Virus record (IMG/VR): IMGVR_UViG_3300032038_000031
Coordinates: 42,370 to 106,369 of that record
DNA from: a virus
Lineage: Duplodnaviria; Heunggongvirae; Uroviricota; Caudoviricetes
Strand: one strand, 5' to 3'
Length of the DNA: 64,000 nucleotides
In this document: one piece after another, positions 1-64,000 of the stretch
How positions within the stretch are numbered: position 1 is the first letter of the stretch
Layout of the letters: each line of letters begins with the position of its first letter
The notes under the pieces: model-generated
Databases searched by the model: none
What the model was told of the DNA's origin: nothing
What the model saw: only the letters and a program-made list of their open reading frames with translations
Program-made: the position numbers and the translations under genes

Positions 1-2175
1 ACAGATAGTGGAATAAAAATTACTAGCGATAATCAAATATCTATAAATCTTGATAATCTTCAACTATTGAAGATCAAGCAATTAACAAATGTAGAGACTG
101 TTGTAGAGGATATTCTTCCTTATTATGAAGAAAATACTTTATATTATGGTGCTTGTCAAGGATTAATAAATAATGACAATTCCCCTATTATAAAATTAGA
201 AACTATTAGAACTAAAAGTTTTTTCATGTTTATAGAAAATACAGAGCGTTTTATTATTTTTTCAAGTGGGAGAATTTGGCGTTCTACTGTTAGGAAAGGT
301 TTCCCTGAGCAAGAAGTTTTTACTTTAATTCAAAACTCAATAGATAATGTATCTAGTTTTTCTTATTTTAATAATTTAAATGAATTTTTACAATTAACTA
401 AAAATGATAAAAAAACTTTTTCATATATATCTATAAAGAATGAAAAAAATATAGAAGATGGAGAATATTTATCTTTACCAATAGGAGAAACAACTAAAAT
501 ATTAATAAATGATTCTGGGGCAATGTATATTTCTCATTATATAAGTAATTTATGGGAAGAACCAAAAAAGATTGATCTTAATGCAGGTATATCCGCTTTA
601 GAAACTCAGCACAAAACAGATGTACAAGCACTAACTGACAAGGCTAATAGCATTGTCGATCAAGCTAACACAGATAGACAGAATTTTAATAACAGTATTG
701 ATGAAATCAACACAACTTTAGATACTAAAGAAAATGTATCTAATAAGGTAAGCGAGATTACATTTCCAAGCTTAAACTATTATCCTGACACAAAAGCAGT
801 TTTTGACTATGTTAATAGTAAGTTAGAAACACCTCTTGCTGCTATTGATAAGTGTGTTACAGATTTAGGCAAAGTGGCAAATATATCTGATAATTTATAT
901 CAATTTAATGATTATGGATTATATGCAGAAAGTGGTGCTGATCCAGACAATGCGACTGAATATTATTGGCATAGTATGCCTATACCTGTGAAAATTGGTG
1001 ATGTGTTGCGAACATCAAAACACGCATCGTGGCTCGCTGCATTTATAACAATGTACGACAGTAATAATAATCTTGTGAGTTTGGCAAAGGGTTCACTAAC
1101 TAACTATTATACAAATAGAGATAATGACGCTTATGATGAAATAACAATTAAAACTTTCACGTACAATGGTATAACATATATTGGTAAAGACTTTGAAGGT
1201 TATATAATTATCAGCTTTTCACAGGGAGATCTCGTCAAAGACCCTACCAAAAATGTAATTGTAAAAAATATAGCTTTTCCCGATAATTATGCAGAGTATG
1301 GGAAAGTTACACTTAATGAATCTATTCCTTTAACAGCTCAACAAAAGAAAGAATTATTACCTATTGAAAATAAGGTAATGGGTGTTAAATCAACTTTTAC
1401 TAAACCATTTGTTTGTATAAATTTTGACGATTTTTCATTTGATGATGATAGATTTAAGATTGTGCATGATGAATATGGTTTTCCAGCAACTGTCAGCATA
1501 ATTCCAAATTTTAATACTACTCAAAAAGATTATACAAATTATATCAAACTACTCGAATCTAATTGGGATGTTGGATTGTACCAATCAGCAGAATGGCCAC
1601 CGGATACTTACGGTGATGAAGCATATTCGGATAGTCCAACTCAAGAGGTTGTGTCTGCGTGGGAATCATATGTCTCAAAAACAGTTGAAAAAGCGAAAAT
1701 GTATGGTATATATCTTCCAATAACATGGTTGTGTCGCCAAATGCGTACATGTGTTGCTTTAGAGGAGGCTTGTAAAAAACATGGCATTAAATATATTCGT
1801 GGTGACGACATGAATAATTGGACAACTAGCTTATACTTCAAGCCATCTTTTAAGATGGCTGTTAAACCATCACAGTTATATCCTGACACAGTTGATACAG
1901 TTTTAGAAAACATTAATACTGCGGTGGAAAATGGATATGGTTGCACAGTATTTTCACACCGTTTATACGGGGATGAAAATACTGCAAAAAAGAATTATGG
2001 CTGTACAGTAGCAAATCTAAGAAAAGTACTTGATAAAATCAAAGATTTATATGATTCTGGCAAAATTGAGGTAATAACATTTTCCGATATGTATAGGAAG
2101 TATTTTCCGGACGAAATGGATAATATTGAAAAAAGAAGAAACGTTCTAGTAGCACTTGAAAGTAAGGTGAACTAA
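1..2175 (+). CDS. tail fibre / receptor-binding protein, 5' end cut by window edge; C-terminal CE4/NodB-like polysaccharide deacetylase domain
   Basis: ORF open from nt 1 in frame (no stop before listed TTG at 67); C-terminal 'INFDDFSFDDDRF...HDEYGFPATVSIIP' resembles NodB/CE4 motif 1 (TFDDG); position in structural module next to chaperone-like ORF. Confidence 0.5.
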   Translation, partial: TDSGIKITSDNQISINLDNLQLLKIKQLTNVETVVEDILPYYEENTLYYGACQGLINNDNSPIIKLETIRTKSFFMFIENTERFIIFSSGRIWRSTVRKGFPEQEVFTLIQNSIDNVSSFSYFNNLNEFLQLTKNDKKTFSYISIKNEKNIEDGEYLSLPIGETTKILINDSGAMYISHYISNLWEEPKKIDLNAGISALETQHKTDVQALTDKANSIVDQANTDRQNFNNSIDEINTTLDTKENVSNKVSEITFPSLNYYPDTKAVFDYVNSKLETPLAAIDKCVTDLGKVANISDNLYQFNDYGLYAESGADPDNATEYYWHSMPIPVKIGDVLRTSKHASWLAAFITMYDSNNNLVSLAKGSLTNYYTNRDNDAYDEITIKTFTYNGITYIGKDFEGYIIISFSQGDLVKDPTKNVIVKNIAFPDNYAEYGKVTLNESIPLTAQQKKELLPIENKVMGVKSTFTKPFVCINFDDFSFDDDRFKIVHDEYGFPATVSIIPNFNTTQKDYTNYIKLLESNWDVGLYQSAEWPPDTYGDEAYSDSPTQEVVSAWESYVSKTVEKAKMYGIYLPITWLCRQMRTCVALEEACKKHGIKYIRGDDMNNWTTSLYFKPSFKMAVKPSQLYPDTVDTVLENINTAVENGYGCTVFSHRLYGDENTAKKNYGCTVANLRKVLDKIKDLYDSGKIEVITFSDMYRKYFPDEMDNIEKRRNVLVALESKVN

Positions 2176-2300
2176 ATGTTTAATCTACACGATTTTGTGA
2201 TTAGAACTTTATCTACTATGAAAAACAGACTTGATGAATACCAAGTAAGAAGCTATGCTTTATCTTGGTATAGTAAGTCTGTTTTAACTGATGAAGATGC
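2150..2300. repeat. direct repeat copy A (~150 bp, ~85-90% identical to 3040..3190) spanning end of fibre gene + start of small ORF
   Basis: 'ga aagt(a/g)aggtgaactaaatgtttaatctacacgattttgtg(a/g)ttagaactttatctactatgaaa...' present twice. Confidence 0.8.
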
Positions 2301-2397
2301 GTTAATTACTAAAATTATTAATAGATTACCTAAATATGAGGGTGATATAGTAACTTTTGAAGATACTTTAGAGGAGATTGCAAATGACTCTTACTAA
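2176..2397 (+). CDS. small protein downstream of tail fibre (tail-fibre assembly/chaperone-like), paralog copy 1
   Basis: ATG overlaps fibre stop (TAAATG); 73 aa; N-terminal 45 aa ~90% identical to 3065..3271 product. Confidence 0.45.
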   Translation: MFNLHDFVIRTLSTMKNRLDEYQVRSYALSWYSKSVLTDEDALITKIINRLPKYEGDIVTFEDTLEEIANDSY

Positions 2398-2643
2398 TTT
2401 TAAGAATAAGCTAAAAGAATTAGCAAACTCTGTTCGCCGCAATAATTTAGTAATAGCAATTATAACTTTGACTTTATAATATAAATAATAACAAGACTAT
2501 AAATAAAGCAGAAATTTAAATTACAAAAAATTTTACTATAGATGTCTTAAATATAAAAATAAAAGATTATATAATAATTGAGAAGATAATATAACATTAT
2601 CAAATCTAGAATCTATAGTTATTTATTAAAAGGAGGTTTTATT

Positions 2644-2886
2644 ATGCAATTAAAAGAAGATAAAGGTTTAAGAATTTTAACTCCAGATAGTGAAGATAAT
2701 GTCATTACAGATATAGAAACTGAAACTATAAGATCAAAAATTGTTTATTTAGGAAAGAATGATTCTATTGATAACTATAAAGAAATAGATAAAAATACTC
2801 CTGTATCTTACAAAGATGATAAGACTACTAATGACGATCTTCTTTCTGATGAACAACTTCAACAGATTGCAGAGTTTTATAGTTAA
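2644..2886 (+). CDS. hypothetical protein
   Basis: strong RBS AAAGGAGG 7 nt upstream of ATG; acidic 80 aa product. Confidence 0.5.
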   Translation: MQLKEDKGLRILTPDSEDNVITDIETETIRSKIVYLGKNDSIDNYKEIDKNTPVSYKDDKTTNDDLLSDEQLQQIAEFYS

Positions 2887-2922
2887 TGGAAATTATTAAT
2901 GATGTAAATGGCTTATTTGAAT

Positions 2923-3064
2923 TTCAAGATCTAGGAGCAAGAACAGAATTAGTGCCGACACTGATTTTGAAGTAACTTATATTGCTGATACTAAAAACTA
3001 CATTGACAACAAGTTTAATGAGTTAGCAGCAGCCATTGTAGAACACGAAAGTGAGGTGAACTAA
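2923..3064 (+). pseudogene. start-less remnant of a tail-fibre gene C-terminus (~47 codons ending ...AAAIVEHESEVN*)
   Basis: frame opens after TGA, no start codon; ends with same '(E/K)(S)(E/K)VN*' + TAAATG junction as 67..2175; part of the duplicated module. Confidence 0.4.
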
Positions 3065-3190
3065 ATGTTTAATCTACACGATTTTGTGGTTAGAACTTTA
3101 TCTACTATGAAAGGTAGATTGGATGAATATCAAGTAAGAAGCTATGCTTTGACTTGGTATAGTAAATCTGTTTTAACTGATGAAGATATG
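3040..3190. repeat. direct repeat copy B of 2150..2300
   Basis: see copy A. Confidence 0.8.
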
Positions 3191-3271
3191 AATACAATTG
3201 ATAGTTGGTATCCAGTTGAAACAGAAGAAAATAAAGATACAGAAACACAAGAGGTAACAAATTATAAATAA
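3065..3271 (+). CDS. tail-fibre chaperone-like small protein, paralog copy 2 (divergent C-terminus)
   Basis: MFNLHDFV(V/I)RTLSTMK...YQVRSYAL(T/S)WYSKSVLTDED shared with copy 1. Confidence 0.45.
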   Translation: MFNLHDFVVRTLSTMKGRLDEYQVRSYALTWYSKSVLTDEDMNTIDSWYPVETEENKDTETQEVTNYK

Positions 3272-3608
3272 AATAGATTTTAATAAACTATTAGCTCAAA
3301 TAAAAGCAGATAAAAAAATAGTAGATCAAGTAAATTCATTAGGCGGACTTCAAGAAAAATATTCTCAAAGTGATAAAATAGGTTATGATTTTAAAGAACT
3401 TTATTTAGGAGATATTCTTTTAAAAAAAGAATATTCTCCTCAAGAAGATAAAAAAGGTACACAAGATAATCCTTTAGTATTTTCAAAAGGTATACCATTA
3501 ATTCCTAATGCTTTTTATTCTTATCAGAATAATAAATATATTTATATTGGAACAGCAAAAATTGCAGATGATTGGGAACAAAATTTATTCGTTCAATTTT
3601 AAAGGAGG
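3258..3608 (+). other. 116-codon open frame with no ATG/GTG/TTG anywhere in frame; lies in -1 frame relative to 3065..3271 and ends just before next gene's RBS
   Basis: translation IDFNKLLAQIKADKKIVDQVNSLGGLQEKYSQSDKIGYDFKELYLGDILLKKEYSPQEDKKGTQDNPLVFSKGIPLIPNAFYSYQNNKYIYIGTAKIADDWEQNLFVQF*; neighbour-like composition. Confidence 0.3.
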
Positions 3609-3617
3609 TTGTTAAAT

Positions 3618-3800
3618 ATGCCTTATATAGTAAAGCAAGATGGTAAATTTGATTATAAATATAAAGAAATTTTTGTTGATAATGCTAATGAAATAACAAA
3701 TATAGATTTATCTTCTTTGTGCCCTGGTAGTGTTGTTTATGATATTGCAACTGGAAATGTATATATTTTAAATTCATCTTTTGAATGGATAAAACAATAG
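3618..3800 (+). CDS. hypothetical protein (60 aa from ATG at 3618)
   Basis: RBS AAAGGAGG at 3601-3608, ATG 3618 (track start 3609 is TTG). Confidence 0.45.
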   Translation: MPYIVKQDGKFDYKYKEIFVDNANEITNIDLSSLCPGSVVYDIATGNVYILNSSFEWIKQ

Positions 3801-3810
3801 GAGGTCTTAT

Positions 3811-4155
3811 ATGGATATAATAACATTAGCTTTAGCTAAAAAAATGATTAATAGCCAAAAAGACGCCTATGTATTTAATTCTGTTGAGGAATTACAAGAT
3901 TTTATAAATAGTTCAAAAGATAGTTTAAAAATTGGGGATAAATTTTATATTACTGATCCTAATTCCCCTGACTATTGGTGGGATGGGACAATATTACAAG
4001 AAGAAAAAGTTAAAATTGATCTAAGCAATTTAGCAACAAAAGAAGAATTAAATACTAAACAAAATATTCTAACTGAAGAAGATAAACAAGAATTAGTGCA
4101 AAAAGTAATTACCGCCTTACCAAAGTATAATGGAGAAACTAGTGATAAGTCATAA
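3811..4155 (+). CDS. hypothetical protein
   Basis: RBS AGGAGGT upstream; 114 aa. Confidence 0.5.
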   Translation: MDIITLALAKKMINSQKDAYVFNSVEELQDFINSSKDSLKIGDKFYITDPNSPDYWWDGTILQEEKVKIDLSNLATKEELNTKQNILTEEDKQELVQKVITALPKYNGETSDKS

Positions 4156-4211
4156 TAGAATTCATAGGTTTAAAAAAAGAAATAGTAATATTATAAGAAT
4201 GAGGTGATTAG

Positions 4212-5756
4212 ATGATAAAAGTAAATATGGAAACTAAAGATGGTGTAATTTTAAATACTAATGGAAAATATTGTGAAGATTATATACAGATAACACCGAC
4301 TAATGCTGATGCAATTTCTGCACAGAATATTAAAGAAGGTGTTACTATATTAGGAGTTGAAGGAGCTTTAGAACCATCAAATATAGATCAACTTATTAGT
4401 GGGGAAATAACAACTTTAAATATTCCTAATAATGTTACAAAAATTAAAGATTATACATTTTATGATTGTCCTAAATTAACTTCTATTACAATTCCTAATA
4501 GTGTTACTAGTATTGGTAATTTCGCATTTAATGGTTGTTCTAATTTAGTATCATTAACTTTACCTTTTTATAATCCTGCTATATTTGGTACTAGTAGATA
4601 TAATAATAGTACTAAGTGTGGTAGTTATTATATTCCTAATAGTTTAGAGTCTATTACTTTAACTAATAGTAAAACTATTGAGAATAATTTATTTCAAGAT
4701 TATAATATGATAAAAAATATCACTCTTAATGATGGTATCACTAGTATTGGAGATTATGCAATTAGAAATTGTACTAGTTTAACATCTATTACAATTCCTA
4801 ATAGTGTAACTAGTATTGGTCCAAGTGCATTTTATGATTGTTTTAGTTTAACATCTATTACTATACCAAATAGTGTTACTAGTATTGGTCCATGGACATT
4901 TTATAATTGTTTTAGGTTAAAATCTATAGAAATTCCTGATAGTGTTACTAGTATTGTAAATGCTGCATTTGCTGGTTGTACTAGTTTAACATCTATTACT
5001 ATTCCTAATAGTGTAACTAATATTAGTGAAGGTGCATTTAGTGGTTGTTCTGGATTAACATCTATTAATATTCCTAATGGTGTTACTAGTATTGAAAATT
5101 ATACATTTGCTGATTGCCGTGGTTTAAAATCTATCACTATTCCTAATAGTGTTACTAGTATTGGTAATAGTGCATTTGATGGTTGTTCTAATTTAACAGA
5201 TGTAACTATACCAAATAGTGTTACTAGTATTGGTAATAGTACATTTGCTGATTGCCGTGGTTTAAAATCTATCACTATTCCTAATAGTGTTACTAGTATT
5301 GGTAATAGTGCATTTGATGGTTGTTCTAGTTTAACAGATGTAACTATTCCTAATAGTGTTACTAGTATTGGTAATAGTGCATTTTATGATTGTTTTAGTT
5401 TAACATCTATTACTATACCAAATAGTGTTACTAGTATTGGTGATTGGGCATTTGCTTATTGTACTGGATTAACATCTATTACTATCCCTGATAGTGTTAC
5501 TAGTATTGATAATAGGGTATTTACTAGTTGTTCTAGTTTAACAGATGTAACTATAGAAAAAGGATTTAATGCTAATAATCTAGATCTTAGTAGTTCTACA
5601 TTATATACTCATGATACCATTCTATCATGGTTAAATGCTTTATATGATAGAACTGGGTTAGATACTTATAAATTCATTATTGGCACTACTAATCTTAATA
5701 AACTAACAGATGAAGAAAAAGCAATCGCAACTAATAAGAACTGGACTTTAGCATAA
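4212..5756 (+). CDS. BspA-type leucine-rich repeat (LRR_5) protein, probable receptor-binding/adhesin component
   Basis: >15 tandem ~23-aa units '[24 protein letters not shown]'; RBS GAGGTGATTAG; followed by rho-independent terminator. Confidence 0.7.
5113..5388. repeat. two near-identical tandem 138-bp units inside LRR gene
   Basis: 5113-5250 vs 5251-5388 differ at only a few positions (cgtggtttaaaatctatcactattcctaatagtgttactagtattggtaatagtgcatttgatggttgttcta...). Confidence 0.8.
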
Positions 5757-5794
5757 CATAGATAATAACAAATAAAAATATTACATTACTATAA

Positions 5795-5822
5795 AGACCT
5801 TTTTATAAGGTCTTTTTTTATT
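5795..5822 (+). terminator. rho-independent terminator of structural module
   Basis: aaagacctttttataaggtcttttttt hairpin + T-tract. Confidence 0.7.
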
Positions 5823-6000
5823 GTGTTTTTATTTAAAATTTTTTGCATGTACGATATTTTCCATATTCAGATAGAAAAAAATATTCTCCTGACAAATTTT
5901 AAATTTTTGTTAAAAATCAGGACAGGGTAGGAAAAATAGTTTACTTTATTTTTTATATAATAATGTCAGAGATAAACGAAAAGAGAGTGAATAAAATATA

Positions 6001-6159
6001 ATGAGTTATATAAATTCTAATTTTTATCCAAATTATCAATATGGAAATAATCAATTTTTACCAAACAATCAACAGCCTATATATAGTTTGCCTCAACAAA
6101 ATACACCACTTATGGCGATGAAATTATTTATACCACAAATAAAATTTTCCAAAAATTAA
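6001..6159 (+). CDS. possible small N/Q/Y-rich protein (52 aa), not in ORF track
   Basis: ATG...TAA frame MSYINSNFYPNYQYGNNQFLPNNQQPIYSLPQQNTPLMAMKLFIPQIKFSKN; ends at bidirectional terminator; weak RBS. Confidence 0.2.
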   Translation: MSYINSNFYPNYQYGNNQFLPNNQQPIYSLPQQNTPLMAMKLFIPQIKFSKN

Positions 6160-6190
6160 CAGGAGAGTAATACTCTCCTGTTTTTTTTAT
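6158..6190. terminator. bidirectional terminator at convergence of + and - strand blocks
   Basis: caggagagtaatactctcctg perfect hairpin flanked by T-tract (+) and A/T (-). Confidence 0.7.
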
Positions 6191-6723
6191 TCCCAATTAA
6201 TTCCATTATCTTGATTCTGTTCTTCTTGTTTTTTATTCAAAAATCCAATAGCAATACATATAGCATCTGCAATGTCATCATTAACATCAATTTGGAAATG
6301 CTTTTTAACAAAAGAAATATCCGCTGATTTTAAAGCTGTTCTTTTTAGCCCTCTTCCCGTAGAGATTCCACAAGCGGATCTCCATTCACTGGGATATATA
6401 TATTCTATTTTTGCAGTTGGCAATTCATCATGTAACATCATTACCACTGCCCCTTGTAACCACATTAAAACTTTTTGAGTATGTAAGTTTCCTACTCCAG
6501 AACCAAAGTCATTTGGTCTAACTTCTTCTAAAATTATTGTATCTATATCTTTATAATTAATAAGAATCTTTTTTATTTCTTGTGTAATTTTTTTTATTCT
6601 TTTGATAACATCACTTGAAGATGCTGTAAAGCAATAGAAACCATCTAAAATTTTTGTTTCTTTGTTTAAAATAGCACAACCTGTGCTTTTTGTTGACAAG
6701 TCTAAAGCTAAAATTTTTGACAT
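6187..6723 (-). CDS. RuvC-like Holliday junction resolvase (RNase H-fold)
   Basis: true start MSKILALDLSTKSTGCAIL preceded by AAAGGAGGAGAGTC; RuvC-type 'LGIDPG/ALDLS' N-terminal catalytic Asp motif, acidic residues later. Confidence 0.5.
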   Translation of the reverse strand: MSKILALDLSTKSTGCAILNKETKILDGFYCFTASSSDVIKRIKKITQEIKKILINYKDIDTIILEEVRPNDFGSGVGNLHTQKVLMWLQGAVVMMLHDELPTAKIEYIYPSEWRSACGISTGRGLKRTALKSADISFVKKHFQIDVNDDIADAICIAIGFLNKKQEEQNQDNGINWE

Positions 6724-6733
6724 TGACTCTCCT

Positions 6734-6763
6734 CCTTTATTTAAGTATATCAAAAATTTTAAA
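6734..6763 (-). promoter_or_regulatory. sigma70-like promoter TTGACT-17-TATACT for RuvC-like gene
   Basis: minus strand TTGACTttttttaaaatttttgaTATACT upstream of RBS. Confidence 0.5.
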
Positions 6764-6773
6764 AAAAGTCAAG

Positions 6774-6806
6774 AAAAAAAAGACAAGCATTTTACTTGTC
6801 TTTTTA
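6774..6806 (-). terminator. hairpin + U-tract after 6809..7285
   Basis: aaagacaagtaaaatgcttgtcttttttttc on minus strand. Confidence 0.6.
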
Positions 6807-6808
6807 TT

Positions 6809-7285
6809 TTATAATAATGATATTGTACAATTACTTTCTTCATCAGAAAAATCAATTTTCCAACCTTTTTCTTTTGCTTTTTCAACAATTTCATTTGGAA
6901 TTGCGGGAATCCCCTTAGGGATATGAATAGACTTAGAATTATTACCCCAATTATCAATAAGAATATTATTTAATTCTTGAGATAGCTCTTCCGCCAATTG
7001 AGTAACTACTTTTGACCAAAAGAAATAAACAGCTTCATCATTTAAACTATGATCTTTTTTTAGTTTTGTCCCATCCATTAAGTAATCTAAATTTTTAATT
7101 TTTATTTTTTCTTTAGTTGTGAAGTACATTTCGTTTTTATTGTAATTTAATATGTAATTTGTAAAATCCTTTATAGATAAACTATTTGCATGATTAGGGT
7201 TGTTATGAAAATTAAATTCAGGTTTTAATGTTACTGTTCCAATTTCTATATCTTTATTATTTATTTCCTGTAGAACCAAATCCAT
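6809..7285 (-). CDS. hypothetical protein
   Basis: 158 aa ORF, no recognised motif. Confidence 0.45.
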   Translation of the reverse strand: MDLVLQEINNKDIEIGTVTLKPEFNFHNNPNHANSLSIKDFTNYILNYNKNEMYFTTKEKIKIKNLDYLMDGTKLKKDHSLNDEAVYFFWSKVVTQLAEELSQELNNILIDNWGNNSKSIHIPKGIPAIPNEIVEKAKEKGWKIDFSDEESNCTISLL

Positions 7286-7457
7286 TTGAACCTCTTTCTG
7301 TTTCTTCTAAATCATTAACTTCAATAAATTTTCTTATTGGCTGATAAGGAATTAATACTAATTGTGCAATGCGTTCGACGGGTTCTACTATTTGACTTTT
7401 GTTACTGTCATTATATAGTGGAACTTGAATATTCCCTCTATAATCGCTATCAATAAC
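7257..7457 (-). CDS. dut: dUTPase exon 2 (motifs III-V: VIDSDYRG...RIAQLV...RGSNGFGSTG)
   Basis: C-terminal dUTPase motifs only; joins exon 1 to give ...LANCVG|VIDSDYRG matching E. coli GNLVG|LIDSDYQG. Confidence 0.85.
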   Translation of the reverse strand, partial: VIDSDYRGNIQVPLYNDSNKSQIVEPVERIAQLVLIPYQPIRKFIEVNDLEETERGSNGFGSTGNK

Positions 7458-7460
7458 CAT

Positions 7461-7530
7461 TTGTTATCCTAAAAGTTTTTTATCTTTTAGTTCTTATAAT
7501 TTCTTATAAGTTCAGCATATCTTTTCACCT
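7461..7530. repeat. intron 3'-end repeat (similar to 33839..33905)
   Basis: ttatcctaaa(a/g)gttttttatc(t/c)tttagttcttata..aagttcagcatatctttt. Confidence 0.65.
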
Positions 7531-7605
7531 TTATTTAATTGGTGCTGCGGCCTCGTGGGAACCCTATTAAAGGGTTGAGATATTAAAAATCTCTACATTA
7601 TATTC

Positions 7606-8091
7606 TTATATAAAATAGAATTTATATCCATGAGTTTGATTTCTTTTACCATTTAAGACTTTTGATATTGTCCCTTTATTTATTCCAAGAATGGCTCCAG
7701 CTTCAGTAACCGATTTAAAAGCTATTGTTTCTTTTGTTGTAATATTTTCTGCTATAATCGGTTTTTCTTGAGTTTTTAAACCTGTTTTTCTTGCGTGGTT
7801 ATCATTTTCTTTTGCTGTAACCCATTCAAGATTTTCTACTTTATTATTAGTCTTATCTCCATCTTTATGATTTACATAGGGTAAATTTTCGGGATTTGGG
7901 ATAAAGTATAAAGCTACAAGCCTGTGTATTCTAAATGTTTTTTTAATTCCATTTTGACAAAAAGTATAAGTAAGATATCCGCTTTTATTTAAATATGGAG
8001 TTAAAACATTCCCTTTTTTTATATTCTTAATATTCCCTAAATTGGAAATACCATAATTATCAAACTCATTTATTATAATATATTTTTCCAT
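7606..8091 (-). CDS. HNH homing endonuclease (intron-encoded)
   Basis: NHKDGDKTNNKVENLEWVTAKEN HNH motif; C-terminal NUMOD-like DNA-binding tail; RBS AAGGAGGA. Confidence 0.75.
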   Translation of the reverse strand: MEKYIIINEFDNYGISNLGNIKNIKKGNVLTPYLNKSGYLTYTFCQNGIKKTFRIHRLVALYFIPNPENLPYVNHKDGDKTNNKVENLEWVTAKENDNHARKTGLKTQEKPIIAENITTKETIAFKSVTEAGAILGINKGTISKVLNGKRNQTHGYKFYFI

Positions 8092-8213
8092 TTTGTATCC
8101 TCCTTATTATGACTCAACGAGCCTTTAAAGAAATATAATTTTTCAGTTTACCTATGCGTTGCCCCTGACTTATCTTAAATAAGCCTTCGGTTCTGATTAA
8201 CTTGCCTTACGGT

Positions 8214-9074
8214 TTAGTCTTCCAGCTTAATTCCGCAGTTTTTTGTCGGCATTATTTTAATAAACTGACTTTTTTCTAATAATAGATCTTTTAAACATAA
8301 TTCATTATAATGAGTATAAGGTATTCTAATTAAAGGTATGTTGTTATTTTTGCACCATTCATTTTTAATTAAGTCATGGTTATGTGTATATTCATAATCA
8401 AAAACAGAATCTTTATCAAAATGTTGTTCGCCATCATATTCTATAAGATATTCATTATTAATAAAGAAATCAAAAGGTAATTCTTTTTTATCTTTGCAAG
8501 TAGGAAATTTTTGCTCTACTGTATAAGAAATATTGGCTTTATCTAATAATTCAGCTATTTTTACATTTCCTTTTGAAATATTTGAATGTAATCCGCAACT
8601 AAGGCTTCTTCCTTGTCTTAAAGAAGTACCTAAAACATCTTTTTCTGTTCCGCAATCACATCGACAGTGCCAGTATATAACTCCGCCAGCATTTCTTTTA
8701 TCTGTTGGATATAAAACAGTCCATTTTCCAAATTTTTGGTTCGTTATATCTATCATAGTTGTTTTTGAATTATTATTTTCTTTTCCTCTACAATGATTAT
8801 CATACCATATTTTTGTAATCATTCCTCGACTTACATTAAAATGATTAGCCAATTCAGTTGAAGTCATATCATTATAATGTTCTATAATATATAACTTATC
8901 TTCATTTTTAAGTTTATATTGCTTATTTTGTGATACATCATATCCAATTCTTTTTGCATGATTTAGAATGGTAGTCTTGTCACACCCGTAAAATTCACCC
9001 ATTTTCCGAGAACTTTTTAGTTCTTCATATTTTGCAATAAAATCTTCATTAGATCCAAAATCTATTTTTTTCAT
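8214..9074 (-). CDS. intron-encoded endonuclease: HTH + Zn-finger N-region, C-terminal PD-(D/E)xK/Vsr-like 'EYDGEQH' domain
   Basis: GKWTVL..YWHCRCDCG Zn module shared with 40260..40964; 'LIEYDGEQHFD' shared with 20723..21676; RBS AAAAAGGAG. Confidence 0.5.
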   Translation of the reverse strand: MKKIDFGSNEDFIAKYEELKSSRKMGEFYGCDKTTILNHAKRIGYDVSQNKQYKLKNEDKLYIIEHYNDMTSTELANHFNVSRGMITKIWYDNHCRGKENNNSKTTMIDITNQKFGKWTVLYPTDKRNAGGVIYWHCRCDCGTEKDVLGTSLRQGRSLSCGLHSNISKGNVKIAELLDKANISYTVEQKFPTCKDKKELPFDFFINNEYLIEYDGEQHFDKDSVFDYEYTHNHDLIKNEWCKNNNIPLIRIPYTHYNELCLKDLLLEKSQFIKIMPTKNCGIKLED

Positions 9075-9165
9075 AGAAGCACTCCTTTTTTATTTTGATA
9101 TTATATATAAAAATAACTAAAACCAAAATAATCACGATTGCCCAGGAGAAATAAAAATATTATTT

Positions 9166-9429
9166 ACCGACACAATTTGCTAATCTAAGACCTTTTTTTG
9201 TACTTAACCCACTTCTTGGGAACACCGCCCCAAAATATCCTTTAGGAATAACCATTGCAAGATCAGTAGGTATAACTACTGTTTCTTTTGATTTTATTTG
9301 AATGGGTTTCTCTATTGCTGATTTTAAATCATAACCTGCCGCATCTTTACTTCCTCGTGTAGGTTCTGAACCAAAAGGAGATAATTTTTTAAATAGTACA
9401 GAAATACCTTTATTTTTTTTAAAAAACAT
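9166..9429 (-). CDS. dut: dUTPase exon 1 (motifs I-II: AAGYDL, PRSGL)
   Basis: N-terminal dUTPase motifs; ORF terminates 1 codon after splice point. Confidence 0.85.
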
Positions 9430-9441
9430 ATAATACCTCCT

Positions 9442-9687
9442 TTAATCTTTTTTGTTATATTCAATTTCAATTTCTGAATCAGGTTCTTTTTCTATATTAA
9501 AATTTTTAGTTACAGAGAATAAAATATATTCATCAATAATTTCTCCTTTTTGCTTAGTTTGTTTTTTCTTACTAGTATAAGAATCAACAGTAAAACGAGC
9601 ATCTTGACGCAATTCTTCTAAATAATTTTTAACTTCATTTTCGCTATCAATACGATAAGTTTCTTTTGTCTTGATTAAATATTTCAT
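9442..9687 (-). CDS. hypothetical protein
   Basis: 81 aa ORF with RBS. Confidence 0.4.
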   Translation of the reverse strand: MKYLIKTKETYRIDSENEVKNYLEELRQDARFTVDSYTSKKKQTKQKGEIIDEYILFSVTKNFNIEKEPDSEIEIEYNKKD

Positions 9688-9692
9688 ATATT

Positions 9693-9962
9693 TTATTCTC
9701 CTCTTTTGTTGTATTCAATATTAATATCATTTTTCCCATACTTACTAACTTCCGCCTTCTTAATTTTTTTTACGAAGCCTTTTAAAAAATCAGGAGGTCC
9801 ATCTAGTTTAATATGTTTAAGCGGATTAGTAATCATATAATCCACAAGCTTATCATTTGTAATTTGTTCAGTATTTGAACATAAGCCGTCTTGAATAGTA
9901 TATATAGTTTGAGTAAAATCAAAAGGTTGTACACTAATATAAATATATTTATTTTCTTCCAT
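9693..9962 (-). CDS. hypothetical protein
   Basis: 89 aa ORF. Confidence 0.4.
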   Translation of the reverse strand: MEENKYIYISVQPFDFTQTIYTIQDGLCSNTEQITNDKLVDYMITNPLKHIKLDGPPDFLKGFVKKIKKAEVSKYGKNDINIEYNKRGE

Positions 9963-9973
9963 AATCTTTCTCC

Positions 9974-10411
9974 TTAATAACCTACTTTAATAATCGCTGC
10001 ATCATATGGAAATAAATGATAACAGTTAACTAATTCTTTTTTATTTATGTCTTTCTCTTTTGCTACTAACAATGGAGAAGAAACAATCCAGCATTCAATA
10101 GCCCCAAGATTATTAAATTCAATATGATAAATTTTTCCTCTATTGTACAGACACTCATAAAGATCAGTTTTTAATTGATTAATATTCTTTTTAGTACTTT
10201 CTTTCATTTGAAAAATTGTATAATCACTTTTTTCTGAACACAATAGCATTGAATACTTTGATTCGCCGTATTTTTTTACATATTTCTTTAGGCTTTTGTC
10301 TAGTTGTTCTTGCACTTCTTCTTTAGAAAGCTTTTTATAGTTTTTTAACACATAATCTTTATTTATATCATATAAAGTCTGTCCTGTATTTATTTTTATA
10401 TCTTTTCCCAT
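9974..10411 (-). CDS. hypothetical protein
   Basis: 145 aa ORF. Confidence 0.4.
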   Translation of the reverse strand: MGKDIKINTGQTLYDINKDYVLKNYKKLSKEEVQEQLDKSLKKYVKKYGESKYSMLLCSEKSDYTIFQMKESTKKNINQLKTDLYECLYNRGKIYHIEFNNLGAIECWIVSSPLLVAKEKDINKKELVNCYHLFPYDAAIIKVGY

Positions 10412-10902
10412 GATAACTCCTTTAGATTATAAATATTTTGATTAAAAGAACCTCTTAAAAATAAGGTCACATCTCGTTTTTCTTCTTCATATCTACCATC
10501 AATTAGATAATCTATATTTTTCATTATCTGATTAATTATATCAAAATTTTTATTATTTTTCAATTCAGTTACAGTATATCCAGTCCATAGAAAAATTTTA
10601 ATAGAAGGATATTTTTGTCTAACTGTTTGAATTATATCATTTACAAAAGAAATATTTTCATCACAAAGAGGTTCTCCGCCTAAAACAGAAAAATTTCTTA
10701 AAATTCCATTATCCGCAATAGCTTGAATAATTTGTTCTTTAATGTTTTTGGGGATAAGACCTCCAGAATTAAAATCCCACATATCTTTATTATGACAACC
10801 TGGGCAATGATGCGGACATCCGCTAACCCAAAGGCTAACGGATATTCCTATTCCATCTATAAAATCATTTGGCATATATCCATTATAATATTTGTTCTGC
10901 AT
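10396..10902 (-). CDS. nrdG: anaerobic ribonucleotide reductase activating protein (radical SAM)
   Basis: VSGCPHHCPGCHN CxxxCxxC cluster near N-terminus, ~168 aa, directly downstream of nrdD. Confidence 0.85.
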   Translation of the reverse strand: MQNKYYNGYMPNDFIDGIGISVSLWVSGCPHHCPGCHNKDMWDFNSGGLIPKNIKEQIIQAIADNGILRNFSVLGGEPLCDENISFVNDIIQTVRQKYPSIKIFLWTGYTVTELKNNKNFDIINQIMKNIDYLIDGRYEEEKRDVTLFLRGSFNQNIYNLKELSWEKI

Positions 10903-11551
10903 TATCTTCTAGCCCCCTAATTAAACTTGAATGTCTAATTCTTGATTCTACTTCTTGTTGTTTTCCCGCATTAAAAGAAGTAGTATAGTTACCTGTTAAA
11001 TAACCCGTTACTCTGCGGAGTTGTTGGATATTAGTGCTACCACACTCAGGACATTTATCATTAAATTCTCCTGTATAACCACAATTTAAACAAGTATCAT
11101 TAGGGACATTAATTGCAAAATATGGAATATCTTTATCCATTGCATAATTTACTAATGTTTCTAATGCAGAAGTATTTTTTTCCATACCTCCATCTAATTC
11201 AACATAAGTAATACAACCAGCATTACTATATCCAGTTAATTGAGATTCAATATCAATTTTTTCAAAAGGAGATACTTTCTCCCATACTGGAACATGCATA
11301 GAATTAGTAAAGAAGTTTTTATCAGAAACTTTTGGGATAATTCCATATTGTTCTTTAAACTTTTTCATAGCTGTATAGCAAAGATTCTCAGCAGGAGTCA
11401 TATATACCCCAAAATTTAGTTTATATTCTTTCTTAAATTGATCACATCTTTTTCTAAATAATTCCTCAATTTTTTTTGCCAATTTCATTCCTTTTTGAGT
11501 AGTATGATTTTCGCCTATTAATAATTGCAGAGTCTCTGCTAATCCTAACTG
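10883..11551 (-). CDS. nrdD: anaerobic RNR NrdD exon 5 (glycyl-radical C-terminus)
   Basis: Zn-ribbon CLNCGY..CPECGS and RVTGYL glycyl radical motif; begins QLGLAETLQLLIG right after intron-terminal G. Confidence 0.85.
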   Translation of the reverse strand, partial: QLGLAETLQLLIGENHTTQKGMKLAKKIEELFRKRCDQFKKEYKLNFGVYMTPAENLCYTAMKKFKEQYGIIPKVSDKNFFTNSMHVPVWEKVSPFEKIDIESQLTGYSNAGCITYVELDGGMEKNTSALETLVNYAMDKDIPYFAINVPNDTCLNCGYTGEFNDKCPECGSTNIQQLRRVTGYLTGNYTTSFNAGKQQEVESRIRHSSLIRGLEDNAEQIL

Positions 11552-12762
11552 CATTTTTTATACCCTCTCTTTCGAGATATTTACATAGGGTTTAGACTAT
11601 ACCATAAATTGATTGATAGATTTTTTGATTTTCTAATTTATTTTTTCTAATAGGACATTTAAATTGTTGAGTTATTTCTTTCCAAGTTAATCCTCTTGAA
11701 ATATCTCCAACAGTATTTTTTGCTATATTATATTCTTTACCTATATTTTCAAGTGTAATATTAGTAAAGCATAATTTATAACATATCTCTTGAACTTCTT
11801 TTTGTGTTATTTTATTTTGAAAAGTATATTTTTGCACTGGCTTTCTTAAAGGGTATGATAAATCTTTTGGACACCAACTATTTGTTCCTCGATTAATTTC
11901 TCCTATTGTATATGTGTGAACATCTGTTGCTAATCCAATTTCTTCTTGAGTCATATTGGTATTTAAAAGCATATCTAAAATAATATTTATTTTAGTTTCA
12001 TCAATATAACTTCGTGAAGGTGTCTTTCTAATTGGATAATTAATCGAATTATCAATAAAAGATTTACCTCTATTAATATCACTTATACAATAAAGAGTAA
12101 CTCCATATTTAGCTCCAATAATATGAAATGGATATTCAGTATTTTTTAATAATTCTTTAATCTCATCAGCTTGATTAACTGTTAATTTTTGAGTTCCTGA
12201 ACCCCATTGTCCACCTTGGGTTAAATTATAACCCTTTCCAGTTGTATAAAAACTTTCAAAATAATTTATATAGTATTTTTCTTTTTCATTTAATTCATTA
12301 AATGGAATATTATCTTCAACAAGTTCTAATGAAAAATTATTTCTTCCATATTTTTTTATTGCCCTATGAAAATAAGTATTGTCATTTAATTGAGTTTGAT
12401 GTTTATAATCTCTTTGTTCAAGAGTTTGTTTTGTTTGTCCTATATATACCTTTCCATTTATTAAATTAGTATATTTATAAATTTTGCCATTTTCTATCAT
12501 AAAACTTGCCATCCTTTCATGTTTTTTCCTATTATTCCATGAAAATTAATTAATGTCAAATTTTCAATTTTGCCCATTATAGTCGTTGAACGTTCCTCCG
12601 GCCTGGAGGCTTCGCTGCGTCTGGTTTCCCAATCCTTAACGATTTTACCCTACCTTGGTCGCTAACCTCGCCGCTATTATATTCCTATAATAGTTTGGTT
12701 GTTAAGGCTTAAGGGGGTTCCCGCAATTTTGAGCATTTATAGTGGGCCAGTGTTAGGCTTTA
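11552..12762 (-). mobile_element. group I intron 4 of nrdD with GIY-YIG ORF
   Basis: exon ...HGTLAVG(ggT)|intron|QLGLAETLQ, phase 0; intron contains classic R element GUUCAACGACUAUAA and GC-rich core (cagacgcagcgaagcctccaggccggagg). Confidence 0.8.
11592..12512 (-). CDS. GIY-YIG homing endonuclease (I-TevI-like)
   Basis: KIYKYTNLINGKVYIGQT...R..E..N motifs; RBS AAAGGA. Confidence 0.8.
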   Translation of the reverse strand: MASFMIENGKIYKYTNLINGKVYIGQTKQTLEQRDYKHQTQLNDNTYFHRAIKKYGRNNFSLELVEDNIPFNELNEKEKYYINYFESFYTTGKGYNLTQGGQWGSGTQKLTVNQADEIKELLKNTEYPFHIIGAKYGVTLYCISDINRGKSFIDNSINYPIRKTPSRSYIDETKINIILDMLLNTNMTQEEIGLATDVHTYTIGEINRGTNSWCPKDLSYPLRKPVQKYTFQNKITQKEVQEICYKLCFTNITLENIGKEYNIAKNTVGDISRGLTWKEITQQFKCPIRKNKLENQKIYQSIYGIV

Positions 12763-13221
12763 ACCCACCGCTAAAGTACCATGCTTAAGAGCTGAATAAA
12801 TTCCTTCTTCAGGAACATATCCCGCCATAGTATGATTTTCATACATAAACTTTGCACTTTCCATTGGTTGAGAGCATATATAATTAAATCTTTCTAATAA
12901 AGCATCTTTTGCTTCAAAAATACTTTTATCTAAAAGGTTCATAAAAGTATTTATATAATATTCTTCTGGGATTGTTAAATCATCTTTATATTTATTATTA
13001 ACTTCTTCTATTGCCTCCATAGCTATTGTTGGCATAATAATTGTTACAGGACAGATATTTCCTCGTCCATCTTTTTGAGCAGCAGAAACATAATTATCAT
13101 ATAAATGTCCTGTCTCTATTACTGATTGAATGTTCATTTGGTAAGAATTGAACGCGTTAATGTCTGCTCCATTCTGGGTTCTGCATCCCATGGTCGAGAA
13201 CAATTCTACTGGAGTCTGGAT
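12763..13221 (-). CDS. nrdD: NrdD exon 4 (MGCRT...GRGNICPVTIIMPTIAME region); 5' boundary approximate (13221 or 13242)
   Basis: matches NrdD 'sMGCR...GRfN.GvvtiNLp' segment; 3' end fixed by intron 4. Confidence 0.7.
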
Positions 13222-13934
13222 CTGTTTAATTTTTATTTTTTTCATTTTCATAATCCTCCTTAAACTTCCAAATATAACCTCCAGCAGTTTTTTGCTTACC
13301 ATGGAGAACAGTTGAAATACCGCCCTTCCAAATATTATTTTTTTCTCCTGCTTCAAGAACGCTATTATATTCTGCAATAAAATTACCTTTTAAATCAAGT
13401 TGAACAACAGGTTTTTTTGGAGGTCTTCCTTTAAAACCGTTTGCTTTAGCTGATTCATATTGATGTTGACGAGCAAGAGGAAAAGAAACATTTTCTGCAT
13501 GAGTACACCATCTTAAATTATTTACATTATTATTTAATTTATTTCCATCTATATGGTCTACTTTATTTCTACCTAATTTAATATCTTCTTCAGTTTTTGG
13601 AATAAAAATTTCAGCAACTATTTTATGTACCATTCCAAAACTTAAAGTATAATATCCCCAATCATTAATTTTTAATTCTATTAATTTTCCATCTCTTTTT
13701 ATATTACCAAGATTTGAAACTTCCCAAGTACTAGCATAAGGATGTTTATCATCTTTTAAATCTCTAAATACTTTCCATATTTCTTCCATATTAAGCATCC
13801 TCCTCATATATTTCAAGCATTAAAATATTTTGTAATTCTGGATTTTCTTCTAATCTTGTAATTAAAATATTATATTGCTTTTCCGTTAAAGAATTTATAT
13901 ATTCTTCTTTTTGTTTTCTATCATACTCAATCCA
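13222..13934 (-). mobile_element. group I intron 3 of nrdD with HNH ORF (boundaries approximate)
   Basis: NrdD homology breaks after ...PNYANCDVKMQKD (gaT) and resumes at ...IQTPVELFSTMGCRT; HNH stop lies 4 nt before candidate 3' splice (..taaacaG|ATC). Confidence 0.55.
13226..13789 (-). CDS. HNH homing endonuclease
   Basis: VDHIDGNKLNNNVNNLRWCTHAEN HNH_3 motif; RBS GAGGAGG; start MEEIWKV. Confidence 0.75.
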   Translation of the reverse strand: MEEIWKVFRDLKDDKHPYASTWEVSNLGNIKRDGKLIELKINDWGYYTLSFGMVHKIVAEIFIPKTEEDIKLGRNKVDHIDGNKLNNNVNNLRWCTHAENVSFPLARQHQYESAKANGFKGRPPKKPVVQLDLKGNFIAEYNSVLEAGEKNNIWKGGISTVLHGKQKTAGGYIWKFKEDYENEKNKN

Positions 13935-14075
13935 ATCTTTCTGCATTTTAACATCACAATTAGCATAATTTGGATATAATCTTTTAGCTGTTGATTTTAA
14001 TGCTAATTTAAATAAATCATAATTTGGTTCACCAGGATTCCGATTAACCCCTTTCATACATTGAAAAATTACACA
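13935..14075 (-). CDS. nrdD: NrdD exon 3 (CVIFQCMKGVNRNPGEPNYDLFKLALKSTAKRLYPNY...)
   Basis: strong match to NrdD segment 'IFklKeGVNfNeGDPNYDLF.LA...aKR.fPNF'; the listed 102-aa ORF 13791..14099 is this exon read through into intron. Confidence 0.65.
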
Positions 14076-14513
14076 CATTTTGTACCGTTGCTTTCGCAAT
14101 ATTTTAACACTTATTAAAAAGTCGGATTAGACTATATCATTACTAATATTTATAAATATTAGTACAAGGCACTTCGGAACTATATCGCTATAGCCCTACT
14201 CCCATAAGGGATAGTCGTTAGACCTTATTTTTGTTCTATGAAATAATAACCATTAATAGGTTTTTTATCTTGAACTCTTCTCCATAGAGTTGTAAGACTA
14301 ATATTATATTTTATTGCTGCTTTTGTTATAGATGGAAAACTTTCTATATATACACCATTTAGAACAAAAATCTTGGCACAGGATTGTCATATCTTTCGAC
14401 TTAGAGTTTCCCTGTTAGCAGAAATATTTCAACAGTCATTTCCTACTATATTTTATTTCCACACCCGTCTCTGACGGTTCACCTTGTTTTACTTCCCCAG
14501 TAGATTATATATT
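14076..14513 (-). mobile_element. ORF-less group I intron 2 of nrdD (~438 nt) with decayed endonuclease remnant
   Basis: exon ...TSIFP(ccT)|...|(aaaatG)CVIFQ; R-like UAACGACUAUCCC and S-like GCGAUAUAGUUCC elements at 14160-14220. Confidence 0.65.
14226..14385 (-). pseudogene. start-less remnant of HNH endonuclease C-terminal DNA-binding (NUMOD/IENR-like) domain inside intron 2
   Basis: frame ...KIFVLNGVYIESFPSITKAAIKYNISLTTLWRRVQDKKPINGYYFIEQK* resembles tails of 7606..8091 and 13226..13789 products; no start, stop-bounded. Confidence 0.45.
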
Positions 14514-14639
14514 AGGGAAAATACTTGTTTTATGAAATTTGCCTACACCATTTAAGCATCCGTTTAATATTGCTCGAATAACAAGTCTTCCTTCTGGTAA
14601 TGTACAAGTTCCTAAATTGATAGATGTAAAAGGCAATTG
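14514..14639 (-). CDS. nrdD: NrdD micro-exon 2 (42 codons: QLPFTSINLGTCTLPEGRLVIRAILNGCLNGVGKFHKTSIFP)
   Basis: not in ORF track; matches T4/E. coli NrdD 'QVPFSSINFGTDTSPEGRMV...GETPIFP' as recalled from memory; bounded by intron-terminal G (tattG|CAA) and exon-terminal U. Confidence 0.7.
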
Positions 14640-14859
14640 CAATAGTTATTAACCATAGGCTTTTTATCCTATGCTCTGGAGATTTCTCTCATTTTCATCG
14701 AATGGTCAATTCCATTCCAGTGTAGCGTACATCTTCACCTTCGCCATTACGCGGTCAGGGTGGACACTCTTGACGGGATTATATTTATTCACCCGCTACG
14801 CGTTACGGTGACTCCTAGCCTTTCGCTATCTAGAAGTTTACCTCGGTATTGTCATATTT

Positions 14860-15693
14860 TTAACATTTTAAATTATAATGCTGTAAGAAATTATCATATA
14901 TATCTTTTTTGCGATTAAGATAGATAGTTGAATAATTATACATCCAATCTCCAAATGTTTGCATATCTTCAATATTTTGGATTTTTAATTCACTTAATTG
15001 TCTATCTTTATAATCATAAACCAATGGCTTTTGTTTTAAATTAAGATGTTCAAAACTATAGTTAGAAATATCTTCCATTAATTTATGAGTTCCACAAAAA
15101 CTAATAGAATGTAAAAATCTATTATGTCCATCTTTATTAGGACTTGGTTTTGCCATTATACTACCATCACCATCAAATATTCCTCTAATAAGATGAGGCA
15201 TCATTTCATATGAAACTTTAGGAAGATAGGTGCTGTAACTTTTTCGAGGAACCACCCCATATTTAGCAAGGTCTTCTGCCATTATATTGCTACGAACAGC
15301 TATCTGTCCACATCCTCTGCCATCATGCCCTACTGAAGTATTAGCGTGTAAAACCTCTTTAAATTTTTCAAGCATATATTCATCTTTTAAATTCAATGTA
15401 ATGGATATAGAGGCTTGTCTTCCAGTATCATCTTTAAAAACATTTCCATCTGAAATAAGTAAACCTAAAAAGTAAGCCTTTGCTTCTTCGTTTATATCTT
15501 GAAAGAAATGCTCTCTCATGTTAGGATTATTTAATTTTGCTTTAGTATATTTTGGAACATCCTTTAATATTTTAGTTACTGTTGGATGACTTAATTCATA
15601 TTTATCTTCAACTTGTTTTATAGTCATCGGTTGAGATAAATAATATTTAATAATTTCTTGCTTTAATTCTTCTGTTATAATTTTTCTTGGCAT
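14860..15693 (-). CDS. LAGLIDADG homing endonuclease (two-motif)
   Basis: YFLGLLISDGNV and RGIFDGDGSI motifs; RBS AAAGGAGGA. Confidence 0.8.
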   Translation of the reverse strand: MPRKIITEELKQEIIKYYLSQPMTIKQVEDKYELSHPTVTKILKDVPKYTKAKLNNPNMREHFFQDINEEAKAYFLGLLISDGNVFKDDTGRQASISITLNLKDEYMLEKFKEVLHANTSVGHDGRGCGQIAVRSNIMAEDLAKYGVVPRKSYSTYLPKVSYEMMPHLIRGIFDGDGSIMAKPSPNKDGHNRFLHSISFCGTHKLMEDISNYSFEHLNLKQKPLVYDYKDRQLSELKIQNIEDMQTFGDWMYNYSTIYLNRKKDIYDNFLQHYNLKC

Positions 15694-15707
15694 AATAATG
15701 TCCTCCT

Positions 15708-15736
15708 TTGCAATAATATTATATCAAAATATTTAA
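15708..15736 (-). promoter_or_regulatory. consensus sigma70 promoter TTGACA-17-TATAAT inside intron 1, upstream of LAGLIDADG ORF
   Basis: minus strand TTGACAagtgttaaatattttgaTATAAT. Confidence 0.6.
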
Positions 15737-15846
15737 CACTTGTCAAATATTTTCTTGCATTATTATACCAAAATTAAAAACTTAGAGTTTACCGATTTTG
15801 CCCAATTTTTTACTAAGAATTTCTTCTTAGGGAAACCAATTTGTTA

Positions 15847-16791
15847 ATTTCCGCTTCTTGACTGCAGTGTGTTGAGATTATGGAACATCCCTTCTGCAGC
15901 TTGTTCGACTTCCTTTTTGGTCATATCCATTGCATATTTATAAGTGTCAGGACATTCCTTATAAATTTCAGCATCTATACTCTTAGTGGGATCAATTCGT
16001 TCAATTATGTACTGTTGATAATTGCTCTCGAGTAAAGGTTCTGATATATACTTTAAACCATCAACATAATGCTTATAAAAACTCTTTCTTACATATGGAA
16101 CCATAGTCCAATCTAGGTGAGAAGCAGAGACTCCCCCAAATTGCTGAAGACTTTGTAATTGGAATGTTACCGCCAATAGTTGAAAAGCTGTACTTACACT
16201 GTTTGCAGGTCTAACATCTGCTTGTCTAGTATTAAATCCTTTTTCTAATAAATCATCAATAGGCAATGTTAAACAATTATGCATTCCTATTGAATAAGAA
16301 TCTAAATCATGAACATAAATACGATTATGTAAATGATTATATCTCATACGAGGAGACATTACACGGTTTAAAGCATCATCTTTTAAAATAATATTAGAAG
16401 CTTCACCTTTTCGACCCCCAAAAGACATCTCATCTAAATTTGCATTTTGATTTTCAATATTTGCCCCTAATAATTTATTTCTCATTTCTTTTGTTAAAGG
16501 GGTCTTTTGATTTCGATTTCGATTTCGTTCTTCTCTATAAAGAATAAAAGCTTTAGCAACATCTTTTCGTTTAGTTGCCATTAATCCTTTTTCAACTAAA
16601 TCTTGAATTTCTTCTACTGTTAAAAGCTCATCTTGTGCTTTTGTTTCAATATAAGTAGCAATATTTTCTGATTTTGTTAAAGCGTAATCAGAAATATTCC
16701 CATCAATAGCACAAAAAGCTTTTTTTATAGCGGAAATAATCTTTTCTTTGTTGAATTGTTCTATTCTTCCATCTCTTTTTTCTATAATCAT
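15847..16791 (-). CDS. nrdD: NrdD exon 1 (ATP-cone + N-terminal catalytic region)
   Basis: MIIEKRDGRIEQFNKEKI ATP-cone; ...NLNTLQSRSGN matches NrdD 'NLN..SRaGsQ'. Confidence 0.85.
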
Positions 16792-16860
16792 TTTTATACC
16801 TCCTAAGTATTTAAATATTTTTAGGCTATATATAAATATATCAAAATTATAATTAATAAA

Positions 16861-17529
16861 TTAAAATAATTTGACATTATTAAAATATTCTTCTAGTTCT
16901 TTTACCTTATCAGTAAAATCATAAGTAAATATATTAATATCATCATCATTTTTAAAACCAATACAATTAAAATCTATCTCTTTAAAATCTTCTACATCAC
17001 TTAAAAATCTTCTACAAATTTCAACACAGCTTGGATTTTCTTCTCGATTTAAGCATCTCTGAAGTCGAGTCTTTGAAGGTACTGAAATAAAAACGGGGCA
17101 AACTAGTAAATTAGGATCTCTTAATAAACAATGAATACTTTCAATATCATAACAACCAATATTAATTTTTTCTTTATCTAATTTATCTTTTTCTGTCCCA
17201 TAAAACCAAGAATTATAACAAACTGCTTCAATTAATAAATGCTTATCTAATAAGATTTCTTCAAAAGTTTTTTTATCTACAAAATAATAATCTTTTTTAT
17301 CAACCTCATAATCTCTTTTAGGACGAGAAGTTGTTCTAATAATATTAGCAAAAGTATTAGGAAATTGTTTTAATAATTGATTTTTAATTGTATCTTTTCC
17401 CGCTCCGCTTGGTCCAAATAAAGCTACAATTTTAATTTGTTTTTCTGTTGGGGGAGGACTCCAATAAGCGAGATATTCTCGCTTAAAGGTTTCTTCATTC
17501 ATCGAAATAGTTTCCTTGTTGTCTATCAT
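16861..17529 (-). CDS. guanylate-kinase-like nucleotide kinase
   Basis: GPSGAGKDT P-loop + TTSRPKRDYEVDKKDYYFV (GMK 'TTRPpRpgEvdGvdYhFv'). Confidence 0.6.
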   Translation of the reverse strand: MIDNKETISMNEETFKREYLAYWSPPPTEKQIKIVALFGPSGAGKDTIKNQLLKQFPNTFANIIRTTSRPKRDYEVDKKDYYFVDKKTFEEILLDKHLLIEAVCYNSWFYGTEKDKLDKEKINIGCYDIESIHCLLRDPNLLVCPVFISVPSKTRLQRCLNREENPSCVEICRRFLSDVEDFKEIDFNCIGFKNDDDINIFTYDFTDKVKELEEYFNNVKLF

Positions 17530-18911
17530 GTCTAAGTGTTAATTCTCCTTTTTCATTTATATCTTCAATTAAATATAGTTGATGAGTAGGAGTATGTTTA
17601 TAAGTTTTTGTAACAAAAGTATCTTCTCTTCTATACCCAGTTACTAAAATCTTCCTACCTCTAGTGAACCAAGATTTTTCTATTACTTTTTTTACTCCAT
17701 CTTCATTAATTGCAGAAATTTGTCTTTTATACATTGCATAATACTCTTTAGTAAATTTAACAGTTACAACTCCTGTTGGGGTTAATAGTACAACTGATGA
17801 ACGAGCATCATTTTTATCTAATACTGTTCCTGCAATCTTATAAGTTTTCCAAATAGGAATATCATGTCCTTTTCTTTTAAAATAATATTCCGCCTGAGGT
17901 TCTGATGGTAATTGGAAAAAATCAACTAAACCATACTGATGAGCATTAACATTAGCTAATTCATGAGCATGACTATAAAAACATACACTTTCCATTTCCC
18001 AAGCAGATATTGTACCAGAACCATATTTTTCCCATTCCTTTAGAAAAAGACATTTATTATACTGCTCTAAAATATCTTTTTGATTTTCTTTTAACCAATC
18101 TCTAATATAATCCATTGAATTTTTATAATACTTATCCCAAATTTTTATTGGAATAAGTAAAACATTATCTTGCATTTTTATAGAATCTATAATAGGAGAA
18201 AAATATTCTTCTAATTTTTCATTATCTATTAATAAACATTTCTTATCTGTTGATATTGTACTGTAATATCCATCTTGAATATACACGCTATGTTTAAAAA
18301 ATTTATTAATTTGATATATACCAATTTCTTTTTTAAATTTAGAAGGAATTAATTTTTCTTTTAACAAACCATTAAAATTCTGTAAAGTTAATTTATTCTT
18401 TTTTCCACAAATACGATCAATATAATAAATTAAAATAGCTTTACGAGGAGCTTTAGGAAAAATTTCTTTAGCCCATTTTTCTGTATTATCAAAAGCTCCA
18501 GCTTTAATCAATGAAATCATAACTGTTTTTGTTTGAGGGCATCTGTTTAAAAAATCTTTTAAACTCTTATAAGGTCTTTTTGCAATAATTTCTTCTACTA
18601 CATTTGTTCCTACTTTATTAACTCCTTTTAAACCAAATAAAATAGCATTATTTTTAATATCTGGGCGGAAACCATAACTAGAATTATTTATATCTACTAA
18701 AGACACTTTAACACCTTTAGATGTAATTTTTCCTATTGCCCCCGCAATTTTCCCATAATTAGTACTTTTTTCTTTTTGGTTTTTTATATCTTCTTGTTCT
18801 AATGAACCACTATTTACAATTAAACAAGCAGTATTCCAATAAATTGAATTCCAGTGAGTTGATAATATTACAGTTTGCACTCCTATAAAGCTATAAGCTA
18901 ATGCGTGAATA
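17495..18911 (-). CDS. dnaE: DNA polymerase III alpha (DnaE-like) exon 4
   Basis: begins (I)HALAYSFIGVQTVILSTHW ~ E. coli '[20 protein letters not shown]'; 'VKVSLVDINNSSYGF' ~ DnaE 'vlpPDVN.S'. Confidence 0.7.
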
Positions 18912-19069
18912 CATTATTAATTTTAATTAATAACTGACTATTTTTTACGAGGTTTGTAGTGAGAATTGGCGGTTCTCTCCCCCGCACACTATTTCCCAGA
19001 ACGTATCAATAGTTCTAGTACTCTCCGTCTAACCAGAGATAGTCGATACAACGTTTCTTGATAATATGA

Positions 19070-19990
19070 TTATTCAAAATATTTTTTAAAAATTTCTTTA
19101 TTTTTTTCTAAATTAGAACGAATAGGGTAAATTAAATATTCTTGTTTATTTGCTCTGCCTTGTCCTAATTTTTTAATTGTGCTTTCTGCTTTTCCATATT
19201 TTTGAGCTATTTTTACTAAACTATCAGGAGAAAAAATAATATCTTTTAAACAAGGAATAATCCAACTTTTATCTGCGCAACCTTTAATTATAAGAGGATA
19301 TTTTTCATTTGGATCAAAATAATATTTCCCCGTATTTATCTTTGATAAAAATCCAGCACTTTTTATATCCCATTTTTTTTGTATTTCAGAATAAGATTTT
19401 CCAGATTTTATATCTTCTTTTATTTTTTTAATATCATCTTTTGTAAATCTTCCTTCTCCTGTGAAGTCTTTTTTTAATGGATAATTTAATTTTGGATTTT
19501 TATAATTGATTCCAGTATTAATATTACTTAAAAAAGTTCTTGTTAATCTTGGATTAAAATATTCAATAATATCATCATATTTTTCTCCATTAATTAATTT
19601 CTTTTGTATTAATTCTATTTCTTCTCCTGTAAAAATTTTACCTCTATCTTTTAATTCATCCCAAGAAAGTTTTTCTCTTAAATGTTCATCTCCACCAAAA
19701 GTAATATTATAACCACCTTGACTAATGTGACTTTTCTTTTCTTTTATCCAATATTGTTCTTTTTCGTTTGCTTCTTCCTGAGTTAAATTTGATTCAATAA
19801 CTTCAAAAGTAAAATTTTCAATTCCATATTTTCTAATGGCATTATGTAAAGGATAATTATAACTATGACTATTTTTATTATAACTATCACTTTTATGACC
19901 ATTAAATCTTTTTTGCAAATTATTGGTTTGTCCAACATACTGATGACCGTTTATTTTATTCGTATAAATATAAATAAATTTATCTCTCAT
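19070..19990 (-). CDS. GIY-YIG homing endonuclease
   Basis: FIYIYTNKINGHQYVGQT... GIY-YIG motifs; paralog of 11592..12512. Confidence 0.8.
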   Translation of the reverse strand: MRDKFIYIYTNKINGHQYVGQTNNLQKRFNGHKSDSYNKNSHSYNYPLHNAIRKYGIENFTFEVIESNLTQEEANEKEQYWIKEKKSHISQGGYNITFGGDEHLREKLSWDELKDRGKIFTGEEIELIQKKLINGEKYDDIIEYFNPRLTRTFLSNINTGINYKNPKLNYPLKKDFTGEGRFTKDDIKKIKEDIKSGKSYSEIQKKWDIKSAGFLSKINTGKYYFDPNEKYPLIIKGCADKSWIIPCLKDIIFSPDSLVKIAQKYGKAESTIKKLGQGRANKQEYLIYPIRSNLEKNKEIFKKYFE

Positions 19991-20054
19991 TTTTCGGTCC
20001 TCCTTTCTACTGTATTTGAAAAACCTATAATCAAATTATCAAGATTTGTCACGA

Positions 20055-20140
20055 GATTTTACCCTCGTTAGCATATATTTCTATCTTTGCCAGAGATATT
20101 AATGAAATATATACCCCCATGATGAGTGGGTTAAGTGTGT
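20055..20140. repeat. intron 5'-region repeat (similar to 47400..47465)
   Basis: cc(c/t)cgttagcatatat...atatacccc(c/t)atgatgagt(g/a)gg(t)taa in dnaE intron C and gyrB intron. Confidence 0.65.
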
Positions 20141-20153
20141 GAGCACCATTACA

Positions 20154-20531
20154 ATGCTAAAGGAATATCCCATTTGCGGTCCAATTCCGCATTTCCAAAT
20201 ATAATTACCTAAACAAGGACTCTTTGCTTGTGCTAAAGTTTTTTCTTTTAATTTAGGAATTTCATTCATCAATTTTTTACCTACAGTTTTACGAGCTTGG
20301 TTAGCTTCAGCTAAACTAAAATTACATATATTAGGATCCATTAACATTAACATTAACTGCTCCTGTGAAGGAGGTACGCCAAAAGAAGACTTAAAGTAAG
20401 GTTCTACAATTTTTTGTTCTTCTTTAGTTAATCCATATTTATCCATTTCTTGATACCATAAATTAATATCTTTTTTAAAACGGATATATTTTTCCATAGG
20501 CGTTTCTTCGCCTTTTTCTGCAGTCATAAGT
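20154..20531 (-). CDS. dnaE: DnaE exon 3 (...EKYIRFKK...SFGVPPSQEQLMLMLMD..FSLAEANQARKTVGKKL...GYSFS); 5' boundary +/-6 nt
   Basis: matches DnaE 'TYGvivYQEQvMqia..GfslgeADlLRRAMGKK' and 'GYGFN'. Confidence 0.65.
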
Positions 20532-21876
20532 CTCATTAATCCATTAGCATCCGATAATTCTAAAATATTTTTTGGCTTTATTTTTTTTGCCGCTTGACTG
20601 CCAACTTCTGATTCAACATTTATATTCGATGAGAGACGCTACTCTCTCACCCGTTCTCTTATGAACTGCTTACAATTTCTTGTAAGATTAGACTATATCT
20701 TCTAAGAATCCCATTTCCACTATCAATCGCTTATAGTGTACTCCCTTTCGGGATAGTCGTTGAACATTAAACTTAACCATTCTTTTATTTCTTCTTCTGA
20801 ATTTGTATAATCAAATTGTTTAAATTTTATATCATTATCTAAACACCATTGCTTTTTTATAGCATCACTTTGTTGAATCTTTTTTAATTTTTCTTCTCCT
20901 CCAAAATGTTCATAAGCTTTAAAGTGTTGTTCACCATGATATTCAATAATATAATTTTGTTCAGGGAGATAAAAATCAAATCTATATGAATGACCATCTA
21001 AAATGAGAGGATATTCTCTAATATATTTAACTTTTAATTCGTCTAAATAATATCCAATTATTTGTTCAAATTTTGAACCTAAATTGCAATATTTACATTT
21101 TATAGGTCCATCAATTAAAGATATTCCCCATCTATAGTCTTCTTTTCCACAGTTAAGACATTTTATTTTATATTTAGAATTGCGATTAGTAAAAACTTCA
21201 TTTTCACATAAAATAAAGTTTTGTTTATTTAAGAAATGCCATTTTTCAATAAATTCACTATTTGTGCAATTTCTTGTAAATTTTTTCTCTGGATTACAGT
21301 TACATTTTTTATGACCATTACTAATATTGCCATAATATTCGTAACTAATTTTTCCGCAATTTAAGCATTTTACTTTTATTGGTTTTTTTGTGTCTATAGA
21401 TTTAGTTTTACTTAATTGATAGCTGTCTTCGTCATTAAAAAGAAAATAATAATGTTTTTTTTGTAAAACTAGATTTATTTTTTCTGCTTTAATTTTTCTT
21501 TTTTGACAAGGACATTTGATTTCTCTCCGAATAAAATTTCTTTTTTCATCCGAATGTTGTTCTCCGCAATAACTACATTGCCAATTAAAAATATCTCGAT
21601 TTTGTAACTTTAGAAAAAAATCTTGATTTTCCATAATAGCTGAGTTATCAGGATTTAATATTATTAATTGTTGCATCCATTATTCACATCCTTTTTTGTT
21701 TCTATATGATGTAAAAAATGGTTAAGTTTCTTTGCTGCGAATTGTCCAATTTTTTTCATTTTTACCATCCAATATTTATTACAATATCTGCTACACTATA
21801 CATCACTGTTAGCTGCGGTAGAAAAAACTTAAGGAGTTTCTCGCAATTAAGGATTTTTTATTTCAGCTTAATTCTC
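20532..21876 (-). mobile_element. group I intron B of dnaE with endonuclease ORF (boundaries +/-6 nt)
   Basis: R element GUUCAACGACUAUCCC (20745-20760) and S element AAGAUAUAGUC (~20690-20705) downstream of ORF; exon homology break at ...DLFQL / LMTAEKG. Confidence 0.6.
20723..21676 (-). CDS. intron-encoded endonuclease: triple Zn-ribbon N-region + PD-(D/E)xK/Vsr-like C-domain
   Basis: three C..C..C..C modules; 'YIIEYHGEQHFKAYEHFGG' shared with 8214..9074. Confidence 0.5.
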   Translation of the reverse strand: MQQLIILNPDNSAIMENQDFFLKLQNRDIFNWQCSYCGEQHSDEKRNFIRREIKCPCQKRKIKAEKINLVLQKKHYYFLFNDEDSYQLSKTKSIDTKKPIKVKCLNCGKISYEYYGNISNGHKKCNCNPEKKFTRNCTNSEFIEKWHFLNKQNFILCENEVFTNRNSKYKIKCLNCGKEDYRWGISLIDGPIKCKYCNLGSKFEQIIGYYLDELKVKYIREYPLILDGHSYRFDFYLPEQNYIIEYHGEQHFKAYEHFGGEEKLKKIQQSDAIKKQWCLDNDIKFKQFDYTNSEEEIKEWLSLMFNDYPEREYTISD

Positions 21877-22085
21877 ATCAACTGAAAGAGGTCAAGAACC
21901 TCATTATTTTCAATAGCTGTCCAAATTTTTGAATCACTCATATCTAAAATTTCAGGATGTAAATATTTATTATATGCTTCTCTTAAAGTCATATTAGGAT
22001 CAATAACTTTATCTTTTTGTAACAATTTAATACATTGAGCAATTTTATCTTGGACTTTTGTTAATAATAGATCATATTTTGTCAT
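21877..22085 (-). CDS. dnaE: DnaE exon 2 (MTKYDLLLTK...EVLDLFQL)
   Basis: joins exon 1 ...CEAAG|MTKYDLLL ~ DnaE 'vEalGLLKMDFLGL'; 'VLDLFQL' ~ 'GVFQLES'. Confidence 0.6.
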
Positions 22086-22099
22086 CGTGTATATCCATT

Positions 22100-22215
22100 A
22101 TTTCTAATGGCACTGACTATATCTTACTTATTATAAAATAATAAGAATACCGTTTCGAACTGCGTACCAATAGCAGTCCTACTCTACTTAATGTAGATAG
22201 TCGATAGGCACATCG
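22100..22215. repeat. intron 3'-region repeat (near-identical to 46262..46374)
   Basis: ctgactatatcttacttattataa...tttcgaactgcgta(c/t)caatagcag(t/c)cctactc shared by dnaE intron A and gyrB intron. Confidence 0.75.
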
Positions 22216-23115
22216 TTAAATATTTGTCCATGTTTTTCTATTTATAATATTTCTAACAGATGTTGTTGATACTTGAGGGTACAACTGATAGATTTTTGAA
22301 TTGCTAACTCCTTCATCGTGGAGTTTTCTAATATTTAAAACATCTTTTTCTGTTAGTTTAGCTCGTCCATTATTAGAACCTGCTTTTTTATTATTTTTTA
22401 TTTGACTATGCTTTTTTCGATTTTCTTCTGAGAACACTTCTGGCATAACCAATTTATATTTATTACCATAATAAATATTCCAAAAACTCCATTTATCTTT
22501 GAACCTGTTTTTATATGGTTTAAAAGCTTGTTCCCAATCAATGCCTTCTGCATACATATTCCTTAATTGCACAACTTCGTTATAAGTTAATTTATTTCGT
22601 GAAGTAAATTGATTAGAAAATTCTGAATTAAATGGATAAATTGGAGTTGAGGTTTTTATATTTTTGTATGTTTTATCTAAATAAACATCTTTAAAGGCTG
22701 CATAAGAAATTTTATCTGAAAATTTTTCATACAATACATATTCAGGAATATCTCTATGGTCTTTTATATATTGAGCTTCTTCATTAGTTAAAACAGCTTT
22801 TCCATTATCTTCACCATATCTTTTTTTAAGTTCAGGCTGAATAAAATTCATACCACCTTTAGCTACATTATAACCATTTGGAACTAAAGTATTTTCCTTT
22901 TCTATATGTTCCTGTTCTAACTTAGATGCTTCTTCAAGCGATAAATTAGAAAATAAAACTTCAAAAATAAAATTATCTACCCCGTATTTTTGAATAGCTT
23001 TTCCAATAACCATTTTTTTATTATATTTATGATTATTCCATCTTTTTTTATAATCATTTGTAATACCAATGTATTTTTTATTATTTTTTTTATTCGTTAT
23101 TCTATATAAAAACAT
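22216..23115 (-). CDS. GIY-YIG homing endonuclease
   Basis: MFLYRITNKKNNKKYIGITNDYKKRWNNH GIY-YIG; RBS AAGGAGAAAG. Confidence 0.8.
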   Translation of the reverse strand: MFLYRITNKKNNKKYIGITNDYKKRWNNHKYNKKMVIGKAIQKYGVDNFIFEVLFSNLSLEEASKLEQEHIEKENTLVPNGYNVAKGGMNFIQPELKKRYGEDNGKAVLTNEEAQYIKDHRDIPEYVLYEKFSDKISYAAFKDVYLDKTYKNIKTSTPIYPFNSEFSNQFTSRNKLTYNEVVQLRNMYAEGIDWEQAFKPYKNRFKDKWSFWNIYYGNKYKLVMPEVFSEENRKKHSQIKNNKKAGSNNGRAKLTEKDVLNIRKLHDEGVSNSKIYQLYPQVSTTSVRNIINRKTWTNI

Positions 23116-23338
23116 TTCTTTCTCCTTTCTTCTAAGATTTTATAAATCTTATTTTATTACCCTCTTAATAAAATAAGTTTTAGTCTGAACAAATTTAACA
23201 ACTTCGCCCGGGATTATCTTCAACTCAACTTGCTAAGACTTCCCCGGTAGCTATATAGGTATTTTTTACTTACAATTTCTTTGCCTATATAACCTCGCTG
23301 GTAAGGCGATTAGATATTATTGGGCTAGACTTTCGTTA

Positions 23339-25246
23339 ACCCGCTGCTTCACACATATGAAGATCATATTGAGTAATAATTTCTCCACTAGGAGTTTTCA
23401 TAAAACAGCCAAATGTATATGGATCTTCATCAAATAAAATAACGCCTGATGCATGAGAACCTCTTTGCTTAATAAGTCCTTCTATGCTGATCATAATTTC
23501 AAACAATCTATCATATTTATTTACTTCATTGATAAATGAAGTTACTGGCTTTCGACCTTTATTAGGATTACCATACATGACATCTTTTAATGTCCATAAA
23601 AATCCTCTTTCTTGTGGAATAAGTGAAGATAAATATTGAGCCGTATCGACATCAATTCCATCTGGATATTTTTCACTCGTATATCCTCGACAAGCTGTTA
23701 AAATAGCACTTTTTGTGCTCTCTGTCCCAAAAGTCGCAATTAAAGTACAACCCAAATTTTTCTTACTTAATTCATCAATTTCTGGAAGAAACTTTGCTCC
23801 TCTTTCTTCTTTAATCTTTTGTAAAATTAAAGGTCTTTTTGATGGACAAAGATCAATATCAATATCGCCTAATTCTGACCGAGCCTTGTTGAGATACCTC
23901 CAGAAAGGAAGCTCCCATTTTATCGGATCAAGCTGTGTGATTCCTAACAAATAATGATTCAACCCTGAACAAGAAGAACCTCTTCCCGCTCCAACAGTAC
24001 TTCCACAATCCCAAAATAAATCTACATAATGTTGTAAAGTAATTGGGTATGAAAACATATTAGTTTCTAGTACTTTACTAATTGTTAATTTAATATCCGC
24101 TTCTTCTTCTAATCTTGATAAATAAATACCATGTAATTGTTTATCAATAACTTTTTGTTTTTCTTTGTCTAACAATGATAAACAACATTCATTAATCCAA
24201 TAACGATGATGTTGATCATCACTACTATTAAGAAAACTTAAAGTAGGGAAATTTTTATTATCAACTAATAAAGAAATATTATTTTTAGGATAATTTTTAA
24301 CCTCTACTTTTGGAATAGTTTGTTTATGTCTTAAACTATAATTTTCGATTTTATCAAAAATTTCCATTGAATTATTACATAATATCTTATATTGTTCTAA
24401 ATCAATTCCACTTGGAATTAAATTTTCTAAAATTTCTTCTTCTTTTTGTAAAAAAGCATATTGATAAAAACTATCAACTTCTCGTTCGCCATTTTTAGAA
24501 TTTAAATACGCTTTATGAACATATCTATCTTCTGGTCTTAAAAAATGTGAGTCTGTACCAATTACAACTTTTAAGCTAAATGACTTTGCTATTGATAATA
24601 GTCTTTTATTTACTTCAATTTGTTCTTTTGATTGCCCTGGAGCAATTTCTATATAAAAATCATCATGAAATAAAGATATGCAAAATAAAATAAATTTTAC
24701 AATCTTGTTATGATATAAAGTAATATCATCTACAATTTGATGTTTTTCTGCTTCTATTAAATTTTTTGTTAATGTTGAAAGCTCTCCACCTAAACAAGCA
24801 GTTGACGCAATTAAACAATTAGGATATTTATTTACAATTTCTTGTAAATCTGAGTATAAAGTAACTACTCTTTCTTGTCCTCTATCAACAAAAGAATTCA
24901 TCCAAGCTCTTGAAGATAATTCTCTTAAAGCTCGATGACCTTTTTTATTTTTTGCTATTAAAATAAAATGATAATATTTTTGACCTTTTTCTCTTGTTTC
25001 ATTTAAATAAATTTCATTACCTAAAGCAATTTTAAAATTTGGATACTTTTTTTGAATTTCTTCACTGTATATATTTACTTCCATATGAGAACATAAGGCA
25101 TCGTGATCTGTAATCGCAATGCCTTTTAATCCTATCTCAATAGCTTTATCAATTAAAGCCTTTGGTTGAGTTATACAATCAAGAAGTCGAAGATTTGAAT
25201 AACAAGTATGAGAATGAATTTCCATTCTTGGAATTATACTATTCAT
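23339..25246 (-). CDS. dnaE: DnaE exon 1 (PHP domain + palm)
   Basis: MEIHSHTCYSNLRLLDCI...ITDHDAL PHP motifs; ends ...TQYDLHMCEAAG. Confidence 0.75.
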
Positions 25247-25274
25247 ATCTTACTCCTTTCATTCTTTATAATAT

Positions 25275-25305
25275 ATTATATCATTTATTTTTAAAAAAAT
25301 CAAAT
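25275..25305 (-). promoter_or_regulatory. phage promoter family copy (TTGATTT-N-TGATATAAT)
   Basis: minus strand reads TTGATTtttttaaaaataaaTGATATAATatat. Confidence 0.5.
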
Positions 25306-25943
25306 TATTTTTTATTTTCTCTACGCAAAAAATGAACAAAAGTATCTTTAGAATTTCTTTTCTTATCCCAATAAAACCAAGCATATGCTTGTGCAGATGC
25401 CATTTTCTGTTTAACATCTCCATTTTTATAACATGCAATTCTATCAACATAGACATATACATCTGAAGGCGGATTTTCTTTAAAAATATTTTTAAATCTT
25501 TTTTCTCCTTCTAAAAATTGTAATCTTCCTAATAAAAGAACACCTGTATTAGCAATTTCTAGAGCTTTCATTGTAAAAGGTTCAATAGTTGCATAAGGCG
25601 GATTCATAATTACATAATCAACATCAGTATATGGATAATCGTCATTTAAGAAATCATATTTAAGTCCAGATTCAATCTTAGGATCATCTGTTCTTTTTTG
25701 AACATCTGTTGCAAATATAGTAGGATAAAAACGCTTTTTTACACAATAATTTTCAATGCCTTTTAGCATATGCCCACCGCCACAGCAAGGCTCTAAAATT
25801 TTAACATCATCTAAAGGAATATTCATTTCAGTTAAAATATTCTCTACTTCTTCGGTTGGCGTTGAATAATAATCAAGTGCATCTCTTTCTTTATGCTTTT
25901 TATCATAACCTGAATATAATCCCTTTTTAGTGTATAAACCCAT
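25305..25943 (-). CDS. N6-adenine (or N4-C) DNA methyltransferase, NPPY class
   Basis: LEPCCGGGHM (motif I) and VIMNPPY (motif IV). Confidence 0.65.
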   Translation of the reverse strand: MGLYTKKGLYSGYDKKHKERDALDYYSTPTEEVENILTEMNIPLDDVKILEPCCGGGHMLKGIENYCVKKRFYPTIFATDVQKRTDDPKIESGLKYDFLNDDYPYTDVDYVIMNPPYATIEPFTMKALEIANTGVLLLGRLQFLEGEKRFKNIFKENPPSDVYVYVDRIACYKNGDVKQKMASAQAYAWFYWDKKRNSKDTFVHFLRRENKK

Positions 25944-25945
25944 AT

Positions 25946-26725
25946 TTATTCTCCTCTATTATCAATTAAATATAGCTTTTCACAAGCTTTAAAATTATTA
26001 TCTTTTCCCGCAGTTCTTTTAGCTTCTTTTTCCCAAATAATAGGAAAATCATCAGGCATATTCTGTTCACTAATAAAAATTGGTACTTTCTTACTAGTTT
26101 CTCTTAGCCAATTATAATAACTATCAAAATCAAATTTTCTATCAATCGCATATGGTTTTGTACCTTTATATGGAGAATCACAATATAAAACAGTAGTATT
26201 TAAATCAAATTTATTTAAATCAATATTTCTATAATCATTATTTAAAAAATGAATTTTATTATAAGATTCTAAATCCTTTTGTTTATTATGATTTCTCCAA
26301 GCTTCTTGGTAATAATTTCTCGTTGCAGTAGGCTTTGCATATCCTCTTGGGAAACCGCCATTAGCAAAAGAACCATACCATTCAATAGCACCAATCTCAA
26401 ATAACGGCATTTTTAATTTAGAAAAATCTTCCCCTTGATCCATTTTTGTTTTCATTTCTTTCCATTCTGTATATGCCTTATCCCAATATTCTCTAGAACC
26501 ATCTGTTGGAATTTTAGAAAAGTCTTCTTGAGCTTGTTTATGTAAAGCAATTAAAGTAGGGGATAAGTCATTTGCATAAACATTATCACAAATAATTTTA
26601 TCTGTTAAATTTGCTCCACCGCAAAAACAATCAATAAAAGTATTTATACCATTTTCTTTAATATAATTATTTATAATTGGTACAATATATTTTGCATATC
26701 GTCTCTTTGAACCCATATAAGTCAT
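25946..26725 (-). CDS. Dam-like (D12 class) N6-adenine DNA methyltransferase
   Basis: MTYMGSKRR N-terminus, FIDCFCGGANL (FxGxG), CDSPY (DPPY). Confidence 0.7.
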   Translation of the reverse strand: MTYMGSKRRYAKYIVPIINNYIKENGINTFIDCFCGGANLTDKIICDNVYANDLSPTLIALHKQAQEDFSKIPTDGSREYWDKAYTEWKEMKTKMDQGEDFSKLKMPLFEIGAIEWYGSFANGGFPRGYAKPTATRNYYQEAWRNHNKQKDLESYNKIHFLNNDYRNIDLNKFDLNTTVLYCDSPYKGTKPYAIDRKFDFDSYYNWLRETSKKVPIFISEQNMPDDFPIIWEKEAKRTAGKDNNFKACEKLYLIDNRGE

Positions 26726-26822
26726 TTTTTGTTCTCCTTTATTTTTTATTATTTATAGTTTACAGTAGAATCGATTTTTAAGTTTCCGTAATAATTATTA
26801 ATATTTTTTATAGTTAAATCAT

Positions 26823-28001
26823 TTATTTTATTAAAACAAGACGGGAAGCTGAACGAGTACATGCAGTGTATAGCCATTTAGCATGTTCTTCTTTTTTAAA
26901 AGGAAAATTTTCTTCAAAAACTAAAACATTATCCCATTGACTACCTTGAGCTTTATGACAAGTAATAGCATAACCATAATCAAATAATTGAGGAATTTTT
27001 ATTCTATCTTGTTTTTTAATTTTTGGTATATCTTGTAAATTAATACTTGATTGTGAATTTTGAAGATATAATTTATCAACAATTATATTTGAAAAATAAT
27101 CGTTATCATCAGTAATTAGCTTCTTTAAAATATATACTGGGAAATCTTTTCTATTTATTCCTATTTTTATAGAAACAATATCTGAATTAAAATCTACTAC
27201 AGTTCCAATCATTCCATTTACAAGAGGTGCTTCATTTTCAGAAAAAATATCCCAATTATTTTGTAAACAAATAATTTTATCATTAGGCAATAGTAAAGAT
27301 TGAGATTGTTCATTTCCAAACTTTAAAAATCTATATTGTTGATTAATATTTTGTCTTGTTTGATTAGTAGCACAAATAATTTGATCTGCCCAAGTATACA
27401 TGCCAAACACTACTTCACTTGAAGGTAAAACTTGTACTTCTGAACCTTTCTGATAAGGAATTTCTTTTCCTTCTCTAATATCCATAGTTAATCTAATAAT
27501 TTCAGATTCTTTTGCTTGTCGCATAATTTCATCTAAAAATACATGCGGATGATCTAATAAATGATTATCAGTTTTTGGATTAATTGGGGGTAACTGAAAT
27601 GGATCTCCAAGCCCCAATAAATAAATATCATAAGATAGTAATTGTTTAATCATTCCTTCAGGAACCATAGATAACTCATCTATAACAACTATATCATACT
27701 CTAAAGTATTTTTAGGTATTCTAGCATATTTGCCATTTGGCATTAATATATTTCTATATAATAATCTATGCAAAGTCATTACATTCTTATTACCTTTTTT
27801 TCTTAACACCTCTGCAGCTTTGCCTGTAAAAGTTGCATATACTACTTTCTTTGGGTCTATCTGAAGAGCTTCAATAATAAATTTAATTAAGACCGTCTTT
27901 CCTGTTCCCGCATAACCTGATATTATTGTATATTTTTCTCCTTGAGCGAAACGAAGTATAGCTTCTTTTAAACCTTGCTCTTGTTTATTGGTTAATTGCA
28001 T
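26823..28001 (-). CDS. Dda/RecD-like SF1 helicase
   Basis: ISGYAGTGKT Walker A, VIDELSMV Walker B, CHKAQGSQWDNV (TVHKSQGSE) C-terminal motif. Confidence 0.7.
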   Translation of the reverse strand: MQLTNKQEQGLKEAILRFAQGEKYTIISGYAGTGKTVLIKFIIEALQIDPKKVVYATFTGKAAEVLRKKGNKNVMTLHRLLYRNILMPNGKYARIPKNTLEYDIVVIDELSMVPEGMIKQLLSYDIYLLGLGDPFQLPPINPKTDNHLLDHPHVFLDEIMRQAKESEIIRLTMDIREGKEIPYQKGSEVQVLPSSEVVFGMYTWADQIICATNQTRQNINQQYRFLKFGNEQSQSLLLPNDKIICLQNNWDIFSENEAPLVNGMIGTVVDFNSDIVSIKIGINRKDFPVYILKKLITDDNDYFSNIIVDKLYLQNSQSSINLQDIPKIKKQDRIKIPQLFDYGYAITCHKAQGSQWDNVLVFEENFPFKKEEHAKWLYTACTRSASRLVLIK

Positions 28002-28052
28002 AACTTTAATTACCTTTCTTCTTTATCTATATATTTCTATTCTTATATTAAT

Positions 28053-28082
28053 ATTATATCATTTTTTTAAAAAAATATCAAA
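28053..28082 (-). promoter_or_regulatory. phage promoter family copy
   Basis: TTGATATttttttaaaaaaaTGATATAAT on minus strand. Confidence 0.5.
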
Positions 28083-29858
28083 TTAAAACATATTACTTGA
28101 AAATTTTATTTTTTCTAAAGTATAATCTTCTAAAAATAACTGAGGATAAGAATTTCCATTCCATTTATTTACTCCACATCGACAAATTGCTACAAGAGTG
28201 GTATTATTAGAAACAGAAAAATCTTCAATTTCTTTTTCTGTGCCATTAAATTTAATAATAGAAATATTATTAGGTAAAGAAATTTTTAAAGTATTTTTTT
28301 TCATAATATAAAAATTAGAAGGAGTTAATTGAGCTTTTACTACAATATAAGGTTTATCTAAATCTTGACCCCAATAATCATTTAAATTAGCTATTTCTAA
28401 AATTGTATCTGCTAATTCTTTATCAGTATCTTTGTATTCATAATCTACATAATAACAGGCTTCAGATGGAATATTTTGTAATTCTTTATTTAAAAAATCA
28501 ACAAAAGTGTCTTTATCTTGTTCTAAAATGCCTAAACCCGCAGCATTATCGTGTCCTTCACAATATAATAAATTTGGAAATTTTTCACATATATCTCTAA
28601 AACTATTTAGCCCAGTTTTTGTATACCCTCTTAAAGAGCCTTCATAAGTTCCTCGATTTGTTAAAGTTAAAATGCAACAAGGTCTTTGATATTTTGCCAT
28701 TAATTTATTTGCTATTAACCCACGAATTTCTGCGGGAATCTCATTAGGTTGTAAATAAAATATTAATACTTTATTTTCTAGCATATTATCTTTTTCAATT
28801 TTTTGATTTAATAATAGTAAACCTTTTTCTTCTTCTCTTGTTTGTCTATTTTTAACATTAGACACTAAACGAACAGCTTGAACTGCTAATATTTCTTTTT
28901 CTCCCTCTTTATGTCCTCTCTTAGTAGATGGAACTTTTTGTAAACCTTTATTATTAAGCATAGACATAAATACTATATTTTTTTCTTCTAATGTTCCACT
29001 ACGAGTTATAGCATTAATAAAAGGAACAATAAACCAAGCAGCACCTATTGGAGTACAAGCTTGTCCTTCAATATTACTTTTATAATTATCTTTGTTTAAT
29101 GAAAAACTGTTTTTATCAATCATATATTCAAGAAAAGGATTACAAATATTTGTTTCTTGGAAACCTTTACGAATTAATTGCTTTGTTTCAATTTCTCGTA
29201 AACTCATCATATCTCCAACTAGGCCAAGAGCTACCAAATCTAAATATTTATTAGCATAGTCTTTATTTATTAGAGAATCTATATATCTACAAAATTGCCA
29301 AGTTATTCCTACTCCTGATAACTCTTTATTTGGATATGAAGATAACTGATTATTAATTATAACTGCATTTTCACTAATTTTATCTGCCAAGTGGTGATCT
29401 AATACTAAAATATCTATACCCGCTTTTTTTAATTGCTCATGCTCTTGATAGTCATTACTAGATGAGTCTGGACAAATAACAAATTCAAAATTTTGCGTTA
29501 AAATAATATTCATCATATCTTCTAATCCATGTTGTTTACTAGAATGCATTTCATAATGAACTTTATTGTCTACCCATAAAGGTCCAATATCATATAAATA
29601 ATTATACAGTAAAGCGGCGCTAGTATATCCATCACAATCACAGTCAACAACTATCAATGTCTTTTTTTGTTTTTTCCAAGCAGAAAGGAGCATCCTTGCC
29701 CCTGCTTTTAAGTTATCTTCTCCCAGTTCTAAAAAATCATTAATATCTGCATCAGTAGAATGAATATATTTATTAATATCTTCAATCCCTCGATTATGTA
29801 AAATAGTTTCTGTAACAGATTGATTTTTATTTTGATTATTCTTTAATATATAGTTCAT
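28083..29858 (-). CDS. RecJ-like DHH-family ssDNA exonuclease
   Basis: VDCDCDGYTSAALL (DHH motif I/II), VLDHHL (DHH), CEGHDNAAGLG (DHHA1 GGH). Confidence 0.65.
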   Translation of the reverse strand: MNYILKNNQNKNQSVTETILHNRGIEDINKYIHSTDADINDFLELGEDNLKAGARMLLSAWKKQKKTLIVVDCDCDGYTSAALLYNYLYDIGPLWVDNKVHYEMHSSKQHGLEDMMNIILTQNFEFVICPDSSSNDYQEHEQLKKAGIDILVLDHHLADKISENAVIINNQLSSYPNKELSGVGITWQFCRYIDSLINKDYANKYLDLVALGLVGDMMSLREIETKQLIRKGFQETNICNPFLEYMIDKNSFSLNKDNYKSNIEGQACTPIGAAWFIVPFINAITRSGTLEEKNIVFMSMLNNKGLQKVPSTKRGHKEGEKEILAVQAVRLVSNVKNRQTREEEKGLLLLNQKIEKDNMLENKVLIFYLQPNEIPAEIRGLIANKLMAKYQRPCCILTLTNRGTYEGSLRGYTKTGLNSFRDICEKFPNLLYCEGHDNAAGLGILEQDKDTFVDFLNKELQNIPSEACYYVDYEYKDTDKELADTILEIANLNDYWGQDLDKPYIVVKAQLTPSNFYIMKKNTLKISLPNNISIIKFNGTEKEIEDFSVSNNTTLVAICRCGVNKWNGNSYPQLFLEDYTLEKIKFSSNMF

Positions 29859-30955
29859 TATAAAAAAATCCTTTCTTTGTACATTCTTAAAAATACTTCC
29901 TTTCCTTGATCTATTGGAGAATCTTTATAATTTAACAATTGATTATGAGAATCAAATAAAAAACTTACTTTTACATATGAATTATATTTTTGATGAATCT
30001 TGTATAATTTTTTAACCCAATTTTTAAATTCTGTATCTCCAATTTCTTTGAACTGTTTATCAAAACCTATAATTAATTCTTGAACTCCATATTGTTGCAA
30101 TAACTTAAAATGATGATTAGTAAAAGAATTGCCGCAACAAGCAACGGCAATATTATTATCTACGCCAAAATAACTACAATATTTTAAAACTGATTTTTCC
30201 CCTTCCATCACAATAGCAGTTTTAGTTTTCTCTATTGCTTTTTTTGCATGTTCTAATCCATAAAGATTAAATCCAAGAGGATGATTATACATTGTTTCTC
30301 CGATAATTGCAGGGCGATATTTTCCATATTTTTCATTTTCTTTTTTTAATGTTCTTTCTCTGATTCCAATTAAATTAAAATCTTTATCATAATGAGGAAT
30401 TAATACTCCATGAGTAATAGGATTATATTTAATTCCAAACTCTTTTATAGTTTGAAAAGATATACCTTCTTTTTCCCAAGCTAAAATATGAGGCTGAGGA
30501 AAAAATTCTAATATATTATCATAAATATGAAAAATGTTTTCATCTATTTGCTGATAGGACATATTTAATAAATTTGAATTGTATTTTTTAAAAATATCCC
30601 AATCAAATAACCTTGAAATTGTTTCCTCATTATTTTGATATATAATATCATAACCAAAATATTGAGCCACATAATAAATTGCTTTACTTAAAGACCATTC
30701 TTCTCCTTGAGAATGTTTAACTTTTAAAATTAATTCATATATATCAAAGACATCATCACATTCTGTGTAACATCTAAATAATTTAGTATTATTATAATAA
30801 TATAATTTATGACTTTCTCCCTGATGACAAATAGTTTTACATATTAAAATATTTCCTTTTTGCTGAGGTTCGCCTCCTAACTCAGCAACTAAATCTGCTA
30901 CTTGATCAATATCTAATTCATTTTTTATTTCTTTTAAATCTTTATTTTTATCCAT
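29858..30955 (-). CDS. DnaG-type DNA primase (Zn-finger + TOPRIM)
   Basis: CKTICHQGESHKLYYYNNTKLFRCYTEC zinc ribbon; TOPRIM-like VMEGEKSVLK...IGFDKQ; upstream of DnaB-like helicase. Confidence 0.6.
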   Translation of the reverse strand: MDKNKDLKEIKNELDIDQVADLVAELGGEPQQKGNILICKTICHQGESHKLYYYNNTKLFRCYTECDDVFDIYELILKVKHSQGEEWSLSKAIYYVAQYFGYDIIYQNNEETISRLFDWDIFKKYNSNLLNMSYQQIDENIFHIYDNILEFFPQPHILAWEKEGISFQTIKEFGIKYNPITHGVLIPHYDKDFNLIGIRERTLKKENEKYGKYRPAIIGETMYNHPLGFNLYGLEHAKKAIEKTKTAIVMEGEKSVLKYCSYFGVDNNIAVACCGNSFTNHHFKLLQQYGVQELIIGFDKQFKEIGDTEFKNWVKKLYKIHQKYNSYVKVSFLFDSHNQLLNYKDSPIDQGKEVFLRMYKERIFL

Positions 30956-31032
30956 TTTATTTCTTACCTTTTATTAGTTAAAAATTAAAAATTTTTTAAA
31001 TATATATAAATCTATATAATAATCAAAATTTT

Positions 31033-32568
31033 TTAAAATGCAGATTCTTCTTCTTTAACAGAAATTTGGAAATCCTCTATTTCTACTAATTCATATTGAT
31101 AATTTGTAGCAAATAATGGCTCTATTCGACAAATACCTCGATTAGCTCGACACCACAATAAGATATTTTTATATTTATTCCCTCTGTTTTTATAAATAGA
31201 CATTTTTATTACAGGCATTTCTAAATTATTAGTATTTAATAAATCTAATAAAGCTTGTCTATCATCTTGAGTAACCTCTAACATAATTTCACCTAAATCA
31301 CATTTATCTGCAATTGCTTTAGCTCCTCTTAATAAGTTTTGATCATATTCTTCAGCATTTCTATATTCACCATTTAATTGTGTACCAGTCAAAATAAAAA
31401 TCCCATATTTATTACATAAATCTTTTAATCGTACACTAATCATAAAAAGAATATTATCTTCTCTTAAACCTTTTACTTTTGCTTTTGATCCAATTTCTGC
31501 TAAAATTTTCATTGAAGAATGAATATAATCAAAAAATACATATTGAACTTTATATTCTCTTACTGAATAACGAATTGTATTTTCTATATCTTGTAAAGAA
31601 AAGTCTGGTAACAATTTAATATATAGTTTACTCTCTTGTAATAGCTTTGCCGCATATGCTAATCGTTCTTCTTCTCCATCAAAAAACTGATTTTTTGAGA
31701 TATGACTTTCATCGACTCCAGATAAAAAAGCTAACATCATACTATCTACTTCTTCTTTATCTTGTTCGGTTGTAATATATAAAGTTGGTTGAGGTACGCC
31801 CGTACTTTCCCATTGATTTGTTTCTAAATTATAAATTTCTTTACAACCTATATAACAAGCATCTGCAATCATAGAACGAGTTTTACCTACCCCAGTTCCC
31901 GCAGAACGAATATAAAATTTCTTTAATCTAGCGCCTCTTGTAACTCCATTAATCAAAGGTCCAAATAAAGGATAACCTACATCTGGTTGTTCTTTTCGCT
32001 GTTGTAAAAAATCAAATATACCTTCTCCTGCATGAATAAAAGCTGTATCTTCGTTATTAATATAAGTCATACGAATAGCAGATATTTTTTTATCTATTTC
32101 ATCAGCAATGTCATCTAAAGTTGCATTATTTAACCATTCCTCTTGTTTTTCTCGTTTTGTTAAATCAAAAGCATTATCTATATCATAAATAAAAGATAAA
32201 TCAACCCCACATTGATCATACATTCTTAATAAAGTCATTTTCTTCATTTTATTATAATAATAATCAAAAGCCTGTAGAGTGGTTGTATCTATTAAATTTT
32301 TTAAATATTCTTGACCATTATTCGCTTTATATATAGCATATGCTTTTGGCTGTTTCTCTAAATAATCTTCAATATTATTAATTGAAAATTTCTTTACTCC
32401 TAAATTATATAAATTATACATAGAACCAAATAAAATTCTATGGAATTTCTCTGGAAAATCTTCTTCATTAAAATTATATTGCTCTTGCTCTAATAAAGAA
32501 GGCTTTTTATATATACCTCCAATTACTTGAATAATAGCAGATACATCTACATACTTACTTTTCCCCAT
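31033..32568 (-). CDS. DnaB-family replicative helicase
   Basis: RSAGTGVGKTRSM Walker A, VFFDYIH, ILTGTQLN motifs; 511 aa. Confidence 0.7.
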   Translation of the reverse strand: MGKSKYVDVSAIIQVIGGIYKKPSLLEQEQYNFNEEDFPEKFHRILFGSMYNLYNLGVKKFSINNIEDYLEKQPKAYAIYKANNGQEYLKNLIDTTTLQAFDYYYNKMKKMTLLRMYDQCGVDLSFIYDIDNAFDLTKREKQEEWLNNATLDDIADEIDKKISAIRMTYINNEDTAFIHAGEGIFDFLQQRKEQPDVGYPLFGPLINGVTRGARLKKFYIRSAGTGVGKTRSMIADACYIGCKEIYNLETNQWESTGVPQPTLYITTEQDKEEVDSMMLAFLSGVDESHISKNQFFDGEEERLAYAAKLLQESKLYIKLLPDFSLQDIENTIRYSVREYKVQYVFFDYIHSSMKILAEIGSKAKVKGLREDNILFMISVRLKDLCNKYGIFILTGTQLNGEYRNAEEYDQNLLRGAKAIADKCDLGEIMLEVTQDDRQALLDLLNTNNLEMPVIKMSIYKNRGNKYKNILLWCRANRGICRIEPLFATNYQYELVEIEDFQISVKEEESAF

Positions 32569-32572
32569 TTAA

Positions 32573-33076
32573 TTACCCCTCTAGATCAAAAAACTTAATT
32601 TCTTTAATATCACTTTTTGGCGGTGAAATAATAATTTTTTGGGCTTTTGGAGTATAGTCTTTAATATTTTTATTCTCATTTGCACTTTTAATTAAAAATA
32701 AATTATAATAATACTGTTTAGCATCATTATAAATATAAGGAACTATTCCAATTCCCCCATTAGCCTTTTCTATGCTATTATGTTTAATTTCATACCACCA
32801 TTTTAAAGATTTAAAAATTCCACTATAGGTATAACCATATTGAGTTTGAAATTCTTTTAATTGTTTCGCAACTCTTGCTGGATTATATTCATCTTTAAAT
32901 AAAAATTTAATGTATTTCATTAATAAATCAAAATCTTTTTCTTCTTGACTTTTATTTTCTTCATGTTCTTTTTGGCATTCCGCATGAGCATATCGCCGAT
33001 TAGATACTTTATAAAATGGTACTTTATCTCTATTAAATTTTTGTTTACAATAAACACAAGTTACATAGTGACTCAT
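32573..33076 (-). CDS. hypothetical Cys/His-rich protein
   Basis: CVYCKQKF...HAEC motif; translationally coupled to helicase. Confidence 0.4.
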   Translation of the reverse strand: MSHYVTCVYCKQKFNRDKVPFYKVSNRRYAHAECQKEHEENKSQEEKDFDLLMKYIKFLFKDEYNPARVAKQLKEFQTQYGYTYSGIFKSLKWWYEIKHNSIEKANGGIGIVPYIYNDAKQYYYNLFLIKSANENKNIKDYTPKAQKIIISPPKSDIKEIKFFDLEG

Positions 33077-33112
33077 TTTTATATCTTTCCTTTTTTAAAA
33101 TATTCTTTATTT

Positions 33113-33145
33113 AATTATACCATATTTTTTTTAAAATATCAAAAA
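33113..33145 (-). promoter_or_regulatory. phage promoter family copy
   Basis: TTGATATtttaaaaaaaatatggTATAAT. Confidence 0.45.
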
Positions 33146-33177
33146 GAGTGCTATTATTAGCACTCTTTAAAAAATAT

Positions 33178-33838
33178 TTATTTATTTTCTTCTTCTTCAA
33201 GTAAACAACCTAAATCTGTAACAATTAAGTCTAATGCTTCAACTTGTTCTCTTGAACAGTTATTTACTTTATTACCTTTACCCAAATATCTTTCAATAAT
33301 TTCAATAACACGAGGTTGCCAGAAATTTTCAAAATCTGGTTTTGAAATAAAAACAGTCATAATTTCATTAAATTTATTTAATAAATCGTCAAAATTTAGC
33401 TGTTCTCTTGTATCAATATATAAATTATTTCTTTCATCTGTAAAGTATTCTTGCTTTCCATCTTCTTGCATTTGTTTATCAATAGCTTCTCCAATTGCGG
33501 TTACTAGACTTTTATAAGTAAAATCAATAACTGGTGGAGTATATTTAAAACGAGAACCCGCCATATATCTTGGTGTTCCTCTCATAAACAACTTAGTGGC
33601 AGTTTCACCATTTTGAAGTTGAACACTACGAGAATACCCTATAATATCACACAAACGAGAACAAATATTTTGTGCTTTAGAAGGTAAAGTAGGAACAATT
33701 CTATTATATTCCATGCCTTGTTCGTCTTTAAAAGTTTTGTCAGTAGCATGACTAATTAACACTAATCCATAATTCATTTGAACAATACTTCTTAAAGCAG
33801 TATCAAATTCTTTAGCTAAAAGAGAATATCCTTTCAAT
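33178..33838 (-). CDS. AAA_24/Sak4-like recombination ATPase, exon 2
   Basis: exon begins A|TTG AAA GGA (LKGYSLLAKEF...LVLISHATDK) after intron-terminal G (..ggataacaaG). Confidence 0.6.
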
Positions 33839-33905
33839 CTTGTTATCCTAAAGGTTTTTTATCCTTTAGTTCTTATACTTTCTATTTGTATAAGTTCAGC
33901 ATATC
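33839..33905. repeat. intron 3'-end repeat (copy of 7461..7530)
   Basis: see above. Confidence 0.65.
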
Positions 33906-33951
33906 TTTTTATCTCCATTCTAGAGATATCGAAGTCTCGTGGAAAATTATA

Positions 33952-34764
33952 TCATTTTAGGAGTTCTTCAAATTTATCTTTTTTTCTTTTCATATATAAA
34001 TTTGAAGATGTATTGTATAATACATTATATATTTTTTGACATTTTTCTTTAGTATATCCATAAACTCTATATAAAGTCACATTTTTCTTTGGGCACAAAG
34101 AATAAGATAATTCTATACCTTCTTTTTTAAAGAAATCAATAATCTTTTCTGCTATTTTTTTTCTACTTACATCAATTTGCCAAGTTACTGTCTTTCCAGT
34201 TAATTTAATTGATCCATCTCCATCAAATAATCCTCGAATATAATCTTTGTAATATTTTATCTTTAGCTGCTCTGGAAAGTTATATTCTTCACTATATGTT
34301 TTATTAGGAACAATATTGTACTTTTGCAAATCTTGCTTAATTTGTTTTGAATAAAAATAAAGTTTGCTATTTTGATAACCTTTACTAGTTTCATAATCTT
34401 TTACAGGTCTTTCATTTTCAATAACTTTATTCATTTTTTCTAATAGTTCTTTATCTTTTCTTTGTAATTCTATATAAATTTGATTTTCATTTTTATTTAC
34501 ACTACCATCAGAAGCTAACATTCCTATCCAATAAGCCATATCTTCACTTTGTTTTTGAAAAAAAGTATGATTTACCCATAGCTTGTTCACATTTGTTTCT
34601 TGAATATTCTTTATTGGAATATTATATTTTAATAATATTTTTTTTACTATTTTATCACTGACTGGAATAAAAGCTCCTGATTTTTTTTGCCCATAATGTA
34701 AAACCGTATAATTATATATTATTTTTTTTTCTTGTTCTTCTGTCAATATAATTGATTTACCCAT
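33952..34764 (-). CDS. LAGLIDADG homing endonuclease
   Basis: YWIGMLASDGSV and RGLFDGDGSI; RBS AAAGGAGGA. Confidence 0.8.
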   Translation of the reverse strand: MGKSIILTEEQEKKIIYNYTVLHYGQKKSGAFIPVSDKIVKKILLKYNIPIKNIQETNVNKLWVNHTFFQKQSEDMAYWIGMLASDGSVNKNENQIYIELQRKDKELLEKMNKVIENERPVKDYETSKGYQNSKLYFYSKQIKQDLQKYNIVPNKTYSEEYNFPEQLKIKYYKDYIRGLFDGDGSIKLTGKTVTWQIDVSRKKIAEKIIDFFKKEGIELSYSLCPKKNVTLYRVYGYTKEKCQKIYNVLYNTSSNLYMKRKKDKFEELLK

Positions 34765-34903
34765 GCTGGGTCAATCCTCCTTTAATGTTTACTTTTTCTA
34801 TGCGTTGCACGTGTTATAATTTTTAAATTATAACTTCCGTTCTGATTCCCATTTCAGGGTTCCAGTTTTTTACTTCGATTTTTCCCAATAACATTGCTAT
34901 TAT

Positions 34904-35301
34904 AGGGTGGCAAAAATTTTACCATAAGGAATATCTCCTATAGCATCAACACCATAACTACCATCTTCTCTTTTGGCGTTGGCACATATATACTGTTCAC
35001 AATAATCATATGCAATATCAGCAGTATCTATAATAACTGTTTCGAAACGCTCTTTTAAGCGGTCATCTTTTAAAGCTTTTAGAATTTTTTTAAATTCTCC
35101 CCAAGAATTAACTGGCATAGCATTTGCTCCAGGAATTGCAGAGTATCCTTTTTCAAAAGCTATCAGGAGATGCTTGGGAAATTTTGTAGCAATGGTTGTT
35201 TTCCCACTTTTAGGTTCTCCAAAGAATAGCACTGAATAGCCTCTCATATCACGAGATACTTTGTGTGGCTCAATATTTAAAAGTTCGTCTACCATAGACA
35301 T
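34904..35301 (-). CDS. AAA_24/Sak4-like ATPase exon 1 (Walker A GEPKSGKTT, Walker B VIIDTAD)
   Basis: P-loop + hhhhD; ORF stops 1 codon after inferred splice point. Confidence 0.6.
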
Positions 35302-35377
35302 ATATTCATGTCCCCTTTCAATTATCTTATATTTATAAAGTGTCTAGAATAAAATCTAGACACTTTAATTAATTAAA

Positions 35378-36358
35378 TTAAAATTTCCAATTAGAAGGAT
35401 CAATTCCTACTGTGTTTGTAACAGTACCTGTTGGTACAGCTGATGACATAATAGGATTATTTTGTTTTTCTTGCTGAGAAGCTAAATATTCTTCTCTATT
35501 TTTAACTGTTTCAGCCCACTTAACTTCTCGGTCTTGAAGAGCTTTTACAATCTCATCTTGAGTAATAGTCTTTTCATCATTAAATTCATAAGGGATTTTA
35601 GATGTGCCAATAATAATCCAATCTTTAATAGGAGTTTCTTGAATTTCTACTAGAGAGTTTTCTTCTCCACCAAAAGCAGATTCAATAACATTTGGTGTTT
35701 TATTTACTGTATTAATAATTTTACCCCAAACTTTAGTATAAACAGGTTCTGCTTCTGTAACTCCATCTAAATTTTCTTCAAAGAATTTCATTCCTAAAGG
35801 ATTTCGTACACTATATGTAATTGGAATAATTTCATTTCTAAAATTAAAGATATAACCAGAAACTCTAGTAAAATCTTCTTTAATCTTTTCAGATGCATCA
35901 ACATGACTTACTCTAGTAATTACCATATCAGTAGTAAAAGTACATCTTTTTGTAATATCATCAGTAAGTGAAGAAACAATATTTACAAAACCACCTTCAC
36001 ATCTCTTTGATGTAATTCTTTTACCTTCCTTATCTGGAAATTCATTTAAAGCAATAGCTGTTTGAATTTTAACTTTTAAAGCTTTTTCTTTTCCATCTTT
36101 TATCCATTGAGGACCAGCCATAATATCTTTTAAAGCTTTAAAAGTATTGTTAGGTGTCCCCTTTTTTGTTAAAGGTGAAACATAAGTAAAGTGTACAGTT
36201 ACAACATTCAATCCTTCTTCATCAGTAGCAATCTGTAAGTTACCTTGAATAAAATCTTTTCCAAAATTTTTACTTTCTGTATTTTTTACTTTTGAAAGAG
36301 CCAAATTTTGCTCAAATACATATCCTTGAATTTCTACTTTATTAATTTGTTTCTTCAT
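35378..36358 (-). CDS. hypothetical protein (possible ssDNA-binding/annealing partner of Sak4-like ATPase)
   Basis: 326 aa; position between Sak4-like ATPase and regulator; no motif recognised - function is inference from context only. Confidence 0.3.
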   Translation of the reverse strand: MKKQINKVEIQGYVFEQNLALSKVKNTESKNFGKDFIQGNLQIATDEEGLNVVTVHFTYVSPLTKKGTPNNTFKALKDIMAGPQWIKDGKEKALKVKIQTAIALNEFPDKEGKRITSKRCEGGFVNIVSSLTDDITKRCTFTTDMVITRVSHVDASEKIKEDFTRVSGYIFNFRNEIIPITYSVRNPLGMKFFEENLDGVTEAEPVYTKVWGKIINTVNKTPNVIESAFGGEENSLVEIQETPIKDWIIIGTSKIPYEFNDEKTITQDEIVKALQDREVKWAETVKNREEYLASQQEKQNNPIMSSAVPTGTVTNTVGIDPSNWKF

Positions 36359-36374
36359 AACAAAATCCTTTCTT

Positions 36375-36782
36375 TTAATTTACTTTGTATTTTTTACCTT
36401 TTTCTGTTAATTTATAATATACTGGACTATTTTTTTTATCTTCAATAACTTTTTCTACATAACCATCTTTGAATAATTTATTCATTGTTCCAGAAACAGA
36501 TCTTGAAGAAAGAAATAACAATTCACCAATTTGTCGAGCATTAAAACGACAATCTTGTTTTATTGATAATGAACTATTATTATATTTTTTAGTTTCTTCT
36601 TGTAAACATTGAATAATTTTTAAACCTTTTTCAGTAGGTTTATCATTTTCATCTGAAACTTTAATTAAATCTTGAAAGAAATCAAAAGCCTCTTCACTTA
36701 ACTTAATTTTGCCATTTTTTAATAATAAGTCAATTTCTTTAATAAAACAATCTTTTTTATTATTTTTCATTAATTTTTCCAA
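36375..36782 (-). CDS. winged-helix (MarR-like) DNA-binding protein
   Basis: ARQIGELLFLSSRSVSGTMNKLFKDGYVEK HTH + wing. Confidence 0.45.
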   Translation of the reverse strand: MEKLMKNNKKDCFIKEIDLLLKNGKIKLSEEAFDFFQDLIKVSDENDKPTEKGLKIIQCLQEETKKYNNSSLSIKQDCRFNARQIGELLFLSSRSVSGTMNKLFKDGYVEKVIEDKKNSPVYYKLTEKGKKYKVN

Positions 36783-36805
36783 CCTTTAAATCTTTTGATA
36801 ATTTA

Positions 36806-36836
36806 TTATATCAAAATTTTTTATTAAAATCAATAA
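36806..36836 (-). promoter_or_regulatory. phage promoter family copy
   Basis: TTGATTttaataaaaaatttTGATATAAT. Confidence 0.5.
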
Positions 36837-36845
36837 AAATTAGAT

Positions 36846-37523
36846 TTAAGACTTTTTATTTGGCTTTCTATGACATTTTGCATTATTTTCAGGACAATAA
36901 CCTATTAATGCACATTTTGGTTGAAAATATGTTTTAATTATATCTGCCCATTCTTCATCATAATCACTTAATGCCTTCATTATATCTTTCATTAATTGAC
37001 GATATTCCCAATAGGCTCTTGAACAAAGTCTTTGATGACTCATATCTATTAAATTTCTTAAATTAGTTCTTACCACTATTCTTGTTTCCATACCAAGAGG
37101 TAAAATATTTGCAATATCTTCATTAGGAATACCTAATTCTGTTAATTTTTTATCAGCATCTTGAATAGCTTTAAATATATCTTCATATATATCTTTTGCG
37201 GCGGGATCTGCTAAAATGCTTGGAGGTGTTATATATTTGAAATTATCATAATTTATATAACGAGTGGAAGCTTGTAATCGTGTAGGTCCACCTCCAATAT
37301 GAGTATAAAACTCTCGAATAACTCTAGCAGAATATCCATCTATAATTAAAAATACCTGAGGAAATTCTGCTGTTCTCATATGCCCATTTTCAAAGCATTT
37401 CTTTCCTCTTTTTTTATTTTTTTCATCATCACTAGTATCAGCTCCCCAACATTCTCCTGCACATTTTCCAGCAAGAGTATAAGGATAATGACTAGTTTCT
37501 TTTAGTACTAAAACTTCTTTCAT
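36846..37523 (-). CDS. thyX: ThyX-like flavin-dependent thymidylate synthase homolog with non-canonical RHR motif (THI)
   Basis: GHMRTAEF..IDGYSARVIREFYTHIGGGPTRLQASTRY and NLRNLIDMSHQRLCSRAYWEYR match ThyX fold motifs but RHR->THI. Confidence 0.55.
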   Translation of the reverse strand: MKEVLVLKETSHYPYTLAGKCAGECWGADTSDDEKNKKRGKKCFENGHMRTAEFPQVFLIIDGYSARVIREFYTHIGGGPTRLQASTRYINYDNFKYITPPSILADPAAKDIYEDIFKAIQDADKKLTELGIPNEDIANILPLGMETRIVVRTNLRNLIDMSHQRLCSRAYWEYRQLMKDIMKALSDYDEEWADIIKTYFQPKCALIGYCPENNAKCHRKPNKKS

Positions 37524-38495
37524 TTAACCATTCCCCTTTGTCATATTATAATTTCCAAAAGCATTTGCTTGATAAAGATCAATAAAAAATTTTTCTTTTT
37601 TATCTAATTCTATTTTATTATTACATTGTTCTAACAATTCAAAAGTAAAATTCCATAAACCAAATTCTTGCATATCTTTATATAATCTATTTGAGGCGGG
37701 GGCATCTATTCCACAACCGCATTTCATATGTTGCTTTAATCTGTTAGCTACATTCACGCTTTGTCCAATGTAGCATAATTTATTTTGAATATTGGTAATT
37801 TTGTAAATACCACAAACTGCATCAGTTGTACCTAAAATTCTATCACATAAAATTTTAGATTTTTTTTGAAAGAATTGTGACCAAATTACTTTATTTAAAA
37901 TAATTGGCTGAGATAAAGTTTTTTTACATTGTTGTAATTTAACTATATCAGATAATTCTTCTTTTGTTATATCTATTTTATAAAAATTTATTTTATTTTC
38001 TTTTTGTTCTTCTCTTATTTGTGCCTGTCGTCCCGCAGATAAAGAGTTTTTTAAATCAATAACCTCTTGTTTTGTAGATTGATAATCATTTTGTAGAATA
38101 GCAATTTTTTGGTCATATTCTTTTTCTACTTGTTGATAATGTAATTCCAAAGTATTAGAAAAGTTTTGAAATGATTGTGTTGATTTATCAGAAGTTTTTT
38201 TTAATATAGAAATATTCTTTTCTAATTGTTGTAATTCTTTAGTTTGTTTATCCAAAATATGCTTTTGTTTTTCAAAAAGAATTTGCATATTATCATAAGC
38301 AATATTTTGTTTTTTTAAAGTTTCTTCCTTTTGTAAGATGTTTTCTTTTAAAACATTTTGTTGTTGTGTTAATTCATTTATTTTAATTCTTTGATTTTTT
38401 TTATTTCGTCTTGTTTTTATTATATTAAATAACGCATAAAAAATTAACCAAAGACTTACTATTATTAATATTATACAAACAATTTTCATTAACAA
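37524..38495 (-). CDS. membrane-anchored coiled-coil protein with C-terminal GIY-YIG nuclease domain
   Basis: N-terminal TM helix (IVCIILIIVSLWLIFYALFNII), ~200 aa heptad-rich K/Q/E region, C-terminal CGIYKITNIQNKLCYIGQS...R..E...N. Confidence 0.6.
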   Translation of the reverse strand: MLMKIVCIILIIVSLWLIFYALFNIIKTRRNKKNQRIKINELTQQQNVLKENILQKEETLKKQNIAYDNMQILFEKQKHILDKQTKELQQLEKNISILKKTSDKSTQSFQNFSNTLELHYQQVEKEYDQKIAILQNDYQSTKQEVIDLKNSLSAGRQAQIREEQKENKINFYKIDITKEELSDIVKLQQCKKTLSQPIILNKVIWSQFFQKKSKILCDRILGTTDAVCGIYKITNIQNKLCYIGQSVNVANRLKQHMKCGCGIDAPASNRLYKDMQEFGLWNFTFELLEQCNNKIELDKKEKFFIDLYQANAFGNYNMTKGNG

Positions 38496-38562
38496 ATTCC
38501 TTAAAAAAATAGATTAGATTAGAAATATAATCTAATCTAATCTAATATGCATTTAGAATAAT

Positions 38563-38823
38563 TTATTCTGCATCTGGATCAAAGTTACGACCTTTATCTG
38601 TTAGCTGAATAAACTTAACGCTCTTATGCTTACCATCTTCAACTTCAATTTCAGCTGGAATTCTTTCCATTAGATTCTTCTTCTGGAAGCTCATTGTAAC
38701 TACGCCATTTACTGACTTAACTGGTACACCAGTTGCATCTGCAATATCCTGTGCTGTGAACTGCTGTCCATCGTGTTCCTTTACATAATCATAAATTACT
38801 CTTGACTTTTCTGTTAGTGCCAT
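38563..38823 (-). CDS. small HTH DNA-binding protein; compositional outlier (GC-richer codons)
   Basis: TAQDIADATGVPVKSVNGVV HTH-like; codon usage visibly less AT-biased than neighbours; flanked by two hairpins. Confidence 0.45.
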   Translation of the reverse strand: MALTEKSRVIYDYVKEHDGQQFTAQDIADATGVPVKSVNGVVTMSFQKKNLMERIPAEIEVEDGKHKSVKFIQLTDKGRNFDPDAE

Positions 38824-38918
38824 TTTAAATAATCTCCTTTTATTTCTTAAATTTATTTATATTAAAGTAATTAGTTTTAATTACTTATAATCTATTATAA
38901 CAAAAAATTTTTAAAATT

Positions 38919-39119
38919 TCAACATAATTTTTTATTCATAATTTCTGCATCTATTGCAAGTAAAATTGTCAACATATCTTGTTCTGGATATTTTTGGGAA
39001 ATTTCTCCCACTATATTATAAATTTCATCTTCAATTAATTTTGAATTTTTGCCCATCTTTTTTTGTTTTTCTAATTGAGCAATTCTTTTACTATATTTTT
39101 TTATATCTTTCTTTTTCAT
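38919..39119 (-). CDS. hypothetical protein
   Basis: 66 aa, own promoter-like element upstream. Confidence 0.35.
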   Translation of the reverse strand: MKKKDIKKYSKRIAQLEKQKKMGKNSKLIEDEIYNIVGEISQKYPEQDMLTILLAIDAEIMNKKLC

Positions 39120-39143
39120 ATATTTTATTATATCAAAAAATTT

Positions 39144-39989
39144 TTATAATTGCAAATAATTCTTAATGAAGTTTTCTTCTGAAATAATAGGAATGCCTTT
39201 TTCTTTTGCAGCTTTATTCTTTGCTGTCATAGATTCTATATCATTGTTAACTAAACAAAAAGTTTTATTTGTAATATTATTTGATACTTTTCCTCCTAGA
39301 GATTCAATTTTTTCTTTTAATTCATTTCTATTCTTAAAAGAGTGTAGTTTTCCTGTAATTACGATAATTTTATCCATTAATGCGGAGTTCTCTTGTATGT
39401 TTATTTTTTCTTCTTTTTGAATATGAATATCTTTATTTGCAATTAATTGATCTGCTATTGAAAAATCATAAGATAATAAAGCAGATTTTTTACTTTCTCC
39501 AAAATCTGGAAGTTCACAAAAATCATAATTATCATTAATAGCATCTCTTAATTCTTCATAAGTAAAGAATTTTTCACACAATTTTTTAGCTACAGTTTTT
39601 CCAATTAATGGTATTCCAAGAGCTGAAATAAAAGCAGACAAACTACAATTCCTACTATATTCAATAGCATTAAGAATATTATCTACTGATTTTATTCCAA
39701 AACCTTCTTTTTTAATCCAATCTTCTCTATGCTTATTTAAAGTAAAAATATCTAATGCGGATGTTACCCAACCCCAATTTATTAATTTATTAAGAGTAGC
39801 TTTAGATAGTCCTTTTATATCTAAACCTTTTTTCCCGCAAAAATATTCTAATCTATTAAGTAAACGTGATTTGCATTGTTCATTAGGACAAAATAAAATC
39901 TTACTATTATTTTCTTGTTTAATTATTAATTCTGTATTGCAAATGGGACAATTTTTTGGAATTTCAAAATATATATATTGCATTATCAT
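39144..39989 (-). CDS. ligA: NAD-dependent DNA ligase C-terminal fragment (Zn-finger, HhH, BRCT) - separately translated
   Basis: CPICNTEL...CPNEQC Zn finger, HhH region, IVITGKL...LGGKVS..KT..LV BRCT; own RBS AAGGAAGA; ATGA overlap with upstream ORF. Confidence 0.75.
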   Translation of the reverse strand: MIMQYIYFEIPKNCPICNTELIIKQENNSKILFCPNEQCKSRLLNRLEYFCGKKGLDIKGLSKATLNKLINWGWVTSALDIFTLNKHREDWIKKEGFGIKSVDNILNAIEYSRNCSLSAFISALGIPLIGKTVAKKLCEKFFTYEELRDAINDNYDFCELPDFGESKKSALLSYDFSIADQLIANKDIHIQKEEKINIQENSALMDKIIVITGKLHSFKNRNELKEKIESLGGKVSNNITNKTFCLVNNDIESMTAKNKAAKEKGIPIISEENFIKNYLQL

Positions 39990-40276
39990 TCTTCCTTATT
40001 TTTTAATATTTTTACTATAGCTTCTGCATGATTTTTATTCAAAGTATAACAATATACTTCTCCAGTAGTAGCACGATACCATGGAATAATATCATAACTT
40101 TCATACTCTCCATTATGGTCATTCCAATGAATAACTAAAGGTTGTTTATCCGCATCCAATTTCCCATAGTATTTTTCTGTTAATATTCCAACTTTTGCCC
40201 AACGGATAATAATATATATATTTATAGCTTTACTATATTTTCTTTTTAATAATAACTGTTTAAATTTCTTTAGCAT
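39986..40276 (-). CDS. hypothetical protein inside ligA split
   Basis: 96 aa, AT-rich, no ribozyme-like structure; coupled to ligA-C. Confidence 0.4.
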   Translation of the reverse strand: MLKKFKQLLLKRKYSKAINIYIIIRWAKVGILTEKYYGKLDADKQPLVIHWNDHNGEYESYDIIPWYRATTGEVYCYTLNKNHAEAIVKILKNKEE

Positions 40277-40964
40277 ATTTATTTTTTTCCTTTTGATAAT
40301 TTAAAATTTGTTCCATGTGCTTTAACCAAAAATCTAAATCATAATCTAATTTCATTAAATTACAATATTTACAAGCTGGAGTACAATTATTTTTGTTATA
40401 GCCTTTTTGAGAATCTATACGGTCTATTCCTATTAAACCTTGTGAATCGCCACAGTAGCTACAAGGTTGAGAAGTTAATGTTTTAAAATCTTGAAAAGTC
40501 AAATTAAAATCAATATTTCTTTTTCGAGCATTTTTTTTATATATATTATATCTACCTTCTACTGAAGAAGTTTGACATTGTTTACATTCTCCTGAATATC
40601 CATCTTTTTGAGCCACATTTTTCCAAAAATCAGAAAGTGGAAGCCATTGTTTGCATCTAAAACATTTTTTCTTAATTATATTACCTTGTTCATCTCTAAT
40701 ATGAATTTTAATATCTGCTAAATTAGCTATTGTTTTTAATCGCTCACAACCACAATTAGTAGAAGTGTGTGCTTTTAAAGTTCTTGCGGAAACAGGTTTG
40801 GTTGTATGTTTATCGCATTGACATTCACAAACCCACATTGCTTTTCCACTGTTATCATTTGTAGTTCTATATAAAACTCTCCATTTTCCAAAGATCTTAT
40901 TTGTTAAATCTTCAGCTCTTCCTATTGATATTTTCGGAAAAATTTTTAAGTATTCACTATCCAT
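40260..40964 (-). CDS. free-standing HNH endonuclease (Zn-module + HNH) inserted in ligA
   Basis: GKWRVL..WVCECQCD module; CSYCGDSQGLIGIDRIDSQKGYNKNNCTPACKYCNLMK HNH; overlaps ligA-N end by 19 nt. Confidence 0.7.
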   Translation of the reverse strand: MDSEYLKIFPKISIGRAEDLTNKIFGKWRVLYRTTNDNSGKAMWVCECQCDKHTTKPVSARTLKAHTSTNCGCERLKTIANLADIKIHIRDEQGNIIKKKCFRCKQWLPLSDFWKNVAQKDGYSGECKQCQTSSVEGRYNIYKKNARKRNIDFNLTFQDFKTLTSQPCSYCGDSQGLIGIDRIDSQKGYNKNNCTPACKYCNLMKLDYDLDFWLKHMEQILNYQKEKNKYAKEI

Positions 40965-42199
40965 TTTCCATTTTCATCCTTTGCACGTTCTATTTTAGGG
41001 ATAATTTGATTTCTCTTTGATACTTCTATTATTTGACCTTTAAAAGGATGTAGTCCTAATGTTTGATGCATAATAGAAATATTTGATAAACTTGCACGAG
41101 AAATTTCCGTTCCATCAATATTTATTTTTTCAAATAGAGCAACTGGTGAAATTTGACCAGTGCGACCCATACTCCATAAAATATCTATTAACTTTGTTTC
41201 ATATAAATCATCTGTAAATTTAAATGCAATACCTCCACGAAAATGATGATCTGTATAACCTAATTTATTATAAATATCTGTATCATCAATTTTTACAACT
41301 ATGCCATCAATAGGATATTCTTTTTCTTTTGCAATATTTACTAAATTTGTAATTACATTTTCTATTTTCTCTAATGTTTGTTGATTATTAGATAAGATGT
41401 CATAAGGAACAACAGTAAAACCTAAACAGTCTAAATAAAATAATTTACTATGTAAATTTTTAACTAATAAATTGTTTGTATTATCTATAGATATTAAATC
41501 CCAAGCAACAAAAGATAAATGCCTTTTTGCACATTCCTCTGAAGATAACAGTCTAATACTTCCCGCAGCAAAATTTCTCGGATTACTATAACTTTTTATT
41601 TTATGCTGGTTAAAGTTTTGATAAGTACAAATAATTTCCCCATCAATAGTTAAGTTACCTTTTGCTTCAATACGATTAGGGATTGAGGGAATTACTAAAG
41701 CATTATGTAAAATATCTTCTCCAATTTCTCCATCTCCTCTTGTTTCTGCTCTTACCAAATAACCATCTTGATAAGATAAAGAACAAGTAAGTCCATCTAA
41801 CTTATTCATTAAAATAATTGGCTCACAAGAATCAGAGTTAGATACAGATTTTGAAAAATTTAATAATGTATTAATATCTTTTGTCTTTTGTAAAGATAAC
41901 ATTTTGTGGTTATGTTTAACCTTATTTAGCTTAGATACAGTATTATAATTAATCTTTTGAGTAGGAGAATTATCACAATAATAACCAGTCTTTTGTTCTA
42001 GTTGAACAAGTAGAAAATAAAACTTATCCCAATCCATATCTGTCAATCCACTATCAAGTCCTTCATCATAAGCAATAGTAGCTTTATTTAATATTGGAAC
42101 AATCTTATTAATTATTTCTATTCTCTTATTGTTATCTTCATTTATAGTAAGTTCAGTTACACCTTGTTGATATAACTCTGCTAATTGATTATCTAACAT
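40946..42199 (-). CDS. ligA: NAD-dependent DNA ligase N-terminal fragment (adenylation + OB domains)
   Basis: KLDGLTCSLSY (KxDG), RAETRGDGEIGEDI, ends GQIIEVSKRNQIIPKIERAK ~ LigA 'GDtVvirRAGdVIPqV'. Confidence 0.8.
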   Translation of the reverse strand: MLDNQLAELYQQGVTELTINEDNNKRIEIINKIVPILNKATIAYDEGLDSGLTDMDWDKFYFLLVQLEQKTGYYCDNSPTQKINYNTVSKLNKVKHNHKMLSLQKTKDINTLLNFSKSVSNSDSCEPIILMNKLDGLTCSLSYQDGYLVRAETRGDGEIGEDILHNALVIPSIPNRIEAKGNLTIDGEIICTYQNFNQHKIKSYSNPRNFAAGSIRLLSSEECAKRHLSFVAWDLISIDNTNNLLVKNLHSKLFYLDCLGFTVVPYDILSNNQQTLEKIENVITNLVNIAKEKEYPIDGIVVKIDDTDIYNKLGYTDHHFRGGIAFKFTDDLYETKLIDILWSMGRTGQISPVALFEKINIDGTEISRASLSNISIMHQTLGLHPFKGQIIEVSKRNQIIPKIERAKDENGKWIVNT

Positions 42200-42237
42200 A
42201 TAAAATTCTCCTTATTTATTTCTAAATAATTATATCA

Positions 42238-42265
42238 AAATATTTTATAAAAAGCAATTTTTATT
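42238..42265 (-). promoter_or_regulatory. phage promoter family copy
   Basis: TTGCTTtttataaaatatttTGATATAAT. Confidence 0.5.
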
Positions 42266-42360
42266 TTGAAAAATCCAAAACCTACTTTTGGTTTTAAAAT
42301 ACGGTCAAGCACACCCCGAAGAAAAATTTTTATAAATTATGATTAAGGATTTTTCCTTAA

Positions 42361-44694
42361 TCATAATTTTACTACTGCGGTTGCAGTAGATTTTATCATC
42401 ATATTTCCTAGACTTTGTCTACTTAATTTTGGAATATCTTTTGCAGAAATACAAATACTATTAGTTGGTCCGATAACAACAATATTATCTTCATCATTAA
42501 TCATTTCTGCTCCAATAATTTCATGACTATTTTTGGTTACAAAAATTCCTTTTCCGCCTTTAGACTGGATAGGAAATTCTTTAAGTTCAATTTTCTTTCC
42601 TAGCCCTTCAGCGGTAAATATTCCTACATAATCATTAGTATTATGAATAGGTAATACTGCAATAACTTCATCATCATCGTTTCTTAAATTAATACCTTTA
42701 ACCCCACTTGTAACTCTTCCTATTGGTGAAATTGTATTAGTTTCAAAACGAATTGCTATACCCTGTTTAGTTATTAAAATTAATTCTTCATCATTTAAAA
42801 AGGTTACTTTAGAGATAGAATCTCCATCTTTTATTTTAATTGCTGTAATACCATTTCGTTTAGTCTTAAAATATTCTTCTATTTTTGTTTTCTTTACCAA
42901 TCCATTTTTAGTAATAAATACAACATATTCAGCCTTACTCTTTCTATATAGAGAGGTAATAGCAATAATATGTTCTTCAGGAGGCAAAGAGATAAGGTTG
43001 TTAATTGGTGTTCCTTTTTCCGCATTTGTCCCTACTGGTACACTATCAACAAGTAAACGATACATCTTACCTTGATCAGAAAACATCATTAAAGTGTCAA
43101 CAGTATTAGTAGAAATACAATTTAATAAAGTATCATTTTGAGTTTTTACTCCTTTTCCAAATCTCTTTTGAACTTTAAAATTTTTACTTGGGACTCTTTT
43201 AATATTTCCGCCTTTAGTCATTACAACAACACAATCTTCTGGGGCAACTGCCTCTATTTCTTTTTCATTAGAAGATGCATTAATTTGAGTAATTTCAGTT
43301 CTTCTTTTATCTCCAAATTTTTTAACAATTTCATTTAAACGATTTCTTAATTCTTGAATTTGAATAGATTTATTTAATAATAGAGCTTTTAAATCAATTA
43401 CTTTTTTATCTAAATCACTTTTTTCTTGTTGTAATTCAATTTTTTCTAATCCCGCTAATCTACCAAGTTTCATATCTACAATAGCTTTTGCTTGATTATC
43501 TGTAAATTTATATATCTTAACAAGATTATCTTTTGCGGCAACTGAAGATTTTGATTTTTTAATTAAACTAATAATATTATCAATATCCTCTAAAGCTCTA
43601 ATAAGACCGTCTACAATTTCTAACCTTGCTTGGGCTTTTGCTAAATCAAATTTAGCTTCTTTGCTAATACAAGAAAGATTATGATTAACATAAATCATAA
43701 TACAATCTTTCAAATTTAATTCAACTGGAGTTTTATCAACAAGTCCTACTTGATTATAAGATACACTGGTTTGAAGTCCAGTTTTAGCAAAAAGTTTTTG
43801 AACAACAGAATCTAAAGATACATCTTTTTTACACTCAATGACAATACGCAAACCTTTTTTGTTACTTTCGTTACGAACATTTTTAACTCCAACAATTTCT
43901 TCATTATCACAAGCTTTACCAATCTCCGCTAAAAGATTTTCTGTATTTTGTCCATAAGGAATTTCATAAAAGACAATTTTATTTTTTTCAAAAGTATATT
44001 TTCCTCTAACTTTAATACTACCATGCCCAGTTTTCATTATTGCGGGGATATCCTTTTGATTAATGATTACTCCTCCTGTTGGGAAATCTGGACCGGGTAG
44101 ACTTGGTTCTTTACCATCCAAATAATCATTAATGGCAGTTGCAACTTCTCCTAAATTATGAGGTAGCCATGAGCAAGCAATAGCGACACCTATGCCACTA
44201 TTAGGGTTACATAGTAAATTTGGAAAAATTGAAGGCAAAGTTGTTGGTTCAAAATCATTTTCATCATAATTTGCAATAAAATCAACATTTTTTTTCTTTA
44301 AATTATTTAATAAACCTAATTCTGCAATTTTAGATAATCTTGCATTTGTATATCTATAAGCGGCTGGTCCATCTCCATCAATATTTCCCATGTTACCATG
44401 AAAATCAATAAGTGGATATCTCATAACCCAAGGCTGAGATAATCGAACCAATGCTCCATATACAGAAGAATCACCGTGAGGATGCCATTTACCAATGACA
44501 TCTCCGACAATTCTAGCACACTTTACATAAGGTTTATTAGAAGTATATTTACCATCATAACCTGCCCATAAAATTCTTCGTGCTACTGGTTTTAGTCCTG
44601 TTCTAGCGTCAGGTAAACTACGATCTGTATTAACTGCCGCCGCATATTCTATAAAATTTGTACTTAATTCATTAATAATATCATTAGTTTGCAT
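42361..44694 (-). CDS. gyrA: type IIA topoisomerase A subunit (GyrA/ParC-like)
   Basis: LPDARTGLKPVARRIL, HPHGDSSVY, catalytic AAYRYTNARL; 777 aa. Confidence 0.85.
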   Translation of the reverse strand: MQTNDIINELSTNFIEYAAAVNTDRSLPDARTGLKPVARRILWAGYDGKYTSNKPYVKCARIVGDVIGKWHPHGDSSVYGALVRLSQPWVMRYPLIDFHGNMGNIDGDGPAAYRYTNARLSKIAELGLLNNLKKKNVDFIANYDENDFEPTTLPSIFPNLLCNPNSGIGVAIACSWLPHNLGEVATAINDYLDGKEPSLPGPDFPTGGVIINQKDIPAIMKTGHGSIKVRGKYTFEKNKIVFYEIPYGQNTENLLAEIGKACDNEEIVGVKNVRNESNKKGLRIVIECKKDVSLDSVVQKLFAKTGLQTSVSYNQVGLVDKTPVELNLKDCIMIYVNHNLSCISKEAKFDLAKAQARLEIVDGLIRALEDIDNIISLIKKSKSSVAAKDNLVKIYKFTDNQAKAIVDMKLGRLAGLEKIELQQEKSDLDKKVIDLKALLLNKSIQIQELRNRLNEIVKKFGDKRRTEITQINASSNEKEIEAVAPEDCVVVMTKGGNIKRVPSKNFKVQKRFGKGVKTQNDTLLNCISTNTVDTLMMFSDQGKMYRLLVDSVPVGTNAEKGTPINNLISLPPEEHIIAITSLYRKSKAEYVVFITKNGLVKKTKIEEYFKTKRNGITAIKIKDGDSISKVTFLNDEELILITKQGIAIRFETNTISPIGRVTSGVKGINLRNDDDEVIAVLPIHNTNDYVGIFTAEGLGKKIELKEFPIQSKGGKGIFVTKNSHEIIGAEMINDEDNIVVIGPTNSICISAKDIPKLSRQSLGNMMIKSTATAVVKL

Positions 44695-46249
44695 ACTTTG
44701 CCTCCTTAGAATACATCTTTATAAATTCTTTTCTTGGCAATACTGATCCGCCCATTAAATCATCAAAAAGCTCATCAGATTTATCTACATCTTCTACTGT
44801 AATTTGTTTAATAATTCTTTGATCAGGGTTAACCAATACTTCAGTTTCCTCTGCATCCATTTCGCCTAATCCTTTTAAGTGCTTTACCTTAAAATTCTTA
44901 CCAATGTGTTTTTGTTTATATTCCTCTAATTCATTATCATCTTTTAAATAAATAATTTTATCCTTAGTTTCTTCAATACAATATAGAGGAGGAACTCCAG
45001 CATATACATATCCTTCCTCAATTAGTTTAGGACAGAAAGTCCATATAAAAGTATAAAAGAGGTTCTTAATATGACTTCCATCAACGTCGGCATCTGACAT
45101 AATAATGATTTTCCCATATCGCAACTCATCTCGATCAAAAGTTAATTTCATTGTTTTTAAATCAACTTTTAGTCCAAAAGCTTCAATCATTGTCATAATT
45201 TCCGCATTTTTTTGAATCTTATCTAGAGTCGCTTTTCTGACATTAAGTATTTTTCCTCTTACTGGAATAACCGCTTGATATTCATTATTTCTTGCAGTCT
45301 TTAAATTACCACTAGCACTGTCACCTTCTGTGACATATACTTCACACTTTAATCGATCTTGAGAATAACAGTCTGCTAATTTAGAATCAAATTTTAAAGC
45401 TTTCTTCTTTTTTATGTTTTGTTTATTTCTAATATTATCTCTTGCTTTTTTTGCAGCTTCTCTTGCCTTTCGGGCGGAAATGGCTTTATCTGCAATAGCT
45501 TTTACTTCTTTTTTATTTTCAGATAACCAATATTGAATTTTATCTGTCAACGCCTGAGTAAAAGGTTTCATATCAATTTTAGTAATTGTACTTTTGACTT
45601 GAGCATCATAAGCAATATTCGGAGCAGTTAAATTAAAAACAATATACATACCCTCTTGAATATCTTCGCCAGATAAATTAGCATCTTTTTCTTTTAGCCA
45701 TTTTTCTTCTCTAAAGAATTTATTAAATTCACGAGTAATTAAAGTTTTAATTTGTGTAATATGAGGACCTTTTTCTGTTAAACCAGTATTGACATAAGGT
45801 ACAATAGTCATTGAATAGTTTGAAGTATAAGTAAGAATAAAATCCATTTTATTTTTACCTTCCGCCATTTGTACTTCACATCTATTTTTTATAATTTCTT
45901 TATCTTTAATTGCTTCATCAACTAAATCATTTAATCCATTTTTAGAATAATAAGTTAATATTTTCTTATCTTTTGGATTATCTGTTTTTTGTATTGTTAA
46001 TTCTATTGTCAACCCTGGACATAAGCATACAATAGTTTTAAATAAAGATTTAACTTTTGGTAATTCAACACTAGTATTAGTAAAAAATTCTTCTGATGGT
46101 TGCCATACAACCTTTGTACCATTTGGTGCTGTTGTTTTACCAGATTTTCTTTCTACAAATTCTCCTTCTTTAAAACTAACCTCTTCCCATAGACCATCTC
46201 TATTTGTTGTTACAGTGCAACAATGTGATAAGAAATTTGTGATTTTGCT
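44684..46249 (-). CDS. gyrB: type IIA topoisomerase B subunit (GyrB/ParE-like) exon 2 (transducer + TOPRIM)
   Basis: begins SKITNFLSHCCTVTTNRDG (~VSVVNALSEWLEVTVKRDG); EVYVTEGDSASG and IMSDADVDGSHI TOPRIM. Confidence 0.8.
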   Translation of the reverse strand, partial: SKITNFLSHCCTVTTNRDGLWEEVSFKEGEFVERKSGKTTAPNGTKVVWQPSEEFFTNTSVELPKVKSLFKTIVCLCPGLTIELTIQKTDNPKDKKILTYYSKNGLNDLVDEAIKDKEIIKNRCEVQMAEGKNKMDFILTYTSNYSMTIVPYVNTGLTEKGPHITQIKTLITREFNKFFREEKWLKEKDANLSGEDIQEGMYIVFNLTAPNIAYDAQVKSTITKIDMKPFTQALTDKIQYWLSENKKEVKAIADKAISARKAREAAKKARDNIRNKQNIKKKKALKFDSKLADCYSQDRLKCEVYVTEGDSASGNLKTARNNEYQAVIPVRGKILNVRKATLDKIQKNAEIMTMIEAFGLKVDLKTMKLTFDRDELRYGKIIIMSDADVDGSHIKNLFYTFIWTFCPKLIEEGYVYAGVPPLYCIEETKDKIIYLKDDNELEEYKQKHIGKNFKVKHLKGLGEMDAEETEVLVNPDQRIIKQITVEDVDKSDELFDDLMGGSVLPRKEFIKMYSKEAKYAN

Positions 46250-46261
46250 CGGTTATTCTTA

Positions 46262-46374
46262 TGTTTCCATAAGCCCTGACTATATCTTACTTATTATAAG
46301 TAATAAGAATGTCCATTTCGAACTGCGTATCAATAGCAGCCCTACTCCTCCGATCCGAGGATAGTCGATACAGC
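46262..46374. repeat. intron 3'-region repeat (copy of 22100..22215)
   Basis: see above. Confidence 0.75.
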
Positions 46375-47298
46375 TTATTGTTTTTTTCTTATTGGATATT
46401 TTTCATTTTTTTGTCGATATGTTGTTCCACAATTTATAGAACTTATTGTTTTTGGTTTTACATTAAATTCATTTGCAATTTTAGACATTGTTTTATTAGG
46501 TTCTTTTTTAAGTTGTTCTATAATTGAAATTACTTGTTCTTGAGTTAATTTTTTTGAACCAGTTTTAGATACTCTTAATGGATATTTTTCGTTTTCTCTT
46601 ATATAAGTTTTCCCATTATTAATATTATGAATTGTTGATTCTGCTACATTAAATTTATGAGCAATTTCTTTCATAGTTAAATTATTTTCTTTTAATAAAA
46701 CAAATATTTCATCTAATATCACTTCATCGAATTTAGAGTTATAATTTAATGTTCCTTTTTTAATCTTCTGAAATCCATTTCTAATAGGATAAATTTCAGA
46801 AGAATGAAAATAAGTTCTACCATTGTTTATATAAGATAAACAATTTAAATTAATATGATATTTTTTTGCTATATCTGTCATAGTTTCTTTACAAGCTTTT
46901 AATTCTTGATAAATTTGTTGAATCTGTTCTTCTGTAAAATTTGCTTGAGAATTTTTGCTACCTATATCAGCTCCATCTCCGCCTTCAGATATATTATATC
47001 CAAATTCTCTATTGTTACTATGATATTTAGCAATCCAATATTTTTCTCTTTTTCGCATTAACTCTCTATTTTCAGCATCTATTTCTTCTAAAAGAATAAA
47101 ATCTTTTATTTTACCGTATTTTTGTATTGCTCTTTCAATAGGTAAATTATTTCTAAAATCAAAATTATGCTCAATCATTCTTCGTCTTATATTGTTACTA
47201 ATTCCAATATATTTTTTATTATTGGGAAAAAGAATCATATAAACACCAGAATAAATATGCTGTTTATCAGAGAGTTTTTGTAAATTTAATTTTTTCAT
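46375..47298 (-). CDS. GIY-YIG homing endonuclease
   Basis: IYSGVYMILFPNNKKYIGISNN..R GIY-YIG; RBS AAAGGTGG. Confidence 0.8.
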   Translation of the reverse strand: MKKLNLQKLSDKQHIYSGVYMILFPNNKKYIGISNNIRRRMIEHNFDFRNNLPIERAIQKYGKIKDFILLEEIDAENRELMRKREKYWIAKYHSNNREFGYNISEGGDGADIGSKNSQANFTEEQIQQIYQELKACKETMTDIAKKYHINLNCLSYINNGRTYFHSSEIYPIRNGFQKIKKGTLNYNSKFDEVILDEIFVLLKENNLTMKEIAHKFNVAESTIHNINNGKTYIRENEKYPLRVSKTGSKKLTQEQVISIIEQLKKEPNKTMSKIANEFNVKPKTISSINCGTTYRQKNEKYPIRKKQ

Positions 47299-47399
47299 AT
47301 AAGAATACCACCTTTGTGTCTTGATACTCTATATGAAAAATATCCAAATTGAATTAAACAATCTTGCCACGGGATTACCATGCTTTATTAAAGTTTAGG

Positions 47400-47465
47400 C
47401 TTCCCCGTTAGCATATATATTATTTATTATATATATACCCCTATGATGAGTAGGTAAAGACATAA
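47400..47465. repeat. intron 5'-region repeat (copy of 20055..20140)
   Basis: see above. Confidence 0.65.
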
Positions 47466-47480
47466 CAGGCAGTTTTATCT

Positions 47481-47846
47481 ACCAATGCCAAAAGAGCCTA
47501 AAGAAGTGCCCTCATATGCACCATCTTCTCGATATTTACCAGAAGTATTCAGTACTGAAAAAGCGGCTTCAAGAATTGATTTTCCATCTTCTCTAAAAGA
47601 ATTACAAATAAAACCTTGACCATAATCTTGTACTACTATTGTATTATCTTTTTCGTATATATATACTTCAATTTTATTACCATGTCCTAATCGAAATTCA
47701 TCAACCGCATTTGAAATAATTTCAACCAATAGCTGAGTTGAATAAGTAGTATCCCCTGCATACACCTGAGGTCTTAATCTTGTAAAAGCCAATGGGTCTA
47801 ATGACTCAATACTATCCTCTGTGTATAAATTGTTATTTGTAGACAT
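47481..47846 (-). CDS. gyrB: GyrB/ParE-like exon 1 (GHKL ATPase N-terminus)
   Basis: LLVEIISNAVDEF (N box), VQDYGQGF (G1), LNTSGKY...GTSLGSFGIG (G2). Confidence 0.8.
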
Positions 47847-47920
47847 TTATCTTCCCCTTCCTAATAACTTAATATAATAGATATTTTAATCTTAATAATT
47901 AATTATATCATTATAATTAA

Positions 47921-47948
47921 TTATATCATTTTTTTTAAGAAATATCAA
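47921..47948 (-). promoter_or_regulatory. phage promoter family copy (tandem -10 boxes)
   Basis: TTGATAtttcttaaaaaaaaTGATATAATtaattataatgatataat. Confidence 0.5.
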
Positions 47949-48231
47949 TTAAAAAATTTGAAATTGGAAATTTTTCTAAAACTAAACAATTTCCATAAAT
48001 AGAAGTATAAATATCTTCAATAATTGTAGAAATCCAATCTTTTCTATTTCGTTTAATATCTATTTTATAATAAAATACAAACCCTTTCTTCTCATTTGAA
48101 GCATGACTTTTCCATTTAATAATATTAGAACCATATCGACTTTCATATAAGATTACTTTCTGAAGATAAGTAGCTTGTTCTGGAGTCCAATGGTGATAAG
48201 AATGAGGTTTAACTTTTATCTTTATAATCAT
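47935..48231 (-). CDS. hypothetical protein
   Basis: 98 aa ORF. Confidence 0.4.
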   Translation of the reverse strand: MIIKIKVKPHSYHHWTPEQATYLQKVILYESRYGSNIIKWKSHASNEKKGFVFYYKIDIKRNRKDWISTIIEDIYTSIYGNCLVLEKFPISNFLIDIS

Positions 48232-48232
48232 A

Positions 48233-48739
48233 TTATTCCCCCTTATAAGTTAGATTATATTGAAACATGATTTTTCTAATTTTAGAAATGTTCTTTGTAG
48301 CAAAAGCATCTACTAATTCATTCCCAAAATTACCATCATGTCCTTTTAGCCATTTTACTTGACAAGATATTTTTTTTATGTTATAATTATTATATAAGGC
48401 TATTTGAGAATAGCAATCATATAATTCTAAAATTAGATCTAAATTTTCTACTACTTGATTTTTTGAATTTTTCCAATCTTTTTTCGCCCAACTATGCATC
48501 CAATTATTAAAAGTTTGTACACAATAATTAGAATCAGAATATAATATATATTCTTCATTAGGATTTTTTAAAACAATATTTTTTAAAGCATAAATAATAG
48601 CTTTTAGTTCTTCTCTATTATTAGTAGTTTCAGCAGTTTGTTCTTGATGAGCATTAATAATAATATTATCTTTTAATGCGGCAATCCCAAAACCACCACC
48701 TTCTTTTCTTTTGCTACCATCTGTATAAATTGTAATCAT
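48233..48739 (-). CDS. rnhA: RNase H (RNase HI-like)
   Basis: MITIYTDGS...EL.A...DS motifs; GGAG RBS 7 nt upstream of this ATG; listed longer N-terminus is translated promoter repeat. Confidence 0.7.
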   Translation of the reverse strand: MITIYTDGSKRKEGGGFGIAALKDNIIINAHQEQTAETTNNREELKAIIYALKNIVLKNPNEEYILYSDSNYCVQTFNNWMHSWAKKDWKNSKNQVVENLDLILELYDCYSQIALYNNYNIKKISCQVKWLKGHDGNFGNELVDAFATKNISKIRKIMFQYNLTYKGE

Positions 48740-48773
48740 TAATTTTCTCCCATCATTTTTATTTTCTATAATA

Positions 48774-48803
48774 ATTATATCATTTTTTTTAAAAAAAATC
48801 AAA
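48774..48803 (-). promoter_or_regulatory. phage promoter family copy within ~60-bp conserved block
   Basis: TTGATTttttttaaaaaaaaaTGATATAAT; block also at 52775-52840 and 55165-55230. Confidence 0.55.
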
Positions 48804-48854
48804 AAAATAGGTATTATAATAAAAATTATAATACCTATAAAATATTTCTTTTAT

Positions 48855-49769
48855 TTACTTTTTACAATAGTAATAACGACCATCGTGTTCGTCTTTAGAG
48901 ATTAGACGAAGATAATAATAACCTTTATAAGCCCCAGAAGTAATCAATGAAATCATCTTACATTTTATATCTTTCTTTAACACTGTCTTTGTTTCAAAAG
49001 TTTTACCATCTTTACTTAATCTACGAACTGTTTTTCCCGCCTTAATCGTAATAGTTGGATAAGTTGATTTATCATCTTTTTGTAGATGACTATTAGAAAT
49101 CCAATAGCTTTTCTTTTGATAAATTACTTTACTCCAACCACAGCCATCATCTTTAATAACCGATACTCTTGCACCTTTTGGAATAGTAATTTGTTTTTTG
49201 CTACTATTACCTCTTGGGTCAGCTTCATTTTTTGCATATCCACCCGCATTACTTTTTATTAAATAAGTTGAAATAGAATTAGTTGAAATAGCTTGTTTGA
49301 ATTTTTTCCAAATAGAATTATCTGAGCCTAGCCATCCAGACCAGCCAGGACATTGTTTAGAACATACATCGTAGTGTCTAACAACTCTACTAACAGGAAT
49401 ACCATATTTTTTCATTAACTTTTTAGTTAGTTCAACAGTATTATTAAAAGTTGCAGAAGCAATTTTCCCATGTGTAGAACACATTTCTAAACTAATAGAA
49501 TTACCATTAGTGCATTTACCAAATAAATTATTTGCTCCATAATTAACTCCTACTGCCCAAGCAGTGTCTTCAGGAGAAACTACTTCTACGACATTTTTTT
49601 CATCAATAAAATAATGAGCTGACGCATCTCTGTTTACATTATAGAAATAATTAGCATTAGCTTTTGCTGTATCAGTTGTATTACCTGTATAATGAATTAC
49701 TATATACTTTCTTCCAGTATTACCTGAATTATAATTTACTAAAGTGTGCTTTTTTGATAAAGTATACAT
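48855..49769 (-). CDS. endolysin: N-acetylmuramoyl-L-alanine amidase (Amidase_2/PGRP) + C-terminal SH3b wall-binding domain
   Basis: IVIHYTGNTTD...SAHYFID amidase_2 signature; C-terminal SH3-like GARVSVIKDDGCGWSKV; adjacent holin. Confidence 0.75.
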   Translation of the reverse strand: MYTLSKKHTLVNYNSGNTGRKYIVIHYTGNTTDTAKANANYFYNVNRDASAHYFIDEKNVVEVVSPEDTAWAVGVNYGANNLFGKCTNGNSISLEMCSTHGKIASATFNNTVELTKKLMKKYGIPVSRVVRHYDVCSKQCPGWSGWLGSDNSIWKKFKQAISTNSISTYLIKSNAGGYAKNEADPRGNSSKKQITIPKGARVSVIKDDGCGWSKVIYQKKSYWISNSHLQKDDKSTYPTITIKAGKTVRRLSKDGKTFETKTVLKKDIKCKMISLITSGAYKGYYYLRLISKDEHDGRYYYCKK

Positions 49770-49772
49770 ATA

Positions 49773-50090
49773 TCATTTACCCCCTTTTGAACCAATTTGC
49801 TTAATAGTTTGTACAATTTTATCATATCCTAACATAGAAGCTAGACTAGAAGCTAATCCCATTAATATCACACAAATAATATTAATACAAGTAAATTCTA
49901 TACCTCCAAAGATATAATAAATAATAGTACCTCCAACTCCTACAATTACTGCAACAATAGTAGCAAGAATATTACTTGAAAAATGAATATTTTCTTTTTG
50001 TAAAAAAGTCTTTATACCTTCTGTAATAATACTTGAAACTGTTGATACAATAGTTAAGATAATTAAAAAAAGTTGAATAGTCATGAACAT
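49773..50090 (-). CDS. holin
   Basis: 105 aa, 3 predicted TM helices, charged C-terminus, immediately upstream of endolysin. Confidence 0.65.
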   Translation of the reverse strand: MFMTIQLFLIILTIVSTVSSIITEGIKTFLQKENIHFSSNILATIVAVIVGVGGTIIYYIFGGIEFTCINIICVILMGLASSLASMLGYDKIVQTIKQIGSKGGK

Positions 50091-50096
50091 GCCTCC

Positions 50097-50483
50097 TTAA
50101 ACTATATCACTGTCTTCATATTTAGTATCATTATTATTTTCATCTATTGTTTCATCATTATTATCTATTAATGCTTTTGTTTTATTATTTTTTATTTTTT
50201 GTTTGTTTTCTGTTGCGGCTTTAATTAAATATCCAAGGATCCCGCCCGTAATAGGGATTCCAATAAATTCATAATAAGGAGCCATTTCTACTTGTTCTGG
50301 AGAAGCAATAGCGAAATAAGAATTTAGTACTAAACCATAAACCATAACAATAAGCCAAATAAAAATAATGATAGTAATAATAATTTTAGAAAATTCTTTT
50401 AAATGATTTCTTTTTTTCTTATAGTTGGGCTTTTTCTTATTAGTTTTTTTCATTATATTTTTACCCCCTTTATAAAAAATCAA
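50097..50483 (-). CDS. small membrane protein (possible second holin/antiholin); true start probably MKKTNKK at ~50453
   Basis: basic N-terminus, 2 TM segments, acidic C-terminus. Confidence 0.4.
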   Translation of the reverse strand: MIFYKGGKNIMKKTNKKKPNYKKKRNHLKEFSKIIITIIIFIWLIVMVYGLVLNSYFAIASPEQVEMAPYYEFIGIPITGGILGYLIKAATENKQKIKNNKTKALIDNNDETIDENNNDTKYEDSDIV

Positions 50484-50565
50484 AATATAAAGAAAAAAAT
50501 TAATTATTTTTGTCCATAAAAAAAACAGATACTAAATTCATTAGTATCTGTTAATTTACATTGTT

Positions 50566-51075
50566 TTATTTTTCTAGTATTTTTTTAAGTCTATTGATAA
50601 ATACAGATTTATCTTTAGCTTGAGAGGCTTTTTCTTTTAATAGTCTTGCTTCATTAATTCTATTAATTCTTCTTTCAGGGGATTCTTTAATTCGTTTATA
50701 TAAAGTTGTAATAGCATTTTGAATAAAGATCTTTTCTTGTTTTACTTTGAATAAATAAGGTTTAATTTTTTTATTTTCTTTATTTAATTCTGCTATTTGC
50801 AATATTTTTATTTGCCCATTTAGAATTTTCTTTTTATCTCTTAATGCCAAAAGTAAAGCTTTATCAATAGCTAATTCTTCCCCAAACAACGGTGATTCAT
50901 ATGCTTCATCTTCTGGATGTAATTTAGAAATACCTCTATATCTTCCATATGGTGTTACAACAGTAGCAAAACCAGAGTGTAGCATTTTAGAATATTCACT
51001 ATGTTCTACTTCATACTTAAAACATTGAGTTTTATCTTCATTATAAAATACATACATATTTTTCTTTTTCTTCAT
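50566..51075 (-). CDS. hypothetical protein
   Basis: 169 aa ORF. Confidence 0.4.
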   Translation of the reverse strand: MKKKKNMYVFYNEDKTQCFKYEVEHSEYSKMLHSGFATVVTPYGRYRGISKLHPEDEAYESPLFGEELAIDKALLLALRDKKKILNGQIKILQIAELNKENKKIKPYLFKVKQEKIFIQNAITTLYKRIKESPERRINRINEARLLKEKASQAKDKSVFINRLKKILEK

Positions 51076-51613
51076 TATTTATTTAACTCCTTGTTTTTTA
51101 AAAAATTATAAATAAACTCCAAAGAAACTGGAGTATTATTATTACTATCAATTCCTACATGGTATCCAAGAATATTTGGATTAATCGAATTAGTTTGATG
51201 AGTATGACCATATAAAGAAAAAACTTTATTATAATCATAATTATAAGTTAATTGCGGATAATGACTTAATAGGAAAATTTTCTTTTTATATTTTATTACA
51301 TCCATATAAGTAATATTTTCAAAAATTTGATTATTCTTATAAAATTCAACTTTTTTATCTGTATCGTGATTTCCTCTAATTAAAATCTTCTTCCCATTTA
51401 ATGATGTTAAATAAGACTTAATTTTTTCTAAATCATTTCCTAAAGCCATATCTCCTAAAATGTATACTACATCTTCAGGAAGTACAACTTGATTCCATTT
51501 TTCAATTAAATCATTATTCATTTCTTCAACATTATTATATCCTCTTGCTTGATAGATAAAACTTTTATCGTGGCACAGTCACAGATGCAAATCTGAAGTA
51601 AACCAAATTTGCA
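51075..51613 (-). CDS. calcineurin-like metallophosphoesterase with in-frame TGA at codon 12 (possible pseudogene, recoding or sequence error)
   Basis: ATG at 51613 after AGGAGGTGA gives MQIWFTSDLHL*LCHD..EEMNNDLIEKWN..ILGDMA..GNHD..GHTH; motif I (SDLHL) lies upstream of the TGA; TGA sits in 6-bp near-duplication ctgtga|ctgtgc. Confidence 0.5.
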
Positions 51614-51617
51614 TAAA

Positions 51618-51843
51618 ATCACCTCCTTATTGGAGTAGTAATAGCATCTATACTATTCATTCCATTTCTTATTCTTGCATTTACTGTTGCTTGTTTTATA
51701 TTATAAATTTTACACCATTCTGATATGCTATGTCTTACACCTTCTATTACAGGATGTCTTTTTTCATATTCATTAATAACATCATCTATTGTTAATTCAG
51801 AAGTATCAATAATGTTTCCATTAGATATTATTCCATCCTCCTT
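51618..51843 (-). other. 74-codon start-less ORF in same frame as PNK, separated from it by a single TAA; HTH/NUMOD-like
   Basis: KEDGIISNGNIIDTSELTIDDVINEYEKRHPVIEGVRHSISEWCKIYNIKQATVNARIRNGMNSIDAITTPIRR*; no ATG/GTG/TTG in frame; its TGA overlaps RBS of next gene. Confidence 0.35.
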
Positions 51844-52410
51844 TTAAAATGTTTCCTCAGAAGACTTCCATTCAATAAATGTTGGCTCATTCGCCCCTTT
51901 TAAATTTTTCTGAATGTGGTATCCATGAGGGTTAGTTAATACTTTATATATTGCTTGTATTTTATTATCTTCATTAAAAAGTGGCATACAAATAGTATTA
52001 GCCATTGATAGCATAACAGAATTAGGAACTTTCAATCTACCTTTTCTTTTATCATTTCTTTGACTACAAACTTTTAATGGAGTATTCATTACAAAATAAA
52101 TAATTCGATAATTTGTTAAAAAATAATCAATATTTTTTAATACTTTTTTTCTAGATTGTTTAGATAGATGTGTAGCATCTAATAAAACATTAGTATTCTC
52201 TTGTAAAGATAAAACTGCTGAATTAATAAATTCTCTAAATACTAAATCTTCTTTATCAAAATAGCCATCTTCATCTTTTATTTTAGAAAAACGAATATCA
52301 TCTCTTGAAATATATGTATAATGAAAATATTCACAAAATTTCTTTGCAAAAGTAGTTTTTCCAGAGCCAGGGATACCGACCATTAAAGCTAAAATAGGTT
52401 TATTACTCAT
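51844..52410 (-). CDS. polynucleotide 5'-kinase (T4 Pnk kinase-domain-like P-loop protein)
   Basis: ILALMVGIPGSGKTTFA Walker A, D..R, 188 aa kinase-only. Confidence 0.6.
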   Translation of the reverse strand: MSNKPILALMVGIPGSGKTTFAKKFCEYFHYTYISRDDIRFSKIKDEDGYFDKEDLVFREFINSAVLSLQENTNVLLDATHLSKQSRKKVLKNIDYFLTNYRIIYFVMNTPLKVCSQRNDKRKGRLKVPNSVMLSMANTICMPLFNEDNKIQAIYKVLTNPHGYHIQKNLKGANEPTFIEWKSSEETF

Positions 52411-52774
52411 TATTCTTCTCCTTTAAACAAATATTTTTTTTATTTGTATTCCAACATTTTCCATCAATACAACATAAACATTTTTGTTCTGTACAAATTG
52501 GTAAATCTTCTACTGGGATTCTTTGTCCATCTTCTGTAAAACGACCTAATTTAAACTCCATTAAAAAATTCTGATAAGAATAATTACTAAAAGGTCTTAT
52601 TTCACAATGATTTGTTTCTTTTTTACAATGAATACAATATAATTTTTTTAAATGACCAGATTCTCTAAAAGCATTTTTCTTTCTTGGAATAGGAATACCT
52701 TTATTGCCACACTGAGTACAATAGAAATCAGAAATCAACATATTATTTACTTTACACATAATTAAACACCTCAT
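52403..52774 (-). CDS. Zn-ribbon protein (start likely MRCLIM.. at 52774)
   Basis: CTQCGNKG...CIHCKKETNHC; listed N-terminal 32 aa is translated promoter/leader repeat (IFFKKNDIIIIENK). Confidence 0.4.
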   Translation of the reverse strand: MRCLIMCKVNNMLISDFYCTQCGNKGIPIPRKKNAFRESGHLKKLYCIHCKKETNHCEIRPFSNYSYQNFLMEFKLGRFTEDGQRIPVEDLPICTEQKCLCCIDGKCWNTNKKNICLKEKNNE

Positions 52775-52806
52775 ATTTTTATTTCTTTTCTTATTTTCTA
52801 TAATAA

Positions 52807-52834
52807 TTATATCATTTTTTTTAAAAAAAATCAA
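52807..52834 (-). promoter_or_regulatory. phage promoter family copy
   Basis: TTGATTttttttaaaaaaaaTGATATAAT. Confidence 0.55.
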
Positions 52835-52837
52835 AAA

Positions 52838-52864
52838 ATAAGAGGAGTTTAAACTCCTCTTATT
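52838..52864 (-). terminator. rho-independent terminator after SPFH gene
   Basis: aagaggagtttaaactcctctt perfect hairpin then U-tract (minus strand). Confidence 0.7.
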
Positions 52865-52866
52865 CA

Positions 52867-53772
52867 TCACTTGGTTGAAATATTAAATAGCATATTAGAA
52901 TCTGTTCCACTAATAAATTTAGGCATTACACCATTCCATTTATTAATATATTCTTCTTGTAGAATTTTATTAGTAATAGATTTTTCTTTCATTTCATTAG
53001 CCTGTTTTTCAGCTTTTGCGGCAATTAGCTTAGCATCAGCATTAGCCTGAGCCTCAGTTCTCTTTACTTTAGCATCAGCTTCTGCTTTAGCAATATTCTT
53101 TTCATTCTGAATTGACTGCTTTTCAGATTCAAGCTGAGCTTTTTGCTTATCCGCAACAGCTTTATTATAACTCTTTGAAAAGTTTGCACTTAAAACAACT
53201 ACTTTATTAATAATTACTACTCCATCGCCATATTTATTATTCAATGACTTTTGAATATAGCTTGTAACAATAGGCTCTAATACGGCACGGTTTGTAGCAT
53301 CTGTATCATTTAGTGTTTTTGATGTAGATTTAATCGCTGATCCTACAATATCAGAAGAAATAAGATTATCTTCATAATCTGTTACATTAGCGAAAATCCA
53401 AGCTGATTTGCTTGGAGCAATATGATATGTAACAGTAATATCATTATAATAAATTTCTGTTCTTTTGCTTGTTTCTGCGGAAATCTTGTCTGTAAATTTA
53501 ATATCTGTTAATTTATTATTAATAGTTTCTATACTCTGAACAAAAGGAATCTTCCAATGGAAACCATCTTTTAGAGTATTTTCATCAATTTGCTTAAAAG
53601 TAGTTCTTACACCTGTATAATTAGTAGGAATAATTATAAAACTATTAATTACAAAGCCAATTACTACTAAAGCTCCAGCAATTCCATAAAAAATCTTACT
53701 ATGTTTATAATATCCATATACAACAGCCAAAACTGCCAATAAAATTAGTAAAACAAAAGCAATAAGTATCAT
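52867..53772 (-). CDS. SPFH/band-7 (prohibitin/HflK-like) membrane protein
   Basis: N-terminal TM helices; TGVRTTFKQIDENTLKDGFHWKIPFVQSIETI ~ SPFH core; Ala/Lys/Glu-rich coiled C-terminus. Confidence 0.6.
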   Translation of the reverse strand: MILIAFVLLILLAVLAVVYGYYKHSKIFYGIAGALVVIGFVINSFIIIPTNYTGVRTTFKQIDENTLKDGFHWKIPFVQSIETINNKLTDIKFTDKISAETSKRTEIYYNDITVTYHIAPSKSAWIFANVTDYEDNLISSDIVGSAIKSTSKTLNDTDATNRAVLEPIVTSYIQKSLNNKYGDGVVIINKVVVLSANFSKSYNKAVADKQKAQLESEKQSIQNEKNIAKAEADAKVKRTEAQANADAKLIAAKAEKQANEMKEKSITNKILQEEYINKWNGVMPKFISGTDSNMLFNISTK

Positions 53773-53879
53773 TCAGTTATGTCCTCTCTTTCAATATAAT
53801 TAATTAAGTTATTAATAATTGCTCTATTTTGATTTTTAAATAATGGTGTAACTTCTGGAATTGTCCATCCCTTTCCCCT

Positions 53880-54605
53880 TTAATTAATCTTAATAATTTT
53901 ATTATATAAAAGATAAGCATTATATTTTAATTGCTTATCATCGTGAAAGTGACCAAAGAACCATTGTTTATAATTAATTTTGTTTTTAACTTTCTCTAAA
54001 AAATGTTCCATTGTATAATCTTCTTTTAAATCTGGTATTTTTAAAAATAAATATTGAAGTTGAGATAACCAAGAGAAAGGTGCGGTATGAGAAAAAACAA
54101 AATCAAACTGATTAGAAATATTATCTATCGCCATTAAAATATCTTCTTGTTCTTCTTTAGATAGCTGTTCTGTTTCAAACCATTTCCATCCCATAAGTAA
54201 TCTATATTCTTTATCTATTGAATAAGCTCCGCCAATACCTAAACAAGAAAACTTATCAATTTTAAAAATACCATCTACTGGAAAAATAACATTAGAAGCA
54301 ATTTTATTTACATATCCATAACATTGAAATTTTTCTATCCATTCATAAGTATAAGCTTTCTCTTGTGTTATACAATCAATGGTATCTTGAGGTCTTTTTT
54401 CGTGATTGCCGTTAATACAAATTAATGTAATAGGAATTTCCGCAAGTTTTTTAAAATTACAGTGTTCTCTTAAATCCTCATTACAATTTAAACCAATATC
54501 TCCAAGAAGTACTATTACATCTTCTTTTGAAGTATTAGCATTTTTACAAAAAGAAATTAAAAAGTTTAAATCTCCATGACAATCACCCTTTACAAAAATT
54601 TGCAT
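53880..54605 (-). CDS. calcineurin-like metallophosphoesterase
   Basis: KGDCHGD, LGDIG, NGNHE, GHFH motifs. Confidence 0.65.
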   Translation of the reverse strand: MQIFVKGDCHGDLNFLISFCKNANTSKEDVIVLLGDIGLNCNEDLREHCNFKKLAEIPITLICINGNHEKRPQDTIDCITQEKAYTYEWIEKFQCYGYVNKIASNVIFPVDGIFKIDKFSCLGIGGAYSIDKEYRLLMGWKWFETEQLSKEEQEDILMAIDNISNQFDFVFSHTAPFSWLSQLQYLFLKIPDLKEDYTMEHFLEKVKNKINYKQWFFGHFHDDKQLKYNAYLLYNKIIKIN

Positions 54606-54626
54606 TCTAAAACTCCTTTCTCAACT

Positions 54627-54655
54627 TTCTATATATATTATAACAAAATTTTTAT
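54627..54655 (-). promoter_or_regulatory. phage promoter family copy (40-bp block also at 59117-59157)
   Basis: TTGATTtttaataaaaattttgTTATAAT. Confidence 0.5.
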
Positions 54656-54770
54656 TAAAAATCAAAAAAATATTATTCAGATCGAAAGAAAGATATTGTT
54701 AAATCTTTTGCTTCTTTACAAAAGTCACATTTAGAAGATAACCATTCTCTCATACAATCTGCACAATTAG

Positions 54771-55148
54771 TCATTTAATATCCTCCATAGGTTGTTTCCA
54801 ACAACTTACACAATCTTGGCAGTTCTCGCAATCAATATTTGGGTATAATTGTATAACACAAATTTCAGGGCATCCACCCTCACCGAGTTCTGCATTTGGA
54901 TATTTTTTTAAAAAATCATCTAAATAAGTATGAAAAGGATGCTTTTCAATCCATTTTACTACTTTATTATAAATAGTTTCATTTGAACATTCTAATAATG
55001 TACATTTAGGCTCTACCCTTTTAAAGTCGGTTTCCATAATAACAAAAGGACAGCTTTGACAATTATCTTTTCTACAAGTAGTACACATCTTTTTAAATGC
55101 GGTAAGAAAAATTTTAGTTTCTTTATAATCCATAAAAGATACCTCCAT
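54771..55148 (-). CDS. Cys-rich protein (14 Cys)
   Basis: CTTCRKDNCQSCPF...CPEICV...CENCQDCVSCW; followed by ATGA-coupled 33-aa CxxC..CxxC micro-ORF (54664..54774). Confidence 0.45.
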   Translation of the reverse strand: MEVSFMDYKETKIFLTAFKKMCTTCRKDNCQSCPFVIMETDFKRVEPKCTLLECSNETIYNKVVKWIEKHPFHTYLDDFLKKYPNAELGEGGCPEICVIQLYPNIDCENCQDCVSCWKQPMEDIK

Positions 55149-55196
55149 ATAGTTTTTTCAATATTTTTTTATTTCTTTTCTTATTTTCTATATATA

Positions 55197-55225
55197 TTAT
55201 ATAATATTTTTTAAAAAAAATCAAT
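55197..55225 (-). promoter_or_regulatory. phage promoter family copy overlapping upstream terminator arm
   Basis: TTGATTttttttaaaaaatattaTATAAT. Confidence 0.5.
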
Positions 55226-55252
55226 AGTTTTTATATATTAAAAACTATTGAT
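55222..55252 (-). terminator. rho-independent terminator after RNA ligase gene
   Basis: caatagtttttaatatataaaaactattg hairpin + U-tract. Confidence 0.65.
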
Positions 55253-55258
55253 TTATAC

Positions 55259-56554
55259 TTATTCAATTTTAAAATCTTCTTCAGCTTCTTCTATATCTGG
55301 AGTTACCGCATTATCTTTTATAATACCTTCTAAAATCTTAAATTCCAAATTTTTATGTTTATATGCAGTAAAAATAGGTTTATTTACTACTCTAACTACA
55401 ACCCCTTCTCTAATATGAGTTTTCCCGATTGGATCAGCACCTACAGAAAACATTTCAGCAAGTTCCATAATATCTCCAATATTATTCTCTGTAACAACAA
55501 GAGTTAAAAGATGAGGAACACAATCTACCCCCATTTGTTTACATCTGTATCGCATAAATTCAGGTGTATATTCTACAACTTCTCCATCTTCATTAGTCAT
55601 AGTCATTCTATAGACATAAGCATGACAAGAACCAATAGGTTCTCCATAATTAAAAACTGTCTTTTCTCCATAGCGATTAATAAAATCTTGACCAATCTTT
55701 TTATTATCACAAGAAGCCATAATAGGAGTATCATCATGTACATATCCCACTACTTCATAATAAACAGTTTCTCCAAACCACAATTTATTTTTAAAAATTT
55801 CTGCGGTTTTTATTCTAAAATCTTGAGTACCATAAAACCCTTCATTGTTATTATTTACTATTGTGCGGCGAGTACCAGTAATATAATCTTTTTTATAAAT
55901 TGGAGAACCCTCTCTATGAAAAATTCTATCTAAGAAACTTCTTTTATAACCTTTTAAAACTGGTAAATATCCTGTTCTTTGACTTGTTCCATGCATTTTA
56001 ATAGAAAAGTCTAGAATATCCCCAACTTTAATATTATTGATATAATAAGCTAATTGTTCAGTATCTTTATGCTCTTGGAATAAAGGAGCTATATTTATTT
56101 TCTTTTTAGTTTTTTTAGGAATATTTAGATTTGGACGAGAATGAGCTTTATGCTTTGGGATGTACTTAGTTGCAATAACAACCCCATTAAAAGTTTCTAC
56201 CTGTTCCCCTTCTTTTAATAAAGATATATCTCCAAAAGGAGCTAAACACTTTAATGGAAGGAAAAGTCCATCTGAAGGTTCTCCTCTTAATTTAACAGTT
56301 GTTACATGTCTTTTCTTAGGGTCTAAATATCCGCCAATATTTTTACCATTTTCATCTAATTGCCTTAATAAATTGTTTTGCATACAAAAATCATAATTTA
56401 ATTGTCCATCTGTTGGGAAATAAACTCCTAAATCACCTTCTTTAAATGTATTATCAACACAAACAGTATTACCAAAGCAATCTGCTAATGTTAATCTATC
56501 TGCATTCGGATGAGGACGAACATTTTTTAATCTAGTTACATAACAATGATACAT
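55259..56554 (-). CDS. ATP-dependent RNA ligase (Rnl2/Rnl5-like) with N-terminal tRNA-binding OB (EMAP/Trbp111/CsaA-like) domain
   Basis: N-term VRPHPNADRLTLADCFGNTVCVDNTF (HPNADkL tRNA_bind signature); motif I SIKMHGTS (KxHGxN), later EVVGYV, NEDGEVVEY, EGVVVRV..KHK ligase motifs. Confidence 0.6.
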   Translation of the reverse strand: MYHCYVTRLKNVRPHPNADRLTLADCFGNTVCVDNTFKEGDLGVYFPTDGQLNYDFCMQNNLLRQLDENGKNIGGYLDPKKRHVTTVKLRGEPSDGLFLPLKCLAPFGDISLLKEGEQVETFNGVVIATKYIPKHKAHSRPNLNIPKKTKKKINIAPLFQEHKDTEQLAYYINNIKVGDILDFSIKMHGTSQRTGYLPVLKGYKRSFLDRIFHREGSPIYKKDYITGTRRTIVNNNNEGFYGTQDFRIKTAEIFKNKLWFGETVYYEVVGYVHDDTPIMASCDNKKIGQDFINRYGEKTVFNYGEPIGSCHAYVYRMTMTNEDGEVVEYTPEFMRYRCKQMGVDCVPHLLTLVVTENNIGDIMELAEMFSVGADPIGKTHIREGVVVRVVNKPIFTAYKHKNLEFKILEGIIKDNAVTPDIEEAEEDFKIE

Positions 56555-56573
56555 ATTTTTTCTCCTTTATTTT

Positions 56574-57365
56574 TTAGTAATAATATAAACCAATCATTAC
56601 CTGTGCATATGCGGAAAATACATTTGTTCTAAATTTAGTTAATAAATGATTAAATTTATCATCATTTCCTTCTGGCACTAAAGTAAAACGACTTTCTAAA
56701 GACCAAACATCTGTTACAATTTTTTGAGATAAGGAAATAGCTTCTTTAGGGGTTATAAGTCCCTCTTTAATTTTAAAATATTCTTCTCTATCACAAGATT
56801 GTAAGCAATCTTTAAAATTACAACCATAATAATAAGTAAAAATAAGATCCCTTAAAAAGTACATATGAGCAAGATCTTTAGTATAATACACTTTTTCATC
56901 AGCTAATGAAGAGTTATGAATTTTACTGTCTAATGATCTTATCATTCCAAAAACAGCATTATAAAATTTTATTGGATGCCAATAAGCTAAATCTTCTCGT
57001 TTTTGTTTTAGCATATTCCAATAATCTTCATAATAAGAATCAATAATATAATAATCTGTAAATAACAATTCTAAATAATTAAGACTTTTATTAAAAAATT
57101 TTGGTAATAATCTATAATCAATAATATTAATCTGGTCTTTACCAAAAGCAATTATCTCATTGCGGGGCTGCTGTGTGCTTGTAATTTCTTCAAAACTTGG
57201 AATAATTATTACTTTTGAATCAATATCTGATTGACTATTATCAAGGTTATAATTTTGACTTCCAATTAAAAATGTCCCTAAGATTCCTGTCTTTTCAGAC
57301 AAAAATCTTTTAGCACATTTCTGATGCTGTTCTAACCTATTTAAAATTTTTTCTTTTTTAGTCAT
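56574..57365 (-). CDS. minimal nucleotidyltransferase (Pol-beta superfamily)
   Basis: LIGSQNYNLDNSQSDIDSKVII = hG[GS]x9-13Dh[DE]h signature. Confidence 0.55.
   Translation of the reverse strand: MTKKEKILNRLEQHQKCAKRFLSEKTGILGTFLIGSQNYNLDNSQSDIDSKVIIIPSFEEITSTQQPRNEIIAFGKDQINIIDYRLLPKFFNKSLNYLELLFTDYYIIDSYYEDYWNMLKQKREDLAYWHPIKFYNAVFGMIRSLDSKIHNSSLADEKVYYTKDLAHMYFLRDLIFTYYYGCNFKDCLQSCDREEYFKIKEGLITPKEAISLSQKIVTDVWSLESRFTLVPEGNDDKFNHLLTKFRTNVFSAYAQVMIGLYYY

Positions 57366-64000: not shown

Follow-up and report, generated by a model that had tools for sequence, protein, structure and literature searches.

A phage nrdD gene interrupted by three predicted group I introns and a homing-endonuclease gene, with a probable two-chain product

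A close described precedent for a phage ribonucleotide reductase divided by a mobile gene is the nrdA-a/mobE/nrdA-b locus of phage Aeh1 (Friedrich et al. 2007; Crona et al. 2011, PMC3045599). In this system, a free-standing HNH endonuclease gene divides the large subunit of a class Ia reductase close to its active site. The N-terminal half ends at a stop codon of its own and the C-terminal half begins at its own start codon; the endonuclease gene overlaps the latter half, and the C- and N-terminus created by the split carry opposite charges. Experiments have shown that the mobE-split halves of NrdA associate non-covalently (PMC3045599).

Phage genes can also collect several group I introns. 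Three occur in Twort orf142, and up to three in the pol and terL genes of Bastillevirinae (PMC11878797, PMC3073962); these are IA-type introns with endonuclease open reading frames (ORFs) or remnants, separated by short internal exons. The class III reductase gene nrdD is a known target. The nrdD (sunY) of T4 carries a single group I intron with I-TevII, and that of Thomasclavelia phage TR-TP1 a single group I intron with an HNH gene, located at ACC AT|G GGT within STMGCR and showing typical R/S core elements. In the Jug (jumbo gut) phages of Bacteroides and Phocaeicola, nrdD is found in up to four fragments with group I introns and endonuclease genes, and one junction shows no splicing in metatranscriptomes (PMC12880540). 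Three-intron phage genes and four-fragment phage nrdD are already known, and the belief of an earlier sequence-only reading of the present DNA, that phage genes are limited to one or two introns, does not hold.

The stretch of DNA analysed here (the window, 64,000 nucleotides) comes from a phage of about 127 kb and 27% G+C, and carries its nrdD. Four mobile elements of two kinds appear to interrupt this gene, namely three group I introns and one free-standing HNH homing-endonuclease gene. This explanation as a whole, including an NrdD made as two chains, is given a probability of about 0.7. Read in this way, the locus shares with Aeh1 every feature of gene layout listed above. The differences are that the enzyme belongs to class III, the glycyl-radical reductases; that the charge polarity is reversed, with an acidic tail and a basic head; that tail and head are halves of an insertion uninterrupted in related NrdDs rather than unique to the insertion event; and that the arrangement occurs in many diverged phages, with horizontal transfer, whereas Aeh1 is a single case. 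Like the Twort and Bastillevirinae genes, it combines three IA-type introns, their endonuclease ORFs or remnants, and a short internal exon. Unlike them, the host gene is nrdD, the introns represent three ribozyme lineages and three endonuclease families, and there is a further, non-intron split. The Jug phages, in which nrdD is likewise fragmented, are an unrelated group with four pieces rather than five; for the unspliced junction, the present locus adds details of stop and start signals, selection on the tail and an unsplit, ancestor-like form. The NrdD of TR-TP1 is 62% identical to that of the window in amino acids, and its intron site matches none of the three intron sites found here. Endonuclease insertions are likewise abundant in other genes of the window.

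Table 1. Features of the nrdD locus, in window coordinates.
Feature	Position	Strand	Description
nrdD exon 1	15847..16791	-	315 codons; ATP-cone and first part of NRDD barrel; ends ...GGA AAT
IVS1	14640..15846	-	predicted group I intron, IA-like, AR9/CpeS-1181 family, 1207 nt; clean insertion relative to L002
LAGLIDADG homing-endonuclease ORF in IVS1	14860..15693	-	277 aa; Pfam LAGLIDADG_3 E 2.7e-6, 28 bits (cut-off 22.5)
nrdD exon 2	14514..14639	-	42-codon micro-exon, QLPFTSINLG...KTSIFP
IVS2	14076..14513	-	predicted ORF-less group I intron, Twort-like IA2, 438 nt
HNH endonuclease remnant in IVS2	14225..14386	-	stop-bounded; C-terminal helix-turn-helix DNA-binding module
nrdD exon 3 and tail	13791..14075	-	NrdD homology to NCD (13954), then 53 codons; stop TAA 13793-13791
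Probable mobile cassette	13075..13953	-	tail, HNH gene, head, MGCR segment and 22-aa insert
HNH homing-endonuclease gene, probably free-standing	13226..13789	-	187 aa, between nrdD halves; Pfam HNH_3 E 1.2e-8 and I-HmuI_NUMOD-like
C-fragment start and rest of "exon 4"	12763..13245	-	NRDD profile to position 360
IVS4	11552..12762	-	predicted group I intron, 1211 nt, ORF in P8 loop
GIY-YIG homing-endonuclease ORF in IVS4	11592..12512	-	306 aa; Pfam GIY-YIG E 1.7e-5, 25.5 bits (cut-off 22.6)
nrdD exon 5	10883..11551	-	222 codons and stop; Gly-radical domain and Zn ribbon

The gene lies on the minus strand in five pieces, which match successive parts of the Pfam NRDD profile (positions 2-154, 155-204, 205-249, 224-360 and 362-562 for exons 1 to 5), with an ATP-cone at the N-terminus and a Gly_radical match in exon 5 at the C-terminus. 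Once spliced, the protein aligns colinearly with uninterrupted NrdDs and is 88% identical to one of them (P0001). Exon 5 overlaps nrdG (10396-10902). A syntenic contig without introns, L002, matches the exons in blastn blocks of 85-96% identity: 91.5-93% for exon 1, 94.4% over exactly 126 nt for exon 2 (L002 4503-4628), 94% for exon 3 and 95.9% for exon 5. Because this homology breaks at 15847|14639, 14514|14075 and 12763|11551, the coordinates of IVS1, IVS2, IVS4 and the 126-nt micro-exon are exact. The sequence-only reading had proposed the five colinear pieces, the micro-exon, these three sets of boundaries and endonucleases of three families (LAGLIDADG, HNH and GIY-YIG), and all of these are borne out. 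Its claim of four group I introns stands for three.

On the evidence of their sequences and predicted helices, IVS1, IVS2 and IVS4 are group I introns, and we infer that they splice. All three end in G, and each forms a P1 helix in which a U.G pair marks the splice site. The insertion sites are all phase-0 and lie in conserved motifs: SGN|QLPF (IVS1), IFP|CVIF (IVS2) and AVG|QLGL (IVS4). Chance P1 helices of 6-7 bp arise in 6-14% of shuffles for each intron. Core helices can be assigned with coordinates in all three, and P10 in IVS1 and IVS4. G+C content peaks at 0.42-0.50 in the cores of IVS1 and IVS4 and at about 0.37 in the 5' part of IVS2. None reaches the Rfam gathering score; searches with Intron_gpI, a check that had been proposed for all four intervals, gave sub-threshold matches in IVS2 and IVS4 and none in IVS1 or the third interruption.

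IVS1, without an Rfam match, is placed in a phage intron family; covariation backs the P3/P7 pseudoknot of this family. Its helices include P1 (15852-15847/15836-15831, with the U.G pair), P10 (15841-15837/14639-14635), P3 (15804-15800/14765-14761), P7 (14801-14797/14729-14725), P8 and the P9s; P4-P6 are assigned tentatively. Across seven homologues, pseudoknot included, 99.2% of cells are paired and 25 of 45 pairs are compensatory, compared with at most 42% in slid controls; none of 500 shuffles was as good. The intron shares 81% identity with the intervening sequence in terL of Clostridium phage vB_CpeS-1181 and, over 89 nt, 92% with the gyrA intron of AR9, where the gyrA coding sequence is annotated as joined. 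Its ORF occupies the loop of the hairpin that directly follows P3, and is preceded by TTGACA-17-TATAAT (15746-15718), a 12/12 promoter-like match with TG, and by AAAGGAGG.

IVS2 has sub-threshold Rfam matches at 14415-14338 (P4-P6, E 7.8e-5) and 14163-14109 (P8-J8/7-P7'-P9, E 0.25). P1 (14519-14514/14498-14493) carries the U.G pair, P7 lies at 14216-14211/14135-14130 and P8 has 11 bp; P3 is a tentative assignment. The homologous intron of a relative, L088, contains an intact 192-aa ORF of NUMOD4/HNH_3/NUMOD1 type. The decayed HNH tail noticed earlier in IVS2 is confirmed by comparison with this enzyme, whose residues 145-188 it matches at 31 of 44 amino acids (tblastn E 4e-19), and by a Pfam HTH_psq match (E 4e-6).

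IVS4 gives a sub-threshold Rfam match at 12784-12487 (E 2.7e-4, model positions 1-253). P1 (12768-12763/12747-12742, with the U.G pair), a 4-bp P10, P3 (12735-12731/12575-12571), P7 (12584-12579/11600-11595), P8 (12570-12564/11612-11606), P4, P6 and P9 are assigned; from these coordinates, the 3' strands of P8 and P7 are also the last codons of the GIY-YIG ORF. A promoter-like TTGACA-17-AATAAT is found at 12559-12531. Bastillevirinae introns share 72-74% identity with the 5' core; one of them is the third intervening sequence of SIOphi terL, a gene that self-splices in vitro (PMC11878797).

The third interruption is different. The N-fragment, 451 aa in all (translation checked), closes with a tail of 53 codons after NCD (VKMQKDW...EIYEEDA). 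This tail is kept in six protein clusters and is under purifying selection (pN 0.23 vs pS 0.95 against L087; omega 0.2-0.33 for closer pairs). One nucleotide past its stop is the ATG of the HNH gene, with GAGGAGG ahead of it. The C-fragment has start signals of its own, AAGGAGG at 13261-13255 and, after 9 nt, ATG at 13245-13243, and its start overlaps the last six codons of the HNH gene. It reads MKKIKIKQIQTPVELF-STMGCR, the thiyl-radical cysteine motif, followed by a 22-aa lineage-specific insert (13146-13075). The Shine-Dalgarno sequence, the 9-nt spacing and ATG AAA AAx ATA are kept in L089 and L087, and an upstream ATG is not. At least six diverged database ORFs (61-90% identity) start with MKKI, and two more have MKKI after a short upstream extension. 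Tail and head have opposite charges (pI 4.4 and 10.5), and AF2 predicts helices in the tail with moderate confidence. An AF2 model of an intact homologue (pLDDT 64, below 50 at the split region) is too poor for the split to be located within the fold.

In the unsplit NrdDs L101, P0166 and P0176, one uninterrupted insertion aligns colinearly with tail plus head, which by this comparison are its two halves. The cassette that contains them is 89-95% identical to L089, compared with only 74-76% for the nrdD exons on either side. It is missing from L002, although the flanking exons are 91-96% identical there. These contrasts indicate that the cassette has moved between phage lineages.

Could the third interruption be a fourth group I intron (13934-13222), so that four splicing events yield a single 779-aa NrdD? 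At the junction of the sequence-only reading the upstream piece does end in T and the intervening sequence in G, the spliced distance from NCD to STMGCR would be 14 aa, near the 16 aa of NrdDs without the insertion, and in TR-TP1 a genuine group I intron with an HNH gene lies just ten codons or so downstream. However, Intron_gpI, run with the settings that picked up IVS2 and IVS4, finds nothing in 13980-13060 at E<=10. No P1 helix was found at any candidate 5' junction, the best having 1-4 bp and the proposed site 2 bp; because no P1 can form, the rule of U before the intron and G at its end carries no weight here. The G+C content is 0.21-0.26, with no G+C-rich core or ribozyme-type peak, and the sequence left besides the HNH gene amounts to only about 160 nt (for the proposed intron, about 145 nt plus 4 nt outside the ORF). 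The supposed 5' part of the intron is the selected, protein-coding tail, which unsplit relatives retain inside NrdD, and the start signals of the downstream half are conserved. The proposed junction, VKMQKD|IQTPVELF, is unlike the invariant WSGNAGYD...P.TY of intact NrdDs. Its boundaries (..AAAGAT|...ACAG|) are one arbitrary choice; homology to L002 ends at the NCD codon (13954) and picks up only at 13074. Since they are not confirmed, the single 779-aa product is not supported. Nor is an intron at this place, which is very unlikely; with conserved stop and restart signals and a selected tail, the interruption is best read as a gene split by a homing-endonuclease gene.

A split gene need not be a working one. 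The break lies 13 residues before the radical-bearing cysteine and could be inactivating, leaving nrdD a decaying pseudogene in a phage that depends on the host reductase, as the insertions in other window genes might also suggest. This is unlikely, as open frames and invariant NrdD motifs are kept in all five pieces, nrdG is intact where it overlaps the 3' end, the splice-site pairings of the three introns are intact and the tail is under purifying selection. The same split architecture also persists in lineages diverged to 61-75% identity, and the split NrdA of Aeh1 is experimentally active (PMC3045599). Alternatively, a split intein might join the halves post-translationally. The order of N-half, free-standing endonuclease and C-half, together with oppositely charged ends, does resemble "fractured genes" with a homing-endonuclease gene between intein halves (PMC2677866), and a Ser directly follows the head. 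Yet neither the tail nor the exon-3 ORF has an intein or Hint match in Pfam, the tail is predicted to be helical rather than beta-rich and lacks an initial Cys or Ser, and the head is only 8-16 aa long without a terminal His-Asn. Because tail and head are a continuous part of the mature protein in unsplit relatives, they are not excised, and an intein is extremely improbable.

In the preferred reading, that of three introns and one gene split, IVS1, IVS2 and IVS4 would presumably be removed by the usual guanosine-initiated pathway, restoring the reading frame, while nothing would be spliced at the HNH gene. This gene would sit within a lineage-specific insertion of about 50 aa, just upstream of the catalytic MGCR loop. 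The upstream frame would continue through the tail, which is acidic and helical, and terminate at a stop of its own, and translation of the HNH gene would begin at a separate Shine-Dalgarno sequence and ATG. Another such pair, located within the HNH gene at its 3' end, would start the basic-headed C-terminal chain. With three introns removed and an unspliced HNH region that has its own stop and restart, NrdD would therefore be made as two polypeptides. The 451-aa fragment would hold the ATP-cone and the HNC cysteine region, and the 383-aa fragment the MGCR cysteine, the glycyl-radical domain and the Zn ribbon. The HNH gene would travel as a single cassette together with the two insertion halves and the neighbouring MGCR segment. 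By analogy with Aeh1 NrdA, the two chains may associate non-covalently.

Four sequences interrupt the phage nrdD gene, which encodes a class III anaerobic ribonucleotide reductase. Three of them appear to be group I introns and the fourth an endonuclease-mediated gene split. The sequence-only reading, which proposed four group I introns and a single spliced protein, is thus supported in part.

The identity of the gene is clear from its five coding pieces, which match the Pfam NRDD profile at 2-154, 155-204, 205-249, 224-360 and 362-562 in order from the 315-aa to the 223-aa ORF. An ATP-cone is found in the N-terminal piece and a Gly_radical domain in the C-terminal piece. The NRDD barrel, the MGCR cysteine loop and the RVxGY motif of the glycyl-radical domain are present, the motifs are conserved in the NrdD alignment, and an NrdG-like gene is adjacent. 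The closest solved structure, with an 88%-identical homologue as query, is NrdD 8p23 (E 6.5e-122). A database search with the spliced protein of the sequence-only reading returns thousands of uninterrupted NrdDs. The best of these, P0001, is 88% identical in alignment, and the two are colinear, as had been proposed.

P0001 is encoded by L002, a syntenic metagenomic contig with the gene order polymerase fragment, guanylate kinase, NrdD, NrdG. In blastn, L002 and the window (AT-rich, 27% G+C) share blocks of 85-96% identity that break exactly at 15847|14639, 14514|14075 and 12763|11551. Across these three sites the L002 homologue is colinear, with 91-96% nucleotide identity. Because the breaks are exact, the intervening sequences IVS1, IVS2 and IVS4 and the micro-exon between the first two are real and correctly delimited, and the boundaries and 42-codon micro-exon predicted earlier coincide with them. 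Excision of each insertion gives back the conserved reading frame, and the junction peptides SGN|QLPF, IFP|CVIF and AVG|QLGL agree with uninterrupted NrdDs. All three insertions are phase-0, and the last codon of each is an in-frame start abutting the 3' exon (TTG 14640-14642, ATG 14076-14078, ATG 11552-11554). For this reason, ORF finders list the exons as separate ORFs. Since exon 2 is 126 nt long, its skipping would keep the frame; exon skipping is known in Twort and SIOphi.

Contigs of about 127 kb from other samples (L084-L086, L090) share the nrdD architecture of the window. A scan of IMG/VR with P0001 found uninterrupted nrdDs of 65-71% identity only, and no close relative of the window. 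When the whole locus was compared with phage genomes by megablast, all matches were short and located in the ribozyme and HNH parts.

Coordinates of the interrupted genes and associated features in the window
Feature	Position	Strand	Details
nrdD	16791-10883	minus	ORFs of 315, 45, 102, 205, 223 aa
IVS1	15846-14640	minus	1207 nt; LAGLIDADG ORF
Promoter-like site, IVS1	15746-15718	minus	TTGACA-17-TATAAT, 12/12
nrdD exon 2 (micro-exon)	14639-14514	minus	
IVS2	14513-14076	minus	438 nt
Endonuclease remnant, IVS2	14386-14225	minus	stop-bounded
Split cassette	13953-13075	minus	tail, HNH gene, head, MGCR segment, 22-aa insert
Predicted RNA hairpin	13190-13340	minus	-35.6 kcal/mol, z -3.9
22-aa in-frame insert	13075-13146	minus	between ...DINAF and KDGRGN
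IVS4	12762-11552	minus	1211 nt; GIY-YIG ORF
IVS4 P3	12735-12731/12575-12571	minus	
IVS4 P7	12584-12579/11600-11595	minus	GACUAU/AUAGUC
Promoter-like site, IVS4	12559-12531	minus	TTGACA-17-AATAAT, 11/12
Last seven GIY-YIG codons, IVS4	11592-11612	minus	..QSIYGIV*
NrdG-like gene			168 aa; overlaps nrdD 3' end; colinear L002 gene (96% nt identity) matches Fer4_12, weakly Radical_SAM
dnaE-like gene	17495-25246	minus	DNA polymerase III alpha, in pieces
dnaE-like coding piece	23336-25246	minus	PHP/DNA_pol3_alpha
dnaE-like separator	22216-23115	minus	GIY-YIG ORF
dnaE-like separator	20723-21676	minus	unassigned 317-aa ORF
dnaE-like coding piece	20099-20536	minus	finger
dnaE-like separator	19070-19990	minus	GIY-YIG ORF
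dnaE-like coding piece	17495-18880	minus	HHH_6
dUTPase gene	7257-9429	minus	two pieces

The three insertions have several group I features in common. Each ends in G, and each has a P1 with U.G that begins at the canonical position (intron nucleotides 11-16) and has 6 contiguous base pairs in IVS1 and 7 in both IVS2 and IVS4. P10 has 5 bp in IVS1 and 4 bp in IVS4 and is weak in IVS2. Taken alone, each P1 is statistically weak, with a chance frequency of 6-14% (p about 0.06-0.14, shuffles). All three have the conserved catalytic core, including the P3-P8 and P4-P6 domains and the pseudoknot of P3 and P7, the P4-P6 of IVS1 and the P3 of IVS2 being tentative. MFE z-scores were dropped as ribozyme evidence, as they do not separate cores from exons (IVS4 core -0.9 vs exon 4 -2.35).

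At the gathering score of 50 bits, Rfam RF00028 has no match anywhere in the window, and its evalue mode gives no group I match on 6.7 kb. Sub-threshold matches appeared only in searches of about 1 kb. In these, the Intron_gpI check suggested earlier picks up IVS2 (best score 27.4 bits) and IVS4 (26.2 bits) and gives nothing for IVS1 or the third interruption. Rfam also misses the ORF-less gyrA intervening sequence of AR9, whose CDS is annotated as joined. Failure at the gathering score thus reflects the sensitivity of the model and large ORF insertions. Since the AR9 sequence is a homologue of IVS1, Rfam was set aside as judge of the family of IVS1.

Evidence for IVS1 is provided instead by its relatives. 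About 230 nt located 3' of its LAGLIDADG ORF are 81% identical to the sequence splitting terL of Clostridium phage vB_CpeS-1181. Other relatives are intervening sequences in crAss-like, staphylococcal and clostridial phages, and in gyrA/topoisomerase genes of AR9, phiR1-37 and BpSp. Alignments of these homologues yield a structure comprising P3 and, at the P4-P6 position, two hairpins, the first of which holds the ORF in the loop. The other elements are P7, a P7.1 hairpin whose 14-nt loop is invariant, P8, J8/7 (GAAGAUG) and three P9 hairpins; P3 and P7 are interleaved in group I fashion. In a count over seven sequences, pairing holds in 99.2% of cells and compensatory changes occur at 25 of the 45 pairs, supporting the P3, P7, P7.1 and P9 helices; 0 of 500 shuffles were as good, and slid controls were at most 42% paired. 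P8 was omitted from this count because MAFFT shifts the 5' strand of the window by two columns; for this helix, covariation is evident in the alignment of the homologues. P1 (GGAAAU/GUUUCC) and P10 (AAUUG/CAAUU) both flank the guide sequence. A first guess for P7, GUAGCG/CGCUAC, was ruled out by covariation: GCGGG/CCCGU is a local hairpin, and P7 is GCGUA/UACGC.

In IVS2, Rfam matches cover P4-P6 (E 7.8e-5) and P8-J8/7-P7'-P9 (E 0.25). P1 is UUCCCU/GGGGAA, P7 is GACUAU/AUAGUC and P8 has 11 bp; P7.1/P7.2 hairpins, typical of IA2 introns, are also present. A P3 directly upstream of J3/4 was looked for and not found, and the P3 proposed, CAAGGUG/UGCCUUG, is tentative, with no covariation support. 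The same intron in contig L088 carries an intact 192-aa NUMOD4/HNH_3/NUMOD1 ORF. The remnant in IVS2 is identical to the C-terminus of this ORF at 31 of 44 residues and matches the helix-turn-helix HTH_psq (E 4e-6), confirming the earlier suggestion of a decayed endonuclease in an ORF-less intron.

For IVS4, the Intron_gpI match (E 2.7e-4) spans the full model (positions 1-253) in a search restricted to 1.3 kb. P1 is GUGGGU/GCCCAC, with U.G at the splice site, and P8 has 7 bp; P3, P4, P6, P7 and P9 were also verified. The 5' core shares 72-74% identity with Bastillevirinae phage introns, including the third intervening sequence of SIOphi terL, a gene for which self-splicing in vitro has been shown (PMC11878797). 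The GIY-YIG ORF sits in the P8 loop, and its last seven codons supply the 3' strand of P8 as well as that of P7. Because these codons double as core strands, translating the endonuclease and folding the ribozyme core should exclude each other. IVS1, IVS2 and IVS4 are all predicted to undergo splicing.

Near-perfect sigma-70-type promoter-like sites with an extended -10 TG occur just 5' of the LAGLIDADG ORF of IVS1 and the GIY-YIG ORF of IVS4. The overall number of promoter-like sites is not above shuffles. The two sites suggest that these endonucleases may be expressed independently of nrdD.

Other group I introns are found at other nrdD positions in relatives. Contigs L087 and L089 have a Twort-like IA2 intron with GIY-YIG at HNL|NT, 8 codons upstream of the IVS1 site. 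L003 and L101 have HNH or GIY-YIG introns at the MGCR codons (STMG|CR region). In Enterocloster phage CB457P1 (L099), an intron after codon 713, close to the nrdD 3' end, has a ribozyme homologous to that of IVS4. In all, this NrdD clade thus has at least six intron sites besides the HNH split site.

The third interruption, which carries the HNH gene, is a different case. Under the same conditions as for the detected introns, Rfam gives no group I signal in this region at E<=10, and blastn of the region finds HNH coding similarity only. Its G+C is 0.21-0.26 with no peak, compared with 0.37-0.50 at the three ribozyme cores. At candidate 5' junctions, P1 reaches 1-4 bp at most, and only about 160 nt of the region are not HNH sequence. 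Homology to L002 ends at the NCD codon (13954) and restarts at 13074, and the flanking sequences depart from WSGNAGYD/P.TY, which is invariant in intact NrdDs; the intron boundaries proposed for this site (13934-13222) are not confirmed. The region shows neither a P1 with U.G nor a ribozyme core, its removal does not exactly restore the conserved sequence, and the 5' part of the supposed intron is a coding tail under selection.

This tail arises where the exon-3 frame runs on for 53 codons (VKMQKDW...EIYEEDA) to a TAA at 13793-13791. The ATG of the HNH gene (13789) follows 1 nt past the TAA and is preceded by GAGGAGG. Still within the HNH gene, at its 3' end, AAGGAGG stands 9 nt before ATG AAA AAx ATA (ATG at 13245), where the C-fragment restarts with a short head; this start is kept in L089 and L087, and the upstream ATG is not. 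With the three introns removed, the predicted products are an N-fragment of 451 aa and a C-fragment of 383 aa.

Both tail and head are found elsewhere. The tail is present in six database protein clusters, and contigs L087-L090, whose intron content otherwise differs, have the same tail-HNH-restart arrangement. In comparison with the most divergent copy of the tail, pS is 0.95 (synonymous sites saturated) and pN 0.23, and closer pairs have omega of 0.2-0.33; the tail is therefore translated and under selection. The MKKI head occurs in 8 diverged clusters: 6 database ORFs (61-90% identity) begin with MKKI[IVK][IV][KRS]... and continue to STMGCR, and 2 have it after a short upstream extension. 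The tails are acidic (pI 4.3-4.6, window 4.4; net charge -4 to -6) and the heads basic (pI 10.3-11.3, window MKKIKIKQ 10.5). AF2 predicts a helical tail with moderate confidence. Its model of the intact homologue P0001 is poor (22 sequences, pLDDT 64, <50 around the split), and the split is not placeable on the fold.

The site thus has the features of a gene in pieces: a free-standing endonuclease gene between colinear halves, each of which has its own translation signals, with oppositely charged tails under selection. Other explanations have been considered. A split intein was rejected, since neither the exon-3 ORF nor the tail has an intein/Hint Pfam match, a helical tail is predicted, the head has a length of just 8-16 aa, and tail and head are retained in unsplit proteins. 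Nor does the tail belong to the HNH protein, as that enzyme has a start codon (ATG) of its own and shows the usual motif at its N-terminus. A pseudogene was likewise considered and rejected. In the gene split favoured here, the two NrdD chains would associate and be active. Separately translated fragments would apparently reassemble at this one site, and RNA self-splicing would operate at the other three.

A stable hairpin is predicted in the RNA around the restart, in which CUGCUGGAGG (HNH 3' coding sequence) pairs with CUCCAGUAG just past the C-fragment start. The Shine-Dalgarno sequence and ATG of the C-fragment fall in its 30-nt loop. L089 retains the pairing via G.U changes, and L087 only partly. 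If formed, the hairpin may regulate translation of the C-fragment or the HNH gene.

The origin of the tails is suggested by unsplit relatives. In a profile search with the tail, the NrdD exons P0177, P0166 and P0176 were found to have tail and head as one continuous segment, without an HNH gene. In L101, which encodes P0177, the NrdD frame is unbroken across the junctions of IVS1, IVS2 and IVS3, and its group I intron, at STMG|CR, is of the GIY-YIG kind. Joined end to end, the tail and head of the window align colinearly with these continuous insertions; insertion-less NrdDs such as P0001 have about 50 residues fewer at this position. The colinearity indicates that the HNH gene sits in a pre-existing lineage-specific insertion, and that the “tails” are its halves.

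Between the window and L089, exons 1-3, the remainder of exon 4 and exon 5 share 74-76% identity, compared with 90% for the tail, 95% for the HNH gene, 89% for the head and 90% for the 22-aa insert next to it. The exons of L002 are 91-96% identical to those of the window, and the whole cassette is missing from this contig. This contrast indicates that the block has a separate, more recent history, which fits homing with co-conversion of flanks. The HNH enzyme would drive this transfer.

The 22-aa insert (NSYQMNIQSVIETGHLYDNYVSAAQ region) is absent from NrdDs of the L002/P0001 type and occurs in all split-family C-fragments and in the unsplit L101. It serves as another, second marker for the NrdD subfamily that was the source of the cassette. 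The tail motif YI(N/D)SLxxxDYNKLIExLExNPELxxILxL also stands at the C-termini of P0168, P0175 and P0178, small proteins that do not look NrdD-like; one of them has a transmembrane segment. The motif may represent a module in wider use.

A further-reaching reading, given a probability of roughly 0.55, is that the HNH gene lies in a portable split cassette containing both insertion halves and the catalytic MGCR segment. When it homes into an intact nrdD, a glycyl-radical enzyme made as a single chain would become a functional enzyme of two chains, with the acidic helical tail and the basic head, formerly one insertion, holding them together. If true, this would be the first split class III ribonucleotide reductase or glycyl-radical enzyme, and fragmentation would be tolerated via a pre-existing surface insertion, not via sequences made by the mobile element.

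An example for such a split is nrdA of Aeh1, which the HNH gene mobE divides into nrdA-a and nrdA-b. These halves are made as separate translation products, which assemble to an active enzyme; the oppositely charged tails are essential, and mobE overlaps nrdA-b (PMC3045599). The arrangement in the window corresponds point for point, but the enzyme is class III. In the Aeh1 model the tails arose with the insertion, whereas here they pre-exist as one insertion in unsplit NrdDs.

Multiple interruptions are also known. The earlier view that phage genes have at most two introns is incorrect, since Twort orf142 and Bastillevirinae pol and terL carry three group I introns each (PMC11878797, PMC3073962). 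In Jug phages, nrdD occurs in up to four fragments, with one junction lacking evidence of splicing (PMC12880540). The locus is a rich example of known phenomena and not a new kind.

Two other genes in the window are interrupted. The dnaE-like gene is in pieces, and in L089 it is in one piece of at least 1350 aa. The dUTPase gene consists of two pieces, of 89 aa (profile 6-63) and 67 aa (profile 67-129). The sequence between them, about 1.7 kb, carries a 286-aa HTH/DUF5889 ORF and a 161-aa NUMOD4/HNH_3 endonuclease. Because L085, a sibling genome, encodes an intact dUTPase of 154 aa, the insertion is polymorphic within the population.

Gene callers present such loci as four or five unrelated small ORFs, and the Rfam group I model at its curated threshold misses all three introns. 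The split family is widespread, and with unsplit, split and cassette-free alleles on hand for comparison, the evolutionary route is testable. This one gene shows both known routes by which a phage can survive when homing endonucleases invade an essential gene. Should the two-chain NrdD be active, genes-in-pieces reassembly would extend from the single class Ia case of Aeh1 to an oxygen-sensitive glycyl-radical enzyme.

Follow-up and report, generated by a model that had tools for sequence, protein, structure and literature searches.

The window, that is the whole 64,000-nt stretch of DNA analysed here, carries on its minus strand a polymerase gene (17495-25246) divided into four exons, which when joined give 3993 nt, or 1330 aa, uninterrupted by any stop codon. 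All features described below lie on this strand. Exon 1 (23339..25246; 1908 nt, 636 aa) encodes the PHP and palm/NTPase domain of a YorL-like PolIII-alpha polymerase and ends in ...GAAGCAGCGGGU. Exon 2 (21881..22085; 205 nt) encodes the last part of the palm and the first part of the fingers (MTKYDLL...LDLFQ plus U), exon 3 (20154..20616; 463 nt, about 154 aa) the remaining finger domain (UU-ESEVGSQ...GYSFS plus AU), and exon 4 (17495..18911; 1417 nt including the stop codon) continues with U-IHALAYSFIGVQT..., the HhH domain and the C-terminal region. The intervening blocks measure 1253, 1264 and 1242 nt, as expected from the 1.2-1.3 kb of a preliminary description made from the same DNA; its exon 3 of 126 aa was too short, the exon starting 27 codons before the ATG that opens the listed ORF. 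Upstream of exon 1, a sigma-70-like site (25275..25303, TTGATT-17-TG-TATAAT) ranks top with 10/12 matches and a TG extension, but this AT-rich region has no more such sites in total than chance predicts, and we therefore regard it as a candidate promoter only. A Shine-Dalgarno sequence (AAAGGAG) lies between this site and the ATG at 25246. At least five further intron-like insertions occur in the window.

The four exons read as one protein. Domain searches found PHP and DNA_pol3_alpha in the 636-aa first segment, the end of the finger domain in the third and HHH_6 in the fourth. On the joined product, put at about 1300 aa in the preliminary description, DNA_pol3_alpha runs continuously across junction 1 (profile 8-259 of 260) and the finger domain across junction 2 (profile 12-163 of 166). 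SPbeta YorL aligns with the spliced product in a single tblastn piece, end to end over 99% with 39.6% identity, and without gaps at junction 1 (EAAG/MTKYDLL against EAMGSVKFDLL; a slash marks the splice point), junction 2 (LDLFQ(F)ESEVG against MDLFQFSTEVG) and junction 3 (GYSFSI/IHALAYS against GYSFSLLHTLAYS). Likewise, in about 50 related metagenomic viral contigs the polymerase gene is uninterrupted over residues 1-1325, with no gap at the three junctions. An unbiased search of all U/...G/ pairs within 36 nt on either side returned, for every intron, the P1-predicted junction as the best-scoring pair. The structure of four exons and three introns was thus upheld by the intron-less homologues and by this search, and the junction between exons 2 and 3, previously thought ambiguous by about 6 nt, is exact (CAGU/...AAAUG/UUGAA, giving LFQ-F-ESEVG). 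The encoded protein is an SPbeta YorL-like PolIII-alpha polymerase and looks like the main replicative polymerase of the phage.

All three introns start after a U and end in a G; in each, P1 contains a U.G wobble and P3 comprises 6 bp. P1 and P3 were found in 16 of the 16 family members examined. Among these, P3 is 100% paired, with four of its six pairs changed on both sides. P7.1 and P7.2 are 99.2% paired with 11 compensatory pairs, compared with 34-44% when the partners are slid. P7 is invariant and therefore provides no covariation evidence. We also used two covariance models that contain no window sequence, R2 for the 5' domain (type A) and R3 for the 3' core. R3 matches the 3' cores of all three introns and R2 the 5' domains of introns 1 and 3; R3 additionally matches Twort orf142 I2 and I3 and SPbeta bnrdE and bnrdF, annotated as introns in their records. 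These Twort and SPbeta introns have been shown to self-splice. The Rfam group I models, to which the preliminary description had pointed, detected nothing in intact sequence, neither at the gathering threshold with RF00028 over the whole window nor at E<=10 in a scan of the intact 9-kb region. On ORF-free pieces, Intron_gpI was among the top matches and had the lowest E-value, with partial matches far below 50 bits. The U.G-bearing P1, the covariation in P3 and P7.1/P7.2, the window-free models and the partial Rfam matches support the proposed assignment of the intervening blocks to group I.

Intron 1 (22086..23338; 1253 nt, terminal G at 22086) comprises a 5' domain from 23338 to about 23201 (P1, P3, two hairpins, J3/4, P4-P5 and the start of P6) and a 3' core at 22215-22086 (P7, P7.1, P7.2, P3', P8, P7' and P9). 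Its P1 pairs GGGU with GCCC and its P3 AAUAUC with GGUAUU; R2 scores 93 bits at 23201-23346 and R3 91.3 bits at 22112-22210, and its ORF-free 3' end gave a 5'-truncated Intron_gpI match (11.7 bits, E=0.66). Intron 3 (18912..20153; 1242 nt, terminal G at 18912) shares this architecture, with P1 AGCAU and GUGCU, P3 CACACU and AGUGUG, then two hairpins, J3/4 (UAA), a minimal P4 hairpin and a 3' core at 19069-18912; R2 scores 76.6 bits at 20044-20161 and R3 86 bits at 18933-19052. The 5' halves of both introns are unusual and fall outside the canonical P1-P2-P3-J3/4 order. Each intron has an ORF in P6 with its own Shine-Dalgarno sequence, encoding a GIY-YIG homing endonuclease of 299 aa in intron 1 (22216..23115, AAAGGAG; Pfam GIY-YIG 41.4 bits against a cut-off of 22.6, E=1.8e-10; PHROG 314 and 7168, 'homing endonuclease') and of 306 aa in intron 3 (19070..19990, AAGGAGG; Pfam GIY-YIG 51.5 bits, E=1.3e-13; PHROG 7168, E=3.7e-32). 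The R/S-like core elements had been placed downstream of the ORF in every intron, which holds for introns 1 and 3, where both P7 (CGACUAU) and the S element (AUAUAGUC) are found there, but not for intron 2, where P7 to P7.2 lie within the end of the ORF. An R-like string upstream of the intron 1 ORF, GUUCAGACUAAA, was rejected as P7.

Intron 2 (20617..21880; 1264 nt) follows the canonical order without P2. P1 pairs UUUCAGU with GCUGAAA and P3 AAUCCU with GGGAUU, followed by J3/4 (UAAU), P4 (UGCGAG with UUCGCAG), P5 and the ORF-bearing P6. P7, P7.1 and P7.2 are encoded within the last 15 codons of the ORF, and the 3' part contains P8, P9 and a P9.x tail. R3 matches at 20688-20766 (37.2 bits, E=2e-6). 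The P4-P6 domain is a weakly supported, tentative assignment from one weak Rfam alignment, a 3'-truncated Intron_gpI match to the ORF-free 5' half that spans J3/4-P4-P5-P6 (21690-21851, 18.8 bits, E=0.007), and from one homologous lineage, the human-gut contigs L080-L083, whose intron at the same site carries compensatory substitutions in P4 and in the P5 stem next to it. The ORF (20723..21676; 317 aa), whose 3' end overlaps the ribozyme core, is predicted to encode an endonuclease with zinc-ribbon repeats at the N-terminus and a Vsr-like PD-(D/E)xK nuclease domain at the C-terminus. Its paired Cys columns are invariant or at least 90% conserved, and it matches PHROG 559, 9084 and 7140, labelled endonuclease, homing endonuclease and intron-encoded nuclease; searches of Pfam, NCBIfam and PDB sequences gave no match. 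With its AlphaFold model (pLDDT 90), Foldseek found Vsr (1cw0, 1vsr; probability 0.99-1.0, TM 0.55 on the target), and also PvuRts1I and AbaSI. Pfam, PHROG and Foldseek therefore agree with the endonuclease classes first proposed for the three introns (GIY-YIG, Zn-ribbon/PD-(D/E)xK-like and GIY-YIG).

The intron sites show presence/absence polymorphism among related phages. Contigs L068, L060 and L069 have the same intron as intron 1 at the same site, and L006, L040 and L069 have homologous introns at the intron 3 site. Intron 1 shares 90-93% identity with its counterparts in L068 and L060, whereas identity is 85-87% in the adjacent 100 nt and falls to 67-71% in exon DNA at a distance of 300-600 nt. 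This polymorphism and an intron identity far above that of the exons point to homing. The insertion sites lie in the most conserved polymerase motifs, and such motifs are the usual targets of homing endonucleases (PMC3984707).

A truly split gene, in which free-standing endonuclease genes had been inserted and four polypeptides would assemble after translation, has a precedent in Aeromonas phage nrdA, split by mobE. Exon 2 happens to start with AUG, gene callers report the pieces as separate ORFs, and protein-level assembly of fragmented phage genes is documented (PMC3045599). We nevertheless consider this very unlikely, given that a codon is split at two of the three junctions (2 and 3), that exons 3 and 4 have neither a start codon nor a Shine-Dalgarno sequence at the junction, and that conserved residues lie upstream of every possible restart codon in these exons, a restart at the first ATG or GTG losing 27 of them in exon 3 and 10 in exon 4. 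Moreover, the non-coding sequence flanking each ORF forms ribozyme helices that are conserved and covarying and that pair with the ends of the exons.

DnaE and other replication proteins are classic intein hosts (PMC4760082), but inteins, like group II introns, have a negligible probability here and are refuted by the sequence: an in-frame stop occurs 0-18 codons past each 5' splice site, the inserts do not keep the reading frame, they contain group I core elements, and domain and PHROG searches found no Hint, intein or reverse-transcriptase domain. One or more introns could also be real but decayed and no longer splice, the polymerase being a pseudogene in this assembled genome, as might be suspected from the weakly supported P4-P6 of intron 2, its ORF overlapping the core, and the degenerate ORFs in introns of relatives (e.g. 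L060_730). This, too, is highly improbable, as the four exons keep an open frame and conserved motifs, none of the three ORFs is disrupted, each of the three introns retains intact core helices and splice-site signatures, the same intron types occur beside intact exons in several independent contigs, and the gene looks like the main replicative polymerase.

Among known systems, the three group I introns of Twort orf142 (I1-I3, AF132670; IA2) likewise interrupt one phage protein-coding gene, and the crystal structure of the I2 ribozyme is available. They share the 3' core layout (AACGACUAU, P7.1, AGUA, P7.2, GAAAU, P3', P8, GAUAUAGUC), two of them match R3 (I2 and I3), and I1 has a P9 tail similar to that of window intron 2. 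Nevertheless, the Twort introns lack ORFs, whereas those of the window have ORFs of roughly 900 nt; they show the canonical P1-P2-P3-J3/4-P4 order, whereas the P3 5' strand precedes two hairpins in window introns 1 and 3; they score 64-101 bits with RF00028; and their host gene is structural rather than a polymerase gene. The T4 td intron (I-TevI) has a GIY-YIG ORF looped out of P6/P6a and is of IA type with P7.1 and P7.2. The ORF of the B. thuringiensis nrdF intron (I-BthII), also GIY-YIG, extends from P6a of an IA-type intron over P7 and the R element (PMC2248736), and the window intron 2 ORF does likewise. Both resemble the window introns in having a homing endonuclease ORF in P6 of an IA-type intron with P7.1 and P7.2, but their hosts are thymidylate synthase and RNR instead of a C-family polymerase, and the window intron 2 ORF encodes a zinc-ribbon and Vsr-like nuclease, not GIY-YIG.

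Mobile group I introns with homing endonucleases also lie in conserved motifs of the replicative polymerase genes of the Bacillus phages SPO1, SP82 and Bastille and of cyanophage Pf-WMP3. These polymerases are of family A (PolA-type), with a single intron each and an HNH nicking endonuclease, whereas the window gene belongs to family C (DnaE/YorL-type) and has three introns with GIY-YIG or PD-(D/E)xK enzymes. Among characterised proteins, YorL of SPbeta (NC_001884) is the closest homologue of the spliced product, and yorL has no intron; SPbeta has group I introns in its nucleotide-metabolism genes bnrdE and bnrdF, which R3 matches weakly (26.5 and 18.2 bits) and whose 5' halves R2 does not recognise. 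Enterococcus phages EF1 and EF5 (MF001358, MF001361) have a YorL-like polymerase in pieces (39% identity), annotated with 'HNH homing endonuclease # Phage intron', and their second intron belongs to the same RNA family (R3 54 bits; R2 87 bits, this intron being in the R2 training set). Their two introns lie at residues about 455 and 853, whereas the three of the window lie at 636, 704 and 858. For the EF1 and EF5 introns we found a GenBank annotation but no describing paper, and for mobile group I introns in a PolIII-alpha/YorL-type host gene no published report.

The locus very probably represents a single SPbeta YorL-like PolIII-alpha replicative polymerase of an SPbeta-like phage of roughly 127 kb, interrupted by three mobile group I introns. 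We infer from the sequence that the introns are spliced and their endonucleases active. A single pre-mRNA of about 7.8 kb would span the gene, and each intron would fold into a group I ribozyme with the U.G wobble of P1 at the 5' splice site, a core of P3-P8 and P4-P6, the guanosine site in P7, P7.1 and P7.2 as IA-type peripheral helices and the terminal G at its end. Each intron would then excise itself through the usual two transesterifications, and ligation of the exons would restore the 1330-aa frame, while the homing endonuclease genes, looped out of P6, would each be translated from their own ribosome-binding site. During mixed infection with a related phage that lacks the intron, the endonuclease would cleave that phage's allele close to the insertion site, and repair would transfer the intron to it together with part of the flanking exon sequence. 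The ORF-carrying mobile group I intron is a well-known selfish element; its density in this gene is unusual.

The domains of a PolIII-alpha-type polymerase are distributed over several ORFs of the minus strand. The 636-aa ORF (25246-23336) contains PHP and DNA_pol3_alpha in Pfam; from the ORF listing and Pfam, a 145-aa ORF covers the final third of the PolIII fingers, and HHH_6 falls in a 461-aa ORF. Three ORFs of ~300 aa lie between the polymerase pieces, two of them GIY-YIG according to Pfam. When the four exons (25246-23339, 22085-21881, 20616-20154, and 18911-17495) are joined, they give 3993 nt in a stop-free frame encoding 1330 aa, in which PHP, palm (DNA_pol3_alpha), fingers, and HhH follow each other in order, all four above the Pfam cut-off. 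Residues 1004-1330, the C-terminal region, are without any Pfam match. The preliminary description had proposed aligning the ~1300-aa spliced product as a check, and the outcome speaks for a single gene: the joined protein aligns in one piece with YorL, the PolIII-alpha-type polymerase of SPbeta, and with its relatives (99% of length, 39-40% identity, tblastn against phage genomes), and the DNA_pol3_alpha (profile positions 8-259 of 260) and fingers (12-163 of 166) matches run unbroken over junctions 1 and 2. The spliced product would thus be a bacterial or phage PolIII alpha (family C, YorL-like). Megablast of the polymerase region against phage genomes gave no match and therefore points to no close sequenced relative; the parent metagenomic contig, of 126,726 bp, has the ENA record ERZ27256903. 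The next gene downstream (16861-17529, minus strand), whose start overlaps the final 35 nt of exon 4, has a P-loop (GPSGAGK) and resembles a guanylate or dNMP kinase.

The pairwise alignment with YorL is gap-free at all three junctions, where EAAG|MTKYDLL faces EAMGSVKFDLL (junction 1), LDLFQ(F)ESEVG faces MDLFQFSTEVG (junction 2), and GYSFSI|IHALAYS faces GYSFSLLHTLAYS (junction 3). We took 75 related polymerase loci from viral contigs, ~50 of which are intron-less over residues 1-1325, with 57-65% identity. All U|...G| combinations up to 36 nt on either side of each boundary were then scored against a panel of intron-less proteins, and for all three introns this unbiased search ranked first the junctions derived from P1, the helix of exon end and guide. 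The exon 2/3 junction, at first described as ambiguous, is settled by this result, and the third exon segment, put at 126 aa, becomes 463 nt (~154 aa).

The three inserts (22086-23338, 20617-21880, and 18912-20153, minus strand; introns 1, 2, and 3) show the hallmarks of group I introns. All begin after a U and end in a G (22086, 20617, 18912). A guide lying 13-20 nt inside each insert base-pairs with the exon end and places a U.G pair at the splice site: GGGU/GCCC in intron 1, UUUCAGU/GCUGAAA in intron 2, and AGCAU/GUGCU in intron 3. The same arrangement is found in 13 relatives. The stretch right after the guide pairs with a stretch between P7.2 and P8 to give a 6-bp P3, in which all positions (100%) pair and four pairs are compensatory. 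The shared 3' core reads AACGACUAU(P7) - P7.1 - AGUA - P7.2 - GAAAU - P3' - P8 - GAUAUAGUC(P7'), with the P8 hairpin seen in each intron. Among 16 introns from the window and its relatives, P7.1 and P7.2 are 99.2% paired, with 11 pairs altered on both sides, and pairing falls to 34-44% when the partners are slid. P7 (GACUA/UAGUC) is unchanged across the 16 introns and therefore gives no covariation signal. Each of the three introns is thus predicted to form the P3/P7 pseudoknot with P8 and the J8/7-P7' (R/S) segment, and each has P7.1 and P7.2 between P7 and P3', the trait of subgroup IA. The exons would be ligated in frame at the terminal (omega) G, and we infer from these features that all three introns splice.

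A covariance model of the 3' core, built without any window sequence, scores 91 bits on intron 1, 86 bits on intron 3, and 37 bits on intron 2 (E=2e-6, a rough value since calibration was shortened). It also recognises introns 2 and 3 of Twort orf142 (33 and 24 bits) and the SPbeta bnrdE and bnrdF introns (26.5 and 18.2 bits), all published self-splicing introns. The corresponding model of the 5' domain, likewise window-free, gives 93 bits on intron 1 and 76.6 bits on intron 3; on the Twort and SPbeta introns it leaves the 5' halves unrecognised beyond P4-P5.

The Rfam group I models, named in the preliminary description as a further check, gave no such support. RF00028 (Intron_gpI) finds nothing at the 50-bit gathering score in the whole window or in nine related loci, scanning the 9-kb region uncut by E-value returns chance matches only, and other evidence for group I is therefore needed. 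The best partial matches came from ORF-free pieces: the 5' part of intron 2 (3'-truncated, 18.8 bits, E=0.007, over J3/4, P4, P5, and P6) and the 3' end of intron 1 (5'-truncated, 11.7 bits), for which blastn gave short core matches only. In control searches with RF00028, the Twort introns score 64-101 bits and an ORF-less relative of introns 1 and 3, located at residue ~956 of a related locus (L054_956, 381 nt), only 16.5 bits, in a misaligned match. We therefore attribute the miss to the ~900-nt ORFs and an atypical 5' half. It does not count against a ribozyme, 50 bits being a curated threshold and no defining ribozyme property.

Introns 1 and 3 share a 5' layout, here called type A, in which P1 is followed after 1-4 nt by the P3 5' strand, two hairpins (HP1 and HP2), J3/4 (UAA), P4, P5, and P6; after the ORF in the P6 loop come P7, P7.1, P7.2, P3', P8, P7', and P9. 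The 5' domains lie at 23201-23338 (intron 1) and 20044-20153 (intron 3), and the same 5' order occurs in relatives L006, L027, L036, L039, L054, L058, L060, L066, L067, L068, and L069. P4 is CGGGG in intron 1 and CGAG in intron 3, where P5 is minimal. In the J3/4-P4-P5-P6 region of this family, 96.8% of the P4 and P5 positions pair and 3 pairs are compensatory; HP1 covaries as well as P4-P5. HP2 varies in length. The conserved HP1 loop (UAAYCA or UUAUCA) complements that of P7.2, UAUCA facing UGAUA in most members; in intron 1, L068, and L027, a UACCA loop pairs with UGGUA, and in L036 (UAACUA) the C-G at 27-55 becomes a U.G wobble. These loops are 93% paired, and the U-A to C-G switch, seen in 4 of 14 sequences, involves one covarying position. 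This pairing suggests, on few independent changes, that the HP1 and P7.2 loops may form a loop-loop tertiary contact.

This layout departs from the canonical IA order, P1-P2-P3-J3/4-P4, which the Twort introns follow: in introns 1 and 3 two covarying hairpins precede J3/4, and the type-A P3 5' strand comes directly after the guide, without P2. Two other readings of intron 1 were considered and rejected. One takes GUUCAGACUAAA, 5' of the ORF, as the R element and places the ORF in P8; it is ruled out by the family alignment, in which P7 is 3' of the ORF and the ORF is in P6. The other keeps a canonical P3 (AAUACC/GGUAUU); its strand belongs to a covarying local hairpin, and the pairing has no counterpart in the relatives. 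Our literature search turned up nothing relevant on helices between P3 and P4 ('P3.1'). With the type-A layout, introns 1 and 3 might be a structurally distinct, apparently undescribed IA variant invisible to RF00028, a proposal that we regard as tentative and rather unlikely. It is equally doubtful, although possible, that the same variant would include the intron of the topoisomerase gene, one nrdD intron of the window, and many introns of related phage contigs from gut and rumen.

Intron 2 is organised differently and, apart from the absence of P2, canonically, with P1, P3 (AAUCCU), UAAU, P4 (UGCGAG/UUCGCAG), P5, and P6 in order. In human-gut contigs, the same site is occupied by a homologue (L081) that has a compensatory A-U to G-C change in P4 and GGG/CCC in place of GAG/CUC in the adjoining stem. 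The truncated Rfam match and the L081 covariation, with few independent changes, point to this P4-P5-P6 domain and J3/4, less strongly than for introns 1 and 3. The same homologue and partial Rfam match, with the UAAU-UGCGAG P4, rule out folding intron 2 with the GCUAAC-P4 layout of introns 1 and 3. P7, P7.1, and P7.2 are contained in the final 15 codons of the intron 2 ORF (..FNDYPEREYTISD*), an overlap of ORF and P7 reported for the Bacillus thuringiensis nrdF intron (PMC2248736) and noted in a review (PMC3984707). ORFs in P6 and ORFs over P7 are both already known.

The ORFs of introns 1 and 3 match GIY-YIG (PF01541), the N-terminal catalytic domain, above the Pfam cut-off as well as phage homing-endonuclease PHROGs, and are predicted to be intron-encoded, I-TevI-like GIY-YIG homing endonucleases. 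The PHROGs matched by the intron 2 ORF bear the labels endonuclease, homing endonuclease, and intron-encoded nuclease, and the ORF has 22 homologues in metagenomes, several within the same polymerase gene. Conservation of its paired Cys residues is complete or no lower than 90%, and D234, E245, and H251 also stay at or above 90%. It has no sequence match among PDB chains or in NCBIfam, and Pfam gave only a sub-threshold CapR match; because these searches gave nothing meaningful, the fold was taken from an AlphaFold model (pLDDT 90), whose C-terminal domain resembles Vsr, PvuRts1I, and AbaSI (probability 0.97-1.0, with weak E-values of 0.03-0.18). Calling this ORF Zn-ribbon/PD-(D/E)xK-like, as was done at first, is therefore reasonable in view of the conserved Cys pairs and the predicted Vsr-like fold. 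It may be linked to the I-Bth0305I family of PD-(D/E)xK (Vsr-like) homing endonucleases. Each of the three ORFs is preceded by a good Shine-Dalgarno sequence and the downstream exons by none. A promoter scan was uninformative overall, with 49 sites found and 54 expected by chance. All three ORFs are putatively active endonucleases. A single endonuclease family seems to be expanding within this genome, with GIY-YIG members in intron 3, in the topoisomerase intron, and in the final nrdD insertion.

Judged from the related loci, the polymerase gene is an invasion hot spot, with up to six introns per gene and at least 11 insertion sites in the relatives (residues ~451, 461, 593, 636, 644, 704, 730, 818, 853, 858, and 956); most related loci have no insertion. 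All three sites in the window fall in highly conserved polymerase motifs, which we take to match GLLKMDFLGL, VFQLES, and a third motif of 12 residues in Escherichia coli DnaE. Between intron 1 and its same-site counterparts in L068 and L060, identity is 90-93%; in the flanking exon DNA it is 67-71% at a distance of 300-600 nt and 85-87% within the nearest 100 nt. The comparison of intron 3 with L006 gives the same intron/exon identity pattern. Such a pattern is the signature that would be expected of homing with co-conversion of the flanking exon. Six polymerase introns were observed in L060 (~11300-12144) and L069, at sites ~451, 461, 636, 730, 818, and 858. Relatives also contain a 29-nt micro-exon, AUUUAAACAAAGAGAGAACCGAACUGGGU, between two ORF-less introns, which encodes (Y)LNKERTELG.

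The window contains at least eight intron-like insertions in its 64 kb, including those of the polymerase gene. A type IIA topoisomerase (GyrB-like) gene (44684-47846, minus strand) is split by a type-A intron of ~1.2 kb (47.5-46.25 kb) with a 307-aa GIY-YIG ORF (46375-47298, minus strand). Its 5' domain (47362-47492, minus strand) scores 77 bits and its 3' core (46275-46374, minus strand) 90.5 bits with the two covariance models, from whose construction topoisomerase intron sequences were left out. The anaerobic ribonucleotide reductase gene nrdD (10931-16791, minus strand) is in five pieces compared with an uninterrupted 748-aa homologue in a related locus (L076), with exons at roughly 16791-15846, 14639-14514, 14099-13950, 13212-12763, and 11551-10931 (minus strand). 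Its four insertions, on the same minus strand, carry a LAGLIDADG ORF (14860-15693, closely preceded by a TTGACA-17-TATAAT-like site), a type-A core lacking an ORF (model hits for the 5' domain at 14371-14502 and for the 3' core at 14127-14224), an HNH ORF (13226-13816), and a GIY-YIG ORF (11592-12512). The GIY-YIG ORFs at 19070-19990 (intron 3), 46375-47298, and 11592-12512 have in common a module repeated at the C terminus, approximately I-N-x-G-x-x-Y...Y-P-(I/L)-(R/K).

We also observe a second, unrelated group I type with ...AAAAUUGG(A/G)CAAAAUCGGU... near its 5' end and without the P7.1/P7.2 signature (L060 14853-15185, L048 12373-13660, and ~14640-15845 of the window). It occupies polymerase site 818 in relatives, and the nrdD copy of the window carries the LAGLIDADG ORF. 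The ORF-less L060 copy gives a full-length, sub-threshold RF00028 match (22.5 bits, E=0.003).

It is textbook knowledge (PMC3984707) that phage polymerase, ribonucleotide reductase, and other conserved genes harbour group I introns with homing endonucleases, and Twort already provides three introns in one phage gene. Our literature search found no report of a phage polymerase of family C (DnaE/YorL) interrupted by group I introns; for Enterococcus phages EF1 and EF5, however, the GenBank entries already carry a 'phage intron' annotation in the homologue. Specialists are likely to be interested only in the intron density and in the non-canonical 5' architecture, which RF00028 misses.

Gene callers present this essential polymerase as four 'genes' and three 'hypothetical' ORFs, and a Rfam-based search reports no intron; recognising the introns restores one replicative polymerase of 1330 aa. 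The targeting of polymerase genes by group I introns, known in phages, would be widened to the family C (DnaE/YorL) polymerase of SPbeta-like phages, and the three predicted endonucleases, together with the intron-less alleles, offer enzyme/target pairs for homing studies. If the 5' architecture is undescribed, a new covariance model would be justified for finding introns in phage metagenomes. Should type A be such a variant, invisible to RF00028, SPbeta-like phages may contain far more self-splicing introns than their annotations indicate.

Follow-up and report, generated by a model that had tools for sequence, protein, structure and literature searches.

A phage ligA gene probably split at its OB/zinc-finger linker by a free-standing HNH homing cassette

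Four open reading frames at the ligA locus

The window, that is, the whole stretch of 64,000 nucleotides analysed here, comes from a virus of the class Caudoviricetes. In this DNA, the domains of the ligase LigA are spread over two polypeptides, with a TAA stop after the OB fold and a separate ATG before the zinc finger. Two more open reading frames (ORFs) lie between the ligase halves, and all four are encoded on the minus strand:

40946..42199, minus strand: LigA-N, 417 aa, stop TAA; domain Ia-like N-terminus, adenylation domain with KLDG, OB fold
40260..40964, minus strand: HNH endonuclease ORF, 234 aa, stop TAA; predicted free-standing homing endonuclease
39986..40276, minus strand: orf96, 96 aa, stop TGA
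39144..39989, minus strand: LigA-C, 281 aa; zinc finger, HhH, BRCT

According to the ORF list, 956 nt (39990..40945) separate the stop of LigA-N from the start of LigA-C. The two intervening ORFs together cover this whole gap, all of which is coding, and reach beyond it on either side. The HNH ORF overlaps LigA-N by 19 nt (40946..40964), and these first 19 nt of the HNH ORF encode the end of LigA-N, stop codon included; orf96 overlaps LigA-C at the ATGA of 39986..39989. A previous, sequence-only reading of this DNA had described the same four-ORF layout, with both overlaps and the same gap, and its coordinates agree with the ORF list. It also claimed that the region is without a GC-rich segment; indeed, the GC content is 25-28% throughout the locus, which shows no Rfam intron match. 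The C-terminus that it gave for LigA-N, ...KDENG, had to be corrected, as the protein ends in ...AKDENGKWIVNT. Recoding of TAG as a cause of the split was rejected, the stops used here being TAA and TGA.

LigA-N matches the Pfam families DNA_ligase_aden (PF01653, E 9e-54) and OB (PF03120, E 1e-15). In an alignment with PDB structures, it pairs with residues 11-392 of the LigA of T. filiformis, and its KLDG lies opposite KVDG. Domain Ia of LigA-N gave no Pfam Nlig-Ia match at E<=0.01. In the PDB alignment, residue 31 onward pairs with LigA residue 11 onward, with YD...D..WD replacing YY...D..YD, and precomputed matches to PF22745 are present in relatives. The gene has an AAGGAG Shine-Dalgarno sequence 8 nt upstream of its start. 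LigA-C shows Pfam matches to the zinc finger, HhH and BRCT domains, aligns with residues 403-655 of the T. filiformis enzyme and keeps the zinc-finger Cys4 intact. The previous assignment of a ribosome-binding site of its own to LigA-C stands, since an AAGGAAG Shine-Dalgarno sequence is well spaced, 9 nt upstream of the ATG at 39983; however, the start is most likely this second ATG (MQYIYF...). In every split allele whose sequence was inspected, whichever the endonuclease, LigA-C begins with an ATG of its own where homology starts. Comparison of two split alleles gave dN/dS values of 0.30 for LigA-N and 0.16 for LigA-C, which point to purifying selection on both ligase halves. The phage also encodes a NAPRTase (61032..62228, E 8e-67), in agreement with the earlier proposal of a PncB-like gene.

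The HNH ORF matches the PHROG endonuclease VII/HNH families phrog_1035, phrog_3118 and phrog_374 (E 2e-22 to 6e-14). It also aligns with the HNH restriction enzyme PacI in PDB (E 5e-5) over the motif IDRxDSxxGYxxxNxxxxCxxCNxxK, where the canonical first His reads Arg (IDRID), as in PacI. Given this replacement, and since a Pfam search of the ORF returned no match, its nuclease activity is not certain. The product is probably a PacI-like, zinc-ribbon-rich homing endonuclease of the beta-beta-alpha-metal type, with a putative activity and target. Its dN/dS is 0.18 against L021, a relative that carries an HNH homologue at the equivalent position. Among GenBank phages, HNH homologues are 25-30% identical and none of them lies in a ligase gene.

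For orf96, structure prediction gives a helix, a small beta-barrel and a second helix, and the dN/dS is 0.24. An alignment of 50 sequences was too divergent for a pattern search, and GenBank phages had no tblastn match to it. Nothing was found in IMG/VR with either the HNH protein or the orf96 alignment as query, nor in two metagenome scans (with LigA-C and with orf96). We consider orf96 a small conserved cargo gene, apparently coupled in translation to LigA-C. A role as a ligase-specific adaptor was not adopted: four split alleles (L002, L004, L036 and L037) are without orf96, and distant members of the family occur in unrelated contexts. Moreover, the small ORF that Vibrio phage D122 carries between its ligase halves is not homologous to orf96.

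Uninterrupted relatives and co-conversion of ligase flanks

The sequence-only reading had suggested a comparison with relatives lacking the HNH insert, and such relatives were found. One of them, L032, is syntenic with the window, with a DNA identity of 96.5-98.6%, and encodes an uninterrupted LigA of 704 aa; its empty site lies around ...ANQIIPQVQSAEHKND.... The insert is thus present in one and absent from the other of two near-identical genomes. In addition, 17 further IMG/VR relatives have LigA in one piece, of 646-652 aa where complete; one copy ends at a contig edge. A megablast search of GenBank phages found no near DNA relative of the window.

Alignment of the window with L032 reveals that the difference between the two alleles exceeds the two inserted ORFs. 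Upstream of approximately 41190 the identity is 98-100%, it then drops to about 60%, and 98-100% identity is regained only downstream of approximately 39845. The imported block can be divided as follows:

40946..41190, minus strand: last ~80 codons of LigA-N, a co-converted 3' flank of about 245 nt
39850..39989, minus strand: about 45 codons at the 5' end of LigA-C, co-converted relative to L032 and L033, two alleles on the same backbone
39850..41190 (approximate), minus strand: whole imported homing cassette, about 1.34 kb, replacing about 390 nt of the uninterrupted allele

The block therefore contains ligase flanks, the HNH gene and orf96. In L033, the head of LigA-C differs from that of the window up to FCGKKG. 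The opposite pattern is seen against L021, where identity is 80-95% over 41200..39950 and 55-65% in the body of the ligase. The 3' flank of LigA-N is 90-95% identical to L021, and dS is 0.33 in this flank versus 1.3 in the rest of LigA-N. Because the imported block is far more similar than the ligase bodies, homing with co-conversion of the flanks is indicated. Sharp identity breakpoints of this kind are found in three independent pairs, namely L002/L004, window/L021 and window/L032.

The endonuclease at this linker is not always of the HNH type seen in the window. HNH homologues occupy the equivalent position in L002 and L021, and ORFs of similar size and placement are found in L035, L036 and L037. 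In L004 and L022, a GIY-YIG endonuclease is located at the same linker, and L033 has there a third type, a 312-aa endonuclease of the PHROG HNH/homing families. L002 and L004 are about 95% identical except for a block of about 1 kb, which holds the HNH gene in one and the GIY-YIG gene in the other. TAG is read as sense in both of these genomes. The linker endonucleases of the relatives occur with or without the 96-aa gene, and the entire gap is taken up by one endonuclease ORF in L002, L036 and L037. The near-identical contig L024 has a frameshift in its HNH gene, a change from A8 to A7 that may reflect genuine decay or a homopolymer artefact.

Split alleles are common in this group. The N-terminal part only, of 366-409 aa, was found in 104 of the 120 closest LigA-N clusters, and all three contexts sampled consist of LigA-N, an ORF of 223-234 aa with or without an ORF of ~98 aa, and then LigA-C. 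The split is maintained across lineages that are only about 50% identical. In every genome seen the ligase halves are adjacent, in the same order and translationally linked, and none of the genomes examined had just one half. Of note, dnaE, nrdD and gyrB of the window are likewise in pieces around endonuclease genes; hence, the phage evidently tolerates such splits.

Fission by a homing cassette and alternative readings

Our analysis makes it very probable that a free-standing HNH homing cassette split ligA in the linker that joins the OB fold to the zinc finger, and that the two halves, translated separately, presumably cooperate. Fission by a free-standing endonuclease, as opposed to an intron, had been proposed before, and the proposal is strengthened by the empty site of L032, the co-converted flanks, the swaps of endonucleases and the lack of an intron signature. 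The HNH gene and its cargo orf96 would have entered the linker, and double-strand-break repair would have copied ligase sequence along with them, about 245 nt upstream and about 140 nt downstream. LigA-N would then owe its last codons and its TAA to the 5' end of the cassette, and LigA-C its Shine-Dalgarno site and ATG to the 3' end. The four genes are probably co-transcribed and would give four proteins; a promoter and terminator scan yielded promoter-like matches at the number expected from shuffles and no convincing internal terminator. LigA-N, with its Ia-like N-terminus, nucleotidyltransferase domain and OB fold, would represent the catalytic half and LigA-C, with zinc finger, HhH and BRCT, the DNA-clamping half, and the two may work together non-covalently on nicked DNA, as presumed for LigA and LigB of phage T5. 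Selection on both halves and the precedent of other split enzymes suggest that the two-piece ligase is active.

It is unlikely that the insertion killed the ligase, leaving a decaying pseudogene in a phage that relies on the ligase of its host. The host has its own LigA, and parting the catalytic from the DNA-binding half would be expected to impair nick sealing. Decay with further lesions in relatives had been named as an outcome that would overturn the sequence-only reading, and the comparisons contradict it. There are no further lesions: LigA-N retains KLDG and the OB fold, and LigA-C its zinc-finger Cys4, HhH and BRCT. The dN/dS values of 0.16-0.30 across both halves of the split alleles likewise speak against a pseudogene, as do the predominance of the split among the nearest clusters and its persistence between lineages at about 50% identity. 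Furthermore, the same split is kept in more than 400 T5-like genomes, and the phage retains its NAPRTase.

It is also quite unlikely that the halves persist but no longer cooperate, with LigA-N acting alone as a minimal ligase and LigA-C having drifted to a DNA-binding or scaffolding role through its BRCT domain. This possibility would account for selection on both halves, whose interaction is presumed, and N-terminal fragments of LigA keep self-adenylylation in published domain studies. Nevertheless, the constant adjacency, order and translational linkage of the halves, which are adjacent in T5 too, and the lack of any examined genome with one half only argue for a joint function.

Very little favours a self-splicing intron, of group I or another type, that would carry the endonuclease ORFs and restore a one-piece ligA mRNA. 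HNH or GIY-YIG ORFs are frequent in phage group I introns, and the LAGLIDADG ORFs present elsewhere in the window belong to a type that is usually borne by introns or inteins. The 956-nt insert folds slightly better than its shuffles (z -2.2), a value based on 20 shuffles only and not informative alone. Rfam detected no intron family, whether the region was scanned at E<=10, the whole window at the gathering score or five relatives at E<=0.1, although its group I model can overlook divergent, AT-rich introns of phages. More importantly, the 956 nt are fully coding and both ORFs are under purifying selection at the protein level, and the alleles whose gap is filled by a single endonuclease ORF have no room for a ribozyme core. 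The separate ATG of LigA-C in all inspected alleles also argues against splicing, and the insertion point is a poorly conserved linker and not a conserved catalytic motif.

Finally, trans-splicing of the two polypeptides by intein halves, with an endonuclease between them as in the phage-like sequences described from metagenomes (Dassa et al. 2009, PMC2677866), can be practically dismissed despite the shared order of N-half, endonuclease and C-half: Pfam reveals no intein or Hint domain, the tails comprise 14 residues after the last conserved OB motif of LigA-N and about 10 before the zinc finger of LigA-C, which is roughly the normal linker of 14-16 residues plus a few added ones, and orf96 is in a different frame and missing from several split alleles. 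As the ligase halves carry no intein halves, no protein splicing is possible, unlike in that system.

Known split genes and significance of the ligase series

The split of ligA adds a new, well-documented case to a process already known, because a near-identical relative keeps the gene in one piece, and no new mechanism is needed to explain it. The comparison with nrdA and mobE of Aeromonas phage Aeh1, drawn by the sequence-only reading, is apt: relatives have the gene uninterrupted, the endonuclease sits precisely between its two parts, and both parts are intact and under selection. In both cases, a free-standing HNH-family endonuclease sits between the separately translated halves of an essential DNA-metabolism gene, and the insertion makes short terminal tails (2007 PNAS; PMC3045599; PMC2988022). 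In the window, however, it is LigA that has been interrupted, in a linker between two domains, whereas the split of Aeh1 lies inside the catalytic region; the cassette of the window has a second gene, orf96, and its site is polymorphic for three endonuclease types. The activity of Aeh1 NrdA and the role of its tails have been shown (Crona et al. 2010, PMC3045599; review PMC2988022), while the ligase halves of the window are known from sequence. By analogy with the mobE-derived tails of NrdA, the cassette-derived tails ...KDENGKWIVNT and MQYIYFEI..., or the orf96 protein, might aid the assembly of the ligase.

Endonucleases have also split topoisomerase and polymerase genes, as in T4 (gene 39/mobA/gene 60) and in Aeromonas phage 25 (a seg-like insert in gene 43) (PMC2988022). 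The host gene differs in the window, and its ligase split has no translational bypass element. Replacement of mobC and mobE by SegH and Hef similarly documents the swapping of unrelated endonuclease families at one locus, with co-conversion of flanking markers (PMC2988022). In the present group of phages, it is HNH, GIY-YIG and a third, 312-aa nuclease that are exchanged at one ligase linker.

The closer precedent for the ligase, missing from the sequence-only reading, is the ligA/ligB pair of T5. It concerns the same enzyme and, according to an alignment of the junctions, the same OB/zinc-finger linker, with T5 LigA ending in ...GVIPCIVERVYD and LigB starting with MKIEIPTQCPSCG. The ligA/ligB split is shared by 445 T5-like records and by T5-like phages of Vibrio, including Vibrio phage D122. 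Hence, a two-piece LigA was already annotated. In T5, the halves are separated by a promoter-bearing gap of 202 bp without an endonuclease, and in Vibrio phage D122 by two unrelated small ORFs. Since one-piece alleles exist within the clade and on the very backbone of the window, and since T5 LigA is only about 27% identical to LigA-N, the two splits are most likely independent. Our literature searches turned up neither biochemical work on the T5 LigA/LigB pair nor an explanation for its two-gene arrangement, and no publication that describes a homing endonuclease within ligA of a phage.

A broader scenario can be put forward tentatively. The OB/zinc-finger linker of phage LigA could be a recurrent site for the landing and swapping of endonucleases, and the split of T5 could be a scar left after the loss of an endonuclease. 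The split enzyme would be fully active, its halves closing around nicked DNA although not covalently joined, and the tails or orf96 might help them assemble.

The alleles described here form a natural polymorphic series for one essential enzyme, comprising one-piece, HNH-split, GIY-YIG-split and third-nuclease-split versions, some of them on near-identical backbones. This series allows tests of how well a clamp-like ligase tolerates a cut in its linker, of endonuclease recognition and of the reach of co-conversion. The split in the window also offers a concrete candidate origin for the two-gene ligase of T5-like phages. In addition, at least four genes of replication or nucleotide metabolism, ligA included, are in pieces in the window, and the phage therefore represents a good model for how far a load of endonucleases can fragment a replisome.

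Organization of the split ligase locus

The NAD-dependent DNA ligase of this phage is encoded in two pieces, LigA-N and LigA-C, which are separated by an HNH ORF and a 96-aa ORF (orf96). The four ORFs announced by the sequence-only reading were all found, on the minus strand of the window, and its figures for the overlaps (19 nt; ATGA) and for the gap (956 nt) are each exact.

Genes of the ligase locus (ORF list)
40946..42199, minus: LigA-N, 417 aa, stop TAA
40260..40964, minus: HNH ORF, 234 aa, stop TAA
39986..40276, minus: orf96, 96 aa, stop TGA
39144..39989, minus: LigA-C, 281 aa, stop TAA

By Pfam, LigA-N contains the adenylation domain, whose KLDG motif is intact, and the OB fold, whereas zinc-finger, HhH and BRCT domains are found in LigA-C. 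In alignments to solved LigA structures, the two pieces correspond to residues 11-392 and 403-655 of T. filiformis LigA; the ligase is therefore broken at the OB/zinc-finger linker. Every ORF at the locus, where GC is 25-28% throughout, is preceded by a purine-rich site. AAGGAG lies 8 nt upstream of the LigA-N start, and AAGGAAG lies 9 nt upstream of the second ATG of LigA-C (39983), a start common to the related loci L021, L022 and L024 and the counterpart of the MKYIYF start in L002.

The HNH ORF has no Pfam match. Its matches are to endonuclease VII/HNH families in PHROG (E 2e-22 to 6e-14) and to the HNH restriction enzyme PacI (E 5e-5, across the motif IDRxDSxxGYxxxN...CxxCNxxK), and its dN/dS against L021 is 0.18. 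In L024 (ENA ERZ27256883), a contig nearly the same as the window with both ligase halves intact, an A8-to-A7 change (window ~40531..40538) breaks the HNH gene (1292..1995 of L024) into ORFs of 154 and 80 aa. Either the endonuclease has begun to decay or the assembly contains a homopolymer error.

Alleles with and without the insert

The sequence-only reading had attributed the split to gene fission by endonuclease invasion, to be checked against relatives lacking the insert. The decisive comparison is with L032 (Logan SRR33881088), which has the gene order of the window (gyrB, gyrA, ligA, 66 aa, 86 aa, GIY-YIG ORF, thyX), shares 96.5-98.6% DNA identity with window 47201..35206, and encodes LigA in one piece of 704 aa. 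Along the ligase, identity between the two is 98-100% down to about 41190, falls to about 60% over 41190..40950, and is again 98-100% from about 39845; the insert itself has no counterpart in L032. It follows that window ~39850..41190 (about 1.34 kb) was imported as a block. Besides the HNH gene and orf96, the block includes about 245 nt of LigA-N and about 140 nt of LigA-C, and it took the place of about 390 nt present in the uninterrupted allele. This block is 80-95% identical to L021, whose ligase body is just 55-65% identical to that of the window; dS between them is 0.33 in the flank and 1.3 in the remainder of LigA-N. Moreover, LigA is in one piece in 17 IMG/VR relatives (646-652 aa where complete).

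The occupant of the site also changes. Outside a block of about 1 kb, L002 and L004 share about 95% identity; the block carries an HNH gene in L002 (52% identity to that of the window) and a GIY-YIG endonuclease in L004, with breakpoints about 250 nt inside LigA-N and about 105 nt inside LigA-C. The gap of L022 and L023 holds a GIY-YIG gene and an orf96 homologue. In L033 and L034, which share the backbone of the window, it holds a divergent orf96 homologue and a nuclease of 312 aa that belongs to PHROG HNH/homing-endonuclease families. These patterns are those expected of free-standing homing endonucleases, whose signatures are presence/absence polymorphism, co-conversion of flanks and the exchange of one nuclease family for an unrelated one at a given site (review PMC2988022). 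Hence, the empty site of L032, the co-converted flanks and the replacement of nucleases at the linker support the invasion proposal, and we consider insertional fission of ligA, with independent translation of the halves, to be highly probable.

An intron would also separate the two halves, and the 956-nt insert does fold slightly better than its shuffles (z -2.2, 20 shuffles), which we do not regard as ribozyme evidence. Rfam intron families gave no match in the ligase region (E<=10), in the whole window (gathering score) or at five related loci (E<=0.1). In addition, the gap is coding end to end, and both the HNH ORF and orf96 evolve as proteins. In L002, L036 and L037, one endonuclease ORF takes up the whole interval between the LigA-N stop and the LigA-C start and therefore leaves no space for a ribozyme core. 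Altogether, these data bear out the earlier statement that the split is not an intron. A recoding artefact was rejected as well. The ligase, HNH and GIY-YIG genes of the IMG/VR loci L002 (5938..8590) and L004 (4184..6835) contain in-frame TAG codons, so these loci read TAG as sense; this is irrelevant to the split in the window, since the stops there are TAA and TGA. Among 51 long minus-strand frames of the window, 45 end in TAA, six in TGA and none in TAG, and no in-frame TAG occurs inside window ORFs called from start codons. Intein halves are ruled out by the short tails (14 residues past IIPKI in LigA-N and about 10 ahead of the zinc finger in LigA-C), which together amount to the usual linker of 14-16 residues with a few more added.

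Status of orf96 and of the two-piece ligase

Judging by its conservation, orf96 is a real gene: homologues with 72-78% identity occupy the same slot, dN/dS against L021 is 0.24, indicating purifying selection, and its ~100-aa relatives form a family of 103 representative clusters, with the motifs IYxVxxWAxxG, PLVxxYxDHNG and TTG. It accompanies three different endonucleases, is missing in several split alleles, and has distant family members in non-ligase contexts, one of which (L026) adjoins a release-factor-like gene. We treat orf96 as cargo now resident between the ligase halves; it may contribute to ligase assembly but cannot be essential for it. Its profile also matches giant repeat proteins (P0005, P0009, P0021; up to 2428 aa, 32 matching stretches), which score on Pfam DUF2880, NinX and Agenet through summed weak matches.

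Neither LigA-N nor LigA-C carries additional lesions, and when L002 is compared with L004 beyond the swapped block, LigA-N has a dN/dS of 0.30 and LigA-C one of 0.16. N-only proteins (366-409 aa) make up 104 of the 120 LigA-N clusters closest to that of the window (52-89% identity), and full-length ones the other 16. In each of the three contexts sampled, LigA-N is followed by an ORF of 223-234 aa, in some cases by another of ~98 aa, and then by LigA-C. The split is therefore the common state in this clade, and PHROGs keeps N-only and C-only ligase families separate. From the intact halves, the dN/dS values, the prevalence of the split, the phage T5 precedent and the other window genes in pieces, we infer that LigA-N and LigA-C would form a working ligase. 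The PncB-like NAD salvage gene noted earlier is real (NAPRTase, 61032..62228, minus).

Other interrupted genes and known systems

The dnaE, nrdD and gyrB genes of the window are also in pieces around GIY-YIG, HNH and LAGLIDADG ORFs. The DnaE-type Pol III alpha gene (17495..25246, minus) is in at least three pieces, nrdD (anaerobic ribonucleotide reductase, ~11592..16791, minus) is fragmented and gyrB (44684..47846, minus) is split.

Pieces of dnaE, nrdD and gyrB and the ORFs among them
23336..25246, minus: dnaE, PHP and NTPase domains
22216..23115, minus: GIY-YIG ORF in dnaE
20723..21676, minus: 317-aa ORF in dnaE, no Pfam match
20099..20536, minus: dnaE, finger domain
19070..19990, minus: second GIY-YIG ORF in dnaE
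17495..18880, minus: dnaE, HHH_6
15844..16791, minus: nrdD, ATP-cone and NRDD profile positions 2-154
14860..15693, minus: LAGLIDADG ORF in nrdD
13226..13816, minus: HNH_3+NUMOD ORF in nrdD
12760..13377, minus: nrdD, NRDD profile positions 224-360
11592..12512, minus: GIY-YIG ORF at the nrdD locus
47475..47846, minus: gyrB, weak HATPase_c
46375..47298, minus: GIY-YIG+HTH ORF in gyrB
44684..46012, minus: gyrB, transducer/Toprim/C-terminal part

LAGLIDADG ORFs are usually carried by an intron or intein; Rfam detected no intron at the nrdD locus. In L033 (103..2515), the second gyrB part is broken again by another GIY-YIG ORF. A further LAGLIDADG/Hom_end ORF (270 aa, 33952..34764, minus) lies between small ORFs, with a 266-aa homologue at the same relative position in L032. 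In the product of the 323-aa ORF at 37524..38495 (minus), a hydrophobic N-terminal segment and a C-terminal GIY-YIG domain flank a long, coiled-coil-like middle, an architecture that is unusual for a homing endonuclease. GIY-YIG ORFs of similar size (311-324 aa) occupy the corresponding place beside thyX in L021, L022, L024, L032, L033, L035 and L037, and those of L021, L022 and L024, whose sequences were read, share this architecture. The window's 86-aa ORF (38563..38823) has a homologue within a 335-aa fusion protein of L021 (5075..6082), whose N-terminal module is rich in zinc-ribbon motifs and bears a nuclease-like YxEYDGxQHF motif; the same nuclease-like module occurs in the 312-aa endonuclease that lies between the ligA halves of L033. 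On the opposite strand, 4212..5756 (plus) encodes a BspA-type leucine-rich-repeat protein (E 3e-131).

Mechanistically, the window ligA matches the genes-in-pieces made by endonucleases, namely Aeh1 nrdA/mobE, to which the sequence-only reading had likened it, T4 39/mobA/60 and phage 25 gene 43 (PMC3045599, PMC2988022). For the ligase itself, the counterpart is T5 ligA/ligB (323 and 259 aa), broken at the same OB/zinc-finger linker and kept in 445 T5-like records and in T5-like Vibrio phages; unlike in the window, the T5 genes are separated by a promoter-bearing gap of 202 bp. Our literature search found neither biochemistry of T5 LigA/LigB nor a published account of an endonuclease-split phage ligA. 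Thus, a resident endonuclease caught inside the ligA linker, an empty-site allele on the same backbone and a site that alternates among three nuclease families all appear to be new, and they suggest how the two-gene ligase of the T5 type could plausibly have arisen.

Follow-up and report, generated by a model that had tools for sequence, protein, structure and literature searches.

A family of 17 promoter copies lies on the minus strand of this viral DNA. To judge from their sequence, they are very probably strong, near-consensus promoters for the housekeeping-sigma (sigma-A/sigma-70) polymerase of the host, and through them the phage would transcribe its genes for replication, repair and nucleotide metabolism as a series of short units. 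The host is most likely a low-GC member of the Bacillota. The elements are a known kind of phage regulatory element and bring no new mechanism. From the gene content (replication, repair and nucleotide metabolism), an early or middle class is plausible for the downstream genes. Here the window means the whole stretch of 64,000 nucleotides that we analyzed, and positions are counted from its first letter.

Promoter copies and the genes behind them

The window has a GC content of about 26%, and its minus strand carries nearly all of the genes, from about 6.2 kb to 64 kb. They form a phage-type replication and nucleotide-metabolism module. The replication set comprises split PolIII-alpha, GyrA, split GyrB, a DnaB-like helicase, primase, RecJ, an SF1 helicase and RNase H, and further genes encode a split NAD-dependent ligase, RNA ligase, NrdD, NrdG, guanylate kinase, NAPRTase, two metallophosphatases and an amidase. 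Endonuclease ORFs of the HNH, GIY-YIG and LAGLIDADG types are numerous. The polymerase is about 40% identical to the polymerases of Enterococcus phages and SPbeta (the closest cultured relatives being Enterococcus and Bacillus phages) and 50–71% identical to those in about 75 uncultivated IMG/VR contigs, mostly 100–145 kb in length. No phage record sharing DNA with the window was found by megablast, the exact 44-nt repeat block had no match in IMG/VR, and a metagenome scan for a close relative through the RNase H protein gave a best hit of only 47% identity.

An earlier note on this DNA had listed 14 minus-strand copies, and all 14 are present. When the copies were aligned into a motif, the resulting 29-nt weight matrix, used with a cut-off of at least 14 bits, recovered all of them together with three new ones (15746-15718, 10563-10535 and 6772-6744). 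The scan thus yields 17 sites, every one on the minus (coding) strand, against 0–2 in Markov-shuffled sequence, and TTGATT-N14-20-TATAAT is found 11 times where 1.6 matches would be expected. The promoter family described in the earlier note therefore stands: its copies have the sigma-70/sigma-A form and an extended -10, point the same way as the genes and lie directly ahead of them. The copies are as follows, with coordinates that span the -35 and -10 hexamers and the spacer between them.

61007 to 61035, minus strand: predicted promoter, TTGATT-17-TGTTATAAT, predicted TSS about 61000, driving a 66-aa ORF (ATG 60974)
59122 to 59150, minus strand: predicted promoter, predicted TSS about 59115, driving a metallophosphatase gene (ATG 59092)
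55196 to 55224, minus strand: predicted promoter, predicted TSS about 55189, driving a 120-125-aa ORF of unknown function
54637 to 54665, minus strand: predicted promoter, predicted TSS about 54630, driving a metallophosphatase gene (ATG 54605)
52806 to 52834, minus strand: predicted promoter with an exact T8A8 spacer, predicted TSS about 52799, driving a 118-aa Cys-rich ORF (ATG 52759)
48774 to 48802, minus strand: predicted promoter with an exact T8A8 spacer, predicted TSS about 48767, driving the RNase H gene (ATG 48739)
47920 to 47948, minus strand: predicted promoter, TTGATA-17-TGATATAAT, driving the GyrB N-terminal fragment (ATG 47846)
42229 to 42257, minus strand: predicted promoter, TTGCTT-17-TGATATAAT, driving the adenylation/OB fragment of the NAD-dependent DNA ligase (ATG 42199)
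39127 to 39155, minus strand: predicted promoter, TTGCAA-17-TGATATAAT, the weakest copy (18.7 bits), at a 66-aa ORF (ATG 39119)
38894 to 38922, minus strand: predicted promoter, TTGAAA-17-TGTTATAAT, driving an 86-aa ORF (ATG 38823)
36805 to 36833, minus strand: predicted promoter, driving a 131-aa ORF (ATG 36770)
33114 to 33142, minus strand: predicted promoter, TTGATA-17-TGGTATAAT, predicted TSS about 33107, driving a 167-aa ORF (ATG 33076) and then the DnaB-like helicase gene
28053 to 28081, minus strand: predicted promoter, driving the SF1 (UvrD/PIF1-like) helicase gene (ATG 28001)
25275 to 25303, minus strand: predicted promoter, predicted TSS about 25267, driving the PolIII-alpha N-terminal fragment (ATG 25246)
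15718 to 15746, minus strand: predicted promoter, new copy, perfect TTGACA-17-TGATATAAT with an atypical spacer, at a LAGLIDADG endonuclease ORF (ATG 15693)
10535 to 10563, minus strand: predicted promoter, new copy, TTGAAA-17-TGATATAAT, within the nrdG-like ORF 10396-10902
6744 to 6772, minus strand: predicted promoter, new copy, TTGACT-17-TGATATACT, driving the last minus-strand gene (DUF3882-like, ATG 6723)

Seven copies fall at 47.9–61.0 kb, in a region of small unknown ORFs, and ten at 6.7–42.3 kb, the former being the denser. Several have particular surroundings. At 61.0 kb, the -35 hexamer contains the TGA that ends the NAPRTase gene upstream, and a DUF7788/DUF2828 gene comes after the 66-aa ORF. 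The 29-nt core at 59.1 kb is identical to that at 54.6 kb, and an 18-bp tandem duplication of the -10 region lies behind the 47.9 kb copy. The LAGLIDADG ORF of the 15.7 kb copy is located between NrdD fragments; a group I intron or other RNA was considered as the explanation of this copy and rejected, with no Rfam family at the gathering threshold and no tRNA found around it. Two copies fit the overall reading poorly: the one at 10563 is intragenic, and the one at 39155 is weak and leaves no room for a leader. The former may act from within its ORF on the genes beyond (next start 10411), and the transcript from the latter may be leaderless, as ATG 39119 is only about 8 nt past the -10 hexamer.

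The common features of the copies are quite uniform. In the -35 hexamer, TTG is invariant and A occupies position 4 in 15 of the 17 copies; the hexamers found are TTGATT, TTGATA, TTGACT, TTGACA, TTGAAA, TTGCTT and TTGCAA, and the clade consensus is TTGAyw. The spacer is exactly 17 bp long in all 17. TATAAT is present in 16 (the exception, at 6772, is TATACT), and so is the TG of the extended -10, where only the copy at 55224 lacks the G and has TT. A purine 6–8 nt past the -10 is the predicted start site. Behind it, a Shine-Dalgarno sequence (SD) and start codon are found 14–66 nt from the predicted TSS in 15 of the 17 copies, the exceptions being the intragenic and the possibly leaderless ones; the short 5' UTR is purine-rich with an SD of the GGAG type. 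A conserved UP element upstream of the -35 was seen neither in the window nor in the related loci.

What sets the family apart is that TTG, an exact 17-bp spacer and TGnTATAAT occur together, since generic sigma-70-like matches show no excess (137 against 133.6 expected, 145 against 141 and 122 against 129.5). We dropped the generic scan as evidence, because its counts equal those of shuffled sequence in such AT-rich DNA. Candidates outside the family were also discarded. The site at 50483-50452 (TTGATT, 20-bp spacer, TATAAT) has no TG, and its ‘TATAAT’ overlaps a start codon behind an AAGGGGG SD. The plus-strand matches at 18080, 27047 and 8858 are without the spacer and TG features of the family.

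The promoters also bear on gene annotation. The peptide (L)IFFKKNDIIIIENK, prepended to two mechanical ORFs, had been suspected to be spurious, and this is borne out: it arises by translating through the promoter, from TTG 48802 (the -35 hexamer itself) and GTG 52870. The true starts are likely ATG 48739 and ATG 52759, each with an SD ahead.

The spacer and the polymerase that reads it

The same architecture recurs in the related phages. In their loci, 165 of 170 matrix matches are on the gene strand, and the orthologous PolIII-alpha gene has such a promoter upstream in 31 of 66. In most of these 31 loci, the -35 begins 47–58 nt before the PolIII-alpha start codon (93 and 98 nt in two), and in the loci without this promoter another gene is inserted upstream. 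To avoid circularity, we reselected sites in the window and the 75 related loci by TTG-N17-TGnTAnAAT only, ignoring the spacer. Of the unique sites so obtained, 169 are on the gene strand and 6 on the opposite one. In the reselected set, the spacer is nearly free of G and C, with T at 63–73% at spacer positions 6–8 (promoter -29 to -27) and A at 62–84% at positions 13–16 (-22 to -19). Directly before the TG stand T (86%) and A (69%), which is the TRTG -16 motif of Gram-positive sigma-A promoters, and in the consensus T-A-T-G occupies -17 to -14. Seven nucleotides after the -10 there is an A in 79% of sites, with T before it in 73% and a purine-rich leader next.

The earlier note had proposed that a symmetric T8/A8 spacer could be a regulator or bent-DNA site, and this proposal found no support. 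The exact T8A8 form occurs in only 2 of the 17 copies, the T- and A-runs are interrupted differently from copy to copy, and the point where T gives way to A varies from spacer position 8 to 13, which is a misfit with a fixed dimeric operator. A symmetric site at a fixed position with conserved half-sites, as would mark an operator, is thus not what the copies have. It is true that TnAn is self-complementary, that the spacer pattern is conserved across the clade, and that a small ORF, the 131-aa one (36375-36770) behind the 36.8 kb copy, has weak winged-helix matches, all under the curated Pfam cut-offs; a dimeric phage or host regulator might then bind the palindrome, or the palindrome might bend, and the whole family would be switched together. 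We regard this as very unlikely. As for bending, Hagerman reportedly found in 1986 that phased T4A4 is essentially straight, unlike A4T4. Moreover, any A/T sequence at -17 to -23 (the AT-tract) stimulates sigma-70 promoters, through a backbone contact of sigma-70 R451 (PMC7229825). AT-rich spacers increase promoter activity, and TRTGn stabilises the open complex (PMC2613000). In the host-polymerase reading that we prefer, the A/T spacer would accordingly add strength through these known AT-tract and -18/-17 backbone contacts, and TRTGn would act on the open complex in the same known way. The spacer pattern would be present because RNA polymerase prefers AT-tract spacers and because the T-run is used as a terminator tail, as discussed below.

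We also looked for the extended consensus in cells, scanning one genome per bacterial species with the spacer pattern imposed; such a scan proves the existence of cellular promoters of this exact type, not their typicality. The matches are mostly on gut and rumen Bacillota MAG contigs, many of them phage-like and probably phage contigs binned into MAGs. Among them, two Clostridia MAGs have the extended consensus at the OLE RNA 5' end, and on a bacterial MAG contig the -10 of the consensus lies 12 nt upstream of a tRNA-Thr. The architecture thus appears to serve highly expressed RNA genes, read by the polymerases of cells in this host range. As the T/A spacer is included at these cellular RNA genes, the finding argues for recognition by host sigma-A and against a phage-specific operator.

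It bears equally on the polymerase. Large phages often carry their own sigma factors, and the window is part of a genome, the rest of which could hold such a gene; the promoters might then be read by a phage-encoded or modified polymerase or sigma factor instead of the unmodified host holoenzyme. Yet the motif is the textbook sigma-A/sigma-70 consensus with TRTGn and is identical in form to the promoters of the cellular RNA genes. In addition, no sigma or RNA-polymerase gene was found among the roughly 50 window ORFs scanned, where sigma-70 region 4 matched only an HTH inside a GIY-YIG endonuclease. We consider reading by a phage factor highly improbable.

Hairpins, direct repeats and recombination

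Hairpins adjoin 5 of the 17 window copies, with z between -4.0 and -6.7.

61038 to 61075, minus strand: AT-rich hairpin of 15 bp, -12.1 kcal/mol, z = -4.0, where the NAPRTase gene ends, stopping 2 nt short of the -35 hexamer of the 61.0 kb copy
52836 to 52865, minus strand: terminator-like hairpin of 13 bp, -16.7 kcal/mol, abutting the 52.8 kb promoter, T-tail TTTGATTTTT
48807 to 48838, minus strand: AT-rich hairpin of 14 bp, -14.3 kcal/mol, z = -6.7, after the amidase (endolysin-like) gene, ending 4 nt before the 48.8 kb promoter
33143 to 33168, minus strand: terminator-like hairpin of 11 bp, -14.2 kcal/mol, abutting the -35 of the 33.1 kb copy, tail TTGATATTTT
6777 to 6805, minus strand: terminator-like hairpin of 13 bp, -13 kcal/mol, tail TTTCTTGACT entering the -35 of the 6.77 kb copy

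An independent terminator scan calls three of these (52865-52836, 33168-33143 and 6805-6777), and the tails that it reports are the promoter's own -35 and spacer. As putative terminators, they would close a gene with a stable hairpin and a T-rich tract directly behind it. For the clade, we folded the 42 nt upstream of the -35 hexamer, with random positions as controls: 30% of the sites reach -10 kcal/mol or lower against 3.5% of the controls, and in 36 of the 62 hairpins of -8 kcal/mol or lower only 0–1 nt separates the stem from the TTG. Where a hairpin abuts, the copies prefer TTGAT over TTGAC, and their proximal spacer contains more T (5.56 of 8 positions against 3.95 of 8 without a hairpin, p = 1.6e-6). 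This dependence of T content on the hairpin also speaks against the spacer being an operator. T-runs are present in several hairpin-less window copies as well, which means that the terminator-tail role is not the sole reason for them.

The -35 hexamer with its T-run (TTGATTTTTT) thus appears to double as a terminator U-tract. In about 30% of copies, the intrinsic-terminator hairpin of the upstream unit would abut the promoter of the next, and with the U-tract shared in this way the two would make up a compact insulator and restart module.

The copies had further been described as embedded in direct repeats of 40–60 bp. This is correct for three of them, perhaps five, and the rest are alike at the level of the motif only. 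The block of about 60 bp is real: with 52773-52834 as reference, 55163-55224 is 90% and 48741-48802 is 82% identical. The common 22-nt leader TATAGAAAATAAGAAAAGAAAT assigned to these three copies is exact at 52.8 and 55.2 kb, but the 48.8 kb copy shares only its first 12 nt, and the third-best match to it is instead at 60982-61003, with 3 mismatches. The copies at 54.6 and 59.1 kb do share about 40 bp, with a 32-nt exact run and 81–85% identity over 46–57 nt. Compared in pairs over 62 nt counted from the -35, the 17 copies agree on average at 36 positions, and independent draws from the motif profile give 35.4. Only the pairs 55224/52834 (56/62) and 52834/48802 (51/62) exceed the simulated 99th percentile (49/62), and the pair 59150/54665 with its exact run reaches 46/62.

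Gene duplication was rejected as the source of the near-identical promoters, because the genes downstream are unrelated or only distantly related: the ORFs behind the 52.8 and 55.2 kb copies are unrelated (E = 0.8), and the two metallophosphatases are 26% identical over 72 aa (E = 0.02). It is thus the regulatory block itself that would have been copied or gene-converted. In the mechanism that we propose, these few true repeats ahead of unrelated genes would be sites of homologous exchange for gene cassettes, as in the promoter-early stem-loops (PeSLs) compared below.

We then examined recombination in closely related pairs among the 75 loci, with breakpoints collapsed to unique events. Of 243 unique breakpoints, 34 fall in the elements, which account for 3.3% of the sequence (p = 2e-12); with the count confined to intergenic DNA, the figures are 25 of 82 breakpoints and 11.7% (p = 4e-6), and the enrichment at the elements in these relatives is 3- to 4-fold. 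One locus (L042) has a cassette of about 0.96 kb between two promoter repeats of about 40 nt, where its relative L041 has one chimeric copy with matching outer flanks. In another pair (L018 and L020), the breakpoint lies inside the spacer. Alignment ends are to be expected at conserved promoter islands whatever the mechanism.

These data also bear on a different account of the uniformity, in which the elements are mobile cassettes of terminator, promoter and leader, kept alike by copying or gene conversion more than by selection for strength. The two pairs above the 99th percentile, the exact run ahead of metallophosphatases so little alike, and the breakpoints and cassette in the relatives all agree with it. 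On the other hand, the mean identity equals the motif expectation, which indicates that most copies are not recent duplicates; most indels of about 1 kb between relatives lie far from the promoters and resemble homing-endonuclease insertions; and the tendency of alignment ends to fall in conserved islands weakens the breakpoint counts. The searches described above also turned up no close relative of the window for a direct comparison. Mobility as the main source of the uniformity is in our opinion possible but doubtful, and it would complement promoter function, not replace it.

Comparison with known systems

The host-polymerase reading leads to a clade-wide promoter model: TTGAyw, 17 A/T-only bases, TRTGnTATAAT and a start at +7. 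This model should help to annotate an uncultivated phage group, as it corrects false N-terminal extensions, defines transcription units and suggests a Bacillota host. It would also supply compact, strong and insulated terminator-promoter parts for synthetic biology in low-GC Gram-positive bacteria. The overlap indicates that a single stretch of DNA may be both terminator tail and -35/spacer. The current understanding of transcription is unchanged.

Multiple very strong promoters of the host type, conserved beyond the hexamers and into the initial transcribed region, are characteristic of the early promoters of T4, T5 and SPO1. The family in the window is likewise placed before replication genes and others that are plausibly early, and differs from those promoters in its spacer and leader sequences (PMC2839356 and PMC12464699).

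Among cellular promoters, the nearest counterparts are the Gram-positive sigma-A -16 TRTGn promoters (Voskuil and Chambliss, cited in PMC2613000). They have the same TTGACA-like -35, 17-bp spacer, T-R-T-G at -17 to -14, TATAAT and purine start about 7 nt downstream. Compared with typical cellular sigma-A promoters, the phage family is nearer to the consensus, more uniform, and provided with a phased T-run/A-run spacer. Its A-run at -22 to -19 and the A/T bases at -18 to -16 fall exactly within the AT-tract element at -17 to -23 (Warman et al. 2020, PMC7229825). That element, as described for E. coli, makes up for a missing -35 at spurious promoters and is not enriched at canonical ones (PMC7229825), whereas here it stands beside a full-consensus -35 and an extended -10.

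A close likeness is also to the PeSLs, which T4-like phages carry as composite motifs of promoter and terminator (Arbiol et al. 2010, PMC2839356; Comeau et al. 2014, PMC4122927). Both have many dispersed housekeeping-sigma consensus promoters in the gap from one stop codon to the SD and start codon that follow, joined, in part of the copies here, to a putative stem-loop terminator. In both, some copies are near-identical ahead of unrelated genes, and in relatives of the present phage the one cassette indel between two copies and the concentration of breakpoints at the elements would fit exchange of the PeSL kind. There are differences as well. First, the lineage here has a PolIII-alpha replisome and a probable Bacillota host, and its genome is not T4-like, while PeSLs belong to T4-like myoviruses and cluster there in hyperplastic regions rich in ORFans. 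Second, the hairpin here is upstream of the -35, with the -35 as its U-tail, but in phi1 and RB49 it is mostly between the -35 and -10 or overlaps the -10. Third, a hairpin is found at only about 30% of the copies here. Fourth, there is no conserved AT-rich UP region here.

Given a phage outside the T4-like group and a hairpin placed differently, we would say that these elements work like PeSLs, not that they are members of that class. A further proposal, which we hold to be somewhat unlikely, is that a gut and rumen Bacillota phage clade uses fused terminator-promoter cassettes, with TTGATTTTTT as the U-tract, as portable gene-shuffling modules, an independently evolved counterpart of the PeSLs. 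At the level of likeness, the idea behind the PeSLs, that regulatory repeats are also recombination sites, would extend to a different phage lineage.

Genes interrupted by endonuclease ORFs

Essential genes are broken up by endonuclease ORFs across 10883-25246 on the minus strand, and also within 44684-47846 and 39144-42199. The pieces of the affected genes and the endonuclease ORFs placed between them are as follows.

23336-25246, 20099-20536 and 17495-18880, minus: pieces of PolIII-alpha (at least three)
22216-23115 and 19070-19990, minus: GIY-YIG ORFs between the PolIII-alpha pieces
20723-21676, minus: HNH ORF between the PolIII-alpha pieces
15844-16791, 12760-13377 and 10883-11554, minus: the three pieces of NrdD
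46375-47298: GIY-YIG ORF splitting GyrB

LAGLIDADG, HNH and GIY-YIG ORFs lie between the NrdD pieces, and the NAD ligase is likewise found as two pieces. The interruptions of PolIII-alpha, NrdD, GyrB and NAD ligase may be introns, inteins or free-standing insertions; in the endonuclease-interrupted genes, no group I intron was found at the gathering threshold with Rfam. We also found dispersed repeats of 72-93% identity (7461-7561 with 33840-33945, and 22150-22184 with 46313-46347), which adjoin endonuclease ORFs or the junctions of gene fragments and could be associated with introns or homing sites.

Two of the endonuclease ORFs that interrupt NrdD have consensus-type candidate promoters of their own.

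15718-15746, minus: candidate promoter before the LAGLIDADG ORF (ATG 15693)
12531-12559, minus: weaker candidate promoter, TTGACA-17-TGnAATAAT, before the GIY-YIG ORF (ATG 12512)

Both have TTGACA in place of TTGATT as their -35 hexamer, and an atypical spacer.

Promoter-like sites and unusual family copies

Several further sites either resemble promoters or depart from the usual arrangement of the minus-strand promoter family.

48359-48387, plus: perfect TTGACA-17-TGTTATAAT (12/12 matches plus TG), antisense within the RNase H gene
47902-47937, minus: 18-bp tandem duplication, AATGATATAATTAATTAT twice
39117-39155, minus: stretch holding the 39.15 kb family copy and the start (ATG 39119) of a 66-aa ORF
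50552-50524, minus: good terminator hairpin upstream of TTGATTTTTTATAAA

The plus-strand site is the top generic promoter match of its 20 kb and could be an antisense promoter. In the family copy at 47.9 kb, the tandem duplication doubles the extended -10; no -35 hexamer is suitably spaced from the second -10. At 39.15 kb the ATG of the 66-aa ORF lies about 8 nt past the -10, and the mRNA of this ORF would be leaderless if the promoter is active. TTGATTTTTTATAAA itself (within 50452-50483, minus) combines a -35 hexamer with a T-run, as family members do in their 5' halves, and leads directly into an AAGGGGG SD and start codon. A crossover within a spacer may have left it behind as a truncated copy of the promoter.

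Plus-strand region and convergence point

4408-5631, plus: 69-bp unit (23 aa) repeated in tandem about 12-14 times
6158-6182: bidirectional terminator hairpin of 11 bp with 5 GC pairs

The tandem repeat sits in a 514-aa ORF (4212-5756), whose sole matches are PHROGs of unknown function, and the hairpin stands at the point where the genes of the plus strand (1-5.8 kb) converge with the minus-strand module.

The same promoter type in MAG contigs

Among the MAG contigs retrieved with the extended consensus, three phage-sized ones binned as "Bacilli" and similar taxa (L124, taken from the 158-kb contig JAFVUY010000119.1; L173; and L188) carry many promoter copies of the same type. They also hold large tRNA arrays, with up to 20 tRNAs in 8 kb, which include suppressor-type tRNAs with the anticodons CTA and TTA; this hints at stop-codon recoding phages. 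Moreover, promoters of exactly the family's extended consensus lie upstream of the OLE RNA genes of two Clostridia MAGs (L085, 2365-2987; L086, 5168-5790).
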